In this document: positions 1-50,063 of the stretch, in pieces
Position numbering within the stretch: position 1 is the first letter of the stretch
Layout of the letters: every line of letters starts with the position of its first letter
From: a virus
Taxonomy: Duplodnaviria; Caudoviricetes
Virus record (IMG/VR): IMGVR_UViG_3300037245_001177
Span: 1 to 50,063 of that record
Length of the DNA: 50,063 bases
Direction: 5' to 3' (one strand)
Translations under genes and position numbers: made by a program
Notes under the pieces: generated by a model
The model's database searches: none
Told to the model about the DNA's origin: nothing
What the model saw: only the letters and a program-made list of their open reading frames with translations

Positions 1-159
1 AATACAGTCTTTATTTGATATAAATAGAGGTTCTGTAACTATTGAAAACAATGTTATTACTTTAGGTGTTGGTAATCATTTTTTTATAGACAAAACAAAT
101 ACAACAGTTTCGACTAATGTAGCTATTGAGGAAGTTCATACTTTAGGACATAATGAAAG
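1..159 (+). repeat. Terminal direct repeat / circular overlap, left copy
   Basis: Identical to 49905-50063 except C33 vs A49937. Confidence 0.97.
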
Positions 160-2077
160 TTTAGTATTTGAAAAAAACACAACTTCATTTGTTAAAAAAT
201 CAAATAGTTCTGTTAGTATGGTTGATGATATTCATTTACTTAATTATGATAGTACGGCTGGTCTTGGTGGTGGTTTATGGTATAAATTAATATTAAGTAA
301 TGAAACTGCAAATATTAAAAACAATGCTTTATACAGTATTTGTAGAGCTTCTGTAATTATAAGTGGTGCTAATGTAACTGTTGGCTCACAATTTATTTAC
401 ACAACCTTTAGGGATGGAACGGTTAAAACATTAAATCATAGCGAAACTTTATATGCTATGCCTAGCGGTGGTCGTTTAGTTCATAATTTCACAACCAATA
501 CTTTAGAGATAAGAACATCATCTCAACTTGAATATGATGACGCTGTGGTTTTAGTTTATGATGGTTCAGAGGGTTTTAATAGTGGTTTATGGTATGCAAA
601 AAAAGTATTGAATGAAAAAATAGATTTAAACACTACAAATATATCTTACTTCGGTTTTAAAATATCATCAATAACATACAGGGCTTCGATATTATCAATA
701 AGCGGTAATGTTATAACTATCGGCAGTGGTAATTATTTCTTTTTAAATGGAACTTGGGATGGTGGACAATCACCAAAAATGAGTGCAAATGTAGGAACTA
801 ATTTAACTTTCACCTTAGATGATACTAATGGGAGGTATATTGTTTTTGAAAAAGCGAATGACACATTTGGTTATATTTTACAAAAGAAATTTGATGACTT
901 AGATTTATCCAAACACTGCATCATAGGTTATTATGATTTTGAGTTTGGTGGTTTACTACAATACAGGATTTTTGAAAATGCAAACTCTTTTAATAATGTT
1001 GAGAATTTTAGAATAAAGAGTGGTTTAGAAGTTGTGGCACATCAAGGGGTTACAGTAAATGAAATAGCACCAAAAAACAGTTTAGATAGTTTTAAAATGG
1101 CTTCGAGATGTGGTTTTAAATTTGTTGAAACTGATTTACAAAAAACAAGCGATGGTGAATATGTTGTAATACACGACCCAAGTTTAAATTCAAAATATTA
1201 CAATTACCCTGCTTACACACCGATAGCTGGGATGGTTAACACTATTGATAACACTTTAGCAACTTTAAAAGCTGATTATGTTCAAATAAGTAATACTGTA
1301 AGATTTAGACAGCCAATACCTTCTTTATTAGAGTTTTTAAAAGTATGCAGACGATATAAAATATATCCAATAATTGAAATGAAAGGTTTGATTTTATCAG
1401 ATGTTCCTTTAGTAATTTCTCAATGTAATGAAATATTAGGGGCTTCAAATTATGGTTTAACAAGTTTTGATAATAATATGTTAGATGAAGTAAGAACTAT
1501 TACTAATGATGTTAAATTGTATTATATTTCAGAAAATGACCCAGTAGTTTTAAAAGCTAAAATAAATGCAGTCGGTTATTTAGATTATACAACCTTAAAT
1601 GAAACATTAGTTAAATCATTTAAAAATGAAGGTGTTGGAATTGGTGCTTATACAACCCAAATAGAACAATTTAATAACATGCAAAATTTAGGTGTTGAAT
1701 TTGTTGCTACTGATACAATGGCAAATGATATTGAAGGTTTCCCAATACTCTCAGATTTTTCAGACGGAACATTTGAAAAATATACGCATAACGGAACATT
1801 AACAGATGGTGTTTTAACTCTTACGACTGGACAAGTTGTGTCTTTAACAAATCCAAGCATAACACTTTATTTAGCTGCTTTCTTTTTAGATATTGAAAGT
1901 AAAGGAGATATAACTGTCAATGTAAGTACAAGTGTATTTACGGATACAATTATAAACACTGAAAATAAGAGTGATATTTATCAGGGATTGATTCATGATA
2001 AACAATTTACACTAACAATAACAGCAAACGCAACATCAGAAATAAAAGAGATTAAATTTAATTTAGTTAGATATTAA
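1..2077 (+). CDS. Tail fibre/spike with GDPD (glycerophosphodiester phosphodiesterase) domain; 3' part of an ORF starting at 49516 (821 aa when joined)
   Basis: Frame is open from base 2 and continuous with 49516-50063. GDPD motifs AHQG...P.NSL.SF, ETDLQKTSDG..VVIHD and IEMK. Lies in the tail module. Confidence 0.8.
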   Translation, partial: IQSLFDINRGSVTIENNVITLGVGNHFFIDKTNTTVSTNVAIEEVHTLGHNESLVFEKNTTSFVKKSNSSVSMVDDIHLLNYDSTAGLGGGLWYKLILSNETANIKNNALYSICRASVIISGANVTVGSQFIYTTFRDGTVKTLNHSETLYAMPSGGRLVHNFTTNTLEIRTSSQLEYDDAVVLVYDGSEGFNSGLWYAKKVLNEKIDLNTTNISYFGFKISSITYRASILSISGNVITIGSGNYFFLNGTWDGGQSPKMSANVGTNLTFTLDDTNGRYIVFEKANDTFGYILQKKFDDLDLSKHCIIGYYDFEFGGLLQYRIFENANSFNNVENFRIKSGLEVVAHQGVTVNEIAPKNSLDSFKMASRCGFKFVETDLQKTSDGEYVVIHDPSLNSKYYNYPAYTPIAGMVNTIDNTLATLKADYVQISNTVRFRQPIPSLLEFLKVCRRYKIYPIIEMKGLILSDVPLVISQCNEILGASNYGLTSFDNNMLDEVRTITNDVKLYYISENDPVVLKAKINAVGYLDYTTLNETLVKSFKNEGVGIGAYTTQIEQFNNMQNLGVEFVATDTMANDIEGFPILSDFSDGTFEKYTHNGTLTDGVLTLTTGQVVSLTNPSITLYLAAFFLDIESKGDITVNVSTSVFTDTIINTENKSDIYQGLIHDKQFTLTITANATSEIKEIKFNLVRY

Positions 2078-2168
2078 TTATGACAAACATTTTATAATAT
2101 TATGGCAATAACATTTAGCAAATCATTAAGCACAACAGCAACAATAGCAATGTATTAAAAAGTAAATT

Positions 2169-4172
2169 ATGGCTAAGAGTAAAATAGTAATAACGTTTAA
2201 TTCTATTCCGGCAATTGGGACTAAATTGTGGATAAATAATGATTTAAGTGCAACTGTTTTAAAAGAAACTTTTGATGATATAAGAACGTTCAATGGAGTT
2301 ACTTTAATTGGAGCAAATGTAGATGAATGTGCATTTAATTATTTAACTGCTTTAAATTTAGATTATAATAGTGGTGGTCTTTATATTATTACGGTATTAA
2401 ACAATGTTGTTACTATTGAAGCTGTTCAGGATGGAGTTACTTTTACAGAAACTAACAATACAACAAGTGGAGCAGTTACAACAGTTGATGAAAATGAACC
2501 AGCTACTCCAGAATTAACAATTGATGATATTACTTTTTCTGAGGCAGATACAAATCCTTGTGATAATATTAAAGTTACGGTTACAACAAGTGAATTAGCA
2601 ACAAAAGTTACTTCACCTTTATTAATTGATCCAAATAACGATAATCCTTTCAGTTTTGATTGGGTACGACAAGTTATAATAGATATAATTTGTAAAACAG
2701 CTACATTAAATGCAAATCAAACAATTGCAACTCCTGAAATACTTTCAGTTGGTACAACACAAATAAATATCGTAAATACACCAACTGGAGGTGATGTTAC
2801 TGTAACACACGACTTAAATGTTCTTTTAGAATTAGAATATTCTTTAGATGGTATTTTGTGGCAATCAGGATTTAATGCAAATAAATTCACAGGATTAGTA
2901 GAAGATTCTTATACGATGTACGTTAGAGATCAATTCGGTTGTGAAATAACCATACCTTTTGAAATAACTGTTTTTACACCAGATATTAGTGTAACTGATG
3001 CCTTCAATTATTTAGCAAAAGAAATGTCAATTAGGTTTAAACGTAATCAAGTTTGGGATTTCTGCAATATTTATAGAATAGAGGAAAATACCTTAAGTTG
3101 TGAAGAAAAAGTTGAAAACGCTTATAAAATTGTTCAAAAGTTTCAAACTTGTGATATTATAACAACTCAATTTTTATCTAATTATGATACTTTAGAGGCA
3201 AATGTAATTAAAGAAGATTTATCAAGAGATGTTTTAACGATATCTAAAAAAAGTAATAATATTGGTACCAAAGATAAACGTGATGCAACTTATTATAATG
3301 CTGAGAATAATCAAACTGGTATTTATTACACAAGTGGAGATACTTATAATTACGATACAGGATTCCCTAATGGTACCTATGCTTTAAATGGAGCTCTACC
3401 TAATTATGGTGCTATTGGAAACTTTATTTTATTAGATGGTGAGGGTTGGTTTGAAATTGTAAATATTATTTATAGCGAAGAATTTAATGCTGATGTTTTA
3501 ATTATTAATTTTGTTTATACAGGAATACCAACTCAAATTATAGTTTCTTCTGAATATAATCAAAAGAATTATGAGGTTTATGAATTTGATATTGATATGT
3601 CATCTTATGAAAATCAAGAAATACAAGTTGAACTTTTATTAAGTGATGCTGTTTTCGATGATTATAACTATCTTAGCGAAAAGATAGAGGTTGCTGAACG
3701 ATGGAATGATACTTTAGAATTTATTTGGTACAATACAACTGATACTTGGGTATTTTACAGTACTGGAATTAAAAACAAAGCAAGAGTTTATTTTCAAACG
3801 TTTGAACCTGGAAATGATAGTGAGTTGGATATTCATAAAACAGATATTACAACAATTATGATTAATAGTGAAAGCTATGAAACAATGAATTTAATTCTAG
3901 GATCTTTTGCCGATATTAGCACTGGTATTAAAAGACAATTAACATTAGCTTCAATACATAAGGAATTTTATATAGATAAAGAACAATTTGTATCAAATTC
4001 TGAACCTGAAACAGAACCTATTAAATTCACAAATCAAAGTGTTTTAACTTTTAGTTTAACAAAAACTGGTAAAGTATTTAATTCTGAATGGAATGGTCAA
4101 GGTAATGCGATTGAAAGCCTTGAATTAGTTGGATTAATAGAATATGACAATACTAATTATTTAAAATATTAA
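2169..4172 (+). CDS. Putative virion structural (tail/baseplate) protein
   Basis: 667 aa, acidic, beta-rich composition, within the tail module. Confidence 0.6.
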   Translation: MAKSKIVITFNSIPAIGTKLWINNDLSATVLKETFDDIRTFNGVTLIGANVDECAFNYLTALNLDYNSGGLYIITVLNNVVTIEAVQDGVTFTETNNTTSGAVTTVDENEPATPELTIDDITFSEADTNPCDNIKVTVTTSELATKVTSPLLIDPNNDNPFSFDWVRQVIIDIICKTATLNANQTIATPEILSVGTTQINIVNTPTGGDVTVTHDLNVLLELEYSLDGILWQSGFNANKFTGLVEDSYTMYVRDQFGCEITIPFEITVFTPDISVTDAFNYLAKEMSIRFKRNQVWDFCNIYRIEENTLSCEEKVENAYKIVQKFQTCDIITTQFLSNYDTLEANVIKEDLSRDVLTISKKSNNIGTKDKRDATYYNAENNQTGIYYTSGDTYNYDTGFPNGTYALNGALPNYGAIGNFILLDGEGWFEIVNIIYSEEFNADVLIINFVYTGIPTQIIVSSEYNQKNYEVYEFDIDMSSYENQEIQVELLLSDAVFDDYNYLSEKIEVAERWNDTLEFIWYNTTDTWVFYSTGIKNKARVYFQTFEPGNDSELDIHKTDITTIMINSESYETMNLILGSFADISTGIKRQLTLASIHKEFYIDKEQFVSNSEPETEPIKFTNQSVLTFSLTKTGKVFNSEWNGQGNAIESLELVGLIEYDNTNYLKY

Positions 4173-4175
4173 GAT

Positions 4176-4571
4176 ATGGCAACATTAGACGATTTAGCCT
4201 TGCAAGTTAATGCTAATACAGAATGGATAAATGGAGTAATTGCATCTGGTAAAAAAATTAATGAATTAGATACACAGTCTCCGACTACAACAACTGGAGA
4301 AATAGCAGTTGTAGATAGTGGAGTAACTAAAAAAGTATCTATTGCAGAATTGATAATTAAATTTATAGACGCTACATTTGTAACTATTAGTGGTTTAGAA
4401 TTTAGAATTAGTAAAGCATCTGCAAATGTAGATAGAACTATTTTAGAAGTTAACGATGAGATTACAGGTTACATTGATAACGGAGACACTTTCTTAATGG
4501 CAAAATATTTAGGAGGCGATCAAACAGATTTTACAAACGAGGCAGTTTACGAATCATTTAGTGGATTTTAA
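4176..4571 (+). CDS. Hypothetical tail-associated protein
   Basis: 131 aa ORF closely coupled to its neighbours; KKINEL motif like the N-termini of fibre proteins. Confidence 0.5.
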   Translation: MATLDDLALQVNANTEWINGVIASGKKINELDTQSPTTTTGEIAVVDSGVTKKVSIAELIIKFIDATFVTISGLEFRISKASANVDRTILEVNDEITGYIDNGDTFLMAKYLGGDQTDFTNEAVYESFSGF

Positions 4572-4582
4572 AAATTAAAACA

Positions 4583-6844
4583 ATGAAAAAAATATTTTTA
4601 TTAGTAGCGTTATTTATAAGTACTTTAACCTTTGGGCAAATAAGTACTAAAATATCAGCTCCAAATACAGCGAGTATAAACGATAGTGTTGTGATGGTTG
4701 GTAGTGATAAAAGGCTTACTCATTTAACTGTAGGAGAATTATCAAAAAGAGTTTTAGCTGATATAGAATCAGTCACTTTAGATACTATTAAATTTAACGA
4801 TGGTGGTTTTATAGAGTGGAATGGTGGTGAATATACAATAGATGTTGAAACTGGATTAGGAGCTACTATACAGGTTGGCCAAGAAACATTAATGCTTTAC
4901 TTTAACGATACAGGTATAACAATACCTAATGGAACAGTATTGCATCCGAAATCAGGCACATCTATAATGGGTGTTATAGTACCAACGCCAGAATTAGCAG
5001 ATGCCTCCCTTCACGAAACAAGCGAAGGTACTTTATCAATAGCAACACACGATATTTTAAACGGGGAATTAGGATTTTCTACTAGATTTGGAAAGGTTAG
5101 AGATTTAGATACGAGCTTATTAATACCCGGTTCAACTATATGGTTATCAGCAACAATACCAGGTACATTTACAAATAGTAAACCTGAATTTCCAAACTAC
5201 TCAATTTCATTAGGAGGGGTTTTAAATGCTGCGACAGCACCAGATGGAGAGATTTTTTGTACCATAACTAGAACCATAGAAGATGTTTTTAATAATTTTT
5301 GGAACGGTATATTTTTAGAAACTTTTAAATTTAATATAACTAGCGATGGAGCTATTATTACTGGTAGTTTATTACCATCTAACGGTCATCCTGATATGAC
5401 GATGAATTTTAGTGATGGCTTTACCACTTTAGATACATCTCCAGCAGTTACCATAGTTTTAACAGCGGGAACAGATATTAATCCACAATTAAATTATATT
5501 TATATTCCAAAATCAACAAAAGTATTAACTGTATCAACCTCTGGATTTCCAACAGAGGAACATATAAAAGTTTCAACATCAGTTTTAAGAAGTGCTACAG
5601 CAACTCAAACAGATGGAGCTTTAAGGAATCAGAATCATAATGACCACTTAGCTAGTACAATAACATTCCAAGGACATTTACCTCATATAACTGAAAGAAT
5701 GAGGCAAGACCCTTCTAAATGGGATTCAGGAGTAGCGACAACTGTAACAATAATTGACGCTTCAACTCCTGATGATGTTTTTGTGTCTACAACAGGTGGT
5801 AAAATATACCAAATTCATAAACAAGATTTTCCAGTTTTAGACACTCAAACAGGAGATGAAATTCACGTTGTAAATAATCTTGCTACACCATATATTGAAA
5901 TTTCTAATCTAAATACTCAAATATTAGATGCTACAGGTACAACATTAAATAATACAAGTTTTAGTTTTGTTCTTTGGGGTGTAATTAATAGTTCAGGAGA
6001 TCCATCTCATTTAATGTTAAATTTACCTACTGATGCTTATGCTTTTGCAAGCCCACAAAATGCCGTTAATGATGCTTTAAATTATTCAGTTTATACAATT
6101 CCAAAAGCATTTGAGGGTGTAGGTTTTTTAATATCAAGATTTACATTTACATATAAAAATGATGAATGGGTTTTATTTGACACAACAGATTTAAGAGGTA
6201 CAATACCAAATACGACTGCTGGAGGTGGTATTGGAGGTGTGGGAGTTACTGAGTTTACAACTTTAACAGATACACCGAATTCATATATTGGAGAAGGTTT
6301 AAAAATGGTTCGTGTTGGTAGTGGAGAAACTGCTTTAGAGTTTTCAGATGATTATGTTACGAATACGACTACTCAAACTATTAGTGGAGAGAAAACATTT
6401 GATAGCCAAACCATATTTGACGCAGATTTAACTATCAATCTGAATAGATTATTCAATTCTGTTGGTGATGAGTTATTGTTACCACAAGGACAAGATGGAA
6501 GGATAGCTTTAACTTCTGATATACCATCAGGGGAATTTGTAGGAGTAGCAGAATTAAAAGACGAACTAAAAGCTGAATTTGAAATTACAGGAACAGATGT
6601 AGATTTTGATTTAGGAATACAAGGATATAAAACATTAGTTGGAAATACAACTTTAACATTTAGTAATTATTTTGTAGGAAAAATAATTAGTTTAGTTATA
6701 GATGGAGATTATACTTTAACTTTGCCAGCAGGAGTTGATGTTGGGGATTTAGCAAATTACGATGGTACTAAAACCAATTATATACAAGTGTATTGTGCCG
6801 ATGCAATAACACCAGTTTTCTTAACATTTTTAACCGCAAAATAA
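4583..6844 (+). CDS. Tail-fibre-like protein with Sec signal peptide
   Basis: MKKIFLLVALFISTLTFG-Q leader; T/G-rich; QTISGEKTF fibre-type motif. Confidence 0.6.
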   Translation: MKKIFLLVALFISTLTFGQISTKISAPNTASINDSVVMVGSDKRLTHLTVGELSKRVLADIESVTLDTIKFNDGGFIEWNGGEYTIDVETGLGATIQVGQETLMLYFNDTGITIPNGTVLHPKSGTSIMGVIVPTPELADASLHETSEGTLSIATHDILNGELGFSTRFGKVRDLDTSLLIPGSTIWLSATIPGTFTNSKPEFPNYSISLGGVLNAATAPDGEIFCTITRTIEDVFNNFWNGIFLETFKFNITSDGAIITGSLLPSNGHPDMTMNFSDGFTTLDTSPAVTIVLTAGTDINPQLNYIYIPKSTKVLTVSTSGFPTEEHIKVSTSVLRSATATQTDGALRNQNHNDHLASTITFQGHLPHITERMRQDPSKWDSGVATTVTIIDASTPDDVFVSTTGGKIYQIHKQDFPVLDTQTGDEIHVVNNLATPYIEISNLNTQILDATGTTLNNTSFSFVLWGVINSSGDPSHLMLNLPTDAYAFASPQNAVNDALNYSVYTIPKAFEGVGFLISRFTFTYKNDEWVLFDTTDLRGTIPNTTAGGGIGGVGVTEFTTLTDTPNSYIGEGLKMVRVGSGETALEFSDDYVTNTTTQTISGEKTFDSQTIFDADLTINLNRLFNSVGDELLLPQGQDGRIALTSDIPSGEFVGVAELKDELKAEFEITGTDVDFDLGIQGYKTLVGNTTLTFSNYFVGKIISLVIDGDYTLTLPAGVDVGDLANYDGTKTNYIQVYCADAITPVFLTFLTAK

Positions 6845-6850
6845 TATACT

Positions 6851-7732
6851 ATGAAAAATTTTATAAAATATTTATTCCTTTCAATTTTACTTACAGCTTC
6901 AACTTTACAAAGTGTTGATGCGCAATTGTTGGGGGATGCGAGGGTGAGAGTTGCTTCAGGTAGTGTATGTGATACTGACGCTTTATTATATATTAATAAT
7001 GCAAACATTACAGATAATACCCAACAGGAGGCAATTTGTCAATTAGTAACAGATTTGAAGGATAATTTACTTTGGGATAAAATAGTAGCTATATACCCAA
7101 TGGTGGGAGGAACAGCGTCAACGCATAAATGGAATTTAAAAGACCCAAGAGATTTAGACGTTGCTTTTAGATTGACTTTTACAGGGGGTTGGGTTCATTC
7201 TTCAACAGGTTCGAAACCTGATGGATCAACAGGATATGCAAACACATATTTAAAACCATTAAGTGAATTGCCCACAAATAATATGTCTATTTCTTATTAT
7301 TCAAGAGAAAATATTACCACTGGAACGGATCAATTAGATATGGGGGCTAGAGATGGTAATATTTTATATTTATCAGCGATTTACGGAGCATCTGGATTAG
7401 AGTTTGTAGCAAGAAACTCTCACAGTGGGACTTTGGCTAGTGCCTCTAATTCAGACGCTAGGGGCTTTTACACTGCAAGTAAATTAGGCAACGTTGCTAG
7501 TGGTTTTAAAATCTACAAAAACACAACGCTTGAAGATACAAAAGTCGGAAATGGTGCAAATCCAAATCGTTCAGTTTATCTTGGGTGTTATAACAATGCT
7601 GGAAGTGCTCAATTATTTTCGAACAGAGAATGTGCTATTGCGTCAATAGGCGAAGGGTTAACAGGCTCGGAGGTTAGCGATTTTTACAATGCAGTACAAA
7701 CATTTCAAACAACATTGGGAAGAGAAATTTAA
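6851..7732 (+). CDS. Putative lectin-like (ConA/LamG-like) tail-associated protein with signal peptide
   Basis: MKNFIKYLFLSILLTASTLQSVDA-Q leader; LWDKIVAIYPMVGG and C-terminal FYNAVQTFQTTLGR pattern recalled from phage tail proteins. Confidence 0.5.
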   Translation: MKNFIKYLFLSILLTASTLQSVDAQLLGDARVRVASGSVCDTDALLYINNANITDNTQQEAICQLVTDLKDNLLWDKIVAIYPMVGGTASTHKWNLKDPRDLDVAFRLTFTGGWVHSSTGSKPDGSTGYANTYLKPLSELPTNNMSISYYSRENITTGTDQLDMGARDGNILYLSAIYGASGLEFVARNSHSGTLASASNSDARGFYTASKLGNVASGFKIYKNTTLEDTKVGNGANPNRSVYLGCYNNAGSAQLFSNRECAIASIGEGLTGSEVSDFYNAVQTFQTTLGREI

Positions 7733-7744
7733 AATAAGAATAAA

Positions 7745-8332
7745 ATGAAAAAAATAATTTTAACATTAGCAATACTAATTTCAACAATCACATATTCACA
7801 AAAAGCAATTGAAATTAACGGAACAATAAAAGTTTATAATAGACTTCCTAAAGTTTGGAATAACACTATAAATTTTAGAAATGCAAATGAAACACAATTA
7901 TATAACTTAGGTTTTAGAGATGTTGTACAACCAACACTTTCAATTTATCAAAGGCGAGGTGTAATTTATCTTGATTCAATAAATGATGTTTATACTTATA
8001 CAATTATAGATTTCACACAAGAAGAAATTGATAATTACGACCAATCTCAATTAGATAGTGATACATCGGCACAATTCTTCCAGAATAGAAAATACGAGGG
8101 TCAATTAATAATAGATAGATTTTCAGCATACATATACAGAAAACACGTTATTGATGGTGTACCAATAAGTCAAATAGTTTTTGCATTAGAGTTTTTTTAT
8201 GAAGCAATACAACCGTTAAAAGATGGTTATTTTGAACTATCAATAAAACGATTAACAGCATTAGAAAGTACTAATCAGCAAATTATTGATATGAAAGCGT
8301 TAATAATTAGTGAGATAAATAAACATTTATAA
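7745..8332 (+). CDS. Hypothetical protein with signal peptide (possible fibre assembly protein)
   Basis: MKKIILTLAILISTITYS-Q leader; last gene before the lysis cassette. Confidence 0.5.
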   Translation: MKKIILTLAILISTITYSQKAIEINGTIKVYNRLPKVWNNTINFRNANETQLYNLGFRDVVQPTLSIYQRRGVIYLDSINDVYTYTIIDFTQEEIDNYDQSQLDSDTSAQFFQNRKYEGQLIIDRFSAYIYRKHVIDGVPISQIVFALEFFYEAIQPLKDGYFELSIKRLTALESTNQQIIDMKALIISEINKHL

Positions 8333-8381
8333 GTAATAAAAAATTAACTATATTTACATTAACAAATAAAATTTTAAGATT

Positions 8382-8648
8382 ATGAACAGCAAATTATTCA
8401 GATTAAACATATTAGATTTTCTAAAAGGTTTATTAATGGCAATTCTAGTACCAGCGTTAATAGTTATACAAACATCTCTTGAAGCTGGTCAATTAACATT
8501 AGATTGGAAAATAATAGCAACAACATCATTAGCTGGTGGTATTGGTTATTTATTGAAAAATCTTTTATCAGGAGAAAAGAAAATAAATATACAATCAGTA
8601 GGGGGAGAATTACCACCAACAGATGATGAAGAAGGAGGGATTGTATAA
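8382..8648 (+). CDS. Putative holin
   Basis: 88 aa, two hydrophobic segments, charged C-terminus, upstream of the endolysin. Confidence 0.6.
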   Translation: MNSKLFRLNILDFLKGLLMAILVPALIVIQTSLEAGQLTLDWKIIATTSLAGGIGYLLKNLLSGEKKINIQSVGGELPPTDDEEGGIV

Positions 8649-9037
8649 TGAAAAACAAATTACTTCTTTTTACATTTGTAATATCTTATTTGCCAACTAT
8701 CTTTTTTTCTAATACAAGTCAAAGGATAAATTTAGCATTAATAACGATTAAAAGCACAAGATTAGATTTCGCAGCTTTATTCTATACAACTGCAATTAAT
8801 TTTTTTATATTAGCATATTGTTTACATTTTAAAAAAGGAATTGATAGAAGAGTTACAAAGTTTATTTTAATTATAACATCATTAGATTTTATACATTTAT
8901 TATTATTTGCAAAGCAAGGATATGGGGTCGCTAAAATAGGAATTGCATTTTTAATATATTTAATTTTAGAATGGAAAACAACAATTACATACATCAAAAA
9001 AACCCTCACAAAATGGCGAATATTAAACTATTCTTAA
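8648..9037 (+). CDS. Multi-pass membrane protein (lysis cassette)
   Basis: About four hydrophobic segments; TAATG coupling to the upstream gene. Confidence 0.6.
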   Translation: MKNKLLLFTFVISYLPTIFFSNTSQRINLALITIKSTRLDFAALFYTTAINFFILAYCLHFKKGIDRRVTKFILIITSLDFIHLLLFAKQGYGVAKIGIAFLIYLILEWKTTITYIKKTLTKWRILNYS

Positions 9038-9276
9038 AATTCTTTGACTTCATATTTATTAGTATATGGGGATTAACAGTTATAGACTTATTAAAAATCG
9101 CAACGGAAACCCCGTATGCATCAATAGATAATTGGATAAAAACACTAATGGCTCTAGGTGGGTTGGTATATTTAATATTTTCTATTCCTCACAAAATAAA
9201 AATGCAAAAATTAGAGCGTAAAATGAAGGAAGAACAAATTGAGAAACTAGAACGTGAAAATGAAAAATTAAGATAA
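8971..9276 (+). CDS. Membrane protein, holin/antiholin-like (true start may be ATG 9013)
   Basis: Two TM segments and a charged coiled-coil tail; coupled to the endolysin. Confidence 0.55.
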   Translation: MENNNYIHQKNPHKMANIKLFLKFFDFIFISIWGLTVIDLLKIATETPYASIDNWIKTLMALGGLVYLIFSIPHKIKMQKLERKMKEEQIEKLERENEKLR

Positions 9277-9731
9277 TGCTAATTACACATCTAAGATTTC
9301 AAACAAAAGACGATCATACAAAATCATCATTTCATATTGATGGAAATTTTAAATGTTTTGTTTTAGAAGATGGATTTAGAGTTAAAAAAGTTTATGGTGA
9401 AACTAGGATACCCCCTGGAACTCGTAAAATTGAATTACGTACTGAGGGTGGTATGAATAAAAAGTATTTAGAAAAATTTGGTTCTGATTTTCATAAAGGA
9501 ATGTTATGGATAAAAGATGTGAATGGATTTGAGTATATTTACATTCATTATGGAAACTATCCAAAAGACACATTAGGATGCCTATTAACAGGTTTTTCAG
9601 CAGATACGAACAAATCAATGGTAGGTAATTCAATTAACGCTTACAAAAAGATTTACCCTATAATTTCAGATGCTATTCTGAAAGGTGAAAAAGTTATGAT
9701 TGAAACAATAGATTTAGAACAAATATTATAA
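9276..9731 (+). CDS. Putative endolysin, DUF5675 / L,D-transpeptidase-like
   Basis: LED...TRIPPG, YIYIHYGN..KDTLGCLLTG with His/Cys catalytic pattern; lies between holin and spanin. Confidence 0.75.
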   Translation: MLITHLRFQTKDDHTKSSFHIDGNFKCFVLEDGFRVKKVYGETRIPPGTRKIELRTEGGMNKKYLEKFGSDFHKGMLWIKDVNGFEYIYIHYGNYPKDTLGCLLTGFSADTNKSMVGNSINAYKKIYPIISDAILKGEKVMIETIDLEQIL

Positions 9732-9734
9732 ATT

Positions 9735-10283
9735 ATGAAGAAACTTATTTACTTACTAATTATTATATCACTTACATCTTGTTTAGCAACTAAGAAGATT
9801 TCTAATAAATCTCATATTGAAAAAGAAAATACTGAGGTAAATAAAGACAGTACTTCTATTAAAGAAACTAATAAAGCTATTGATGACAAAGCTGAAATTA
9901 AGGTTAAAGAAAGTGATACTGGTGATCGTGATTTTGATTTAGCAGTCAATAAAGCAGTAACGGATATTTTAAGTTCTATAAATTTCCAAAAGACTTCTGG
10001 AGATAATTCTTATAAAATGTGGTATGATATGAAAAATCACATGATGAGGTTAGAGGCAAAGATTGGAGAAACTACAAATTCAGATACTTCTACAAATTCA
10101 GATAGTAAGTCCGAAAAAACCTTTGAAGATAGCTTAAATGAATACGTTAAGAAGGTTGTTGTCCCTTGGTGGTTATATGTTATTGGTTTTGTTTTAATAT
10201 GGCCTTACATAAAGCCTATTGCGATGATGTTCTTAGGACCTACTAATATTTTATCTTCAATAAATACTGCATTAAAAAAATAA
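9735..10283 (+). CDS. Putative unimolecular spanin (lipoprotein with C-terminal TM helix)
   Basis: Lipobox LTSC at Cys16; C-terminal PWWLYVIGFVLIW; follows the endolysin. Confidence 0.7.
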   Translation: MKKLIYLLIIISLTSCLATKKISNKSHIEKENTEVNKDSTSIKETNKAIDDKAEIKVKESDTGDRDFDLAVNKAVTDILSSINFQKTSGDNSYKMWYDMKNHMMRLEAKIGETTNSDTSTNSDSKSEKTFEDSLNEYVKKVVVPWWLYVIGFVLIWPYIKPIAMMFLGPTNILSSINTALKK

Positions 10284-10335
10284 TCATTATATTTGATTAT
10301 CCGAAACATTCCTAATTGGGGTTGGAAATAAATGT

Positions 10336-10366
10336 AAAAAGCCATTGAGTAAGACAATGGCTTTTT
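10336..10366. terminator. Bidirectional intrinsic terminator
   Basis: AAAAAGCCATTG-agtaaga-CAATGGCTTTTT between convergent operons. Confidence 0.85.
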
Positions 10367-10386
10367 TATTTTTAATATTTCAAATT

Positions 10387-11808
10387 TTAAAAAGGGCTAT
10401 CACCATCATTCGGATCTTGTTTAAACTCATTTACATCAAAATCGTCTGGGTGAGTATAATGTGAATCAATATCTGAGAATAAAGTATATTTACCTTCAAA
10501 CTTCATTCTAGCTTTTATTAATGCACCATTTCTATTTTTAGCAACAATACATTCGGCCTCTCCAATACAATTAGAATGTTCGTCATCATCCCATTCAGTA
10601 ATACCATAATATTCAGGTCTGTATAAAAACTCTACAACATCAGCATCTTGCTCAATGGCTCCGGATTCTCTTAAATCAGAAAGTAAAGGTCTTTTACTAC
10701 CACCTCTTGTTTCTACACCTCTTGAAAGTTGAGATAGTGCTACAACTGGTATATTTAATTCCTTTGCAACTAATTTTAAACCTCTTGATATTTTAGAAAT
10801 TTCTTGTTCTCTATTTCCACCTTTACCACTAGAAGTCATTAATTGCAAATAATCTACAATAATAAATTTTATGTTATGTTTGCTTTTTAATCTCTTTGCT
10901 TTTACTTGAAATTGCTCAATAGTTAAATTAGCAGTATCATCAATATAGAATGGTAGTTTTGTTAATTCACTTCTTTTATATTCAATTTGCCTTAAATCTT
11001 CTTCACTAAGGCCGTGAACGTTAAATTTCTGATTATCAATTCTACATTCCATTGAAATAATACGAGATGCAAGTTGCTCTTTACTCATTTCAAGACTAAA
11101 AAATGCAGTAGGATATCCTTCTCTTGCAGCAAATAAACCTTTAGAAACAGCAAATGCAGTTTTACCCATTCCTGGCCTTGCAGCTAAAATAATTAATTCA
11201 GAATTTCTCCAACCACCAGTAGCATCAGTTAGTTTTTTAATTGGAGTACTAATACCAGGTTTAATTTCTTTGTTGAATATTTTTTTACCTCTTTCTAAAA
11301 CACCATCAATAATTGAAGAAAAAGTACTTTCCTGTTTTTTAATAGCAGATTCAGAAACATTATTTAATTCACCATGAGCTTTATCAAGTACATCAAAAAC
11401 ATCTGTAGTTTCATCATAACTACTTTCAATAATTTTGGAACCACTTACAATTAAACATCTTTTAATATGTTTTTCGAGTATAATTCTACTATGCCTTTCA
11501 ATATGAGCAGAAGATGCAACTACTTGCGACAATTGCATAATGTAAAAATCACCACCTACAGTTTCTAAATTTCCTTGATCTCTTAATAAATTTGCTACAG
11601 TTAAAATATCTACATCACCAGAAGTTCTATAAATTTCTAAGATGGCACCATAAATTAATTTGTGAGGTTCTTTATAGAACATTTCAGCTTCTAAAAACTC
11701 AATTTCTACTATTGATCTTTTATCAATTAATAAGGCTCCTAAAACAGCCTCTTCTAAATCTGTAGCTTGAGGTGGTATTTTCCCTTTTTCTAAATAGTTT
11801 GTTTTCAT
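10387..11808 (-). CDS. dnaB: Replicative DNA helicase
   Basis: ILAARPGMGKT, FFSLEMS, IIVDYLQL, LSQLSR, DLRESGAIEQDAD, AKNRNG. Confidence 0.97.
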   Translation of the reverse strand: MKTNYLEKGKIPPQATDLEEAVLGALLIDKRSIVEIEFLEAEMFYKEPHKLIYGAILEIYRTSGDVDILTVANLLRDQGNLETVGGDFYIMQLSQVVASSAHIERHSRIILEKHIKRCLIVSGSKIIESSYDETTDVFDVLDKAHGELNNVSESAIKKQESTFSSIIDGVLERGKKIFNKEIKPGISTPIKKLTDATGGWRNSELIILAARPGMGKTAFAVSKGLFAAREGYPTAFFSLEMSKEQLASRIISMECRIDNQKFNVHGLSEEDLRQIEYKRSELTKLPFYIDDTANLTIEQFQVKAKRLKSKHNIKFIIVDYLQLMTSSGKGGNREQEISKISRGLKLVAKELNIPVVALSQLSRGVETRGGSKRPLLSDLRESGAIEQDADVVEFLYRPEYYGITEWDDDEHSNCIGEAECIVAKNRNGALIKARMKFEGKYTLFSDIDSHYTHPDDFDVNEFKQDPNDGDSPF

Positions 11809-12419
11809 TATACTAATCTTATATTATCGGTTGTATTATTTTGTTCTGGTCCTTTAAATTTTGTTTTATTTTTCTTCCAAGTTGCGAGTCTCCTGGAAAT
11901 TCCGAAACTTTTTTCTTTCTCCCATCTCATTTTAATATCTTTTGGTCCGTGTTCGGTCCAATACTGGTAGAATTCATTTAGAATAATTTTTCCAAATTTA
12001 TCTAGGAATGGCACCAACAACTCTTTAAAATCTGATTTCCTTTCTTCGATTGGTTTTTTCTTTTCATCTACAATTGCATCTCCTTGAGATTGGTAATGGT
12101 CGTATTTACAAATAGAAATTATAGTATTTGATTGGTCTGAACTTACTTCAATCATTTTATCATCTTCTAATATTTTTAAAAACCTTCGGACCTTAGATTT
12201 ATTCCAATCCCATTGAAAAGCCAAATCTCCAAGTGTAGTAACTGTTTCACCTCTACCAATTTTTATAACATCGGTTTTCTTTTTCATTTTAGCTTCAACC
12301 GGATTTGATCTTAGAAGAATATCAATCCAAGCCTCAGCTTTAGAATATACTCTGCTTTCGGTCCAAAGCCAATGTTTTTGGAGTTTTCGATGTAAGGATA
12401 TCCACCCTATTCCGTTCAT
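11808..12419 (-). CDS. Phage replication initiator (O/DnaD-like)
   Basis: GWISLHRKL...AWIDILL N-terminus with winged-helix-like region; C-terminal FYQYWTE...MRWE...RRLATW; adjacent to dnaB. Confidence 0.75.
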   Translation of the reverse strand: MNGIGWISLHRKLQKHWLWTESRVYSKAEAWIDILLRSNPVEAKMKKKTDVIKIGRGETVTTLGDLAFQWDWNKSKVRRFLKILEDDKMIEVSSDQSNTIISICKYDHYQSQGDAIVDEKKKPIEERKSDFKELLVPFLDKFGKIILNEFYQYWTEHGPKDIKMRWEKEKSFGISRRLATWKKNKTKFKGPEQNNTTDNIRLV

Positions 12420-12456
12420 TGTAGGTAGTTTAATTAGGTAATTGACTTAATTGTTT

Positions 12457-12834
12457 TCATAATTCTAAAGTATTTTCTAAACTTGTTATTTTAAAATCTA
12501 AAAATTCATCTCCTTTTTTAACAATCCTTTTTTCTACAGCTCCAAAATAAATAACACTATCGTTAAACTTGTATTTAGTTTGAAGAACATCTTGAAGAGG
12601 TTTTATTGGGTTATCCCAATCAGATCCTTTATTTGAAAAACCCCAAATGAAATCTATTCTAAGCCTACCTGTTGGTATTTCTATTTTTTTTGGTAGCAGA
12701 AAACCTAAATCTCTTTCAAATTGCTTATACTTATCAGATTTTGTTCTCTTTACTGTTTTAGCTTGTTTACATCTTGTGCAATATGTATTCCAAGCCTGAT
12801 TTACTGATAATGGTTTAATTTTTATTCGAGTCAT
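12457..12834 (-). CDS. rusA: RusA-family Holliday junction resolvase
   Basis: PLSVN and DWDNPIKPLQDVL...ND motifs. Confidence 0.8.
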   Translation of the reverse strand: MTRIKIKPLSVNQAWNTYCTRCKQAKTVKRTKSDKYKQFERDLGFLLPKKIEIPTGRLRIDFIWGFSNKGSDWDNPIKPLQDVLQTKYKFNDSVIYFGAVEKRIVKKGDEFLDFKITSLENTLEL

Positions 12835-12836
12835 AA

Positions 12837-12965
12837 TTATTTATGATATTTACTTTTATGAGTGTATTCTTTTCTTTGTAATTTTCTGAGAGATTCACCT
12901 AATTTAATAACAGATTCAGCAGCTTCAACACAAGCTATCTTTATTTTTTTACCGAAATTTTCCAT
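12837..12965 (-). CDS. Small hypothetical protein (42 aa)
   Basis: Read by hand (MENFGKKIKIACVEAAES...); fills the operon gap. Confidence 0.5.
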   Translation of the reverse strand: MENFGKKIKIACVEAAESVIKLGESLRKLQRKEYTHKSKYHK

Positions 12966-12976
12966 AATTTTTGTTT

Positions 12977-13264
12977 TTAAAATTCTAATGAGTTAACATA
13001 AGCCTTTCTAATTTCGATATGAGATTTAAGATCTGTTAAAGTTGCTATTTCAATTGTAAATTCAGGGTTAAATATTTCTAACAAAACAGAAATATCATAA
13101 CTTAAAGCAGATAAACTACTTACTAAATCGTTCTTATGATCTTCATTTAAAGGATGGAGTGCTTCAAACCAATCTTCTGTATCGTCTACAATATCTATTG
13201 TTATTTGATGGTAGTTGTCCGTATTATCTTCAACATCATTAATTATTTCTTCAAAAGTTTTCAT
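12977..13264 (-). CDS. Acidic hypothetical protein
   Basis: ORF track; co-oriented within the operon. Confidence 0.6.
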   Translation of the reverse strand: MKTFEEIINDVEDNTDNYHQITIDIVDDTEDWFEALHPLNEDHKNDLVSSLSALSYDISVLLEIFNPEFTIEIATLTDLKSHIEIRKAYVNSLEF

Positions 13265-13351
13265 TTCTGCTTATTTTGTTTAGAATTAATATTCCTCCTA
13301 TAATTGCTATTAAAATTGCATTTGCTATGTAATGTATTAATAATAATTCCA

Positions 13352-13699
13352 TTATAATAAATCTTTATTTTCGTGAATGTTTCCTACAACTTCCATAAAA
13401 CTACAATCGTGGTAAGCTAAAGGTTGTTTACAGTTGCAGAATTGAGTATTAGCACTATTTTTAGTTGTAAACATACCATCTTCAAAAATAACGGTACTGT
13501 AAAACGCAAAATGGTCTATAATATCACCCTCGTAAATCTCTTTTCCGTTTTTATCTTTTAAGCCAGTAAATTGCATAGGCTCAGATACTTTTATATTTCT
13601 TTCAAAATAAGAAAGTCCTAAATCTATTCTTGCACCAGGAAAATGCTTAAACATAACTTTTGTTTGGTGGTTATAAACTCTAAATTTTATTGTTTTCAT
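13352..13699 (-). CDS. YopX-family protein
   Basis: IKFR...MQFTGLKDKNGKEIYEGDI...EVVGNIHENKDLL. Confidence 0.9.
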   Translation of the reverse strand: MKTIKFRVYNHQTKVMFKHFPGARIDLGLSYFERNIKVSEPMQFTGLKDKNGKEIYEGDIIDHFAFYSTVIFEDGMFTTKNSANTQFCNCKQPLAYHDCSFMEVVGNIHENKDLL

Positions 13700-13701
13700 A
13701 A

Positions 13702-14439
13702 TTAAAAAGGATTAATGTTAAAATCTATTTCGAGATTAGGACATGCAACTGTTACTGTTTTTAAAGTCATCGCCTCAATTTCTTTTTGAAATTGTATCTC
13801 ATCACTATTTGCGTCAGATAAATGTATCAGTACAATATTATTTACTTTAGTTAGATCATTTGCCAGGAGTAGTTTCTTACAAGTTTCAATACTTAAGTGA
13901 GATTCCACTACTCTATTGCGAACAAACGTGTTTAAGTTACCATATCCGGCTTTACTATCCATAATTTCTTCACTATAATTTGCCTCAATTATAATATTGT
14001 TGAGGTTTTTAAACTTATAAGGTGAATAATAAGTATCAGTAAGGAAAAGAACATTACCACATTCTTTGTGGTGAATTAAATATCCGAATGGTTCTACAGC
14101 ATCGTGCTTAACATCGAATGGTAGTATCGTAAAACCACCTATTTTTTGTTTTTCAAGTTTCTTAATAAATCTTTGTCTATGATGATTTGAACCTATTGAA
14201 CTTAGCGTACCACTTGAGGCATAAACATCAATTCCTTTGTTCATAACTTCATTAATTGCAACACAATGATCTTTATGTTCGTGAGTTACGATACAACCGA
14301 CAACTTTAGTTAAATCAAAGTCTAATGCTTTTTGGATTTGAGGAAACTTGACACCACATTCGAGCATCAAAGTTTCCTCGTTATTTCCAAGTAAGTAGCA
14401 ATTACCTTTACTGTTGCTATTAATAACTTTAAGTTTCAT
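13702..14439 (-). CDS. MBL-fold metallo-hydrolase (YycJ-like, probable exonuclease partner of RecT)
   Basis: SKGNCY, THEHKDH, HD, TDT, IEANY, HLS motifs. Confidence 0.88.
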   Translation of the reverse strand: MKLKVINSNSKGNCYLLGNNEETLMLECGVKFPQIQKALDFDLTKVVGCIVTHEHKDHCVAINEVMNKGIDVYASSGTLSSIGSNHHRQRFIKKLEKQKIGGFTILPFDVKHDAVEPFGYLIHHKECGNVLFLTDTYYSPYKFKNLNNIIIEANYSEEIMDSKAGYGNLNTFVRNRVVESHLSIETCKKLLLANDLTKVNNIVLIHLSDANSDEIQFQKEIEAMTLKTVTVACPNLEIDFNINPF

Positions 14440-14442
14440 TAC

Positions 14443-15369
14443 TTAAAATCCTGGTTGCTGCATCATATCAACCTGGCCACTTGCATCAACATCTTTTTTC
14501 AAAGGAGTAGTAGTTGTAGGTTTCTTTTTTATTGGAGCCTCAACTTTTTTTGCTTCAATTTCAATTTCTTTTACATCTTCTGCTTCAATTTCAATTACAG
14601 TAGTATTTGCATTTTCTTCAATTTCACTTTTTACATCTTCTGCAACAACATCAATAGTAGTTTCGTTATCATCACCACCAATTCCTAAAACTCTATCATC
14701 GGAACCTCTAATCAATAATTTACAAGCTCTATTAATAACAGTTTTAATACTCATTTGACCAGGAAAGTTTTTATGGGCTGGAGAATTACCTTTCATAGCT
14801 CCTTGGTTCCACGCTTTTCTGATTTGATTCATATTCATTATCTCAGTATCAAAAGTGCCATCCATCAATTCTTTTACAGCATACGCTCCAATAACTTCAC
14901 CACTTAAACTTTCTAAAGTTTGTTTGTGTTTTGTAACTTTTTTTCTTCCAGTTGCAGTATCAACTTCAAATTCAAATTCATCACCTTTTCTTACAGATAC
15001 ACCACTAATATTTTTAAGGCCACCATATCTTCTTGCCAAGGCAATATTACCAGTATATTCAATAGAACATTCAAGTTTTTTTCCGTACATTATCAAATCA
15101 CATTGTTTTTTTAGTGGAGACAATCCCCAAACAACCATTTTCAATAATGCGTTTGCAATAGATTCCTGAGTGCAATGTGTTAAGGCATTTTGGCCTTGTT
15201 TATTGCTAGTTTCTGCTAAGATTAAGTAAGCAGATTTAAGTGCATTTTCTGGAGAATAATCTTTAGGTATTTTTAATTCTCCACTATTCTTGAAAGATTC
15301 AACTTTCGCTAATACGTGAACAGTAATGTCTTTTTTTACTACTGCTACTTTTTTAGATACATCTGTCAT
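14443..15369 (-). CDS. recT: RecT-family single-strand annealing protein
   Basis: SIANALLKMVVWGLSP, Y.GNIALARR, GAYA, H..F..QM..KTVINRACK. Confidence 0.88.
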   Translation of the reverse strand: MTDVSKKVAVVKKDITVHVLAKVESFKNSGELKIPKDYSPENALKSAYLILAETSNKQGQNALTHCTQESIANALLKMVVWGLSPLKKQCDLIMYGKKLECSIEYTGNIALARRYGGLKNISGVSVRKGDEFEFEVDTATGRKKVTKHKQTLESLSGEVIGAYAVKELMDGTFDTEIMNMNQIRKAWNQGAMKGNSPAHKNFPGQMSIKTVINRACKLLIRGSDDRVLGIGGDDNETTIDVVAEDVKSEIEENANTTVIEIEAEDVKEIEIEAKKVEAPIKKKPTTTTPLKKDVDASGQVDMMQQPGF

Positions 15370-15396
15370 TTTATTTAATTTTAAGTTATTTAATGA

Positions 15397-15519
15397 TTAC
15401 CAAGATTCTCGTTCTTGTCGTTCTTTTTCTGCTTCTATTTCATTGAGATATGTTTCTCTTTTTTCAAAATCTGTCATATCACTATCATCTATTCTGTTGT
15501 ATAAATCGTTTCTTTCCAT
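15397..15519 (-). CDS. Small charged hypothetical protein (40 aa)
   Basis: Read by hand (MERNDLYNRIDDSDMTDFEKRE...); starts 2 nt after the upstream stop. Confidence 0.5.
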   Translation of the reverse strand: MERNDLYNRIDDSDMTDFEKRETYLNEIEAEKERQERESW

Positions 15520-15521
15520 AA

Positions 15522-17471
15522 TTACTTAATTACTAATTTTTTATCCTTAGAAACTACTAAATTAACCAATTGGCTTTCACAAGGTATTAATCTATTAACA
15601 GATTCTCGGTTATCAATGAAAATAGGTGCATTTACTTCATAATAATTTGTAAGTGTATTAATGATGTCAATACCAATATTAATACGAGCTGCATTGTTTA
15701 AATCAGGGAATGGCACACCTTTATATAATGTTTCACAAGATGGAATTCTACCACCATTTATTTGAGTTTCGAACAGTTTAAATTTAGCAAACTTAAATTT
15801 ACTATTTATTTTTGTTTCTAAGGCATTTACTTTTGCTTTTTCGAAGTTTTCCACCTCAAATTCTTGCATTTCAAGTTCAGAAATTTGTTGAGCCAGTTTC
15901 TTTTCTTCTTCTTCTAGTTGGCCAACTCTAATTTTAGCATTTCCAATAGCTGTTTCTTCTGATAATTCAACTTTTAAATTTGATAATTCATTTGATAATG
16001 TATCTCTTCTCATTGGAAGATCCGAATTTTCAAAAGTAGGTTTATCGTTAGTTTTTTCTAAATCAGAAATTTTAGATTCTAAAGAATTATATTCTGAATT
16101 CTTAGATAAAATAAATTCTATAGAAACAGATCCTTTTGGTACATTTAATTTTCCCTCTTCTGCTTCAATTTGTTTTTGTAAAGAGTTAATTTCTTTATTA
16201 CAATTAGTTAATAACACACCTAATTCGTCATGTAGTTTCTCTGCTTTTTCAAGACTACCTTTTAAAGATCCACCTTTAGTGTTAATAGATTTTAATTCAT
16301 TCGACTTATTAAGTTTGAAATTAGTTTCAAATTGTTGTTTCTTAGATTCTAAATCTTCAACTTCTCTTTTACAAGTAGGACAAACACCTTTGCTTTCATC
16401 AAAAACAAAAACTTTTTCATTTTCAGTATTCCATTCTTTTCTTAAATCTAATAAGTCAACATTATAAGATTTAATTAAATCTTCTTGAGATGATAAATCT
16501 CTTTTAATTTGATTGAATACTGAATTATTTACAGTAACTTTACTTCTTAACTCAGTTAATTTAATACCTTTTTCTCTATCAATTTTAGCAAGTTTTTCTT
16601 TTTCATTAAATGAAATCTGTTGCAATTTAGATTTGTAACCAAAAATTTCATCCTGGACCTTAGTGTAATTTTGTTGGGCCTTACTTCTTAAGGTTGACTC
16701 ATCAGAAATAGAATCGTTAATACCTTTCAATTCAAGTTCTGTAACTGCTATATCAGATCTTATTTGAACGAAATTCCTATCAGTTGTAGTATTGCGTGAA
16801 ACTTCATCAATACGAGTAGGAATAACCTTTAAATCATCATTCAACTTCTTTTTTCTAGCTGATAATTCTTTACGGAATTCCTCAATAGTTTTTTGACCTA
16901 ATCCGGTTATTAATTTAAGGAATGTTTCATTTCCTTCTGCAATTTCCATATCAGAAACATCTCCACAAATGTTAATTAAAACACCTCTTCTTTTTTGCCA
17001 ATCCAATTCATTAAAATATAAAGGGTTGGTAATTAGTTTAAAGATACCTTCATCAACCCATTGATTAACTTTAGAAGTATATTCGCTAGATTTCATAGGA
17101 ACATCATTCCAATAGTATAAAGTTTCATGACCTGTAAATTCGGTTTCTAATGATCCTCTTTTTTTAACCCATTTTTCCTTAAAAACTCTTTTTAGGGTAG
17201 TCAATACACCATCAACTTCTAATCCCATAGAAACAAAATGTTCAATCTTAGGAATAGCTACATTATTTTCATCCAAAGTTTTAATATTGAATTGAGTTTT
17301 CCCTAGAGAATTTTTACCAAATAAACAAAATAAAAACCCATCAAATATAGTGGTTTTAAAAGTTGCATTATCTCCACAAATATTAGTGGAAATTTCATCA
17401 AAATCAACTGAAAAATCTCTAAGACCTTTGAAGTTGTAAAATGACATTGTTTTTAGTTTTAATTTTTTCAT
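15522..17471 (-). CDS. SMC/Rad50-like ATPase
   Basis: NFKG, Walker A GDNATFKTT, long coiled coil with CPTC hook, Walker B PIFIDNRES. Confidence 0.88.
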   Translation of the reverse strand: MKKLKLKTMSFYNFKGLRDFSVDFDEISTNICGDNATFKTTIFDGFLFCLFGKNSLGKTQFNIKTLDENNVAIPKIEHFVSMGLEVDGVLTTLKRVFKEKWVKKRGSLETEFTGHETLYYWNDVPMKSSEYTSKVNQWVDEGIFKLITNPLYFNELDWQKRRGVLINICGDVSDMEIAEGNETFLKLITGLGQKTIEEFRKELSARKKKLNDDLKVIPTRIDEVSRNTTTDRNFVQIRSDIAVTELELKGINDSISDESTLRSKAQQNYTKVQDEIFGYKSKLQQISFNEKEKLAKIDREKGIKLTELRSKVTVNNSVFNQIKRDLSSQEDLIKSYNVDLLDLRKEWNTENEKVFVFDESKGVCPTCKREVEDLESKKQQFETNFKLNKSNELKSINTKGGSLKGSLEKAEKLHDELGVLLTNCNKEINSLQKQIEAEEGKLNVPKGSVSIEFILSKNSEYNSLESKISDLEKTNDKPTFENSDLPMRRDTLSNELSNLKVELSEETAIGNAKIRVGQLEEEEKKLAQQISELEMQEFEVENFEKAKVNALETKINSKFKFAKFKLFETQINGGRIPSCETLYKGVPFPDLNNAARINIGIDIINTLTNYYEVNAPIFIDNRESVNRLIPCESQLVNLVVSKDKKLVIK

Positions 17472-17511
17472 AATATTATAGTTTATTTATTAAAATCTCG
17501 TTTGTAATTAA

Positions 17512-17730
17512 TTAAATACTATTATCTAATTCTTCTAGTTTCTCCAGGAAATCTAAGTTAATAGTCCTTCCATTCAAATAATCCCAATTCTTAGTAGATT
17601 TTTTAATCATATACCTACCAATCATTTCCATAACTGGCTGCTTAACCCCTTTGTGTTGTAAAGAACTTCTTAATTGATACAATCTCAGCTTGTAATCTAC
17701 AACATTGAATTTTTTAGTTTTTGCCATCAT
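17512..17730 (-). CDS. Hypothetical protein, possibly a small DNA-binding regulator
   Basis: 72 aa basic ORF at the head of the replication operon. Confidence 0.55.
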   Translation of the reverse strand: MMAKTKKFNVVDYKLRLYQLRSSLQHKGVKQPVMEMIGRYMIKKSTKNWDYLNGRTINLDFLEKLEELDNSI

Positions 17731-17775
17731 TTTGTTTTTTGCTAAGTTATGTATTATTTATTTATTGTACAAGTA

Positions 17776-18051
17776 TTAACTAGCTTTTTGTAAATATTCG
17801 TATAAATTTCTTACTGAGGTTTGATCTGATAAGTCAAAACTTTGACGTTTAATTAAAGATGTTAATACCTCCATTTTAGATAAAATATAAAAATTACCAT
17901 TTAACGTGTAACCAATAGAATATTTTTTAACTCTTTTTTTACTAAATCTATTTGTGCGATAATTGAAAAGTCTTTTATCTACTGTAAAAGCGTAGTCATC
18001 AAAACCTTTTATTTTCCACTTGGCAATATAAATTAAAGAGTAATCTTTCAT
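17776..18051 (-). CDS. Basic hypothetical protein with NUMOD4-like pattern, adjacent to the end of the array
   Basis: WKIKGFDDYAFT...LFN.RT.R...GY.LNG; K/R-rich. Confidence 0.55.
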   Translation of the reverse strand: MKDYSLIYIAKWKIKGFDDYAFTVDKRLFNYRTNRFSKKRVKKYSIGYTLNGNFYILSKMEVLTSLIKRQSFDLSDQTSVRNLYEYLQKAS

Positions 18052-18118
18052 TTTTGGTTTGGCACTAGTATTAATTGATTATCAGATAGTTAAGTGTTTT
18101 AGTGTTTTGTTTATCAGT

Positions 18119-18229
18119 AGTTGGTAGTGATATTAGCATATTACGTATTGTCCTAAAAAGTCATTAATAACCTCAACTACATAATTTTTGCTAAATGCTA
18201 GGAAAACTTACCTAAAACCTCAACCAACT
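18119..18229. repeat. Non-coding array element A1 (111 bp)
   Basis: AGTTGGT...ACCAACT ends; 2 mismatches to 19735-19845. Confidence 0.95.
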
Positions 18230-18268
18230 CTCAATAAACGGTATTAAAAAATTATCCATCTACAGGTT

Positions 18269-19129
18269 TTAATTTGCCTTACAAAAACAATCAGTTTCGT
18301 AATCCATTTTCGTGTCAAATAAATTACCTTGTGTTTTTTCTAATTCGTGTTTATCTTGAACTGTTCTGAATGGCAGTTTTGCTTTTTCCACTATTTCTTC
18401 AAATGTTATATGGTTTCTTAAATCAAATCTTGGTAATTTTTCAGTACCATATTTATTTTCCATCTTGATCCACCATTCAACACTTTTAGGATTTTCTTTA
18501 ATTAATGTCATTCGTTTACGTAAACTCTTTTTAAAACATAAATCACAATTACCTTGATAATCATTTATCCCTAAATCAAAACTTTGTCTATCCCACCAAT
18601 TTCTTATAAAACTACTATCCACTTGTATATCGTAAATTAATGGATAAATGATGCCTTGATCTAAAGATGTATTACTTTCCCTATGTCTTTCATCAAATCT
18701 AATTCCCATTGCTTTAACAACTTCTTTATAACCTAACGATTTAACAAACTTATCTATTGGCACTTGTTTTAATTCTCTTGTACAGTTAGATGCGTAGCTT
18801 GTTGGTATTGGGTATGCTTGCATCATTGCTTCAAATGGTTCACCATTTCTCGATGCAGTTTCATAATCAACAACTTTAAAATCAGTACCAACACCTTTTT
18901 CTTTATTAATCTTTGCTTCAATCCAAACTACATTTAAATTCCACTCTTTATCACATTTATTAATAAAATCTAATGTTTCTGGCAATTCTTTTCCTGTATT
19001 TGCATATATATATAATTTATCATATTCATCATATTTACAGTAATCTTTTAAAAACAACCCCATAAAAGCTGATGTACGACCTCCACTAAATGTGCAAACT
19101 AATAATTTATCTTTTTTCATACTTTCCAC
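18269..19129 (-). CDS. PAPS-reductase / adenine nucleotide alpha-hydrolase family protein (likely start 19120)
   Basis: FSGGRTS PP-loop, ANTGKE, CTRELK, GIRFDE..R, YPL, GNCDLCFKK. Confidence 0.85.
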   Translation of the reverse strand: MESMKKDKLLVCTFSGGRTSAFMGLFLKDYCKYDEYDKLYIYANTGKELPETLDFINKCDKEWNLNVVWIEAKINKEKGVGTDFKVVDYETASRNGEPFEAMMQAYPIPTSYASNCTRELKQVPIDKFVKSLGYKEVVKAMGIRFDERHRESNTSLDQGIIYPLIYDIQVDSSFIRNWWDRQSFDLGINDYQGNCDLCFKKSLRKRMTLIKENPKSVEWWIKMENKYGTEKLPRFDLRNHITFEEIVEKAKLPFRTVQDKHELEKTQGNLFDTKMDYETDCFCKAN

Positions 19130-19290
19130 ATATCAGGGTAATTATTGTTATTTGAAAATTCTATTTCACCGTTACAAATAGGACATTCAAAATCAAGACT
19201 AATTAAATCTCGCCAACAATCATTTATTTTTATAACAGGTTCTGCAACACCATCTGTTGCTATTATATTGTTACATTTACATTTTTTCAT
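19117..19290 (-). CDS. Small Cys-rich protein (57 aa), possible zinc ribbon
   Basis: Read by hand (MKKCKCNN...FECPICNGEI...); ATGA overlap with the next gene. Confidence 0.6.
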   Translation of the reverse strand: MKKCKCNNIIATDGVAEPVIKINDCWRDLISLDFECPICNGEIEFSNNNNYPDMWKV

Positions 19291-19376
19291 AATATTGTTA
19301 TTTTAATTATTAATATTTGGCTAAAGCCATTTGCATTTCAAATTTTTTAAAATCGTTTATCGTGTTAAGTTCTAAA

Positions 19377-19709
19377 CTATAAAACAATTTTTGTTAATTC
19401 ATTCAATGGTATGCTTATGTAAACATTTTTCGTGAAATTGTTTTGTATGTTTGCAACTTTTTTTTCATAATCTATGAGAAGTATTCTGCATTTTATACTA
19501 TCAAAAATAACTTTATCGTATTTTTTAAAACTATTGTTTAACAGTAGAGAACTCTGGAATAAAACCAATAAATTTTTAACTTCAGTTATTTCTTCCTTCA
19601 CTCGTTTTGCACTCGATAAATTATTACCATCATCATCATCTTCAAAATATCCTAATTCATAATCAAGTGTTTTAAGTCTTTGCTCTAAGTATTCTTTTAT
19701 TTCTTTCAT
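19377..19709 (-). CDS. Hypothetical protein, in-frame fusion across an array core
   Basis: Q52-SSL is encoded by CAG AGT TCT CTA across the core at 19550-19553. Confidence 0.7.
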   Translation of the reverse strand: MKEIKEYLEQRLKTLDYELGYFEDDDDGNNLSSAKRVKEEITEVKNLLVLFQSSLLLNNSFKKYDKVIFDSIKCRILLIDYEKKVANIQNNFTKNVYISIPLNELTKIVL

Positions 19710-19734
19710 AATATTTAATTGTTTTATTCGTGCT

Positions 19735-19845
19735 AGTTGGTAGTGATATTAGCATATTACGTATTGTCCTAAAAAGTTATTAATAACCTCAACTACATAA
19801 TTTTTGTTAAATGCTAGGAAAACTTACCTAAAACCTCAACCAACT
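19735..19845. repeat. Non-coding array element A3 (111 bp)
   Basis: Near-identical to 18119-18229. Confidence 0.95.
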
Positions 19846-19884
19846 CTGCGTATAAGTGATATAAATTAGCCTTTACGCTTTGTT

Positions 19885-20781
19885 TTAGCACTGCAACCCT
19901 TTAAAAATATGCTTAATAACCTCAACAGTCCAACCATTACCAAGCATTTTAAACCTATGAGAGTTCGCTACTCCACTTGTATAATTGTCTGGTACGGTTT
20001 GTAACCTCTCGCACTCAATAGGTGTGTATTTATGTATTTCCTTTAAGTCATTCACGCAATAGGTAGGTTTTTGTCCTTTAGCCATATTTGCAGTCAAACA
20101 ACTTGCTTTTCCTTTTGCATTAAAAAACGCATCTAATCTTGTTTTATCTCCCCATTTATTAAGCATCCAACCAGCATAGTTTTTATTAAACTCAGCATCT
20201 TCTTCTAATATATCATAAACACATTGCTTATTTTCAACCTCTATTTTATCAATAGGTATATTTGTCCAATACAATCTAGGTCTGTTATGTGCAGATAAAA
20301 CTTTAGAGTTTATTAATATTGGCTCAACGCCGATCGCTTTACTTATAACCTCTTGCCACTTTTTACTCATTTTTACATTCTCTAATAAAAAATATTTTGG
20401 GTTGGTTTCTTTTAGTACTCGTATAAATTCCCAAAACAAATAACTTTCACCTTTAAATTCAAATCCGTTATTTTTTAAGTCAAGGTAATGCTTTAAGGTA
20501 AGTATTTCAACATCGTTTTCACTTTTCATACCTATCATAGTTCCTGCAAAACTAAAATTTTGGCAACTACTACCTCCAATCAATAATCCTATTTTGTGAT
20601 TACCACTGTATTTTATTTTCGTAATATCACCTATTTGCCTTGTGTTTGGGTAGTTTTTCATTGTTACCCTCATTGCATTTTCATCAATCTCGCTTGCGAA
20701 ATAGTTATCTACTTTAATTCCTAATTGGTCGAGTGCTATTTGTCCGCAGCTCATACCATCAAATAAACTTAGTACATTCAT
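19885..20781 (-). CDS. DNA (cytosine-5) methyltransferase
   Basis: Motif I LSLFDGMSCG, IV GGSSCQNFS, VI LLENV, VIII RPRLYW, IX-X ECERLQT...LGNGW. Confidence 0.92.
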   Translation of the reverse strand: MNVLSLFDGMSCGQIALDQLGIKVDNYFASEIDENAMRVTMKNYPNTRQIGDITKIKYSGNHKIGLLIGGSSCQNFSFAGTMIGMKSENDVEILTLKHYLDLKNNGFEFKGESYLFWEFIRVLKETNPKYFLLENVKMSKKWQEVISKAIGVEPILINSKVLSAHNRPRLYWTNIPIDKIEVENKQCVYDILEEDAEFNKNYAGWMLNKWGDKTRLDAFFNAKGKASCLTANMAKGQKPTYCVNDLKEIHKYTPIECERLQTVPDNYTSGVANSHRFKMLGNGWTVEVIKHIFKGLQC

Positions 20782-20861
20782 TTCCTTATATTTTAAATTT
20801 TCAATTTAATTTCCTTTCTTAAAAAATTTATACCTCTTATGCTCTATAAAGTTCTAAAAAA

Positions 20862-21152
20862 TTACCGTTTAAGTAACCAGTCGTGATATTCCTCGAACCC
20901 TAATCTATAACTTAAAAGTAAATATGTACTTGAACCAATACTAGAAGTTTGTTTTATATCTTCTATTCTACTTTCTAATTCTAAGTTCATTTCTTTTTTT
21001 GTCGGCAACTTTAGAGAACTCTGCGCATAATTGATTTTAGCTTCAAGCCATTCTACATAATCTTCAGTATAAGCTATTTCTTTACCCTCAGACCAAATAA
21101 ATACATCTAATCCTGTTTCTCCTCTAAATTCTTTTTTTAATTTTAAGTCCAT
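20862..21152 (-). CDS. Hypothetical protein, in-frame fusion across an array core
   Basis: Q44-SSL is encoded by CAG AGT TCT CTA across the core at 21017-21020. Confidence 0.7.
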   Translation of the reverse strand: MDLKLKKEFRGETGLDVFIWSEGKEIAYTEDYVEWLEAKINYAQSSLKLPTKKEMNLELESRIEDIKQTSSIGSSTYLLLSYRLGFEEYHDWLLKR

Positions 21153-21202
21153 AATTTATTTAATTTATTGTTAATCTATTCTAAAAACAATCATTCACTG
21201 TA

Positions 21203-21315
21203 AGTTGGTAGTGAGTTGGGCAGGCTTTCTATATAAACAGTAACTGTTGTTTAATTCTTTAGTTTACCCTCATTTATTTATCAAGTAATATATCTCCCAA
21301 AGCCCACAACCAACT
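21203..21315. repeat. Non-coding array element A5 (113 bp)
   Basis: AGTTGGTAGTG...CACAACCAACT inverted ends; internal CCTCA. Confidence 0.8.
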
Positions 21316-21335
21316 CTCAATAAAAGTATAACTTA

Positions 21336-21518
21336 CTATCGTTTTTTATAATAATACTCTTTTGCTTCATCTTCTTTATCAAAGTGTAAAACTGTTTCCC
21401 TTCTATAACACATATTTAATTCACCATCAAATACGCCTATATTTTCAATTGTTATTTTTTTTCCTTCTAATTTTAAAGTGGGTTTTTCATTACTCCCACC
21501 CATACAAATTTCTGACAT
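21336..21518 (-). CDS. Hypothetical cassette protein (60 aa)
   Basis: Fits exactly inside segment 21312-21569. Confidence 0.65.
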   Translation of the reverse strand: MSEICMGGSNEKPTLKLEGKKITIENIGVFDGELNMCYRRETVLHFDKEDEAKEYYYKKR

Positions 21519-21565
21519 TTTATTAAGTTTTATAATTATTAATTCGTTATTCTTTTATTGTGTTT

Positions 21566-21675
21566 AGTTGTAATTAATGCTTGTTGTCTTTAACCTCAAC
21601 AAAAACGTGTGATAACCTCAGCTATAATAATGTCAATTAAAGTCTTTTAAGACCCTCAATCACGTAATAACAACT
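21566..21675. repeat. Non-coding array element A6 (110 bp)
   Basis: AGTTGTAATTA...TAATAACAACT; three CCTCA motifs. Confidence 0.8.
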
Positions 21676-21695
21676 CTGTATAACTCACAATACTA

Positions 21696-21845
21696 CTAAT
21701 CGCTTATTAATACACCTGTTATAAGCCCTCCAACCATAAAAAATAAATGAGCTGGGTTTGCTTCAATGTTTAAATATCTGTGTGCTATGAAAGTTGCTAT
21801 ACAAAATCCAATCGTTCCTGCTATTATTTTTATTATTTTTTTCAT
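21696..21845 (-). CDS. Small two-TM membrane protein (49 aa)
   Basis: Read by hand: MKKIIKIIAGTIGFCIATFIAHRYLNIEANPAHLFFMVGGLITGVLISD; fits segment 21672-21897. Confidence 0.65.
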   Translation of the reverse strand: MKKIIKIIAGTIGFCIATFIAHRYLNIEANPAHLFFMVGGLITGVLISD

Positions 21846-21893
21846 ATTTATTTAATTTAGTGTTTATTTAACGTTTCGTGTGTTATACTTGTA

Positions 21894-22007
21894 AGTTGGT
21901 AGTGATATTAGCGTATTAGTTTTAATGTCCTAAGTAATCAGCAATAACCTCAACTGTTGTAATGCTTGTTGTAAGCCTTTTTAGACTACCTAAGACCTCT
22001 ACCAACT
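21894..22007. repeat. Non-coding array element A7 (114 bp), diverged relative of A1/A3
   Basis: Shares AGTTGGTAGTGATATTAGC, TGTCCTAA, AATAACCTCAACT and TACCTAA.ACCTC.ACCAACT with A1. Confidence 0.9.
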
Positions 22008-22038
22008 CCCAATATAATTGATAATTTAAAAACTCCAT

Positions 22039-22362
22039 CTACAACGGTTCAAGGTATATTATTGGTTTACCAATAGATTCAGCATAATTTAATTCACTTC
22101 TTGTAGATTCACCAATATATCCGCCTACATTCAAAATAACAACTTCGTCCGATATATCTATTTTCCTTTTATGTAATTCGTCAAGTATATCTTTAACACC
22201 TTCCTTTTCTGCACCGTGATGATTTTCTCCTTCAAAATAACCATTAGGTAATATATTTATTCCAAGTGTAATAATTCCTTGTTTTTCTAATAACCAACGT
22301 TCAATCATAAAAGTTTGAGCGAATCTTGTTGAGCCACAAAAGCATACTGTTTTAGTTTTCAT
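22039..22362 (-). CDS. Nucleoside deoxyribosyltransferase-like (Rossmannoid) protein
   Basis: CGSTRF, LHKRKIDISD.V.ILNVGGYIGESTRSE..YA...GKPI. Confidence 0.65.
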   Translation of the reverse strand: MKTKTVCFCGSTRFAQTFMIERWLLEKQGIITLGINILPNGYFEGENHHGAEKEGVKDILDELHKRKIDISDEVVILNVGGYIGESTRSELNYAESIGKPIIYLEPL

Positions 22363-22452
22363 CTTTTTATATTTAATTATTAATATTTAATTTTTATCAA
22401 AATTATTTGCTACCACTTTCTTAAATCACCAATCATATAGGTGTTAAGTTAA

Positions 22453-22596
22453 TCAAACATTTAAAAGTTTCTTAAACGGTTTTTCTAATTCTCGAAATAA
22501 GTGTCTTAATGCAATGTTAAGTTCTATAAACGCACCCTGGGTAGTTCCTAATCTTACTAATTGTCTTTGCTCTAAATTGAATAATGGTTTTTTCAT
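22453..22596 (-). CDS. Small hypothetical protein (47 aa) inside array element A8
   Basis: Read by hand (MKKPLFNLEQRQLVRLGTTQGAFIELNIALRHLF...); fits 22447-22618. Confidence 0.6.
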   Translation of the reverse strand: MKKPLFNLEQRQLVRLGTTQGAFIELNIALRHLFRELEKPFKKLLNV

Positions 22597-22635
22597 AATA
22601 TTTAAACGTTAGTTAACTCTGTAAATATTTTATAC

Positions 22636-22890
22636 TTATTTTTTTAATTCTATACTAAACTTTAAAGTGGTTAGGTCATAACCTCTACGCTCAAGTTCAT
22701 CTTTTAAACTTTCAGATCTAAAACAAAACCTCTCTCTTTTTAAAGCCTTTTCTAAATCCCAAAGTAATTGTTCATTAATTATGTTGTGTAAAATCAAAGC
22801 TCCATCACACCTTCTTGGGTATTTGACCACAAAGTCTTTTTGTCTTTTATCGTATATAAGCGATAGTTTGTTTTCGTTATGCTTTGCCAT
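22636..22890 (-). CDS. Hypothetical cassette protein (84 aa)
   Basis: ELERRGYDLTTLKFSI C-terminus; fits segment 22615-22950. Confidence 0.7.
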   Translation of the reverse strand: MAKHNENKLSLIYDKRQKDFVVKYPRRCDGALILHNIINEQLLWDLEKALKRERFCFRSESLKDELERRGYDLTTLKFSIELKK

Positions 22891-22946
22891 TTGTTTTATA
22901 TTTTATAAGTTAATTTTGTGTTTACTCGTACAAATTATTTACTGTA

Positions 22947-23055
22947 AGTTAATCTGTCATTTTTGTTGGTGTAATAACCTCAACGTTTAACGTGTTTAAA
23001 AGGTTATTGTTAATTCTAAAATTAGTGTTTATCCCTCAAAACCGTTCAGTTAACT
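22947..23055. repeat. Non-coding array element A9 (109 bp)
   Basis: AGTTAATCTG...CAGTTAACT; two CCTCA motifs; partial copy at 23662-23705. Confidence 0.85.
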
Positions 23056-23101
23056 CTGTATAACCGGTACAATAAAAAAGCCATCTACACGTGTTATTTC
23101 T

Positions 23102-23425
23102 TTATTTAGTGCTAATTTTTAATTTAAGTCGTAAATTAAGTTCATCTATATCTTCTTTGTAATCGTCATTAAAGAATACGGTGTAATATTTTTTTAAATT
23201 ACCAAGCTCATCTTTTTTAACAAATTTATCTATAATATGAATTACGCTACCTTTTTTAAAATCATCTATTTCTTTATATACTTTAAACTCGTGTTCGATT
23301 GATTCACCAATACTATATATGTATGGGTTCTTTAATATAAAGTTTTCCTCTTTATAATGGTTGTTAATGTGTTCTAAACCTAAAATTTCAGATTCTAATT
23401 CTTCTACTTTTTTTCTATTAAACAT
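23102..23425 (-). CDS. Hypothetical protein
   Basis: ORF track; AT-rich leader. Confidence 0.65.
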   Translation of the reverse strand: MFNRKKVEELESEILGLEHINNHYKEENFILKNPYIYSIGESIEHEFKVYKEIDDFKKGSVIHIIDKFVKKDELGNLKKYYTVFFNDDYKEDIDELNLRLKLKISTK

Positions 23426-23449
23426 AATTTATTTATTTAGTGTTAAAAT

Positions 23450-23608
23450 TTAATTTTTACGCTTTTTCCAAATCCAATCAATATAATATTCACCATCCAT
23501 AAATCTTTTATCCCATAATAAAAAACCTATTAAAGAACTTATTAATCCAATTGCAGCAGCTAATATAGTTGCTATTATTTTTACTAAAAAATTTAATGCT
23601 TTTATCAT
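23450..23608 (-). CDS. Small membrane protein (52 aa)
   Basis: Read by hand (MIKALNFLVKIIATILAAAIGLISSLIGFLLWDKRF...). Confidence 0.6.
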   Translation of the reverse strand: MIKALNFLVKIIATILAAAIGLISSLIGFLLWDKRFMDGEYYIDWIWKKRKN

Positions 23609-23740
23609 TTTTATTTTGTTTAATTGTTAATATTTAAAAATATAATGTTATTGTGTTAGTCGTTAATCTGTCATTTTTGTTGGCGTAATACCCTCATTGT
23701 TTAACCACCTACACCTGTTAAAATGTAGATGGAGTTTTAA

Positions 23741-23995
23741 TTAAATTTTTTCAAATGTTGTCCCGTTTTCAGTCATGATATAACAAGGTGCATCAATTAA
23801 AATTGAATCATCGGTTAATATCACAACAACAACTTTATCAACATATTCATCCCTAATATCAAGGTAATATTTTTGTAATGTTTTTTTCCATTGATCATGT
23901 GTTTGATCGTTCCTTTTAATAAGCTGATAATCTCTTCCCAAAATTGTGTTCATTGGGTTCCCTTCTTTGTTAAATCTTCTTAAAATAAAATTCAT
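23741..23995 (-). CDS. Hypothetical protein
   Basis: C-terminal YIMTENGTTFEKI pattern recalled from phage small proteins. Confidence 0.65.
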   Translation of the reverse strand: MNFILRRFNKEGNPMNTILGRDYQLIKRNDQTHDQWKKTLQKYYLDIRDEYVDKVVVVILTDDSILIDAPCYIMTENGTTFEKI

Positions 23996-24274
23996 AATGT
24001 GTATATATTTATATATTTGCCTACTCTATTAGCTTTTCGGCTTCCGCTTAATATCTTGGTATCACAATTTGTGATGTCATTTTAATTTTTCAAATTAATC
24101 ACCTTCGCTCTTTTTTTATTGCATCGGTTATACTGTTAGTTGGTATTGAGTTTTGTTAGCTTTAATTCATCAATGGTCATAACTTTTGGTTATTACGTTC
24201 ACTAAATAGCAATAAGTTGCTAATTATATGAGTATTTTACTATTAAAAGCAATATGTTGCTCCTACTCCAAAAA

Positions 24275-24502
24275 CTAATACTCTAAATAAATTTTTACAC
24301 CTAATTTCTTACAAATAGCCAATAAAATATCTATTGAATATCCTTGGACCTTTAATTCACCACCTACCTGGAGTATCTTATAAATAGATCCTCGGCTTAA
24401 TTCAGTTTTTTTAGAGAGCTCCACTTTACTTATTTTTTCCTTCAATATTTTTTTAGATATGGAATTCGCAATTTGTTTCCGGTTTTTAATTTCTATTAAC
24501 AT
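24275..24502 (-). CDS. XRE/Cro-type helix-turn-helix regulator
   Basis: ISKVELSKKTELSRGSIYKIL...SIDILLAICKKLGVKI. Confidence 0.8.
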   Translation of the reverse strand: MLIEIKNRKQIANSISKKILKEKISKVELSKKTELSRGSIYKILQVGGELKVQGYSIDILLAICKKLGVKIYLEY

Positions 24503-24505
24503 AAA

Positions 24506-24646
24506 TTAGGATTTTTTAGAATTATTTTTTTTACCGATAAGATCATTGAAATTATTTTCAAATACTTCATCTGCTTTATTTTGGTTCTCAGCTTCAACAA
24601 CTGTATCGTAACTACTCCCAGGTAGTCTATAATAGTATTTATTCAT
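24506..24646 (-). CDS. Small hypothetical protein (46 aa)
   Basis: Read by hand (MNKYYYRLPGSSYDTVVEAENQNKADEVF...); fills the operon gap. Confidence 0.5.
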   Translation of the reverse strand: MNKYYYRLPGSSYDTVVEAENQNKADEVFENNFNDLIGKKNNSKKS

Positions 24647-24648
24647 TT

Positions 24649-24816
24649 CTAGTTTAAAGTTTCCATTAATGGTTCCAAATATTCAACTACATATTTAGCA
24701 TATCTAGTGAAAAATGTTTCACCCTTAAAATTGAATGATGATCTTTTTTTTGACTTGGCCTTATTATAACATTTCTTAAATGTATGGGCCTCGGATGGTG
24801 TGAAGTTTATTTCCAT
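24649..24816 (-). CDS. Hypothetical protein (55 aa, from ATG 24816)
   Basis: Internal ATG avoids overlap with the upstream gene; FNFKGETFFTRYAKYVVEYL. Confidence 0.6.
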   Translation of the reverse strand: MEINFTPSEAHTFKKCYNKAKSKKRSSFNFKGETFFTRYAKYVVEYLEPLMETLN

Positions 24817-24820
24817 AATA

Positions 24821-25135
24821 TTAGTTGTTTCCGTTATATTTAATTTGTGTTTGCCAAAAATAATCTTTTGGACTTGCCCCAAAAACAGAAACACTCTCAC
24901 TTATTATTATTTCTGCATACTCAGGACTTTTAATAATTTCAACTATTTCTTTTTGTGAGATAATTTGACATTTCTTTTCTATTTCATTAATCCTTTGTTT
25001 TGGTATGTCATAGTGATTTTTATGGAACCAGCACCTCTTAATATCGAGTTGTTCAGCCATTAAATGTAAATTCTCAATAGAATAAGGAACACATATTAAA
25101 TGGCGTTTTTTATCGGTTATGTATTTTAATTCCAT
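24821..25135 (-). CDS. DUF4031-like protein
   Basis: LHLMAEQLDIKRCWFHKNHYDI pattern. Confidence 0.55.
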   Translation of the reverse strand: MELKYITDKKRHLICVPYSIENLHLMAEQLDIKRCWFHKNHYDIPKQRINEIEKKCQIISQKEIVEIIKSPEYAEIIISESVSVFGASPKDYFWQTQIKYNGNN

Positions 25136-25137
25136 AA

Positions 25138-25551
25138 TTAAATAGTATTGATATTGATTGCTAAACCTTTTTCAATAAGTCCGAATACATCGAAGTGGTT
25201 TTTAACCAACCTCTCAAATTCCCAATAATTATTAAACATAGGCTTGTATGTTAAGTAATTGAAGTACCTTAAATTTTTACCTAATAATTGTTCAACCCAA
25301 GATGTTCCGTTTTCTTCTGGATTATATTCCAACTCGCATTCTTTTACTAAATCTGATAATGGTCTTAGTATTGGTTTGATTTCAAATATCTGACGTCCTG
25401 ATACTGGATAGGATGGTTTCGTTTGTACTGCAACTTCATCTGCTCCATCATTACATAATCCATACAACTCTTTCGGTTCATCACTATATGAATCCCATAC
25501 CTTCAAAGTGTAAGGCAAATAAGGTGCTAAGTGTTTTAATTCAAGTTTCAT
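25138..25551 (-). CDS. Conserved phage hypothetical protein
   Basis: LKHLAPYLPY...IKPILRPLSDL...HFDVFGLIEKGLAININT. Confidence 0.75.
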   Translation of the reverse strand: MKLELKHLAPYLPYTLKVWDSYSDEPKELYGLCNDGADEVAVQTKPSYPVSGRQIFEIKPILRPLSDLVKECELEYNPEENGTSWVEQLLGKNLRYFNYLTYKPMFNNYWEFERLVKNHFDVFGLIEKGLAININTI

Positions 25552-25586
25552 AATATTGTTTTAATGGTTTAATTAATAATCTTGTA

Positions 25587-25618
25587 CAATATTAATCATA
25601 AATAATTGATTGTGCAAA
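25587..25618 (-). promoter_or_regulatory. Candidate Bacteroidota-type promoter for the leftward operon
   Basis: Minus strand TTTG-N20-TAATATTG (one mismatch to TAnnTTTG). Confidence 0.45.
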
Positions 25619-25851
25619 TTTATATACATAATAATTCAAAGTATTTTGTAAATCCCTTTGTTTATACACCCTACAGAAGAAAATGAAAATAAATTGAAAT
25701 AAATAGCTTGTGTATCATTATAAACACTATCTTAGCAAAGAATTTAAACTATTATACCATTATGACCAACCTACAGAAATACCTTATTGCAGACGCAATT
25801 CTATTTATTACACTATTATTAATCAATTTAATTTAATATTTATATACTATT

Positions 25852-26613
25852 ATGGCACATCGAGAATTATTGGAATTACAGGAAGAAACAAAAAAAATCA
25901 CACAAAGAATTAATCAACTTATTGAAAATTCTAAGAAAATTGAAACACACCCTTTCTATTGCCCTGGATTAGACAATAAGGAACCAAAAGAAACTAAACT
26001 TGAAGTAGGGAAGTGGTATAAAACAAACCACGGTTGCTTATTTAATTATAACGGAAATATAGATAAAGAGAACGACCCTTGTGGTTATGGGTTTAGTATG
26101 AGTGGCAAATGGTTTGAAATAGATAATTCAGACGATGGTGGTTGGGAATCTAATCCAACTCCATCCACCGACCAAGAAGTTGAAGCAGCTTTGATTAAGG
26201 AAGCTAAAAAACGAGGGTTTGAAGAAGCTAAAAATATTAAATCTATTACATTCGAAGGTAAAACTATGGAATTATCTAAGGCTTCTGAATTTCAGTTTAA
26301 AGATGGTGAATTGAGAAGATGGGAACTAAGTGGTGGATATGTTGTTATATTTTACAAAGGCAAATGGGCCACAATCATTGAAGATCAAAAACCTAAGATT
26401 TGTGGGTATGAGATGGAAGAAAAAGAGATGGATGGAATTAAATATGTTAAATTTGGTTGTGAAATTTTTGATACCGGAGATGTAAGAAGATTTTACGATT
26501 CTGCAGTAAAATTAGGAATAAAATCATTTACTATTTTTGGAGCCGGACCATCAGACCAATACGAAATAGGTATTTCAGAATTAAAAGAAGTAGTTGAATA
26601 CTTAATTAAATAA
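25852..26613 (+). CDS. Hypothetical protein
   Basis: 253 aa ORF followed by a terminator. Confidence 0.75.
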   Translation: MAHRELLELQEETKKITQRINQLIENSKKIETHPFYCPGLDNKEPKETKLEVGKWYKTNHGCLFNYNGNIDKENDPCGYGFSMSGKWFEIDNSDDGGWESNPTPSTDQEVEAALIKEAKKRGFEEAKNIKSITFEGKTMELSKASEFQFKDGELRRWELSGGYVVIFYKGKWATIIEDQKPKICGYEMEEKEMDGIKYVKFGCEIFDTGDVRRFYDSAVKLGIKSFTIFGAGPSDQYEIGISELKEVVEYLIK

Positions 26614-26641
26614 ATAGAAAATAACATTTTTACTTTAGACT

Positions 26642-26670
26642 AAAACCATCGCTAATCCGGTGGTTTTTTT
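26642..26670 (+). terminator. Intrinsic terminator
   Basis: AAAACCATCG-ctaatc-CGGTGGTTTTTTT. Confidence 0.8.
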
Positions 26671-27117
26671 ATGAATGATATCTAATACATAAACAATCAA
26701 AATAAGACTCTTTGAATCATTTACCATACATATTGAGCCGAATATTAGGCCTAATCACCTCATAAATACACATATTTAACACTTTGTTAATTATATAACA
26801 TATTTATAGTTTAAATAACACTTTGTTTAAATACATAATTAAATTGATTGTTAAAAATATTTACCCTAACTTTACATAAATTATCCGTAATTACTCTTTT
26901 TCTTATTCGCTTTAGCATTAAAATGGATGTAGCGAATTTTCTTTTTCTGAAAATTAAAGATTATTTACGCAAAGATAAGCACGCAATACGATAGTACTAT
27001 GCTTTTTACTTTCGTAAATCATAAAATACTTCACCCATAAATAATTTCGTACATTTACAATAAATCATAACTTTTTAATATTTTTAATCTCTAAAAAGCG
27101 TAAAAGAACTTTTAATT

Positions 27118-27645
27118 ATGGCAGCTCCTAAAGGAAATGAATACTATAAAATAAGAACCATTGATGGTAAATGTGCAAAGCTAACACCACTAGAACTAAA
27201 GGAAGGTGCAAATAATTATTTTCAATGGTGTATAGATAATCCGCTACAGGAAGAAACAATTGTAAAGTTTAAAGAAACATACGAACGTGTAAACGTCTCA
27301 AAGCTAAGGGTTTATACAATAAGTGGCCTTTGTAACTACCTCGATATATGTGTGAGTACTTTTCAAAACTACGAGCAAAGGAAAGACTATGTACCATTCG
27401 CTACACGTATACGACAAACAATATACAATCAAAAATTTGAGGGTGCCTCTGGTGGATTCTTCAAAGAAAACATTATAATTAGGGACCTGGGGATAAAAGA
27501 CACGCAAGAGATCGCTTATAGCAACCAATTGAAGCAATTGAGCACTCAGGAAGTTAAGCAGCTCAAAGAAGTCTTTAATACGGATTATGGCCAAGTACCT
27601 CAGCAGAAAATAATAGACATTGACTTTGAAGAAATTACAGAATAA
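27118..27645 (+). CDS. terS: Terminase small subunit (P22 gp3-like)
   Basis: MAAPKGN..., YFQWC.DNPL, R.YTISGLC.YL, QKFEGA..G.F..NII.RDLG. Confidence 0.8.
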   Translation: MAAPKGNEYYKIRTIDGKCAKLTPLELKEGANNYFQWCIDNPLQEETIVKFKETYERVNVSKLRVYTISGLCNYLDICVSTFQNYEQRKDYVPFATRIRQTIYNQKFEGASGGFFKENIIIRDLGIKDTQEIAYSNQLKQLSTQEVKQLKEVFNTDYGQVPQQKIIDIDFEEITE

Positions 27646-27646
27646 A

Positions 27647-27758
27647 AAATGTACATGGATGCAACATTCGACACACCTACCGACACACCTCAAGTCTTGA
27701 TATGAAAGGGCTACAGCGTTTTGCCGACACACCAACCGACACACCTCCATGTACATTT
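27647..27758. repeat. Iteron-like cluster: 4x CGACACACC inside a 13-bp inverted repeat
   Basis: CGACACACC at 27669, 27681, 27725 and 27737; AAATGTACATGGA 27647-27659 / TCCATGTACATTT 27746-27758. Confidence 0.9.
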
Positions 27759-27907
27759 CGTTGATTTTAATCATTTTTACATATAGTTTTTTACAATTAT
27801 ACAGTTATGAACAATCATTTAAGAAATTGTTAATAAGTTTATTATAGTATTATTCTACCCTAAAGTAGTACTAAATTACCTTTATTCGATATTGCGATAT
27901 GGAATAC

Positions 27908-27937
27908 AAAAAAACCTCCTAAAACTAATTAGGAGGT
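27908..27937 (-). terminator. Intrinsic terminator for the leftward early cluster
   Basis: ACCTCCTAA/TTAGGAGGT stem with a U-tract on the minus strand. Confidence 0.75.
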
Positions 27938-27955
27938 GATGAGGTGTAATTATAA

Positions 27956-28105
27956 TTATTTAACGTTTAAACAACTCTTACATGTCACCTCCTTAGGTAT
28001 TGAAGTAAATTCTTCAACATCTCCCCAATGCCTACCGCATAAAGTTTCAGCAATTATAAAACTTGAATTTTGATTGTTACCGATATAGTGTATTTTGTGT
28101 TTCAT
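27956..28105 (-). CDS. Small zinc-finger-like protein (49 aa)
   Basis: Read by hand: MKHKIHY...TLCGRHW...VTCKSCLNVK. Confidence 0.6.
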   Translation of the reverse strand: MKHKIHYIGNNQNSSFIIAETLCGRHWGDVEEFTSIPKEVTCKSCLNVK

Positions 28106-28215
28106 AATACTAAAAATTTAAGTCGTTTAAAATAATTGCTATTGATGCTATAATAAGAACCACGATACAAATATATTGGAGTGATGGTTCCGGGTTGTCT
28201 GTTTTTTTCATAAGG

Positions 28216-28773
28216 CTATAAATTTAATACTTCTTTTATTTCTTCTTCGGCCTGTTCTCTTAAGGTGTCTATATCTACATCATCAAAAATATCACCGGTT
28301 TCGTGTTCAGCGTGTATAATCTCATCAAATAACTCTATTTTGTATTGAAGAGTAGCACCGTGTACATTCTCAATTTTATCTAATAATTCCTGTAATGTTT
28401 CAAAAGCTCCCATTCCTTCAAAAGCTTCAACCATTTTATCATATCTACATTTTAAAACAGCCTCTTTAATATCTTCAACATCTATGTGTAAATAATTTGT
28501 AGACGTTGCAAACTGATCTAATACAGAATAGTCATATATTCCATCCTCATTATCCTTAAAGCCTTCATAATCAATTAAACCGTGCTCATTTAGCTTTTGT
28601 TCAATAGGTTCTTTCAGGGCTGCAAAAGCTGCTAAGAATTTAAACTCATTCATTCTGTGAGTCACTGAGTGCATCCAAAAATTTAAGATGATACTTTCAG
28701 TGTCATACTCGCAAAAGTCATCTATTTCGACACCCATTAAAGGAACTGGTTTATGTAGTAGTGTAGTATTCAT
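28216..28773 (-). CDS. Acidic hypothetical protein
   Basis: 185 aa, D/E-rich. Confidence 0.7.
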   Translation of the reverse strand: MNTTLLHKPVPLMGVEIDDFCEYDTESIILNFWMHSVTHRMNEFKFLAAFAALKEPIEQKLNEHGLIDYEGFKDNEDGIYDYSVLDQFATSTNYLHIDVEDIKEAVLKCRYDKMVEAFEGMGAFETLQELLDKIENVHGATLQYKIELFDEIIHAEHETGDIFDDVDIDTLREQAEEEIKEVLNL

Positions 28774-28791
28774 AATAATAGTGTTATAGGT

Positions 28792-28932
28792 TTATAATGT
28801 GAAAGGTACCGGATTAATAAAAGAATTCACAACCAGGATAATACCAGCGATGATAATTGCGATGGTTCCAATAGTCTTAATAGTGTTTTCTGTAGTCTTG
28901 AAATTGAAGTTCATTGAGTTTAAAAGTTGCAT
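28792..28932 (-). CDS. Small single-TM protein (46 aa)
   Basis: Read by hand (...KTIGTIAIIIAGIILVVNSFINPVPFTL). Confidence 0.5.
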   Translation of the reverse strand: MQLLNSMNFNFKTTENTIKTIGTIAIIIAGIILVVNSFINPVPFTL

Positions 28933-28943
28933 AATTGTATGTG

Positions 28944-29237
28944 TTAAGAGTTTATATTTTTATAAGCATTAGTATAGTTCATATTTCCTATTACATTACA
29001 TATATGAGCATTAACAGGAACCAGTACAGAATGTAAAGTATTCATTGTAACAACTTCATAATAAGTAAATCCATTATCAATAAGTCTAAAAGAAGTATCC
29101 TGATTGAAATCAAAGCTATAAGCATCTTGATAAAAACCGTTAACATAACCAGTCCTATATGAGTTAGATTTACAGATATTAGCTGAGTCCATTAATTGTT
29201 GTCTTTCTTCTAGTGTTAATTTTCTTTTGTTTGACAT
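28944..29237 (-). CDS. Hypothetical protein
   Basis: ORF track; operonic. Confidence 0.6.
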   Translation of the reverse strand: MSNKRKLTLEERQQLMDSANICKSNSYRTGYVNGFYQDAYSFDFNQDTSFRLIDNGFTYYEVVTMNTLHSVLVPVNAHICNVIGNMNYTNAYKNINS

Positions 29238-29246
29238 AGTGGTATA

Positions 29247-29471
29247 TTAAAAAGTTAAATTGAATAAGGTTGTAAGCTCACTAAATAAAGGACATTTTGA
29301 GTCATCGGCCCATATATTAGTGCGTTTATCTTTGAATAATCGTAAACCTAGCGTTAAAAATTTAAGGTCCTTATACTTAAGAGTAGCATTTATATAACTG
29401 TATAATGTGCCTGAGTCGTTACGATTAAAGCCTAACTTCATTATTTTGCTGATGTTTTCAATAGATGCCAT
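29247..29471 (-). CDS. Hypothetical protein
   Basis: First gene after a consensus promoter. Confidence 0.6.
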   Translation of the reverse strand: MASIENISKIMKLGFNRNDSGTLYSYINATLKYKDLKFLTLGLRLFKDKRTNIWADDSKCPLFSELTTLFNLTF

Positions 29472-29512
29472 AATATGTTTTTTAGTGTTGTTAATATCTC
29501 TTATTGTTATAA

Positions 29513-29543
29513 CAAATGTACACCATTATATACAATACACAAA
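29513..29543 (-). promoter_or_regulatory. Consensus Bacteroidota sigma promoter
   Basis: Minus strand TTTG-N19-TACATTTG. Confidence 0.75.
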
Positions 29544-29740
29544 GTAATAACAATAAAATGATGGTATTATATTATCCAAAGATGATACTATGTTAACATT
29601 GGAGTGATGGCCGGTCCCCTTGGTGAGTAGATCAACATCATAGATCAACACCCCCAACCCCCATTAAGATATTGATAGGCTGCTATTCCCCCCACGAAAT
29701 ATTTCCACCATTTTTCTGATTCCAAAACAATTTGGGTTCA

Positions 29741-29770
29741 TTGTCATTTAAAAACTTTTACTTACATTTG
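29741..29770 (+). promoter_or_regulatory. Bacteroidota-type promoter
   Basis: TTG-N19-TACATTTG. Confidence 0.6.
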
Positions 29771-29810
29771 TTTTTCAGAGAGTAGTGGATTGCTTTTTGG
29801 TAAAGAACGT

Positions 29811-29843
29811 AAAAAACGATTCATTCTTGTGGGTCGTTTTTTT
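29811..29843 (+). terminator. Intrinsic terminator
   Basis: AAAAAACGATTCAT-tctt-GTGGGTCGTTTTTTT with G:U pairs on +. Confidence 0.75.
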
Positions 29844-29912
29844 ATTTAAAATAAAATGATTACATTTGTAATTATCTGGTGGTTCGGATGATGTTTTCAT
29901 AATAAATAGTTT

Positions 29913-29944
29913 GGCCTCTTATCTTCTTGGATGGGAGGTTTTTT
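29913..29944 (+). terminator. Intrinsic terminator
   Basis: CCTCTTATC-ttcttg-GATGGGAGG followed by a T-run. Confidence 0.7.
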
Positions 29945-29969
29945 CTTTTAAAAAAAATTACAAAAAAAT

Positions 29970-30000
29970 TTTGATTTCAATTTAGAATAGTTTAGTTTTG
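29970..30000 (+). promoter_or_regulatory. Consensus Bacteroidota promoter upstream of ORF 30034
   Basis: TTTG-N19-TAGTTTTG. Confidence 0.65.
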
Positions 30001-30033
30001 TTGTACAATCAATTAAACTATTAAACCATAACT

Positions 30034-30615
30034 ATGAAAGCGACTAAAAAAGAATGTCCTAACTGCAAGACACTTACTTCAAGTCTTATTGGCACTTTAC
30101 AATACAAAGGGATTACTACGAAGGAGTATGAGTGTAGTGAATGTAAGAGTCATTTTACGAATAATGTTAGTAATAAAAAAATATTAGAATTTTCTAAAAC
30201 AACTCCTTTTACTTATGATGAGATAAAAGATTTTAATAATGAGTTTAATTTACCTTATAAAGAATTAGATTCAATATTAATGTTGGCTTGTAGGTGTAAT
30301 GTTACACTAGAGGGATTAGCTGCTGCATTAAAAGAATTAGATAGTTTCAACAACTTCCAAATAGAAGTAAAGCATTATTGTAATAAAAGTGATTTTGAAG
30401 CAAATAAAGAAAAACTTATTAATTTAAGAATAGGCAGTTATAGTTCATTTATTAACTTTCTAAAACTTGGTGGAGAAATAACAACATCTATAAGAGCTTG
30501 TGATGAAATATTTAAAATGAGTGTTGAAACAAAATTAACTGAGTCTGAATTGGTTGAATTATCAACTAGGTTTAGATTAATTAACGCAATACTTGACGAA
30601 CAAATTTATAAATAG
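30034..30615 (+). CDS. Hypothetical protein with N-terminal zinc ribbon
   Basis: CPNC...CSEC. Confidence 0.7.
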   Translation: MKATKKECPNCKTLTSSLIGTLQYKGITTKEYECSECKSHFTNNVSNKKILEFSKTTPFTYDEIKDFNNEFNLPYKELDSILMLACRCNVTLEGLAAALKELDSFNNFQIEVKHYCNKSDFEANKEKLINLRIGSYSSFINFLKLGGEITTSIRACDEIFKMSVETKLTESELVELSTRFRLINAILDEQIYK

Positions 30616-30618
30616 ATT

Positions 30619-30816
30619 ATGGAATTAATAAAAAAATGTGAAAGTTGTGGATATGAACTCCCAAAAGGAATGAATAGTATGTGTTATGATTGTTATAATG
30701 ATATATGGTTCGGAGGACATAAAATAATGACAACAAAAGAGTGGTTAATCGGAGTTTTAAAAGCTGTTGTTGTATTTGGTATTTTAGGTTTTTCAATGTA
30801 CTTATTATGGAATTAA
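30619..30816 (+). CDS. Small zinc-finger plus TM protein
   Basis: CESC...CYDC and a C-terminal hydrophobic helix. Confidence 0.6.
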   Translation: MELIKKCESCGYELPKGMNSMCYDCYNDIWFGGHKIMTTKEWLIGVLKAVVVFGILGFSMYLLWN

Positions 30817-31122
30817 CAGGAAAATGTAAAGTAGATTTAAAAGATATAATTGGATAAGAAATGGATAATGATACTATGATAGCAATTAAACGGATATTTC
30901 CCGATTATCTGCTACTGTGATGACATTAATTCGATTAAGTTGTCCCATATTTACCCTTAATTTGGGACGAAAAACATAAAGTAAACGCAAATTTTATAAA
31001 GTTTTGATACAAAGTAAACGCAAAAGTTAACAAATAAATAAAAAAGGCTGATATAACTTTACAAAACTATACTTAACAACGTATAAAAACGCCATATACA
31101 GCTAATTATATTACATAACGTA

Positions 31123-31209
31123 TAACCAATATAATTGTTAAAAATAAACAAAAGTATTATAAATTAAATTAATATTAAAAATTAACCAATATAATGGTTA
31201 AAAATAAAC
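31123..31209. repeat. 27-bp direct repeat, period 60
   Basis: TAACCAATATAAT(T/G)GTTAAAAATAAAC at 31123 and 31183. Confidence 0.85.
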
Positions 31210-31215
31210 TTAATT

Positions 31216-31503
31216 ATGGCATATAAAACAAAAAGAAGTAGAGATGCGAGAGTTCGCTTAAAAGCACTAGAAAACGGTGATGAATTCGCTAAATTAACAT
31301 TTTTAGCACTTCGAAAAGATGATAGTTGTAAGAATAGGCTTCTGAGATTATTCGGATTTAAAAAACCACAAGATGTTGTTGAAATTGGTAAAAATAACGA
31401 CAAAAAACTACTTAAGGAATACAATGATTGGCTGTTAAGTGTTGATTCTGACTTGAATGAAGATAGCTCCGACAGATTGGTAAATAAATTCCTATCTTTA
31501 TAA
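31216..31503 (+). CDS. Hypothetical protein
   Basis: ORF track; AT-rich leader. Confidence 0.6.
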   Translation: MAYKTKRSRDARVRLKALENGDEFAKLTFLALRKDDSCKNRLLRLFGFKKPQDVVEIGKNNDKKLLKEYNDWLLSVDSDLNEDSSDRLVNKFLSL

Positions 31504-31528
31504 AAAATTTAACTAAACCACCTCACAA

Positions 31529-32608
31529 ATGAAAATCTCTAAAAGATTAAGTGAAGAACAAGCAAAACAATTAAATTTAACAGTTAAACCTAAACCAAAA
31601 GGACACGGAAATCCTAGATATTATATTACCTTAGAACAATTCGAATCATTAACTCCATTGCAACTTACCGGAAAATCAACATTAAAAGATGCAGAAGGTA
31701 AAACAATAATGGAATGGACCAAGACTTCTGTAAAGGAAGAAGATAGGTTAAGAATATTAAAAGAGGTTGTTAAATCTTTAAAAACCGATATTACTCCAAC
31801 TGTAGCAATAAAAGCACCAGTTCAATTTAAAGAAAATAAACTTTGTAACCAATACACTTTAACTGATTTCCATTTAGGAATGATGGCTTGGGATGAGGAA
31901 AGTGGTGCTAATTGGGATATAAAAATTGCAGAAGAGAAATTAGTAAGATTCTTTGAAGTTGCAATTAAACAAAGTCCAGATGCAAATATGGCTATTTTTG
32001 CTCAATTAGGAGATTTTCTACATTGGGATGGTTTAGATGCTGTTACTCCACAAAACAAACACGTATTAGATGCTGATACTAGGTTTACTAAGTTAGTGAG
32101 AGTTTCAATTAGAGTAATCAGAAGGGTTATAAAAATGTTGCTTGAGAAGTATCAAAACGTTACTGTTATAATGGCAGAAGGAAATCACGATCCAGCTAGT
32201 TCTATTTGGTTGCGTGAAATGTTAGCTGATTTTTATCAAGAAGAAAAAAGATTGACAATTGATACAAATCCTGACCCTTATTACTGTATTACCTGGGGTA
32301 AAAATTGTTTATTTTATCACCACGGCCATAAACGTAATATAAACAATATTGATGCTGTTATGGTATCTAAATTTAAAAAAGAATTTGGTGTATCAGATTT
32401 TATTTATGCTCACATTGGTCATTTACATAATTTAAAAGTTAAAGAAACGAATTTAATGGTTATTGAACAACACAGAACATTAGCTGCTAAAGATGCTTAT
32501 GCAAGTAGAGGTGGTTGGGTTTCTGATAGAGATAGTAAAGTTATAACCTACCATAAAAACTTCGGAGAGGTAGGAAGGTTAACTATTAATATTAATATGT
32601 TAAAATAA
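31529..32608 (+). CDS. Calcineurin-like metallophosphoesterase
   Basis: DFH, GDFLHWD, GNHD, HGH, GHLH motifs. Confidence 0.85.
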   Translation: MKISKRLSEEQAKQLNLTVKPKPKGHGNPRYYITLEQFESLTPLQLTGKSTLKDAEGKTIMEWTKTSVKEEDRLRILKEVVKSLKTDITPTVAIKAPVQFKENKLCNQYTLTDFHLGMMAWDEESGANWDIKIAEEKLVRFFEVAIKQSPDANMAIFAQLGDFLHWDGLDAVTPQNKHVLDADTRFTKLVRVSIRVIRRVIKMLLEKYQNVTVIMAEGNHDPASSIWLREMLADFYQEEKRLTIDTNPDPYYCITWGKNCLFYHHGHKRNINNIDAVMVSKFKKEFGVSDFIYAHIGHLHNLKVKETNLMVIEQHRTLAAKDAYASRGGWVSDRDSKVITYHKNFGEVGRLTININMLK

Positions 32609-32627
32609 TATACATTCAACCAACATT

Positions 32628-32894
32628 ATGATAAGAGAATTGAAAAAACTAATCAAACAAATTAAGAATTATTTTAGAAAAAGCACCACTTTTGGAAAAA
32701 TAGGTACTTATAAAACGAATATGAGTCCTTGTGGTGCATATTTATTTGTTTATAAAAAAGGAGAAACTGATATTTGTCATATTTACAAACTTAGGAATAA
32801 ATTTGAGGTTGATGAATTATTTTACAAGTCAAAAATCAATATTTCTTCGTTGGACCTGGATATATTAATGGAGTTTTTAAGGAATTCGGACTAA
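32628..32894 (+). CDS. Hypothetical protein
   Basis: ORF track. Confidence 0.55.
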   Translation: MIRELKKLIKQIKNYFRKSTTFGKIGTYKTNMSPCGAYLFVYKKGETDICHIYKLRNKFEVDELFYKSKINISSLDLDILMEFLRNSD

Positions 32895-33049
32895 TGGCAA
32901 CGGAAAAATGGTTATATTTAGTGAATTTGAAATGTGGTAAGCATAACAAAAAGACGAACATAACTGGTAAAAGTACAAAAGAAATAGATGAAATCAAAAA
33001 GAATTTGGTCTATGATAAGAAAAAATTTATACTAATAATATACTAAATT

Positions 33050-33313
33050 ATGAAATCAGTAAAATTTGATGAAGTAACAAACACAATTGGAGAAGGCCAA
33101 GAAGAATACCAAACTGTTCATTCTTGTAATCTACAATCCGATTCAAGTATAAATCTTTGTTTTGAATTATCAGATGAAGAGATTGAAACTCTTAAAAGTA
33201 CAAAAAAGATTTGGTATAAGCAAGTAACATTTGGAAAAGGTATGAGTCCGATGTCCCTTTCTGTAGATAAATCAGAAGTGATAATATTAGATGTGGAAAT
33301 AATTAAAGGCTAA
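33050..33313 (+). CDS. Conserved phage hypothetical protein
   Basis: GQEEYQT...CFELSDEE...TFG...P pattern; TAATG-coupled to terL. Confidence 0.65.
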   Translation: MKSVKFDEVTNTIGEGQEEYQTVHSCNLQSDSSINLCFELSDEEIETLKSTKKIWYKQVTFGKGMSPMSLSVDKSEVIILDVEIIKG

Positions 33314-34761
33314 TGGCTGTTAGACAAAAGAAAATATCAAATACAGAAAAAGTAAAGTTGAGGTATTTAAAACACCAAAGCGAACAATCTTTTATGTTTT
33401 TTGTAATGATGCTTTTCAAAGAACATAATGGTCAAAAATTCATTCCTTATGCTCATATCCAAGAAATTGTAGCAGTACTTGAAGCTGTTGCAATGGGTAA
33501 ATTACTAAGGGTAATTATTAATATTCCTCCGAGATATGGGAAAACAGAGATAGTAGTTAAAATGTTAATAGTTTGGGGGTTAGCATTAAATGCTCGTTCA
33601 AAATTCATACACCTTTCTTATTCTGAGAATTTAGCACTAGATAATTCGGCAATGGCAAAAGAATACATACAATCTGATATGTTTCAGAAACTTTGGCCAA
33701 TGGAATTAAAAGCAGATGCCCAAGGTAAAAAGTCTTGGTTTAACAAACGAGGTGGTGGTTGTTATGCGACCTCAACAGGTGGTGCAATTACAGGTTTTGG
33801 TGCTGGAGATACAATTCTTAGAAATGAAGTTGAGGCAGACAACCCTTTCAAAAAGTTTAGTGGCGCTATTATTATTGATGATCCAAATAAACCAGATGAT
33901 GCGTTTTCTGATGTTAAAAGAAACTTTGTTAACACAAGGTATAATAATACAATTAAATCAAGGGTAAATAGCCGAGAAGTGCCAATTATTGTAATTCAAC
34001 AACGATTACACGAAACAGATTTGAGTGGTTTTTTATTAGATGGTGGTTCAGGTGAAAAATGGTATCACTTAAACCTACCAGCATTAGATAAAGATTTAAA
34101 ACCTTTATGCGAGGCAAAACATACATTTGCAGAATTGGAACAAATGCGACAAGCTGATAGATACACATTTTCAGGACAATATATGCAAAGACCTTCTCCA
34201 GATGAAGGTGGTATTTTCAGAAAAGAATGGTTTAAGAAAGTAGAAAAGTTTGAATTACCAAAAATAGATTCTTGGGAATTATTTATTGATGGTGCCTACA
34301 CTAAAAATACTCAAAATGACCCTACAGGTTTACAAATATCCGCTAAATCAGGAGGTGATTTATTTATTTTAGCAAGTATAGATAAGTATTTGGAAATGCC
34401 AGAACTACTTAAATTTATTCCTCAGTTTATTGCACTTTATGGAGTACATATTAGTATGATTTTAGTAGAACCAAAGGCAAGTGGTAAAAGTATTGCTCAG
34501 TTATTACGGAACCAAACAGATTATAATGTTGCTGAAATACGAGGTAAAATAATCCAGGAAAGTAAGATAGAAAGAGCAACTAAATCTGCTCCATTTGTGG
34601 AAGGTGGCCGAGTTCATTTAGTCAAAGGTCCTTGGGTAGATTCTTACTTGCATCAAATGTGTGTTTTCCCAAACGGTAAGCACGATGAACACATAGATTT
34701 AACATCTTATGCGATAGACAGAAATCTTTTAAGAGATACAAGACCGGCAATTATTTGGTAA
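33313..34761 (+). CDS. terL: Terminase large subunit
   Basis: INIPPRYGKT Walker A, IIIDDP Walker B, QQRLHETDL, QYMQRP, FPNGKHDEHID. Confidence 0.95.
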   Translation: MAVRQKKISNTEKVKLRYLKHQSEQSFMFFVMMLFKEHNGQKFIPYAHIQEIVAVLEAVAMGKLLRVIINIPPRYGKTEIVVKMLIVWGLALNARSKFIHLSYSENLALDNSAMAKEYIQSDMFQKLWPMELKADAQGKKSWFNKRGGGCYATSTGGAITGFGAGDTILRNEVEADNPFKKFSGAIIIDDPNKPDDAFSDVKRNFVNTRYNNTIKSRVNSREVPIIVIQQRLHETDLSGFLLDGGSGEKWYHLNLPALDKDLKPLCEAKHTFAELEQMRQADRYTFSGQYMQRPSPDEGGIFRKEWFKKVEKFELPKIDSWELFIDGAYTKNTQNDPTGLQISAKSGGDLFILASIDKYLEMPELLKFIPQFIALYGVHISMILVEPKASGKSIAQLLRNQTDYNVAEIRGKIIQESKIERATKSAPFVEGGRVHLVKGPWVDSYLHQMCVFPNGKHDEHIDLTSYAIDRNLLRDTRPAIIW

Positions 34762-34785
34762 TGTGATATTAATAATATAAATTTG
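34754..34785 (+). promoter_or_regulatory. Bacteroidota-type promoter upstream of the portal gene
   Basis: TTTG-N20-TAAATTTG. Confidence 0.55.
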
Positions 34786-34804
34786 TAGATAAACTTCGTC
34801 ATAA

Positions 34805-36469
34805 ATGGTACTAACAGATATAGAGGCTATTCAGATTATCAATGATAATAAAGCCGTAAACCCTAAGATAAATACGATACGAGAAAACTCAAAAACACTA
34901 TATGCACTTATAGATGGAGATAATTTTAAAGAATTATTAATTGATAAAATTGAATTTATTGAAGGCGAAGATAAATCTATAGCAAGAAAAAAGTACTCAA
35001 GAGATATTCAAGACTTCTTTGAAAGATTATTCCAACCACTAGAAAATATTTGGTATGCTACAGGTGGTAATAAAGTTTATGATATTGAAGATGATAAGGT
35101 GAAAATGGAATTTCTTAAAAAAATATCAAATATTAAAAATAGTAATACTTTAGCAAATTGGATTCAAAATACTGCAATAAAACTAAGTCACGTAGACCCA
35201 AATGGTTTAATATTTATCGAATATACAACTACTCCAAAAAAAGATATTTTCCCAACTTACAAAAACATAAAAGATATTCGTTCTTATCGTGAAAACGGTC
35301 AATTATTAGAATGGCTTTTATTTGAACCTTATAAACTTACTGGTGAAGGAAAAGATAGAGGCGAGTATTGGAGAATTGTAGATGATAAACAAGATAGAAC
35401 ATTTTTAAAATTGAATGACGAAACAATTATTAAAGTTCCATCAAAATCATTTCCTCATCCATTTGGTGAGGTACCAGCAATTATTAATTCGAATATTGTA
35501 AAAGTAGATGATGAAAAAATCAGACTTTCTCCAGTAAACACTATTTTAGGATTATCAAAAGAATATGCTCGTGATTTATCAATAAAAACTTTGTATAAAT
35601 TTACGCAAGGTTTCCCTATTCATTGGAGATATGTTGTTACTTGTGAGGCTTGTCACGGAAGAAAGAAAAATGATGATGGTACTAATTGTGGTAGTTGTGA
35701 TGGAAAAGGCTATATGACAAATGGAGATGTTACAGATTTAGTAGTTCTTCCAGTACCAACACAAGATTCTCCGGTTATTGCACCTAATATAGCTGGTCAT
35801 ATTAAGCCTGATAATGAAACTTGGACCCAATATACAACTGAATTAGATGCAGAAGAAAAAGCTGCATTTAGAACGTTTTGGGGTACTCTTTTAGGAACCG
35901 AAGAAACATTTGGTGGAAGAAAAACAACTACAGAAGTAATTTTCAATAAACAACCGATTGAAAATAGACTGAATAAATATGCAGATTGGGGAGAGTTTGT
36001 TGAATGGAAAATAAGTGCTTGGGTATTAAATTTCTTTGATAAAGCCAAAGCAAGAGAAAAAAACGATATAACTATTAGTTACGGTAGAAATTATGTAATT
36101 GAACCTAGTGATACTATTTTAAAAAGATATGAAGAAAGTAAAACTGCCGGAGGAAATGATGTTATTTTAGATGAATTATTTAAGCAATATCTCCAGGCTA
36201 CATACAGAACAAATCCAATAGAACTTCGAGTTAATTTAATTAAAAGTGAGGTTGAACCTTATTTACATTACACATTAACAGAAGTAAGAGATGTGTTTGG
36301 GACACAAGAGGCCCAAAGAAAAGTATTATTCTCAAGATGGTGGGATTCATTAACTACAAAAGATTTAGATAAAACAGTAGAAGTTCTTATAAAAGAATAC
36401 AAAACTTGGTTCGAGAGTAATAAAATTGTGATTAAAATAGAAGAGCCTAAAAAGGTAGAAAATAAATAA
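34805..36469 (+). CDS. Portal protein with a DnaJ-like zinc-finger insertion
   Basis: 554 aa, directly after terL; HPFGEVPA motif; CEACHG...CGSCDGKG. Confidence 0.75.
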   Translation: MVLTDIEAIQIINDNKAVNPKINTIRENSKTLYALIDGDNFKELLIDKIEFIEGEDKSIARKKYSRDIQDFFERLFQPLENIWYATGGNKVYDIEDDKVKMEFLKKISNIKNSNTLANWIQNTAIKLSHVDPNGLIFIEYTTTPKKDIFPTYKNIKDIRSYRENGQLLEWLLFEPYKLTGEGKDRGEYWRIVDDKQDRTFLKLNDETIIKVPSKSFPHPFGEVPAIINSNIVKVDDEKIRLSPVNTILGLSKEYARDLSIKTLYKFTQGFPIHWRYVVTCEACHGRKKNDDGTNCGSCDGKGYMTNGDVTDLVVLPVPTQDSPVIAPNIAGHIKPDNETWTQYTTELDAEEKAAFRTFWGTLLGTEETFGGRKTTTEVIFNKQPIENRLNKYADWGEFVEWKISAWVLNFFDKAKAREKNDITISYGRNYVIEPSDTILKRYEESKTAGGNDVILDELFKQYLQATYRTNPIELRVNLIKSEVEPYLHYTLTEVRDVFGTQEAQRKVLFSRWWDSLTTKDLDKTVEVLIKEYKTWFESNKIVIKIEEPKKVENK

Positions 36470-36489
36470 TAATTTAAAACAATAATAAA

Positions 36490-37473
36490 ATGAGCAAATT
36501 TGGAGATATTAGAGCGTTTCATTCAGCAGTTAGAAAGTTATCTGAGAATAGTGAAGATAAAGTAAATATAGGGTATAAAGGATGCCATATAATTATTGAT
36601 ATAACGAATGTAACATCAAAAGGATCAGTGAGTTTAAATTCTGGAGAATCTGATAAAGCAGATGGAACAGTAATTTGTGCTACTGTATTAGCTGGAGATA
36701 CTGTTACTGTTAATGGATTATTGTATACAGCAGTAGCCGGAGCCAAAGCAGATGATACTGAATTTAGTGTTGATACAGGAAATAATGAAACAGCAACCGA
36801 CCTTGCAGATTCAATTGATGATGATGTTAGAGTTGGAACAGTTGCAGATGTAGTAGCAACAGCAACAACAGGTACAGTTACTATTGTAGCTGCCTATGGA
36901 GGTACTATAGGAAATACAATAACTTTAGCATCAAGCGATGGAGTTACACTTGCTGTAAGTGCAGCTACGCTTACTGGTGGGGATGATAATGCTTTGATAA
37001 GTTCAATTACTTGTGATAGTATAGAATTAATGTCAGGAACAGAAATATTTGATACTGATTTAGCTACAACTGCAATTAATGTTGCTGCTAATATTACAGC
37101 ACATACTTCTGTACCAAACTACAATGCAGTTGCAGTAGGTGATAATGTGAAAATAGAATCTGAATCTGGTGGTGATACATTTGTAGTAGTTTCAACTGCT
37201 GCAGTTATAACTAAAACAGATGTTGATATGGAGAGTAATACAGTTGCTTTTACTTTGCAAGGAAAAGATATTGCTAGTGGAAAATATTATACAATATTAG
37301 AAAGTGCAGTACTTACAACGGCAGCAACAACAATCTTAAAAGTTTACCCTAACTTTACTGCATCAGCGAATACAATTGCAAAAGATTGTCTACCTCAAGA
37401 TTTTAGAGTAATTGCAGTTAATACTAATGATTCATCTATAACTTATAGCGTGGGTGTTAATTTATTAAAATAG
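36490..37473 (+). CDS. Putative virion structural/decoration protein
   Basis: A/T/V/G-rich beta domains; in the head module. Confidence 0.6.
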   Translation: MSKFGDIRAFHSAVRKLSENSEDKVNIGYKGCHIIIDITNVTSKGSVSLNSGESDKADGTVICATVLAGDTVTVNGLLYTAVAGAKADDTEFSVDTGNNETATDLADSIDDDVRVGTVADVVATATTGTVTIVAAYGGTIGNTITLASSDGVTLAVSAATLTGGDDNALISSITCDSIELMSGTEIFDTDLATTAINVAANITAHTSVPNYNAVAVGDNVKIESESGGDTFVVVSTAAVITKTDVDMESNTVAFTLQGKDIASGKYYTILESAVLTTAATTILKVYPNFTASANTIAKDCLPQDFRVIAVNTNDSSITYSVGVNLLK

Positions 37474-37493
37474 TAACTTAAAATCAGTAATAT

Positions 37494-37919
37494 ATGGAAT
37501 CAGTAATGGTAGTTTGTAAGGTTTACAAACTCTTCAAAGATGGTGAAAACTTCACCAAGGAAAGTAAAAAAGTTATCAGAAACAGATGTGTAATTCCAAG
37601 ATGGTATGCGGAAGATAAAAATGCCAAATGGAAACAAAATGGTAGATGGCACGAAATTAATGAAGAGGCCACTAAAGAGTATTATGAAGAAGGTCTTAAA
37701 AGACAAGAATTAAAAAGAAAAGCTAAAGAAACTAAAGGAAAGTTAGCTGAAATTTTAACCAATGTAATTGAGGAAGGTGCAAGTAAAGCAACTACAGATG
37801 ACACTCCGAAAGAGGATAAAAACTGTAGTTTAGCAGAACTTAGATTGAGATATCCAGCTATTACTTCAAATAGTAAGGATAAGTTTTTGGTGAAAATTAA
37901 TGAACTTAAATCTAAATAA
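37494..37919 (+). CDS. Hypothetical protein, paralog of 39971-40180
   Basis: Shared F.K..KV.R...YA...N...K..G...E....AT pattern. Confidence 0.65.
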   Translation: MESVMVVCKVYKLFKDGENFTKESKKVIRNRCVIPRWYAEDKNAKWKQNGRWHEINEEATKEYYEEGLKRQELKRKAKETKGKLAEILTNVIEEGASKATTDDTPKEDKNCSLAELRLRYPAITSNSKDKFLVKINELKSK

Positions 37920-37921
37920 TT

Positions 37922-38710
37922 ATGTTAGAAAACATAGGCGAAATCGAAAAATCTTTAGGGATTGAAGATGGGAAGTTATCTGAAATGATAACTAGTGAAG
38001 AAAAGCATACGGTTGATTTAAGTGGTTTTGTTATCAAAACTAGATCAGATCACGATTCTTTGATATCAAATATCAAAAAGGATAGTGGTACTGCTGCATT
38101 AGAAATAGCTATTAAAACTGCTAGAGAAGAAAAAGGTTTAGAATTCCAAGGTAAAACAATGGAAAATTTATTAAATTCTTTTGAAACTAAAGTTGTAGCA
38201 GATGCTAAAATAGAACCTAATCAAAAGTATGATACTCTTAAAACAGATTTTGATGCTAGAGGAATTAAAATTACTGAATGGCAAGATAAATATACTGGAT
38301 TACAATCCGATATGACTCGTAAAAGTAATGAGAGAATTATCAGTAATACATTATTGAAGGAAATTCCTGATAATGTTTCAATTCCAAAAGATGATATCCT
38401 TGCTATTGTAAATTCTCGTAATCAATTTAATATTGGAGAAGATGGGTTTGAAATTATTGGTAAAGATGGGAAAGTCTTGAAAAATGATGCGAATATGAAC
38501 CCAACAACTGCCGAAGAATTTATGAAGGAATTTATAAAACCATACCTTAAAGAACCGGAAGGAGGTGCTGGAGGTGATGGAGGTGATGGTAAAACTAAAC
38601 CAGGTTCATTTGAGGCTTTTGAAAAAGAAATGGAAGAAAAAGGTGTAACTCCTTATGAATTAAATGAGGAACTTAAAAAAAGAATTAAGGATGGTACCTT
38701 AAAAATGTAA
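37922..38710 (+). CDS. Putative capsid scaffolding protein
   Basis: Charged and helical with a Gly-rich linker near the C-terminus; precedes the capsid gene. Confidence 0.65.
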   Translation: MLENIGEIEKSLGIEDGKLSEMITSEEKHTVDLSGFVIKTRSDHDSLISNIKKDSGTAALEIAIKTAREEKGLEFQGKTMENLLNSFETKVVADAKIEPNQKYDTLKTDFDARGIKITEWQDKYTGLQSDMTRKSNERIISNTLLKEIPDNVSIPKDDILAIVNSRNQFNIGEDGFEIIGKDGKVLKNDANMNPTTAEEFMKEFIKPYLKEPEGGAGGDGGDGKTKPGSFEAFEKEMEEKGVTPYELNEELKKRIKDGTLKM

Positions 38711-38728
38711 AATCATTTAAAATAACTT

Positions 38729-38760
38729 AAAAAACACATCGTAATTGGTGTGTTTTTTTT
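38729..38760 (+). terminator. Intrinsic terminator
   Basis: AAAAAACACATC-gtaatt-GGTGTGTTTTTTTT. Confidence 0.8.
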
Positions 38761-38787
38761 ATGAAATAAACTTTTTATATTAAATAC

Positions 38788-38818
38788 TTGATTATCTTAA
38801 TAATAATAAGTAAGTTTG
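38788..38818 (+). promoter_or_regulatory. Bacteroidota-type promoter for the capsid operon
   Basis: TTG-N20-TAAGTTTG. Confidence 0.55.
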
Positions 38819-38926
38819 TTAATCAGAAAATAGAGTAGACAAACTTTTCTCCGAGGGACTTTTGGGGGGTGTCGAAGGCAGTAGCCAACTTATTAAATCA
38901 ATTATTAATTTTTAAATTTAAGAGAG

Positions 38927-39955
38927 ATGGCTAATAGAACAACTGCCAATTTTGTGAAAGCTCAAGCAATATTGCTTGGATCATTTCAAAAACAAGAATT
39001 ACGATTTAGACATCCAGCGACTTATCTAATGTTTATGTTGAGTGGAGCAATTATGTTCCCTAACTATACAGAACTTAGAAAGCGTGAGGATAGAACAGTA
39101 GAAACGAACTATAGAGCAAGAAGTTCTCGCTCATTAGGTACAGGTGGTAGAATTCATAACCATACAGGATCTAAAGGTGATACAGCATTGCTTACTCCTT
39201 CCTGGACTACTTATGATGATACTTTCAACCTTTCTGCAAAACAAGCTGATAATAGTTTGTATAATTTAGACCAGCAATTAGCATCCGAAATGGAAAATAC
39301 AATTGCTAACTTTGCAGAGGGATTAGAAACAATTGCAACTGCTTATATCTTTGCAGAAAGATCAGGAGTAAATATTGCAACTGCAGAAGGAACATTTGAT
39401 GCGACTGATGATGTATTTAAAATTACTGATTCAAGTCACGGAACTCGTGCAATACAAATTTCAAAATCTGTAATGGATGCGAATAAGTATAATGGAAGAT
39501 ATGTATTCTTCTGTGATACGATAGCATTTAACAAATTTGAATTTGACTTAAATCAAGGTACTGCAAACTCAACAAACCTATCTTTTCAATCAGGAAATGT
39601 TACTTATGTACATTCAGTTGAATTAGGAGCGTTAGGAGCTGCATTAGTTGGTACTTATACAGATGGTTTCTGGATAGCTGCAGAGATGGGTTCTTTTGGT
39701 AGTTTACCTTGGATTCCTAAGCAAAATAAAATGGGATTGAGTACAAAAGTTAACACTTGGACTGCTATGTTAAATCCTGTTGATGGGGACCAATATGCTA
39801 TTCAACATTACGAAACTAGAGCTGATGATTCAGGTAATAATGGATCTGCTCAAGATGTTGTTACTCAGTACGAAGTATCTATTGATATCGCTTTAGAAAA
39901 AGCACCTTTAACAACTGCTGACGAAACAATTTTCCAAGCATTTGCTTTAGTATAA
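38927..39955 (+). CDS. Putative major capsid protein
   Basis: 342 aa; follows the scaffold gene; own promoter; assigned mainly by synteny. Confidence 0.7.
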   Translation: MANRTTANFVKAQAILLGSFQKQELRFRHPATYLMFMLSGAIMFPNYTELRKREDRTVETNYRARSSRSLGTGGRIHNHTGSKGDTALLTPSWTTYDDTFNLSAKQADNSLYNLDQQLASEMENTIANFAEGLETIATAYIFAERSGVNIATAEGTFDATDDVFKITDSSHGTRAIQISKSVMDANKYNGRYVFFCDTIAFNKFEFDLNQGTANSTNLSFQSGNVTYVHSVELGALGAALVGTYTDGFWIAAEMGSFGSLPWIPKQNKMGLSTKVNTWTAMLNPVDGDQYAIQHYETRADDSGNNGSAQDVVTQYEVSIDIALEKAPLTTADETIFQAFALV

Positions 39956-39970
39956 TTGAAAATCTAAAAG

Positions 39971-40180
39971 ATGAAACTACAGATATATGTAAAGAAACAA
40001 GCGGGTCTTGTAAATGGTAAATTTGACAAGAAAACCTCTAAAGTACTTAGAAGTAAAATGACAATGACTAAGGAATATGCAAAAGCATTTAACCAAGGTT
40101 ATAAAAATAGCGGTGTCTATGTTGAATTAGATAGTAAAGCAACTGCTAAATTTGAAGAGGCGAAAGCACCTAAAAAATAG
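39971..40180 (+). CDS. Small basic protein, paralog of 37494-37919
   Basis: Similarity seen by eye. Confidence 0.65.
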   Translation: MKLQIYVKKQAGLVNGKFDKKTSKVLRSKMTMTKEYAKAFNQGYKNSGVYVELDSKATAKFEEAKAPKK

Positions 40181-40183
40181 TAG

Positions 40184-41254
40184 ATGTTTCAAGTAGATAA
40201 AATATCGACCAAACTTTATGGCCTAGTGGGGTTAAGACAACCTTTTAACCCTGACTACGCTGTATTAGATGTAGATAATCAAATCAGTAGATCTGGATAT
40301 TATGTAACTGATAATTCATTTGTTAAAATTGAAAATTTAAAAGATACTCAGGATTATAAAGATGCTGATGATGATGAGTTTAATTTATTCCTTAAAAGAT
40401 TACAATTATCAAGTGTATTAAATATTTGTCATAGTGTTTTTAGCAGATTTGATTATTTAGATAGAAATCTACTTTACACAAATGCCCAAAATAAAGTTAA
40501 TCAAGAAACTCTTATTGATGGTTTTGTTGGTTATAGAATTCAAGTATCAAAAGAAAATGATATTGCTTTTTTAATTAAGAGAGTATTATTAGACTTTGCA
40601 ACGGATGGCGATTTTAAGTTGATGTTATTCAATACATCAAAGAGCGAACCTATATTTAAAGAAGATATAACTATTAATAGCCGAAATCAAGAAGTAGTTT
40701 TAGATTGGAGAGTAGATAATTCTGATATAACCTATAAAGGTGATTATTACCTGGGTTATATCAAATCTGCTATAACACCTGTACCTTATGCAAGGGATTA
40801 TGAAAATGCTGATTATATGAATAGCATTTCTCATTTGAATATTCAAAAAGTACAAGTGAAGGACCATTCAACTGAAACATTATTTGATTTAACTTTAGAA
40901 GAGGGTTTAAGTGAAAATTTTGGAATAAATCCTGATATTACTGTTTACGAAGATTATACAGATTTAATCATTCAAAATGAGATGTTGTTCGCAAGAGCAA
41001 TTCAATTAGAAATGACTATTGGAGTATTAAGAGGTCAATTAAACTCACTTAGAAGTAATGCTAATGAGCGTAGGGCCGAACAACAAATAGTAAGAATTTT
41101 GACTGAAATTGAAGGTCAAAGTGGAGATGGAATATTATCTGTTACAGGATTAAGACCTTTATTGTCAACTGAATTAGCAAGTATTGTTAAAGAAATTCAG
41201 AAGATAAAGAAAGGATATTTTGCCGAAGGATTAACAATGATTACGTTAACATAA
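40184..41254 (+). CDS. Putative head completion/adaptor protein
   Basis: Synteny between the capsid and tail genes. Confidence 0.5.
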   Translation: MFQVDKISTKLYGLVGLRQPFNPDYAVLDVDNQISRSGYYVTDNSFVKIENLKDTQDYKDADDDEFNLFLKRLQLSSVLNICHSVFSRFDYLDRNLLYTNAQNKVNQETLIDGFVGYRIQVSKENDIAFLIKRVLLDFATDGDFKLMLFNTSKSEPIFKEDITINSRNQEVVLDWRVDNSDITYKGDYYLGYIKSAITPVPYARDYENADYMNSISHLNIQKVQVKDHSTETLFDLTLEEGLSENFGINPDITVYEDYTDLIIQNEMLFARAIQLEMTIGVLRGQLNSLRSNANERRAEQQIVRILTEIEGQSGDGILSVTGLRPLLSTELASIVKEIQKIKKGYFAEGLTMITLT

Positions 41255-41796
41255 TGTTATATACAAAAACAAATCCAACTGGTATTGATAAGCCAATTCA
41301 AGAGGCTCAGAAAATGTTGCACGATAGATTAAATACTTTATGGAGTATTAATTTGAGTGGCTATGGAAGAGCATACATTTTAAAAAGGAAAGATGGTAAT
41401 ACTGTTCCAGAAGTATTTGTTAGTGATAATGATTATAAAGATATATTGGGATTAGATGATAGTAGATTCTTTTTCGTGCAATCCCCAACTTCTGAGAAAT
41501 TAGATTTTAAAGTTTACGAAACAGATGTTGATATTTATTTCATTATTGATTTATCGAAAGTAAAGAGTACTATAACTCATAGAGCCGATGAAGAAGTACA
41601 TCAAAATGTTGATTACATTCTATCTCAAACATCTTTTGATGTTAATAGTATAGAAATAGGCATTGATAATTTTATAAGCGATTTTAGCATTGAAGATATG
41701 GATAATTTTAAGTTAGCTGATTTCCAACCATATCATATTTTTAAAATGGCTTGTTCGGTGAAATATAATTTAGAAACAACTAAATGTAACATATAA
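41254..41796 (+). CDS. Putative neck/tail terminator protein
   Basis: Synteny; coupled stop/start. Confidence 0.5.
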   Translation: MLYTKTNPTGIDKPIQEAQKMLHDRLNTLWSINLSGYGRAYILKRKDGNTVPEVFVSDNDYKDILGLDDSRFFFVQSPTSEKLDFKVYETDVDIYFIIDLSKVKSTITHRADEEVHQNVDYILSQTSFDVNSIEIGIDNFISDFSIEDMDNFKLADFQPYHIFKMACSVKYNLETTKCNI

Positions 41797-41948
41797 TGGG
41801 AAGAAAGAGAAAATATAAAGCTATAGTAGCAGTAGATTTCAAGATACACGAAAACGGTGCTATTATTAAATATAAAAAAGGTTCTGTTTACACCTCCACA
41901 AAAAAGACAAGAATAGATAATTTAAAAGCAATTAATAAAATCAAGTAA
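41796..41948 (+). CDS. Small basic protein (50 aa)
   Basis: Read by hand (MGRKRKYKAIVAVDFKIHENG...); exactly fills the gap. Confidence 0.6.
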   Translation: MGRKRKYKAIVAVDFKIHENGAIIKYKKGSVYTSTKKTRIDNLKAINKIK

Positions 41949-41949
41949 T

Positions 41950-42885
41950 ATGGCAGTTTTAGATAACATAGGGAACAAAGTAAATAGCTGTTCGGGTGAC
42001 CAAATTTTAACTGGTAAAGTAGGTTGTAATGTTGAGTTTTTTACTCCATTGCACTTAATCGGTTTAAAAAGAGGGACTATAATTCCATTAGGAACAGATT
42101 TCAACCAAGCGTATATTAACAGTTTGGTTCAACTAGGGATAGCAGTACCATTAGTAGGTGCTGACAACTTCGAGCCTTTATCTTCTGAGGATAGTATGTT
42201 TACATACGCATCAGGGATTGAAGTTAAAAATTTAGAAGGTCTACCAAAATATAAATTAACGTACCGTGAAGATCACCAATTCTATAGAGAAATGGCGAAA
42301 CTAGAAGGGTTTAAAAATCTTGATTTCATTATTGGCGACAATAAAGGAAACTGGAAAATGGTAGTGACATCTAGTGGTGATTGGAAAGGATTTACTGCTG
42401 GTATGGTATTACCAGAAATTACCCAAGATAGAATTCAAGGTGGGGACCCTGAAAGTAAATCTCTTCAAGTTCAATTCACTAACCGTAGAGAATGGGATAT
42501 TAATTATGTTATTTTCTTGAGAGAGAATTTAGATAATGATCCGGAAGATTTCCAAGGTGTGAATGGTGTTGATTTAACTTTTGATGTTGTACCAGCCGAT
42601 GCTGCAGTAGAAATAGTAGTGAAAGCTGTAATTTCTTCTGATATGGTAACTCCAGTTGAAGGATTAGATGTTGATGATTTCTTATATACAGCAGCTGGTT
42701 CAACAGAAGTTCCAAGTGGTGTTGTAGAATCTCCAGAAGGTGTTTACACTTTTACTGTTACTGCATTAGTAGCAGTCGAGGAATTAACTATTCAAAACTA
42801 TGATAGTTCAGCAAATAAAAATGTTGTAATTAGCGATAGCGGAGTGACTTACAGAAGTAATGTATTAGCTGCAACAGTAGTTTAA
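41950..42885 (+). CDS. Putative major tail tube protein with C-terminal Ig-like extension
   Basis: 311 aa; followed by a terminator; upstream of the tape measure gene. Confidence 0.65.
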   Translation: MAVLDNIGNKVNSCSGDQILTGKVGCNVEFFTPLHLIGLKRGTIIPLGTDFNQAYINSLVQLGIAVPLVGADNFEPLSSEDSMFTYASGIEVKNLEGLPKYKLTYREDHQFYREMAKLEGFKNLDFIIGDNKGNWKMVVTSSGDWKGFTAGMVLPEITQDRIQGGDPESKSLQVQFTNRREWDINYVIFLRENLDNDPEDFQGVNGVDLTFDVVPADAAVEIVVKAVISSDMVTPVEGLDVDDFLYTAAGSTEVPSGVVESPEGVYTFTVTALVAVEELTIQNYDSSANKNVVISDSGVTYRSNVLAATVV

Positions 42886-42897
42886 TAGATATTAATT

Positions 42898-42923
42898 AAA
42901 AGGGTGGTTAACGCTACCCTTTT
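42898..42923 (+). terminator. Intrinsic terminator
   Basis: AAAAGGGTGGT-taac-GCTACCCTTTT. Confidence 0.75.
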
Positions 42924-42934
42924 AAAAAAAAGTT

Positions 42935-43377
42935 ATGGCAATTACAATCTCAGAATTAAAAAAAAAGTTTTACTTGCACGAGATACAACCGAGCAAGAAA
43001 CTGCTCGTATAATATTACAGTTCGAACAACAAATTTTAGATTTAGTTAGAGAACGACAATTACATGATTCAGGTGTTGATGGGAAAAACAGTCCATTAAA
43101 ACCATTATATGCTGCAATTACAATTGACCACAAGGTCAGAAACAGTCAAAGATTCGACCACGTAACATTAAGAGATACTGGTAAATTCTACAAATCTTTT
43201 CAGACTGATTATGGAAGTTTTGAACTCGAAATATTTGCTACAAACGAGAAAACTCCAAAAATTACAGAAGTGTATGGAGATAATATCTTCCTACTTACAA
43301 CAGAAAACGAAAAAGTGTTATCTGAAACAATCATTAGGCCAAATTTACTCAAGTACTTTAAAACAATATTCAAATGA
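42935..43377 (+). CDS. Virion morphogenesis/tail completion-like protein; needs a -1 shift at the A9 run (42958-42966)
   Basis: VTLRDTGKFYKSF motif; ATG 42935 is out of frame with the body; the annotated GTG 42904 lies inside the terminator. Confidence 0.6.
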
Positions 43378-44015
43378 TTTCTTTATTAAGAAAAACAAAA
43401 TCCTATAGTTCATGTAAAACAATTCCAATGGAAAGTTTCTATGAAATGATGGAGTCTAACAATGTTAAATGGCTTGTTATAGGATATGACTACGACAACG
43501 ATGTTTCAATTAATACTAGGAAAAGAGAACAGTTAAAAGAGGAATGGAAAGTATTATTTGATGAATATTTACAATTAAAAAACGATCAATCAGTAATAAA
43601 TAATCTTCGAAAAAGAATGAAGATTGCTGAATTAAGAAACAAATTATTTTGGGGAGGAACTTGGTTAAGATTATTTATAAACAACCAAACAAAAGAAAAT
43701 GCAAAAGGATTAGGAGATTGGGGTTTTAAAATTGATTCAACCAAGGATATAAATAAAGAAGTTGAGCGAATTATAAGGAGTTTAAAGTCGTTAAAGACAA
43801 GAATCAATATAGAAGTTTCAAAGTATGAGAAACGCTTAGAAAAGGCATCTAAACAAGAAAAGAACAGTATTGATGACCAAGTTGTGAATGTTGCAAAAGT
43901 TTTAGATTTAAAATTTCCTATTGATCTTAAAGAAACAACAATTTCAAGATGGGTTTCATATACCAAACAAGCTGAATCAATAATTAAGAAGAGAAAAAAT
44001 GGCACAAACAATTAA
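43374..44015 (+). CDS. Putative tail assembly chaperone
   Basis: Helical and basic; immediately upstream of the tape measure gene. Confidence 0.45.
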   Translation: MISLLRKTKSYSSCKTIPMESFYEMMESNNVKWLVIGYDYDNDVSINTRKREQLKEEWKVLFDEYLQLKNDQSVINNLRKRMKIAELRNKLFWGGTWLRLFINNQTKENAKGLGDWGFKIDSTKDINKEVERIIRSLKSLKTRINIEVSKYEKRLEKASKQEKNSIDDQVVNVAKVLDLKFPIDLKETTISRWVSYTKQAESIIKKRKNGTNN

Positions 44016-46926
44016 AATATTAGACAGTAAAAATGCCGTAGAACAACTTAATGCCTTATCAATTGCTTTAGGAAAAGTTGAAACTAGGATTTCTAAGATA
44101 TCAGCCGATGCTTTAAAGATGAATCAATCGTTATCGAACTTAGATTCTATTTCTAAATTAACAAAGCGTATTAACGCTATGGAAAAGGCTCAGAAAAAAG
44201 CAAATGCAGAAACTACCAAGGCAATAGGGATAAATAAAAAAGCTATTGCAACTCAAAAACAACAAGCTGCTGCTACAACAACACAAGCAACTGCTACTAA
44301 AAAAGTAATTGCTTCAAACAGAGCTGCTACAACTAGCTTTATTACATTAGGGAAATCTATAAGACAAGCATTTTCAAGATTTATTGGATTTACAGTTATA
44401 TCAACTGCATTATTTGGATTATTTGCAGCTATAAAAAATACAACAAAAAGAGTTGTTGAATTTGATAAAGTAATGACTAATTTGTCTGCAATATTAAATG
44501 TAAACAGAAAGGATTTAAAAGCATTAGAAAGACAAATAATACAAGTTGCCGGTGCTAGTATTAAAACATCAACAGAAGTTGCTAAATTAGCAGAAACATT
44601 AGTTGTATTAGGTAAAACAGAAGCTGAGGTTATAAAATTATTAAAACCAGTTAATGATTTATCAATTGGATTAGAGGCTACATCTCAAGAAGCTGGTGAA
44701 TTATTAATAATGACTCTAAATGCTTTTGGTGAAAGTAGTGATGCTGCTCAAGAATATGCAGATATTATTGCTAAAATGAGAACATCATCAGCACTTGATT
44801 TCCAAAGAATAAAAGACGCATTAGCTTTCCTTGCACCAGTTGCGAAAGTTGCCGGAAAATCTTTTGAAGAAACAGCTTCAATGTTAGCTATATTAGTTGA
44901 TAATGGTATAAAAGCATCAAAAGCTGGTAGATTAACTGCTGCATCATTCTTAAGATTATCTAAAGATGGATTAACATTAGAAGATGCAATGGATAAAGTT
45001 AATAAAGCACAAGAAAGAGGTGCAGATGAAACTGAGTTATTGGCATTAGCAACAAAACTATTTGGTGTTAACTCTGCTGCAGTCGGAATCATTTTATCAA
45101 GTAATAGAGATAGAATGGCTGAATTAACAGATGAATTTGAAAGAGCGAATGGAACATTAAAAGAATTAACTGATATACAATTAGAAAGTATAAGTGCAAA
45201 AACAGATTTATTAAATTCTGCTTGGGAAAAACTTGTATTTAGTATTGATAATGGTACTGGTGCTATTTCAAACTTCTTTGACACTTGGATTGTTGGAACC
45301 ACAATTATGCTTAATCAATTAACAAAAGTTAGTACAGCACAAGAAAATGTGCAAAAAGCAACTGGTAGACAAGGTGAAAGTTGGATAGTGCAACAATTAC
45401 CTCTTTTAGATTTATTTAAAACTTCTTATGATGAATTATTGGAAAAACAAATTAATTTCGATAAACAAAATAAAACATTAGATTTAAACAGTTTAAATAT
45501 TTTAGAATTAATTTACAGAAATCTTAATGATGATATTGGATTTAATAATTCTTTATCAGAAGATATGATTGCTTTATATAAACAACAATTAATAGTTATA
45601 GGAAAGGCTATTGAAGCAAAAAAAGAAGAATTAGAAATTGCTGAAAATTTAAGTTCTAAACAGATTTTAGGAATAATAAAAACAGTTGAATGGTATAGAA
45701 CAGAAATTAAAGCACAAAAAGCATTAATTGAATTAGAATCTGAGAGAGAGAATATAATTCCTATTCAGGAAAATATAAATAAATTACAAAAAGAATTAAA
45801 TAGGTTATTAGGAATTACACTTAAGGGAAGAAAACAAGAACTTGTATTTTTAGATGGTTCGATTGGTTGGTTACAGAAAATGATTAAAGAGAATGATTTA
45901 TTAATTAAACAAGCTACTGATAATACAACAAGAACAAAATTAAGAGAAGAAAATGTATTACTTCAAAAACAATTAGATTTATTAGCAAAAGCAAGAAAAT
46001 TTATAGATCCTAAAGATTTACTAAGAGGAACATTAGCAGATGATAGTGCTGATATTTTACCTGGTGGACCAACAATTATTGCTCCAGATACACCAATACC
46101 AACATTAGCAGAAGAAATTGTTGAATTTGCAGATATGTATGGAACTCAAATTGACCAAATGAACGATATATCAAATATGTTTTTTGATAATAGAATTGAA
46201 CGTTTACAACAAGATAGAGATGCTAATGCTGAATATTTCGATAATCTAATTGGTTTAGCAAGAGGTAATGAAGAAGAGCAAGATAAATTACAAGCTGAAA
46301 GAGATATTAAAGATAAAGAATTACGAGAGAAACAAAGAAAAGAGGCAATAAAACAAGCTATCTTTAATAAAGGTTTATCAATAGCGAATATAGCTGTAAA
46401 TACTGCCGAAGCAATAACTAAAGCTGCAGCTCAAGTAGGTACAGGATTCTTATTAACAACTCCAGTTCTTATCGCTTTAGGTGCTGCTCAAGCTGCTGCT
46501 GTAATTGCTGCACCTCTTCCTAGATTTAAAGATGGTATCGAAAATGCTCCTGTAGGTTTAGCAGTAGTTGGTGATGGAGGAAAACACGAATATATTGAAG
46601 ATAGAATGGGTAATATTTTACAAACTCCAAAAACAGATACATTAGTTAATTTAGGTGGTGGAGAAAAAATCCATAAAGATTTAGATAGTTTAATTTCTGC
46701 TAAAGGATTAACGAATGATGATATTTACAAAGCAACTATTTTAACAACATTAGCTAATGAAAAAAGAATGGACTCTGTTAAATTGGAAAAAGTTTTTGAT
46801 AGAACTATGAAAGATTTAGATAAAAAACTAACTAAGGGTATTCGTGATGGATTTAAAAATGTAAATTTACATTCACATACAACTGTTGATACAGAATTTA
46901 TGTTTTACAAAAATGATACTTTATAA
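43999..46926 (+). CDS. Tail tape measure protein
   Basis: 975 aa, Ala-rich helical; core motifs APVAK.AG.SFEET..ML..L.DNGIKAS.AG. Confidence 0.92.
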   Translation: MAQTIKILDSKNAVEQLNALSIALGKVETRISKISADALKMNQSLSNLDSISKLTKRINAMEKAQKKANAETTKAIGINKKAIATQKQQAAATTTQATATKKVIASNRAATTSFITLGKSIRQAFSRFIGFTVISTALFGLFAAIKNTTKRVVEFDKVMTNLSAILNVNRKDLKALERQIIQVAGASIKTSTEVAKLAETLVVLGKTEAEVIKLLKPVNDLSIGLEATSQEAGELLIMTLNAFGESSDAAQEYADIIAKMRTSSALDFQRIKDALAFLAPVAKVAGKSFEETASMLAILVDNGIKASKAGRLTAASFLRLSKDGLTLEDAMDKVNKAQERGADETELLALATKLFGVNSAAVGIILSSNRDRMAELTDEFERANGTLKELTDIQLESISAKTDLLNSAWEKLVFSIDNGTGAISNFFDTWIVGTTIMLNQLTKVSTAQENVQKATGRQGESWIVQQLPLLDLFKTSYDELLEKQINFDKQNKTLDLNSLNILELIYRNLNDDIGFNNSLSEDMIALYKQQLIVIGKAIEAKKEELEIAENLSSKQILGIIKTVEWYRTEIKAQKALIELESERENIIPIQENINKLQKELNRLLGITLKGRKQELVFLDGSIGWLQKMIKENDLLIKQATDNTTRTKLREENVLLQKQLDLLAKARKFIDPKDLLRGTLADDSADILPGGPTIIAPDTPIPTLAEEIVEFADMYGTQIDQMNDISNMFFDNRIERLQQDRDANAEYFDNLIGLARGNEEEQDKLQAERDIKDKELREKQRKEAIKQAIFNKGLSIANIAVNTAEAITKAAAQVGTGFLLTTPVLIALGAAQAAAVIAAPLPRFKDGIENAPVGLAVVGDGGKHEYIEDRMGNILQTPKTDTLVNLGGGEKIHKDLDSLISAKGLTNDDIYKATILTTLANEKRMDSVKLEKVFDRTMKDLDKKLTKGIRDGFKNVNLHSHTTVDTEFMFYKNDTL

Positions 46927-49250
46927 TGAATAGTATTTCACCAACATATTATAATTTAGTACGATATTTTCTTTTAGGCGATACGATAGGCCGAAAAAAG
47001 ATTAGTGAGCCTATTGGATGGAAAGAAGATGAAAAAGAATTTAAACGTAGTCCTAAAGTACATGGTGTTTTTATAAACTTATCGAATAATTTAGAATTTT
47101 ACAAAGGAGATGAAAAGAATAATGGTGGTTACGATTATTTAGTTGCATCTTATGAAGCAGAAGGAATTAATGCGAATGTAATTTTAATTAAACAAGAGCA
47201 AGTTAATAATGAATGGGTAGAAAGTTATAGAGGTCATTTAGATTTTTCAACATACTCAAAATTAAACAATAAAGCTAAAATTAGATTTAATGAAAGTGGA
47301 TTATATGAAAAGATAAAAGCCAGACAAAGTGAAAAGATTGAATTAGGCCGATTAGATACAATGGATGGTGATGCTATTGAACCTTTAGAAACTGAGACAG
47401 TTGCTTTAGATGGTAGGGAGATATTGATATTGAGTAAATTACAAAGGACTAAAACACCTGAATCTAATACACAAAAAGCTGGTCAAAATTTTGTAATAAA
47501 TCAAGAAACACATTCTCAATTATCATTCGCTCATAATAGTTTAGGGGATTTTGAAGCTATTGCAGTCCCAATAAGTATGATTTCAGAAATTAGTGGTGAT
47601 GTGCAAACAGTTTACGATTATGATATCCCTGAGAACGAATCAAGTTATGGGGATGGTAAAGGAACAGGTAATATGTTTTACGCTATTGCAGATGATGATA
47701 TTCCTTTAACTATTGATTTTAATGTTAGTTTTATGTTTTCAGGATCTTATGTTTCTGATGAAATTAGATTAGATATTGTTAAATATGAAAATGGATTAAA
47801 TTATGATTTTAAAGAATATATTAATTTAAAAACGGTTACAAATCCTGTTGCTGATCTTGTATATAGTTTTGTATCAACAGATGAAGAAATAGAGTTATTA
47901 ATAGGTGAAAGTTTAGCGTTAGTATTCCATTCGACAAGACAATCTAATTCAAGAGTAGGTATGCAAGTATTTGATGCTGATGTTACAATTAAAGATTTCA
48001 CATTCTTCGATAAATCAACTGCTAAATTCGTTTTACCAAAAGAAGGATTAGAAAGAATATTACATATAATTACAGGAGTAGAAAATACATTAAAATCAAA
48101 TATTTTAGGAAGAACAGATTTAGGTGATGCAGTTGATGGTGATGCAAGTTTAACCGGATTAACCAATGGTTTTTGGGTTAGAAAGTTTGATGATGAAGAA
48201 TTAACAACATCATTTAAAGACTTTATAGGTGCTTTTGAAACTATATGGCAGATTGGGTACGGAATTGAGAAATTAGGATTTACAGAGCAAGTTAGGGTGG
48301 AGAAATTAACTCATTTCTACAATGATAATGTTACAATAGTATTAGGCACTCCTAAAAACATAAAACGAACAGTTGCAAAGGAATATTTTTATAGTGGAAT
48401 TGAAATTGGTTACGAAAAACCAAGTGGAGATAATTTGTATGAAGAGTCAATGGGTTTAGATGAATACAATATCAGAAACTCATACACTACAATTATTTCA
48501 AGAGTAGAAAACGCATTTAATAAATTATCTAAATATAGAGCAGATAGTTACGGTAAAGAATTTGCACGTAGAAAACCGATAACTAATTTTCCAGAAGAAG
48601 ATACTCGTTATGATAAAGAGGTGATGGTAATGGACCTAAAACGTAATTCAGAAGGTGGAACAAATTTTGAAGAACGAAAATGGGCTGATGATTTTGAAAT
48701 ACCATTAAATTTTCCCAACTTTGATGTAACCGGAGTATTCTCTGCTGATACAGCTACAAATTTACGATTTAGTCCTTTAAACACTTTATTACGTTGGGGA
48801 TTTTGGATAAAAGGAGGTTTAGATAAGTACTTAACTTCTTATATTAGATACGGAAGTACAGAAGGAAATAGTAGTTTAAAAACTCAATTAATAGGAGGTG
48901 ATACTGAATATGCTGAAAATGGGAATGTTTTAGTTTCTGATTTAGATAAAAATATTTTCATTCCTGAGTACGTTGAATTTGAATTCCCAGTTGATAGTGA
49001 ATTATTACGTACAGTAAATTCAAGTACAGTATTTGATGGTGAAACTATTATGAATTACTACGGATTAGTAGAATTTATAAATGAAGATAATAAGTACGAA
49101 TATGGCTATTTAATGAATTTGAAACCGAACGGAAAAGGAAGTTGGAAATTATTAAGAGCAAATAAAAAAGCGTACAGAAGAGCAGTTCAAAAAGGTGGAG
49201 ATAACACAATAACAGTACCTAGTAATTTAGAAATTGTTGATATAAATTAA
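46926..49250 (+). CDS. Putative distal tail/hub protein
   Basis: 774 aa directly after the tape measure gene; N-terminal EPIGW motif. Confidence 0.6.
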   Translation: MNSISPTYYNLVRYFLLGDTIGRKKISEPIGWKEDEKEFKRSPKVHGVFINLSNNLEFYKGDEKNNGGYDYLVASYEAEGINANVILIKQEQVNNEWVESYRGHLDFSTYSKLNNKAKIRFNESGLYEKIKARQSEKIELGRLDTMDGDAIEPLETETVALDGREILILSKLQRTKTPESNTQKAGQNFVINQETHSQLSFAHNSLGDFEAIAVPISMISEISGDVQTVYDYDIPENESSYGDGKGTGNMFYAIADDDIPLTIDFNVSFMFSGSYVSDEIRLDIVKYENGLNYDFKEYINLKTVTNPVADLVYSFVSTDEEIELLIGESLALVFHSTRQSNSRVGMQVFDADVTIKDFTFFDKSTAKFVLPKEGLERILHIITGVENTLKSNILGRTDLGDAVDGDASLTGLTNGFWVRKFDDEELTTSFKDFIGAFETIWQIGYGIEKLGFTEQVRVEKLTHFYNDNVTIVLGTPKNIKRTVAKEYFYSGIEIGYEKPSGDNLYEESMGLDEYNIRNSYTTIISRVENAFNKLSKYRADSYGKEFARRKPITNFPEEDTRYDKEVMVMDLKRNSEGGTNFEERKWADDFEIPLNFPNFDVTGVFSADTATNLRFSPLNTLLRWGFWIKGGLDKYLTSYIRYGSTEGNSSLKTQLIGGDTEYAENGNVLVSDLDKNIFIPEYVEFEFPVDSELLRTVNSSTVFDGETIMNYYGLVEFINEDNKYEYGYLMNLKPNGKGSWKLLRANKKAYRRAVQKGGDNTITVPSNLEIVDIN

Positions 49251-49252
49251 TT

Positions 49253-49516
49253 ATGGCAAAAGCGTATTTAATATGGGATGATTCTACTGCATTAGAAGGA
49301 ATACATCATTACAGAGTATATCAGGATGATAAATTGGTATCAAATCCGTATATTAGAACTTATACTGTAGATGATTTAGAATTTGATATTGAATATAGTT
49401 TTTACATAGTAGCGGTAACAAATGATGATAGGATTTCTAAAAAAAGTGAAACTGTAAGCGTAACATTGGTAGAAGGGCAAAACAATTTTAATTATAATTT
49501 TAATTTTTATATATAA
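49253..49516 (+). CDS. Fibronectin type III domain protein
   Basis: LIWD...HYRVY...YTVDDL....EYSFYIVAV...S.KS. Confidence 0.75.
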   Translation: MAKAYLIWDDSTALEGIHHYRVYQDDKLVSNPYIRTYTVDDLEFDIEYSFYIVAVTNDDRISKKSETVSVTLVEGQNNFNYNFNFYI

Positions 49517-50063
49517 TGGGATTTTTAACATGGGCAGATAAGGTTGGTATTATACCAAAAAAAATAAGAATTAATCAATGGCAAGATGATGATGCTAATG
49601 AGACAAAAACTGCTGTAAATGATAATGATACTAGGATAGGTGTTTTAGAGCCTAAAGTAACTTCGCTTGAAACTGGTCAAACAGGGGGGTTAATATCGTT
49701 CACTACAAAAGCTATATTAGATGCACATACAGATGCTGGAAATAATGATAGTTATAAAGTAACTAATGATAGTACAAGCTCAAACAATGGTTATTATCAT
49801 TGGAGTGGTTCAGCTTATGTTAAAGATGCAAGTTTAGCAAATGGCGAAGTTGCAGAAGGTGATCCTGATGCTGTTGAGGGTGGTAAAATATTTGATAATA
49901 ATAAAATACAGTCTTTATTTGATATAAATAGAGGTTATGTAACTATTGAAAACAATGTTATTACTTTAGGTGTTGGTAATCATTTTTTTATAGACAAAAC
50001 AAATACAACAGTTTCGACTAATGTAGCTATTGAGGAAGTTCATACTTTAGGACATAATGAAAG
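49516..50063 (+). CDS. 5' part of the GDPD tail fibre, continuing at position 160
   Basis: TAATG-coupled ATG at 49516 (MGFLTWADKVG...); no stop before the window end. Confidence 0.85.
   Translation, partial: MGFLTWADKVGIIPKKIRINQWQDDDANETKTAVNDNDTRIGVLEPKVTSLETGQTGGLISFTTKAILDAHTDAGNNDSYKVTNDSTSSNNGYYHWSGSAYVKDASLANGEVAEGDPDAVEGGKIFDNNKIQSLFDINRGYVTIENNVITLGVGNHFFIDKTNTTVSTNVAIEEVHTLGHNE
49905..50063 (+). repeat. Terminal direct repeat / circular overlap, right copy
   Basis: 158/159 identical to 1-159. Confidence 0.97.

What the first reader, a model, noticed from the sequence alone, without database searches (positions are those of the whole stretch)
18075..24155. Integrase-less, integron-like array with genes carried inside giant attC-like loops
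Seen: two segment types alternate strictly and share 4-bp cores. B segments have the form AACT-CT-[arm]...gene(s)...[arm']-N4-5-AGTT at 18226-19371, 19550-19738, 19842-20853, 21017-21206, 21312-21569, 21672-21897, 22004-22450, 22615-22950 and 23052-24141. Each has its own 13-23 bp imperfect inverted repeat, even across 1.1 kb. Examples (left arm vs reverse complement of right arm): CAATAAACGGTATTAAAAAATT vs CGATAAACGATTTTAAAAAATT (19/22); GCGTATAAGTGATATAAATT vs GAGCATAAGAGGTATAAATT (16/20); CAATAAAAGTATAAC vs CAATAAAAGAATAAC (14/15); GTATAACCGGTACAATAAAAAA vs GTATAACCGATGCAATAAAAAA (20/22). The intervening A segments (AGTTxxx...xxxAACT) also have self-complementary ends. Arms differ between segments but covary within a segment, so structure is conserved rather than sequence. 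Established: integron attC sites are folded ssDNA substrates with AAC/GTT cores, an unpaired spacer, L boxes and a normally short non-coding terminal loop. Inference: this is an attC-like system whose loop has expanded to hold genes, giving the phage a modular accessory locus. No tyrosine recombinase is encoded, so any recombinase would have to act in trans.
Basis: partly seen in the sequence, partly recalled or inferred. Interest (0 to 1): 0.93.

Follow-up and report, generated by a model that had tools for sequence, protein, structure and literature searches.

The report
Stem-bracketed gene modules in phage arrays
In this phage's accessory-gene region, and in at least three other marine phages, each gene or half-gene is enclosed by its own pair of matching inverted repeats anchored on the same four-base core, an arrangement that looks built for swapping genes and fits no described system.

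Summary
In the window, all 9 B segments begin with AACT and end with AGTT. Each left arm matches its own right arm better than any other (9 of 9; 0 of 100,000 permutations). A core-plus-arm scan finds 7 hits, all inside 18226-24141, against a mean of 0.275 in 40 shuffles.

Pattern searches found the same layout in three other complete phage records. G001 has 12 of 12 cognate modules, G002 has 9 of 9, and G003 has 2 modules. No protein is shared by all four phages.

Similarity between genomes sits on the junctions, while the cargo differs. The stems favour the sense strand: 33 G·U pairs against 5 A·C. Mismatches pile up at arm positions 10 and 12. About a third of the stems end in mid-ORF, where N- and C-terminal protein modules are recombined.

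None of the four phages encodes a tyrosine or serine recombinase, a Y1 transposase or an RNase III.

My best reading (about 0.4) is that these are recombination modules defined by structure. They follow attC-like logic but are not an integron. The main rival (about 0.3) is RNA panhandle stems combined with recombination at conserved linkers.

The parts
18119..18229 (-). Non-coding A element, type 1. Sense strand reads AGTTGGTTGAGG...TCACTACCAACT. It is the low-coordinate boundary of the array.
   Evidence: Copies at 19734 (98%) and 21894 (74%). Alignment and closing stem.
18226..19371 (-). B1 module. Arms at 18232-18253 and 19341-19362. Cargo is a PAPS-reductase-like ORF (18269-19129) and a 57-aa ORF (19117-19290).
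   Evidence: Arm score 15 against 7 for the best non-cognate arm. PF01507 and phrog_424 hits.
19368..19553 (-). Coding A segment: the C-terminal module of ORF 19377-19709.
   Evidence: The ORF reads through the core at 19550 in frame (...FQ|SS|LLL).
19550..19738 (-). B2 module (189 bp): the N-terminal module of ORF 19377-19709. The 3' arm lies inside the coding sequence.
19735..19845 (-). Non-coding A element, type 1.
19842..20853 (-). B3 module. Cargo is a C5 cytosine methyltransferase (19885-20781).
   Evidence: PF00145 at 8.8e-34 and phrog_116. The UTR frame is shared with the methyltransferase modules of G001 and G003.
20850..21020 (-). Coding A segment: the C-terminal module of ORF 20862-21152.
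21017..21206 (-). B4 module (190 bp): the N-terminal module of ORF 20862-21152. Its arms are the weakest (12 of 14).
21203..21315 (-). Non-coding A element, type 1b (GGTTGTGGGC...CAACTCACTACC).
   Evidence: Its 5' part is homologous to G001 14825-14846.
21312..21569 (-). B5 module with a 60-aa ORF (21336-21518). Its arms are identical to those of G001 14843-15029, which encloses an unrelated 38-aa ORF.
21566..21675 (-). Non-coding A element with its own closing stem (AGTTGTTATTA...TAATTACAACT).
21672..21897 (-). B6 module with a 49-aa ORF (21696-21845).
21894..22007 (-). Non-coding A element, type 1.
   Evidence: fold z-score -3.69.
22004..22450 (-). B7 module with a 107-aa ORF (22039-22362). 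Its arms have four G·U pairs on the sense strand.
   Evidence: The antisense fold fails to close.
22447..22618 (-). Module with a 47-aa ORF (22453-22596). It has a double core, AGTTAACT, at 22611 and its own short inverted repeat (AACGTTTAAA / TTTAAATGTT).
22615..22950 (-). B8 module with an 84-aa ORF (22636-22890).
22947..23055 (-). Non-coding element, type 2, with a double core at 23048. It is 81% identical over 129 nt to G001 15394-15520.
23052..24141 (-). B9 module. Arms at 23058-23079 and 24112-24133 (20 of 22 across 1032 nt). It holds three ORFs (23102-23425, 23450-23608, 23741-23995) and an internal partial copy of the type-2 element (23662-23705).
   Evidence: (I9, D8).
24018..24050 (-). 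DUF805b RNA motif in the 5' leader of ORF 23741-23995, inside B9.
   Evidence: Rfam RF02914, 47.1 bits against a gathering score of 35.6, E = 3.7e-11.
24138..24163 (-). A-like end (AGTTGGTATTGAG) that closes the array on the high-coordinate side. No partner end was found.
   Evidence: (D7).

Best explanation
The region is an array of exchangeable DNA modules in the leftward accessory (probably early) gene block of a phage.

Each module is one of three things: a whole small gene or gene group, the N- or C-terminal half of a gene, or a ~110-nt non-coding spacer. Each is closed by an imperfect stem of about 20 bp. The base of every stem is the same four bases: AACT on the 5' side and AGTT on the 3' side of the sense strand. 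Neighbouring modules share these cores. This forces two module classes to alternate: AACT...AGTT and AGTT...AACT.

I read the cores, together with the pairing of a module's two arms in the single-stranded sense strand, as the recombination joint. Folding brings the two cores of a module together into a duplex-like site. That site is recognised by shape: a 4-5 bp core helix, an asymmetric spacer, 9 pairs, a mismatch at position 10 and a G·T(U) at position 12. Strand exchange at the cores moves or replaces modules.

This is the logic of an integron attC site, but with the gene inside the loop. No integrase is encoded by the phage. The enzyme would therefore be host-encoded or of an unknown family. 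Alternatively, the phages' own single-strand annealing proteins and hairpin-type nucleases could do the job.

Shown: the anatomy, cognate covariation, strand bias, recurrence in four phages, conservation of junctions with turnover of cargo, and new module adjacencies at the cores.

Inferred: that folding happens in ssDNA rather than RNA, that the cores are the crossover points, and the identity of the enzyme.
For: 1. Cognate arms. Window 9 of 9, G001 12 of 12 and G002 9 of 9 are row maxima. In each, 0 of 100,000 permutations reached the observed sum.

2. The AACT/AGTT core is the same at all 32 modules of the four genomes, while spacers and arms differ by genome.

3. Stem geometry is conserved. 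Of 68 mismatches, 16 fall at arm position 10 and 16 at position 12 (drawn).

4. Strand bias. There are 33 sense-strand G·U(T) pairs against 5 A·C, with 507 Watson-Crick pairs. All 17 small cassettes close end to end in the sense-strand minimum-energy fold, against 15 of 17 for the antisense strand.

5. Stems follow recombination units, not cistrons. In 10 of 32 modules the last ORF reads through the 3' core; one of the ten (B7) is probably a spurious small ORF. N- and C-terminal modules occur in different combinations that break at the core: window 20862-21152 is N family X plus C family P; G001 13939-14232 is X plus Q; G001 17185 and 18366 are Y plus P.

6. Similarity between genomes sits on the junctions. 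Of 280 HSP ends, 170 lie within 35 nt of a core (null mean 53.7, max 74). Of 140 HSP sides, 73 span a core. Junction pieces are 81-98% identical between phages that share at most a few proteins at 30-53% identity, and no protein is shared by all four.

7. At B5 the homology with G001 runs through the 3' core into the downstream A element. It stops at the 5' core (21570), beyond which the A elements differ.

8. Contigs of related variants in three metagenome runs join a type-2 element to the B5 arm (at 21312) and to the B3 arm (at 19842) exactly at AACT. They also join a B-type end to the AGTT at 19735 (tables 5 and 5c).

9. Each module flanked by inverted junctions, with two classes that must alternate, is the layout described for Acinetobacter dif modules (passages of PMC13141974). 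It is also the layout of attC and ORF segments in integron arrays (recalled).
Against: - None of the four phages encodes a tyrosine or serine recombinase or a Y1 transposase, and no protein is common to all four. The enzyme is therefore hypothetical.
- Loops of 180-1149 nt are far larger than any attC loop, and ssDNA folding over 1.1 kb is unproven.
- A G·U excess as strong as 33 to 5 is the classic mark of RNA structure, and the polarity is fixed relative to transcription in 32 of 32 modules.
- New adjacencies are seen at both AACT and AGTT cores, unlike the single crossover point of integrons.
- Identical arms enclose unrelated ORFs, and identical UTR frames carry different arms and three unrelated methyltransferases. 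So much of the exchange happens at CDS boundaries, not at the cores.
- HSP ends are only mildly enriched within 6 nt of a core: 20 against a null mean of 9.2 (null max 21).
- The metagenome joints have short sides (20-47 nt), low depth and 80% likeness. The tool warns that such joints can come from repeats or from other organisms.
- No excised circle and no empty site was seen.
- Wobble counts are inflated by paralogous arms.
Confidence: 0.4

Rival explanations
1. RNA panhandles plus linker recombination. The arms pair in the long leftward transcript, 5' leader with 3' trailer of each module. This would delimit, stabilise or process each unit, for example as double-stranded substrates of a host RNase III-type enzyme, as with the stems around 16S and 23S rRNA. 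Module shuffling would then be a by-product of short conserved junction sequences used by the phages' annealing proteins, as proposed for PeSLs in T4-type phages.
For: - Sense-strand G·U 33 against A·C 5.
- Sense folds close in 17 of 17 cassettes, antisense in 15 of 17.
- Polarity is fixed with gene direction in 32 of 32 modules.
- In all 32 modules the first ORF starts 22-142 nt after the 5' core, so it lies downstream of the 5' spacer and of most or all of the 5' arm. In 22 of 32 the stop lies 4-57 nt before the 3' core.
- A conserved 9-bp helix, mismatch and wobble resemble a protein-recognised dsRNA.
- Three of 34 junctions have an extended -10-like TGnTAAWAT ending 7 nt before AACT.
- A recognised cis-regulatory RNA motif lies in one leader.
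- The window phage encodes RecT and G001 encodes Erf and NinB.
- Only host functions can be common to phages that share no protein.
Against: - About a third of the stems end inside ORFs that continue into the next module. Cleavage there would give mRNAs without a stop codon.
- Some 5' arms abut the start codon (window B2, G001 15134-15404), and pairing there would block initiation.
- It does not explain why one 4-nt core is universal and shared by adjacent stems that then compete for it, why non-coding spacers are also stem-closed, or why the stems tile the region without gaps.
- Junction stretches of 40-130 nt at 81-98% identity between unrelated phages look like exchanged DNA, not just a conserved RNA signal.
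- No phage RNase III, and no minus-strand intrinsic terminators.
Confidence: 0.3
2. Conserved linker or regulatory cassettes only (PeSL-like). The A elements and junction sequences are repeated regulatory pieces. General homologous or annealing-protein recombination between them shuffles genes. The gene-flanking inverted repeats are historical residue with no function of their own.
For: - Direct repeats of A elements flank the modules.
- Junctions are conserved while cargo is replaced.
- Annealing proteins are present.
- PeSLs are documented to mediate such exchange and to form mini-circles (abstract and passages of PMC2839356; abstract of PMC4122927).
Against: - It cannot explain 30 of 30 cognate arm pairs in the three larger arrays, covariation between paralogous modules including coding 3' arms, the fixed mismatch positions or the strand bias.
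- No sigma-70-type promoter excess: 36 found against 47 expected.
- No local terminator stem-loops on the sense strand.
Confidence: 0.1
3. Double-stranded site-specific recombination by a host tyrosine recombinase, as in Acinetobacter dif modules. Each junction would be one asymmetric site: variable half, AGTT-containing spacer, conserved half GGTWGWG. Sites alternate in orientation, so two module classes alternate.
For: - The layout is the same as for C and D dif modules: inverted sites, strict alternation, one conserved and one variable half-site (passages of PMC13141974).
- Several arms resemble XerC-side sequences. GCGTATAA and GCGCATAA compare with TTCGTATAA in Table 1 of that paper.
Against: - No second half-site and no dyad symmetry within a junction (my reading).
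- A dsDNA site needs no cognate pairing between the two ends of a module and predicts no G·T strand bias.
- Inverted sites predict inversions, yet 32 of 32 modules keep one orientation.
- The 'ATAA' resemblance is weak in a genome of 30% G+C.
Confidence: 0.07
4. Nested insertions of miniature inverted-repeat elements. A and/or B segments would be non-autonomous transposons with terminal inverted repeats that insert into the palindromic AGTT^AACT target of earlier copies.
For: - Terminal inverted repeats with conserved outer bases.
- Double cores AGTTAACT occur where two modules abut directly (22611, 23048, G001 15505).
- A variant contig lacks the type-1 A interior between AGTT and AACT next to B3.
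- Element lengths fall into classes: 109-116, 171-186 and 182-193 nt.
Against: - No transposase in any of the four phages.
- No target-site duplication.
- Arm sequences differ between elements, which a single transposase would not tolerate.
- The elements carry parts of ORFs in frame.
Confidence: 0.05

Closest known systems
Integron cassette arrays, attC sites and integrase-less attC clusters (CALINs)
   Same: Imperfect inverted repeats whose sequence varies while the structure is kept. AAC...GTT triplets sit at the base of the stem, next to an asymmetric unpaired spacer. Irregularities occur at fixed positions and one strand is favoured. Two segment types (AAC...GTT and GTT...AAC) alternate, and the cargo is promoter-poor accessory genes in one orientation. 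The properties of attC and CALINs are recalled, not taken from a call.
   Different: - The gene lies inside the stem-closed segment rather than between hairpins.
- Segments are 180-1149 bp instead of 57-141 bp.
- No intI, attI or Pc.
- The outer R-box positions do not fit RYYYAAC (TACCAAC matches 5 of 7).
- New adjacencies occur on both sides.
- Conserved ~110-nt spacers separate the modules.
- The carrier is a phage without an integrase.
Acinetobacter plasmid dif (pdif) modules served by host XerC/XerD
   Same: Each module is bounded by inversely oriented junction sites shared with its neighbours, so two module classes must alternate. One half of the site is conserved and the other is variable. 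The enzyme is supplied by the host. There is extensive shuffling of accessory modules (passages of PMC13141974).
   Different: There is no recognisable 11-6-11 XerC/XerD site. The two ends of a module are complementary to each other over about 20 nt with covariation and strand bias, which dif modules do not need. All modules keep one orientation. The modules are far smaller and include half-genes.
PeSL promoter/stem-loop cassettes of T4-type phages
   Same: Short conserved non-coding cassettes between small non-essential genes of a phage plastic region. Cargo differs between related phages while the cassettes persist. Exchange is attributed to recombination at the cassettes (abstracts and passages).
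   Different: A PeSL is a local terminator hairpin plus a sigma-70 promoter, acting as direct repeats. Here the pairing partners lie on opposite sides of the gene, there is a universal 4-nt core, and no sigma-70 or local-terminator signal was found.
Long-range RNase III processing stems (16S/23S rRNA precursors; T7 early mRNA sites)
   Same: Pairing of sequences 5' and 3' of a functional RNA across hundreds to thousands of nucleotides. The stems are imperfect with conserved internal irregularities, and G·U pairs are tolerated (recalled knowledge).
   Different: This has not been described around every cistron of a phage operon. Here the stems also close non-coding spacers and half-ORFs, and adjacent stems share the same four bases.

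Membership tests
Integron (cassette array with attC sites) | An IntI tyrosine recombinase gene next to the array | tested here: not met
   PF00589 gave 0 matches at E<=1 in six frames of G000-G003, while the control genomes rang 14 of 14.
Integron (cassette array with attC sites) | Conserved AAC and GTT triplets at the base of an imperfect palindrome | tested here: met
   All 32 modules begin with AACT and end with AGTT.
Integron (cassette array with attC sites) | attC length of about 57-141 bp with a non-coding loop, and the ORF lying between attC sites | tested here: not met
   The stem-closed segments are 180-1149 bp and contain the ORFs. The size range of attC is recalled.
Integron (cassette array with attC sites) | A score above threshold with an attC covariance model (IntegronFinder or HattCI) | not testable with these tools
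   No attC model is in Rfam. Testing would need joined, loop-deleted sequences, which I did not build.
Integron (cassette array with attC sites) | Recombination of the folded bottom strand, with crossover only at the R' GTT | tested here: inconclusive
   Strand bias is present (33 to 5), but new adjacencies occur at both AACT and AGTT cores.
dif (pdif) modules | A 28-bp site made of an XerC half, a 6-bp spacer and an XerD half (TTATGTTAAAT-like) | tested here: not met
   No XerD-like half and no dyad within a junction when read against Table 1 of PMC13141974. This comparison was by eye only.
dif (pdif) modules | Modules flanked by inversely oriented sites, with two classes alternating | tested here: met
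PeSL cassettes | A strong sigma-70-type early promoter next to a local terminator stem-loop | tested here: not met
   36 promoter-like sites against 47 expected, and no minus-strand terminator-like site. Only 3 of 34 junctions have an extended -10-like motif.
PeSL cassettes | Cassettes persist while the ORFs between them are gained, lost or replaced | tested here: met
RNase III-type long-range processing stems | 5' and 3' flanks of an RNA pair into a stem of about 20 bp in the transcribed strand | tested here: met
   Sense-strand minimum-energy folds close in 17 of 17 cassettes. G·U 33 against A·C 5.
RNase III-type long-range processing stems | Cleavage in the stem, seen as transcript ends | not testable with these tools
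   No RNA holder was listed for this sequence.
Invertible segments (shufflon or inverton) | Segments found in both orientations, with an invertase nearby | tested here: not met
   32 of 32 modules are in one orientation. No PF00589 or PF00239 match.

The most novel reading that the evidence does not exclude
A previously unrecognised kind of recombination site defined by structure. A whole gene or half-gene sits in the loop of a folded single strand whose two arms rebuild a duplex site on an AACT/AGTT core. Phages that share no proteins use this site as a common currency to swap genes and protein domains, served by a host enzyme or an unknown enzyme. An even bolder variant that my data do not exclude is that excision and joining at the same stems happens at the RNA level, giving alternative N-module and C-module fusions from one array.
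Probability: 0.3. Interest if true: 0.95.

Novelty: new variant of a known kind. Interest (0 to 1): 0.85.

Why it matters
How phages gain and swap small accessory genes at gene boundaries is a long-standing question. One view is conserved linkers; the other is random recombination followed by selection.

Here the boundaries are marked by a precise, testable structure. It recurs in four otherwise unrelated phage genomes, and it also splits genes into exchangeable halves.

If the stems are recombination sites, this would be a gene-cassette system outside integrons that carries no recombinase of its own. It would also suggest a route to building modular phage genomes.

If the stems act in RNA, this would be an unusual way of packaging each message of a long operon in a host group that does not use Shine-Dalgarno sequences.

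Either result can be reached with ordinary experiments.

Tried and rejected
- Close relatives for breakpoint mapping. The SbcC-like neighbour (15522-17471) found only distant relatives: 47% identity at best in IMG/VR (19 loci) and 57% at most in metagenome contigs (17 loci). None carried the AACT/AGTT pattern or a TGAGG motif cluster.
- Megablast of the region against phage records gave one 111-bp hit in a Dcm gene.
- Exact patterns. AGTTGGTAGTGATATTAG gave 0 hits. AATAACCTCAAC-N-CCAACT gave 64 single hits, all chance on inspection. The 22-mer of the type-2 element matched only G001.
- The genome-contig scan gave one hit in a coding stretch of 53% G+C, judged to be chance.
- The looser pattern returned many hits from an unrelated conserved coding region with palindromic ends 112 nt apart. 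It also led to G002 and G003.
- A generic core-free search for chained inverted repeats was swamped by AT-rich noise: 559 repeats, and the longest chain was unrelated.
- A search for 'empty' hairpins (arms with a short loop) found none inside the arrays.
- tRNA or tRNA-like reading of the A elements: 0 tRNAs. Rfam gave only DUF805b.
- T7-like promoter reading of ...CTCACTACC...: no PF00940 match, but the control rang nowhere, so absence is not shown.
- Sigma-70 scan: fewer sites than in shuffles. The Bacteroidota-type TTTG/TAnnTTTG motif does not fall in the A elements.
- A phage-encoded enzyme shared by carriers: none. No ORF has homologues in all four genomes. The two proteins shared by the window and G001 (25852-26613 and 25138-25551) have no Pfam family.
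- Expression: no RNA holder was listed for this stretch.
- The Xer half-site resemblance was judged too weak to use.
- Literature searches found nothing describing gene-flanking cognate repeats in phage arrays. These are word searches of open-access text only, so this is weak evidence of novelty. Supplementary files were not consulted.

Full report
WHAT THE WINDOW IS

The window is a complete virus record of 50,063 bp with 29.6% G+C. Runs holding it are labelled marine sediment metagenome.

Only 2 of 42 larger ORFs have a Shine-Dalgarno-like motif. From recalled knowledge, this suggests a host in the Bacteroidota. That is an inference, not a result.

All genes in 17.5-25.5 kb lie on the minus strand. 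Downstream are a DnaB-like helicase, a DnaD-like loader, a RecT-like annealing protein, a metal-dependent hydrolase and an SbcC-like ATPase.

The array cargo is:
- a PAPS-reductase-like protein;
- a C5 cytosine methyltransferase;
- small ORFs without family matches.

CHECK OF THE OBSERVATION

Every B segment starts with AACTC(T/C) and ends with AGTT at the stated coordinates, and the quoted arms are correct.

Each left arm matches its own right arm best:
- 9 of 9 are row maxima. The diagonal mean is 11.9 against an off-diagonal mean of 6.2 (sd 1.3).
- 0 of 100,000 random pairings reached the observed sum.

A scan requiring AACT, a 1-3 nt spacer, an arm, then arm', a 3-6 nt spacer and AGTT gave these results:
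- 7 hits at score >=10, all in 18226-24141 and all in one orientation.
- B4 and B6 are weaker and fell below the threshold.
- The rest of the genome reaches 9.5 at most.

Controls:
- 40 dinucleotide shuffles gave a mean of 0.275 and a maximum of 2.
- 307 kb of distant relatives gave 4 hits of 10.5 or less.
- 571 kb of chance loci gave hits in 2 loci.

The statement about A segments holds for the ~110-nt non-coding elements. These have invariant ends, AGTTGGT... and ...TCACTACCAACT, and fold with closing stems of about 17 bp. It holds only weakly for the coding A segments.

ANATOMY ON THE SENSE (MINUS) STRAND

A module reads, in order:
- AACT;
- a spacer of 4-9 nt;
- the 5' arm and leader;
- one or more ORFs;
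- the 3' arm;
- a spacer of 1-6 nt, most often AG;
- AGTT.

The stem has a conserved shape:
- a core helix of 4-5 bp;
- an asymmetric spacer, always longer on the 5' side;
- about 9 pairs;
- a mismatch at arm position 10, most often A·A;
- one pair;
- a G·U or a mismatch at position 12;
- 3-10 further pairs.

Of 68 mismatches in 32 modules, 16 fall at position 10 and 16 at position 12.

Segment lengths fall into classes:

| Segment type | Length (nt) |
|---|---|
| Non-coding A | 109-116 |
| Coding A | 171-186 |
| Small B | 182-193 |

Two junctions carry a double core, AGTTAACT.

The A elements hold a TGAGG(G/T) motif. Fifteen of the 24 minus-strand occurrences in the genome lie in 18175-23696.

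THE SAME LAYOUT IN OTHER PHAGES

A pattern built from the two ends of the A element found a complete 36,672-bp phage, G001. A looser pattern led to G002 (38,811 bp) and G003 (49,987 bp).

| Genome | Modules | Cognate row maxima | Permutations reaching observed sum |
|---|---|---|---|
| G001 | 12 | 12 of 12 | 0 of 100,000 |
| G002 | 9 | 9 of 9 | 0 of 100,000 |
| G003 | 2 | not tested | not tested |

Further points:
- G004 to G006 contain single A-like elements that I did not analyse further.
- The AACT/AGTT core is the same in all four genomes, while spacers differ. G002, for example, uses GTATTAGA on the 5' side and GCAT on the 3' side.
- The window and G001 share five weak ORF matches at 37-53% identity, none in the arrays.
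- No ORF has homologues in all four genomes.
- None of the four encodes a tyrosine recombinase, serine recombinase, Y1 transposase or RNase III at E<=1.

WHAT IS CONSERVED AND WHAT TURNS OVER

Nucleotide similarity between the arrays is concentrated on the junctions:
- Of 280 HSP ends, 170 lie within 35 nt of a core (null mean 53.7, max 74).
- Of 140 HSP sides, 73 span a core.
- Enrichment within 6 nt is mild: 20 against 9.2.

Three examples show the pattern.
- Window B5 and G001 14843-15029 have identical arms, including the same mismatch. Their downstream A elements are homologous at the start. They enclose unrelated ORFs of 60 and 38 aa. The homology stops at the 5' core on the upstream side.
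- Three methyltransferase modules share the same 5' leader and 3' trailer at 88-98% identity. Their enzymes differ: phrog_116 in the window, phrog_757 in G001, and in G003 a 248-aa ORF with an SPPY motif that I did not scan against any family library. The window's arms differ from those of G001 and G003.
- Contigs of related variants in three metagenome runs place a type-2 element next to the B5 arm and the B3 arm exactly at AACT, and a B-type end next to the AGTT at 19735. These joints have short sides and low depth, and the tool warns about such cases. I count them as hints only.

STEMS FOLLOW EXCHANGE UNITS, NOT CISTRONS

In 10 of 32 modules the last ORF reads through the 3' core into the next segment. 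The one in B7 is probably a spurious small ORF.

These are two-part genes of about 95-110 aa. The N-terminal part lies in a ~190-nt B module, and its last codons form the 3' arm. The C-terminal part lies in a ~173-nt A-type module.

N and C families occur in different combinations that break at the core:

| ORF | N family | C family |
|---|---|---|
| Window 20862-21152 | X | P |
| G001 13939-14232 | X | Q |
| G001 13195-13494 | another | Q |
| G001 17185-17472 | Y | P |
| G001 18366-18650 | Y | P |
| G001 16555-16761 | Y | short tail |

The E-values are 1e-6 to 0.03 in a very small database and the modules are short, so this is moderate evidence.

Paralogous N modules have different 3' arms, and their 5' leaders have changed to match.

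WHICH STRAND FOLDS

Across the 32 modules there are 507 Watson-Crick pairs. There are 33 G·U or U·G pairs on the sense strand, against 5 A·C or C·A pairs, which would be the wobbles of the antisense strand. Another 30 mismatches are of other kinds (binomial p = 4e-6). That p-value is optimistic because related arms are counted more than once.

Thirty of the 33 have the G in the 5' arm, often at position 12. This looks like a conserved feature rather than mere tolerance of wobble pairs.

Two further results agree:
- The type-1 A stem has a G·U in 9 of 9 copies and one covarying pair (U-A in 6, G-C in 3).
- Folded alone, 17 of 17 small cassettes close end to end on the sense strand and 15 of 17 on the antisense strand.

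The functional form is therefore most likely single-stranded and of sense polarity. That means either RNA or the sense DNA strand. For genes co-oriented with replication, the sense strand would be the lagging-strand template (inference).

WEIGHING THE EXPLANATIONS

Points that favour a DNA exchange joint:
- one universal 4-nt core is shared by adjacent stems;
- the stems tile the region without gaps;
- non-coding spacers are also stem-closed;
- some stems end in mid-ORF exactly where protein modules are re-assorted;
- junction stretches are 81-98% identical between phages with almost no shared proteins.

Points that favour RNA:
- the strength of the G·U excess;
- the fixed polarity relative to transcription;
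- loop sizes up to 1.1 kb;
- the absence of any phage recombinase.

Much exchange also clearly happens at CDS boundaries inside the arms. That points to general or annealing-protein recombination in the conserved leaders and trailers, as proposed for PeSLs.

My weights are:

| Explanation | Weight |
|---|---|
| Structure-defined recombination modules (attC-like logic, enzyme unknown) | about 0.4 |
| RNA panhandles plus linker recombination | about 0.3 |
| Linkers only | 0.1 |
| dif-module-like double-stranded site | 0.07 |
| Nested miniature transposons | 0.05 |
| Other explanations | the remainder |

COMPARISON WITH KNOWN SYSTEMS

The array works most like an integron cassette array, and its layout also matches dif-module arrays. 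It is a member of neither:
- there is no integrase;
- the segments are far outside the attC size range;
- there is no Xer site.

It shares with PeSLs the role of conserved cassettes between replaceable small genes. It lacks their promoter-plus-local-terminator anatomy.

I found no description of gene-flanking cognate repeats on a shared core in phage arrays. These were word searches of open-access text only.

VERDICT

This is a real, statistically solid feature that recurs in other genomes. The mechanism is open and can be tested directly.

Noticed in passing
window 24018-24050 (-): A DUF805b RNA motif (Rfam RF02914, 47.1 bits, E = 3.7e-11) lies in the leader of the 84-aa ORF 23741-23995, inside module B9. 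The ORF has no Pfam or PHROG family.
   Followed up: no
window 19842-20853; L155 15509-16482; L236 12117-13265: Three methyltransferase modules occupy one conserved frame with the same 5' leader (AGAAAGG(G)AAATTAAATTGAAAATTTAAAA) and the same 3' trailer (GCTAAAACAAAGCGYAAAGGC). The window enzyme is phrog_116 and the G001 enzyme is phrog_757. The G003 ORF (SPPY motif, 248 aa) was called a methyltransferase by eye only. In the window the Dcm ORF runs into the conserved trailer.
   Followed up: partly
window 19377-19709 and 20862-21152; L155 13195-13494, 13939-14232, 16555-16761, 16826-17113, 17185-17472, 18366-18650: A set of 68-110-aa proteins is built from interchangeable N- and C-terminal modules joined at the AGTT core. 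Recurrent junction peptides are QSS-L, (N/A)SCEQL and LFGV. Their function is unknown.
   Followed up: partly
window 18255-18265, 22033-22041, 23080-23090, 23710-23740; L235 (G002 22790-22800, 23940-23950): The motif TGTAGATGG (sense strand) recurs just after the stop codons of several cargo ORFs in two genomes, usually followed by a T run that forms the start of the 3' arm. At 23710-23740 it forms a local hairpin.
   Followed up: no
window 18175-23696 (-): TGAGG(G/T) is enriched in the non-coding A elements: 15 of the 24 minus-strand occurrences in the genome. It is also present in A elements of G001-G003. It could be a protein-binding site.
   Followed up: partly
window 18122, 19738; G002 21484: In 3 of 34 junctions an extended -10-like TGnTAAWAT ends exactly 7 nt before AACT. 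That would place a transcription start on the core. Most junctions lack it.
   Followed up: partly
L156 700-1215 (G001 19700-20215); L156 7284-7850, 6464-6877: G001 carries an HNH endonuclease directly upstream of its array, and an Erf-like annealing protein plus NinB elsewhere. The window phage carries RecT and an SbcC-like protein next to its array. The recombination genes differ but the array layout is the same.
   Followed up: no
L170 2378-2498; G004 11221-11344; G005 415-526; G006 12997-13113: Single A-like elements (AGTTGGTWG ... CWACCAACT, about 110-120 nt) occur in other AT-rich viral contigs without an obvious array. L170 has a perfect 13-bp terminal inverted repeat.
   Followed up: no
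L158, L159, L164, L166 and about 30 further loci: An unrelated family of phages (about 47% G+C) has a conserved coding stretch bounded by AGTTGGTAG and CTACCAACT exactly 112 nt apart. These are false positives of the pattern.
   Followed up: yes
window 25138-25551 (-) and 25852-26613 (+): Two proteins without Pfam families flank a divergent intergenic region upstream of the array. They are among the five ORFs shared with G001 (41-42% identity) but are absent from G002 and G003.
   Followed up: partly

Follow-up and report, generated by a model that had tools for sequence, protein, structure and literature searches.

Small early genes of a marine sediment phage suggest in-frame exchange of tail modules at inverted-repeat boundaries

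How new mosaic junctions can form in phage genomes without wrecking the genes in which they fall is an old open question, and a short early region of one metagenomic phage raises it at the level of single small proteins. The window analysed here is the whole 50,063-nt record of a tailed phage from a marine sediment metagenome, rated 100% complete by CheckV and with a G+C content of 29.6%; weak hints point to a host among the Bacteroidota. Two of its small early proteins, each built of two modules, have their joint at the same four residues and share almost nothing else, and we ask whether the nucleotides at these joints mark boundaries at which protein ends can be exchanged in frame.

Heads, tails and their partners

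ORF1 (19377-19709, minus strand, 110 aa) consists of a head module of residues 1-51 (19557-19709) and a tail module of residues 52-110 (19380-19556), and ORF2 (20862-21152, minus strand, 96 aa) of a head of residues 1-43 (21024-21152) and a tail of residues 44-96 (20865-21023), all modules likewise being on the minus strand. The exact 12-mer TAGAGAACTCTG has just two occurrences in the whole window, both on the plus strand (19545-19556 and 21012-21023); its minus-strand reading, CAG AGT TCT CTA, puts QSSL at the start of both tails, from Q52 in ORF1 and from Q44 in ORF2. An inverted copy of its core follows both stop codons as AGTTCT, at 19368-19373 (3 nt past the stop of ORF1) and at 20850-20855 (6 nt past that of ORF2), each time embedded in the identical 10-mer AAGTTCTAAA, and what the two genes have in common is 12 nt at the 5' boundary of the tail and 10 nt at its 3' boundary. 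A preliminary description of this DNA, made without database searches, had read the two ORFs as chimeras joined in frame at the same QSSL, with stops close to a far core and with no other resemblance. This observation is confirmed, the proteins having no significant similarity to each other (best BLASTP E 0.31; no cross matches in tblastn).

By themselves, the repeats of ORF1 and ORF2 are not beyond chance. An inverted repeat of 6 nt is trivial at this base composition, the 12-mer with at most 2 mismatches was matched 5 times against 3.6 expected, and the shared 12 + 10 nt are short and not significant alone, pairs of a 12-mer and a nearby 10-mer numbering 39 in the real window and about 17 per shuffled window. 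What lifts the observation above chance lies elsewhere: exact matches between the two units occur in collinear order at four places (offsets 1482, 1467, 1468 and 1470), the minus-strand motif TTAT-N(2-7)-AGAGTT has 7 copies in 18237-23063 as against 2 across the remaining window, and stop region and junction pair with each other, a property in which both genes rank high and to which we return below.

The preliminary description went on to infer that heads and tails of this kind are interchangeable modules, and the relatives support this inference as far as sequence comparison can carry it. Three of the four halves (the ORF1 head, the ORF2 head and the ORF2 tail) were found joined to different partners at the same junction. 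The head of ORF1 stands before four unrelated tails, namely that in the window, that of L001 and L002 (which is of P0002 type) and those of L003 and P0003. It is 71-78% identical in P0002, P0003 and L001-L003, and its DNA similarity begins about 10 nt upstream of the ATG and ends at codon 51, exactly where the protein similarity ceases as well; no relative of the ORF1 tail was found beyond ORF1 itself. An exhaustive phmmer search with ORF2 returned 30 proteins at E<=1e-3 (29 relatives), with matches that extend over the full length, over residues 1 to 41-43 only, or from residues 28-47 to 96 only. Together with five ORFs of the loci these make a family of 35 members, 28 of which contain the ORF2 head. 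Tails of at least 12 aa behind this head (n = 26) fall into 22 BLAST classes, and the ORF2 tail, present in 10 of the 35 members, stands behind 8 classes of head.

The transition from related to unrelated sequence is abrupt, DNA identity falling from about 80-88% to none at a single codon, and the breakpoint coincides with an arm of the inverted repeat described in the next section. For instance, the ORF2 head is 80% identical at the amino acid level to that of L004, and the DNA similarity stops at codon 41. The tails are of unequal length (34, 38, 59 and 59 aa). In L007 and L009 the heads are near-identical but the arms differ, which indicates that arms travel with the tail. The preliminary description would have been refuted by homologs that always keep both halves together and lack inverted repeats at the DNA level; this was not seen, and in the relatives for which DNA is available, too, the tail module lies between the arms of an inverted repeat. 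On the other hand, the modules prove interchangeable only in the sense that partners are swapped among relatives, as there is no sign of shuffling ongoing within this genome. Similarly, a single junction frame holds for the QSSL of ORF1 and ORF2 but not across the relatives, where the arm is translated in either of two frames (the G of its GTT is at codon position 1 in five genes and at position 2 in five).

These comparisons have a restricted base. DNA is available for only 11 such genes, on 8 contigs, and for none of the 29 relatives of ORF2 found as proteins; the locus scan used sub-alignments A6, A7, A10 and A11, A5 being too diverse. A tblastn search of the phages collection found no match for either ORF, the sole megablast match in the region being a Dcm gene. 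The viral contigs held no relative of ORF1 and none of the ORF2 tail family, and no member of the latter was found among the genome contigs.

Pairing between junction and stop region

In both genes the junction is complementary to the sequence around the stop codon. The 5' arm of the ORF1 helix (19535-19555, minus strand) includes the 12-mer of 19545-19556, and its 3' arm (19366-19385, minus strand) holds the stop codon (19377-19379) and AGAACT (19368-19373); the duplex has 16 bp, 2 of them G.U, at -16.5 kcal/mol on the sense strand versus -8.9 on the antisense strand. The helix of ORF2 is composite. Its 5' arm (21002-21036, minus strand) comprises an outer box TTATGC, the 12-mer of 21012-21023 and an inner AAAGTTGCCG, its 3' arm (20831-20868, minus strand) comprises the stop codon (20862-20864), AGAACT (20850-20855) and an outer box GCATAA, and together they form 28 bp with 4 G.U pairs (-28.8 kcal/mol sense versus -15.1 antisense). 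Among all ORF blocks the junction is the best pairing partner of the stop region in both genes, and when pairing of this type was ranked over 62 genes of the window, ORF2 came first (-28.8 kcal/mol) and ORF1 sixth (-21.3).

The same arrangement recurs in the relatives, the junction being the best partner of the stop region within the CDS in 8 of the 9 genes with DNA (Fisher combined P = 2e-10); L008 offers no fair test of such pairing, its hairpin being local. The arm pairs covary between loci, that is, they differ in sequence and remain complementary, as in AGTTCT/AGAACT, AGTTGGT/ACCAACT, GTTAGCC/GGCTAAC, GTTACCCA/TGGGTAAC and TGTTGTAAG/CTTACAACA. A stop codon lies within or beside the 3' arm in 9/9 genes. 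In L008, where a solo 7-bp hairpin with a 17-nt loop occupies the same site, the arm itself supplies the stop codon and the head alone makes a protein of 42 aa. Judged by these sequence comparisons the junction is a nucleic-acid element, and the role of the helix is unknown. A linker peptide dictated by nucleic-acid structure, with the same nucleotides read in two frames, is a possibility that this makes testable.

Individual helices deserve caution, since those of -12 to -16 kcal/mol readily arise as background in AT-rich DNA. A helix scan of the early region at -12.5 kcal/mol gave 136 helices versus 85-128 in four shuffles, mostly noise, and a plain search for perfect inverted repeats was swamped by AT-rich chance matches. 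The sense strand was the more stable one in all 13 helices (mean -22.2 versus -16.9 kcal/mol antisense), which contain 1-6 G.U pairs each. In random pairs the sense strand wins in 59%, and the binomial P for 13/13 is only about 0.001; the preference partly reflects composition.

Proposed exchange at the boundaries and competing readings

We favour an explanation by cassette exchange on an evolutionary scale, which we hold to be probable, if only modestly so. Each tail module would be a cassette, its 5' boundary lying inside the reading frame and translated as a linker and its 3' boundary beginning at or just past the stop codon. Both boundaries would be parts of a composite inverted repeat built around a GTTnnn / nnnAAC core, with a TTATAC-like box on the outside and, in many cases, an inner helix that takes in the stop codon. 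Homologous or short-homology recombination at both boundaries would swap tails while keeping the frame, and over evolutionary time such exchange could account for the large number of head-tail combinations in the metagenomes. That recombination acts at the boundaries is our inference, proposed because within one genome even unrelated cassettes have similar boundaries. A phage RecT-type annealing protein may catalyse exchange at such short homologies. The window encodes a RecT-family single-strand annealing protein (14443-15369, minus strand; PF03837, E 4.9e-35), and its part in the exchange is likewise inferred and has not been shown. We further infer pairing of the arms in mRNA as well, where they may form a structure for processing or for the 3' end, and the preference for the sense strand favours this without proving it.

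Boundaries recur within the record of one relative, G001, in which two unrelated genes 17.5 kb apart have about 24/30 nt in common at the 5' boundary and, beyond the arm, 66 identical nt at the 3' boundary, with unrelated tails in between. L003, L004 and L005 also have unrelated tails, all with the same end, 'S-L-stop + TTGCYTACAAC'. Used as a prediction, this 3' motif led to four new occurrences, three of them directly after a stop codon. Two of the four pair with a VV-type linker and bring in new head modules (-40.9 and -20.9 kcal/mol), while two failed, one at position 1673 of L009 being without a convincing partner and the one in L011 not lying at an ORF end. The linker peptide at the 5' boundary is QSSL in the window and VVSS, RCC or GVVRS in relatives. 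Conserved sequence does sit at the joints of otherwise unrelated segments, as exchange at boundaries would have it.

These shared ends also bear on the alternative that survives best, namely that the helices are functional mRNA structures and nothing more, serving 3'-end stability, RNase III-type processing or control of translation or termination. Mosaics would then arise by illegitimate recombination and selection, and arm and breakpoint would coincide since an arm pair and the module that it encloses are inherited together to keep the pairing. The consistent sense-strand preference with G.U pairs in every helix, the stop codon in or beside each 3' arm and the use of the same arm type to close structured non-coding repeats in 5' leaders are all in its favour. 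However, it leaves unexplained both the 66 identical nt beyond the arm in the unrelated cassettes of G001 and the end common to three unrelated tails. Moreover, neither repeats nor arms match an Rfam family, none of the arms has a terminator-like U run directly behind it, and the six terminator-like sites include none at the arms. Promoter-like sigma-70 sites (42 versus 53.7 expected) are absent from the repeats, in a scan that is blind to other promoter types. We regard this alternative as unlikely, although it is not to be discarded.

The non-coding repeats are of interest in their own right. There are four of them, all intergenic, on the minus strand and with a common interior: at 18100-18245 (arms AGTTGGT / ACCAACT and outer TTAT boxes), at 19716-19862 directly upstream of ORF1, at 21190-21332 directly upstream of ORF2, and at 21880-22024 upstream of an ORF at 21696-21845. 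The first is 98% identical over 114 nt to the copy at 19734-19847, and the one before ORF2 is the most divergent, with an extended stem of its own (duplex -31.2 kcal/mol). No tRNAs were found in the window. Short-sided joints (20-36 nt) were noticed near the intergenic repeats in contigs of run X1, and they are indistinguishable from other organisms or repeats.

Such copies invite another reading, in which selfish palindromic mini-elements of the MITE or Rickettsia palindromic element type have entered small genes at their 3' ends and are translated in frame with them, the tails being peptides encoded by the elements. It accounts for the composite inverted repeats that terminate a segment on either side, for the same ends on the four non-coding copies and for arms that move with the cargo rather than with the head (L007 versus L009), and the solo hairpin of L008 could be an empty or minimal form. 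Against it, the interiors of coding segments are unrelated to one another and to the intergenic copies, and they resemble ordinary mini-domains (CxxC pairs, SH3-like GDxV patterns, helical hairpins). No target-site duplication lies beside the outer boxes, by eye only, and the complete genome has no transposase, integrase or resolvase. To us, this makes insertion of such elements rather improbable as the source of the tails.

A switch of the shufflon or Gin/Hin kind, whereby segments invert or exchange at the AGTTCT cores within this genome and make the tails phase-variable, would suit the alternating inverted orientation of the cores along the region and the two identical 12-mer sites in the same frame. 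We nevertheless consider it very improbable. The perfect core measures only 6 nt, and the complete record has no match to the resolvase/invertase family PF00239 or to the tyrosine recombinase family PF00589, for which controls were positive in 12 and 14 of 14 genomes. Once inverted, the ORF1 segment would run into a stop after 2 codons and the ORF2 segment after 6, so that the segments are not alternative orientations of one switch. Furthermore, the Logan contigs from run X1, the only run available, follow the order of the window across both ORFs and show no joint at the QSSL sites or cores, although contigs drop rare variants. The lack of any recombinant there also speaks against cassette exchange, if only weakly for the same reason. 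Chance combined with fast divergence, a coincidental 12-mer in AT-rich DNA and tails that are merely the fast-evolving ends of ordinary proteins, can draw on the lack of significance of the 12-mer and of the 12+10 pair by themselves but is already disfavoured and scarcely credible, given the loss of DNA identity at one codon, the unequal tail lengths, one tail behind eight heads and a pairing localised to the junction. A diversity-generating retroelement, group I/II introns and translational bypass were dropped as candidates, with whole modules rather than single bases differing and no supporting feature seen, albeit without a specific search for reverse transcriptase.

Known systems and the form of the modules

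Cassette exchange as proposed here has partial counterparts. In the G segment of phage Mu and the shufflon of R64, alternative C-terminal parts are attached in frame to a constant N-terminal part across an intragenic site, by a dedicated invertase (Gin, Rci) that acts on crossover sites of 19-34 bp, and tails are coded by both orientations. Our genes share the constant N-terminal part, the in-frame intragenic junction and the varying C-terminal parts, but have no invertase, only a short core and no open frame on inversion. The attC sites of integrons are imperfect inverted repeats with GTT... / ...AAC cores that fold as single strands with a strand preference, ...AAC coming first and GTT... 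last in a compact hairpin behind a complete ORF. Imperfect inverted repeats on GTT and AAC cores and a strand preference are found here too, whereas the order is GTT...AAC, the helix encloses a coding module without a start codon of its own, and there is no IntI. Rickettsia palindromic elements are segments of 100-200 nt with palindromic ends that are read in frame in proteins and also lie between genes, and their copies are alike over the whole sequence. The segments of the window resemble both these and MITEs in their terminal inverted repeats, and the Rickettsia elements also in occurring both in frame and between genes. Unlike such elements, they have only the ends in common, the interiors being unrelated mini-domains, and a common interior is confined to the four non-coding repeats.

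The PeSL cassettes of T4-type phages are also close in setting, with short stem-bearing repeats that flank small ORFans in plastic early regions and act as homologous exchange points between unrelated sequences (PMC2839356; PMC4122927). PeSLs are intergenic and shuffle whole ORFs, chimeras thereby being avoided according to the authors, and carry a sigma-70 promoter and a local GGGG...CCCC hairpin terminator (PMC2839356; PMC4122927). The likeness is in repeated stem elements around small early ORFan sequences that serve as exchange points. The differences are that the 5' boundary here is intragenic and translated, that the stem is formed over a long range, with the module between its arms, that no sigma-70 promoter was detected in the repeats and no terminator at the arms, and that the arms vary and covary; in position only the four non-coding repeats, being intergenic, resemble PeSLs, both coding 5' boundaries lying inside ORFs. 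The idea that phage modules recombine homologously at short conserved sequences on their boundaries is summarised in a further paper, which states that such sequences are mostly not found at phage mosaic joints (PMC3029335). Our case resembles module exchange of this type in having a module with varying neighbours and a short conserved junction sequence, but differs in that the boundaries can be identified, are intragenic and pair up as inverted repeats on either side of the module.

A bolder interpretation, possible but no more than tentative, is that this is an undescribed intragenic cassette system. In it, tail mini-domains (zinc ribbons, small barrels, helical hairpins) would lie between composite inverted repeats, with a 5' arm serving as linker in either of two frames and a 3' arm carrying the stop, and would move among many heads in a group of marine phages. 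Such a system would be a counterpart of integron and PeSL cassettes, possibly with a dedicated function of the helix in hairpin-targeted recombination or RNA processing. In either form, a recognisable boundary inside small genes, at the module joint and with a complementary partner at the stop codon, makes guided in-frame domain exchange testable, and the role in early infection of a head that accepts more than 20 tails likewise becomes a testable question. For annotation, it suggests that homology searches with small ORFan proteins from these phages start from sequences already split at the arm.

No function was found for any module in Pfam, PHROG, ESM Atlas or Foldseek searches. ORF1 and ORF2 belong to no Pfam or PHROG family, the ESM Atlas gave no match above 0.85, and Foldseek with the ORF2 model against BFVD and PDB gave nothing at E<=1e-3, the best match being a protein of Cellulophaga phage phi18:3 (E 0.025). 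The Atlas model of the ORF1 tail has weak matches to small beta-barrel folds, which we take as a lead only. For ORF2, an AlphaFold2 model from 30 sequences (pLDDT 89.5, pTM 0.51) predicts helices at residues 3-13 and 30-45 and strands at 18-20 and 26-28 in the head, then coil at 46-51, and in the tail helices at 52-69, 71-74 and 76-95. With its lowest pLDDT at residues 41-50, the model shows ORF2 as two confidently predicted modules connected by coil.

The repeats shared by ORF1 and ORF2

ORF1 (19377-19709, minus strand) and ORF2 (20862-21152, minus strand) share an exact 12-mer (19545-19556 and 21012-21023 in plus-strand coordinates), which lies inside both genes and is translated as Q-S-S-L, from Q52 and Q44, respectively. 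The inverted copy of its core, AGTTCT, follows 3 nt beyond the ORF1 stop and 6 nt beyond the ORF2 stop, both times within one identical 10-mer. The preliminary description had reported such an in-frame QSSL junction with AGTTCT shortly past each stop, in two proteins that are otherwise unrelated; the first point is borne out by the sequence, and the second holds as well, with no significant similarity between the proteins. The alignment of ORF1 residues 15-26 (head; LDYELGYFEDDD) with ORF2 residues 80-91 (tail; LSYRLGFEEYHD) has 6 of 12 positions identical at E 0.31, which is not significant.

Taken alone, the 12-mer and 10-mer repeats do not exceed what chance could produce in DNA so rich in A+T. 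They are part of a larger pattern in the region: four collinear exact matches join the two units, and TTAT-N(2-7)-AGAGTT is found in seven minus-strand copies in 18.2-23.1 kb versus only two in the rest of the window, five of the seven lying on the 5' edges of intergenic elements, the other two within ORF1 and ORF2. Four of the intergenic elements are copies of one repeat, roughly 140 nt in length, with AGTTGGT/ACCAACT as its closing arms, and each is located directly upstream of a small gene (ORF1 and ORF2 are two of these genes).

Several further features of these intergenic regions were observed. Between the ORF-internal arm and that of the intergenic repeat upstream lie 178 nt for ORF1 (19557-19734) and 179 nt for ORF2 (21024-21202), a near-equal spacing despite unrelated heads of differing length (51 vs 43 codons). 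A 22-nt inverted repeat (23058-23079 / 24112-24133; 91% complementary, 1032 nt between arms) includes a GGTTATAC box, and three small genes lie between its arms. Another motif, GTAGATGG with a T run behind it, recurs at 18255-18264, 22034-22045 and ~23071-23090, where three early genes end, at or just past their stop codons and upstream of the next element's TTATAC box. Relatives have their own recurring intergenic motifs (ACAACGG, GTAACGG or TATAACGG, then GTATA-like boxes) immediately past stop codons, at 497-740 in locus L001, 1560-1620 and 2190-2300 in L003, and 1567-1600 in L004.

Combinations of head and tail modules

The proposal that the heads and tails are interchangeable modules is supported by relatives of both proteins. 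A word-indexed search found two proteins, P0002 (85 aa) and P0003 (110 aa), which match ORF1 over residues 1-51 only, at 71-78% identity, and continue into unrelated sequence; three metagenome loci likewise match residues 1-51 only, L001 and L002 representing one variant and L003 another. The ORF1 head therefore occurs with four different tails (34, 38, 59 and 59 aa), and its DNA similarity extends from about 10 nt before the ATG to codon 51. A search for relatives of the ORF1 tail found none. A second record of this tail, P0001 (63 aa, on a contig of 1609 nt), begins four residues before QSSL at the short contig's edge, so that the assembly breaks exactly at the module junction, which could reflect strain heterogeneity there, or nothing.

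With ORF2, the word-indexed search retrieved only ORF2 itself, and an exhaustive phmmer search yielded 30 proteins at E<=1e-3. Some of these match at full length (e.g., P0005, residues 9-96), many cover only residues 1 to 41-43, and others only the stretch from 28-47 to 96. Together with five viral-contig ORFs they form a family of 35, in which the ORF2 head is present in 28 members, the tail in 10 and both in 3 at the BLAST threshold used. By BLAST, 26 tails (>=12 aa) fall into 22 classes and 10 heads into 8, both counts being upper bounds because BLAST is insensitive on such short pieces. ORF2 and locus L004 share 80% amino acid identity over residues 1-41, and their DNA similarity breaks off abruptly at codon 41. 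In the AlphaFold2 model of ORF2 (30-sequence alignment; pLDDT 89.5, pTM 0.51), two confident modules are connected by a coil linker at residues 46-51. Judged by eye, the tails resemble ordinary mini-domains, with CxxC...CxxC patterns, SH3-like GDxV patterns or helical hairpins. Searches with Pfam, PHROG, the ESM Atlas and, for the ORF2 model, Foldseek against BFVD and PDB assigned no function to the modules of either protein.

The junction as a paired nucleic-acid arm

Beyond the preliminary description, the chief result concerns the nature of the junction: it is an arm at the nucleic-acid level that covaries and pairs with the stop region, which gives the finding more specificity and interest than mosaicism alone would have. 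For the nine genes with available DNA, we scanned the coding sequence in 20-nt windows for the one that pairs best with a target made up of the stop codon and the 30 nt after it. In eight of the nine, the junction was unbeaten by any other gene block (combined P = 2e-10); the ninth, L008, is not a fair test since its hairpin is local. With 50-nt windows the duplexes comprise 15-29 bp at -14 to -29 kcal/mol, versus a median of -8.7 and a 1% tail of -19.4 kcal/mol for random pairs on the same strand. Among the window's 62 genes, ORF2 ranks first and ORF1 sixth for pairing with the stop region. Ranks 2 and 3 (-24.3 and -23.7 kcal/mol, again an internal stretch against the stop region) belong to two more small early genes, 21696-21845 and 24275-24502, both on the minus strand, which may share this architecture; the former resembles a small membrane protein.

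The arms are built as GTTnnn / nnnAAC with a TTATAC-like outer box a few nucleotides outside and, often, an inner helix containing the stop codon, and their variable positions vary in concert from one locus to the next. L007 and L009, whose heads are nearly identical, differ in both arms and tails, and the arms are therefore part of the tail cassette. In L008 a TAG stop is provided by the arm itself, so that the head is a protein of only 42 aa without a tail, and behind it lies a hairpin with a 7-bp stem and a loop of 17 nt. All 13 helices considered (nine genes and four intergenic repeats; 1-6 G.U pairs each) are more stable on the sense strand, at a mean of -22.2 vs -16.9 kcal/mol and against a compositional baseline of 59%, which favours, without proving, pairing in mRNA or in one particular DNA strand. 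No Rfam family matches the repeats or arms.

The reading frame of the arm is not fixed. The G of its GTT is at codon position 1 in five genes (read as V) and at position 2 in five (read as C or S); in G001, the record of one relative, the nine nucleotides TGTTGTACG are translated within RCCT in one gene and within GVVR in another. The conserved entity is thus the nucleotide sequence and not the peptide, and QSSL is merely this phage's translation of its arm.

A prediction was also drawn from the 3' boundary. TTRCYTACAAC follows the stop in L003, L004, L005 and L007, whose tails are unrelated, and is preceded by S-L-stop in the first three. Across five relatives' records it has seven matches, compared with one for the reversed control; three are known genes and four are new, three of the latter being directly past a stop codon. 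For two new matches the best partner lies at a VV-type linker in genes with new, unrelated heads (-40.9 kcal/mol; -20.9 with a runner-up at -16.8), one lacks a convincing partner and one is not at an ORF end.

Possible exchange of the tail cassette, and its genomic setting

Two unrelated genes of G001, 17.5 kb apart, have about 24 of 30 nt in common at the 5' boundary and an identical 66-nt stretch at the 3' boundary, and the tails enclosed are unrelated. This is the classic layout for cassette replacement by two crossovers in flanking homology. A tail cassette could be replaced through one crossover in each boundary, possibly assisted by an annealing protein such as this phage's RecT, a role that is inferred and not demonstrated. 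Because the 5' crossover would lie in the translated arm, the product would be in frame when donor and recipient are in the same frame; the ORF1 and ORF2 arms do share one. The window itself is a weaker example than G001, as the boundaries common to ORF1 and ORF2 extend over far fewer nucleotides (12 and 10, with flanks about 60-65% similar by eye).

A programmed switch is rejected on present evidence: the complete genome has no serine or tyrosine recombinase, and inversion of either segment leads to a stop after 2 or 6 codons. The contigs of a single run cover ORF1 (18528-19763) and ORF2 (20785-21922) with no deviation from the window and contain no joint at the cores, though they cannot exclude rare variants. 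Near the intergenic repeats, Logan contigs have several joints skipping 1-5 kb (e.g., 19850 to 21894, depth 12.6), involving positions 18118, 19850, 20814, 21316-21333, 21894 and 22940-22947, with a shorter side of only 21-36 nt in all; these may stem from relatives whose genes are ordered differently, or be artefacts of the repeats.

Among published proposals, PeSL-mediated modular shuffling in T4-type phages (PMC2839356, PMC4122927) comes closest, and a more general likeness is exchange at short conserved boundary sequences, which according to PMC3029335 usually cannot be identified. The present case differs in four respects: its 5' boundary is intragenic and translated, the module sits inside a stem formed over a long range, the arms show covariation, and neither a sigma-70 promoter nor a local terminator belongs to the element. 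A full-text literature search, neither exhaustive nor covering supplementary files, found no description of in-frame tail cassettes bracketed by inverted repeats in phages. The tail cassettes also bear some likeness to the Mu G segment, shufflons, integron attC sites and Rickettsia palindromic elements, but in each comparison they lack at least one defining feature of the known system.

The record is 100% complete according to CheckV, its 50,063 nt being the whole virus record, and has a G+C content of 29.6%. It encodes large and small terminases, a portal and a tape measure protein, and a replication/early block on the minus strand (~10.4-25.6 kb) with DnaB, RusA (a weak match), YopX, a metallo-beta-lactamase-fold protein, RecT, a PAPS-reductase-like protein and a Dcm methylase. 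The phage has no close cultured relative (best TerL match 39% identical), and the region is present in one public run, a marine sediment metagenome. The early block also contains a full-length match to the Rfam cis-regulatory motif DUF805b RNA (RF02914) at 24018-24050 on the minus strand (47.1 bits vs a gathering score of 35.6; E 3.9e-11), in an intergenic position upstream of ORF 23741-23995.
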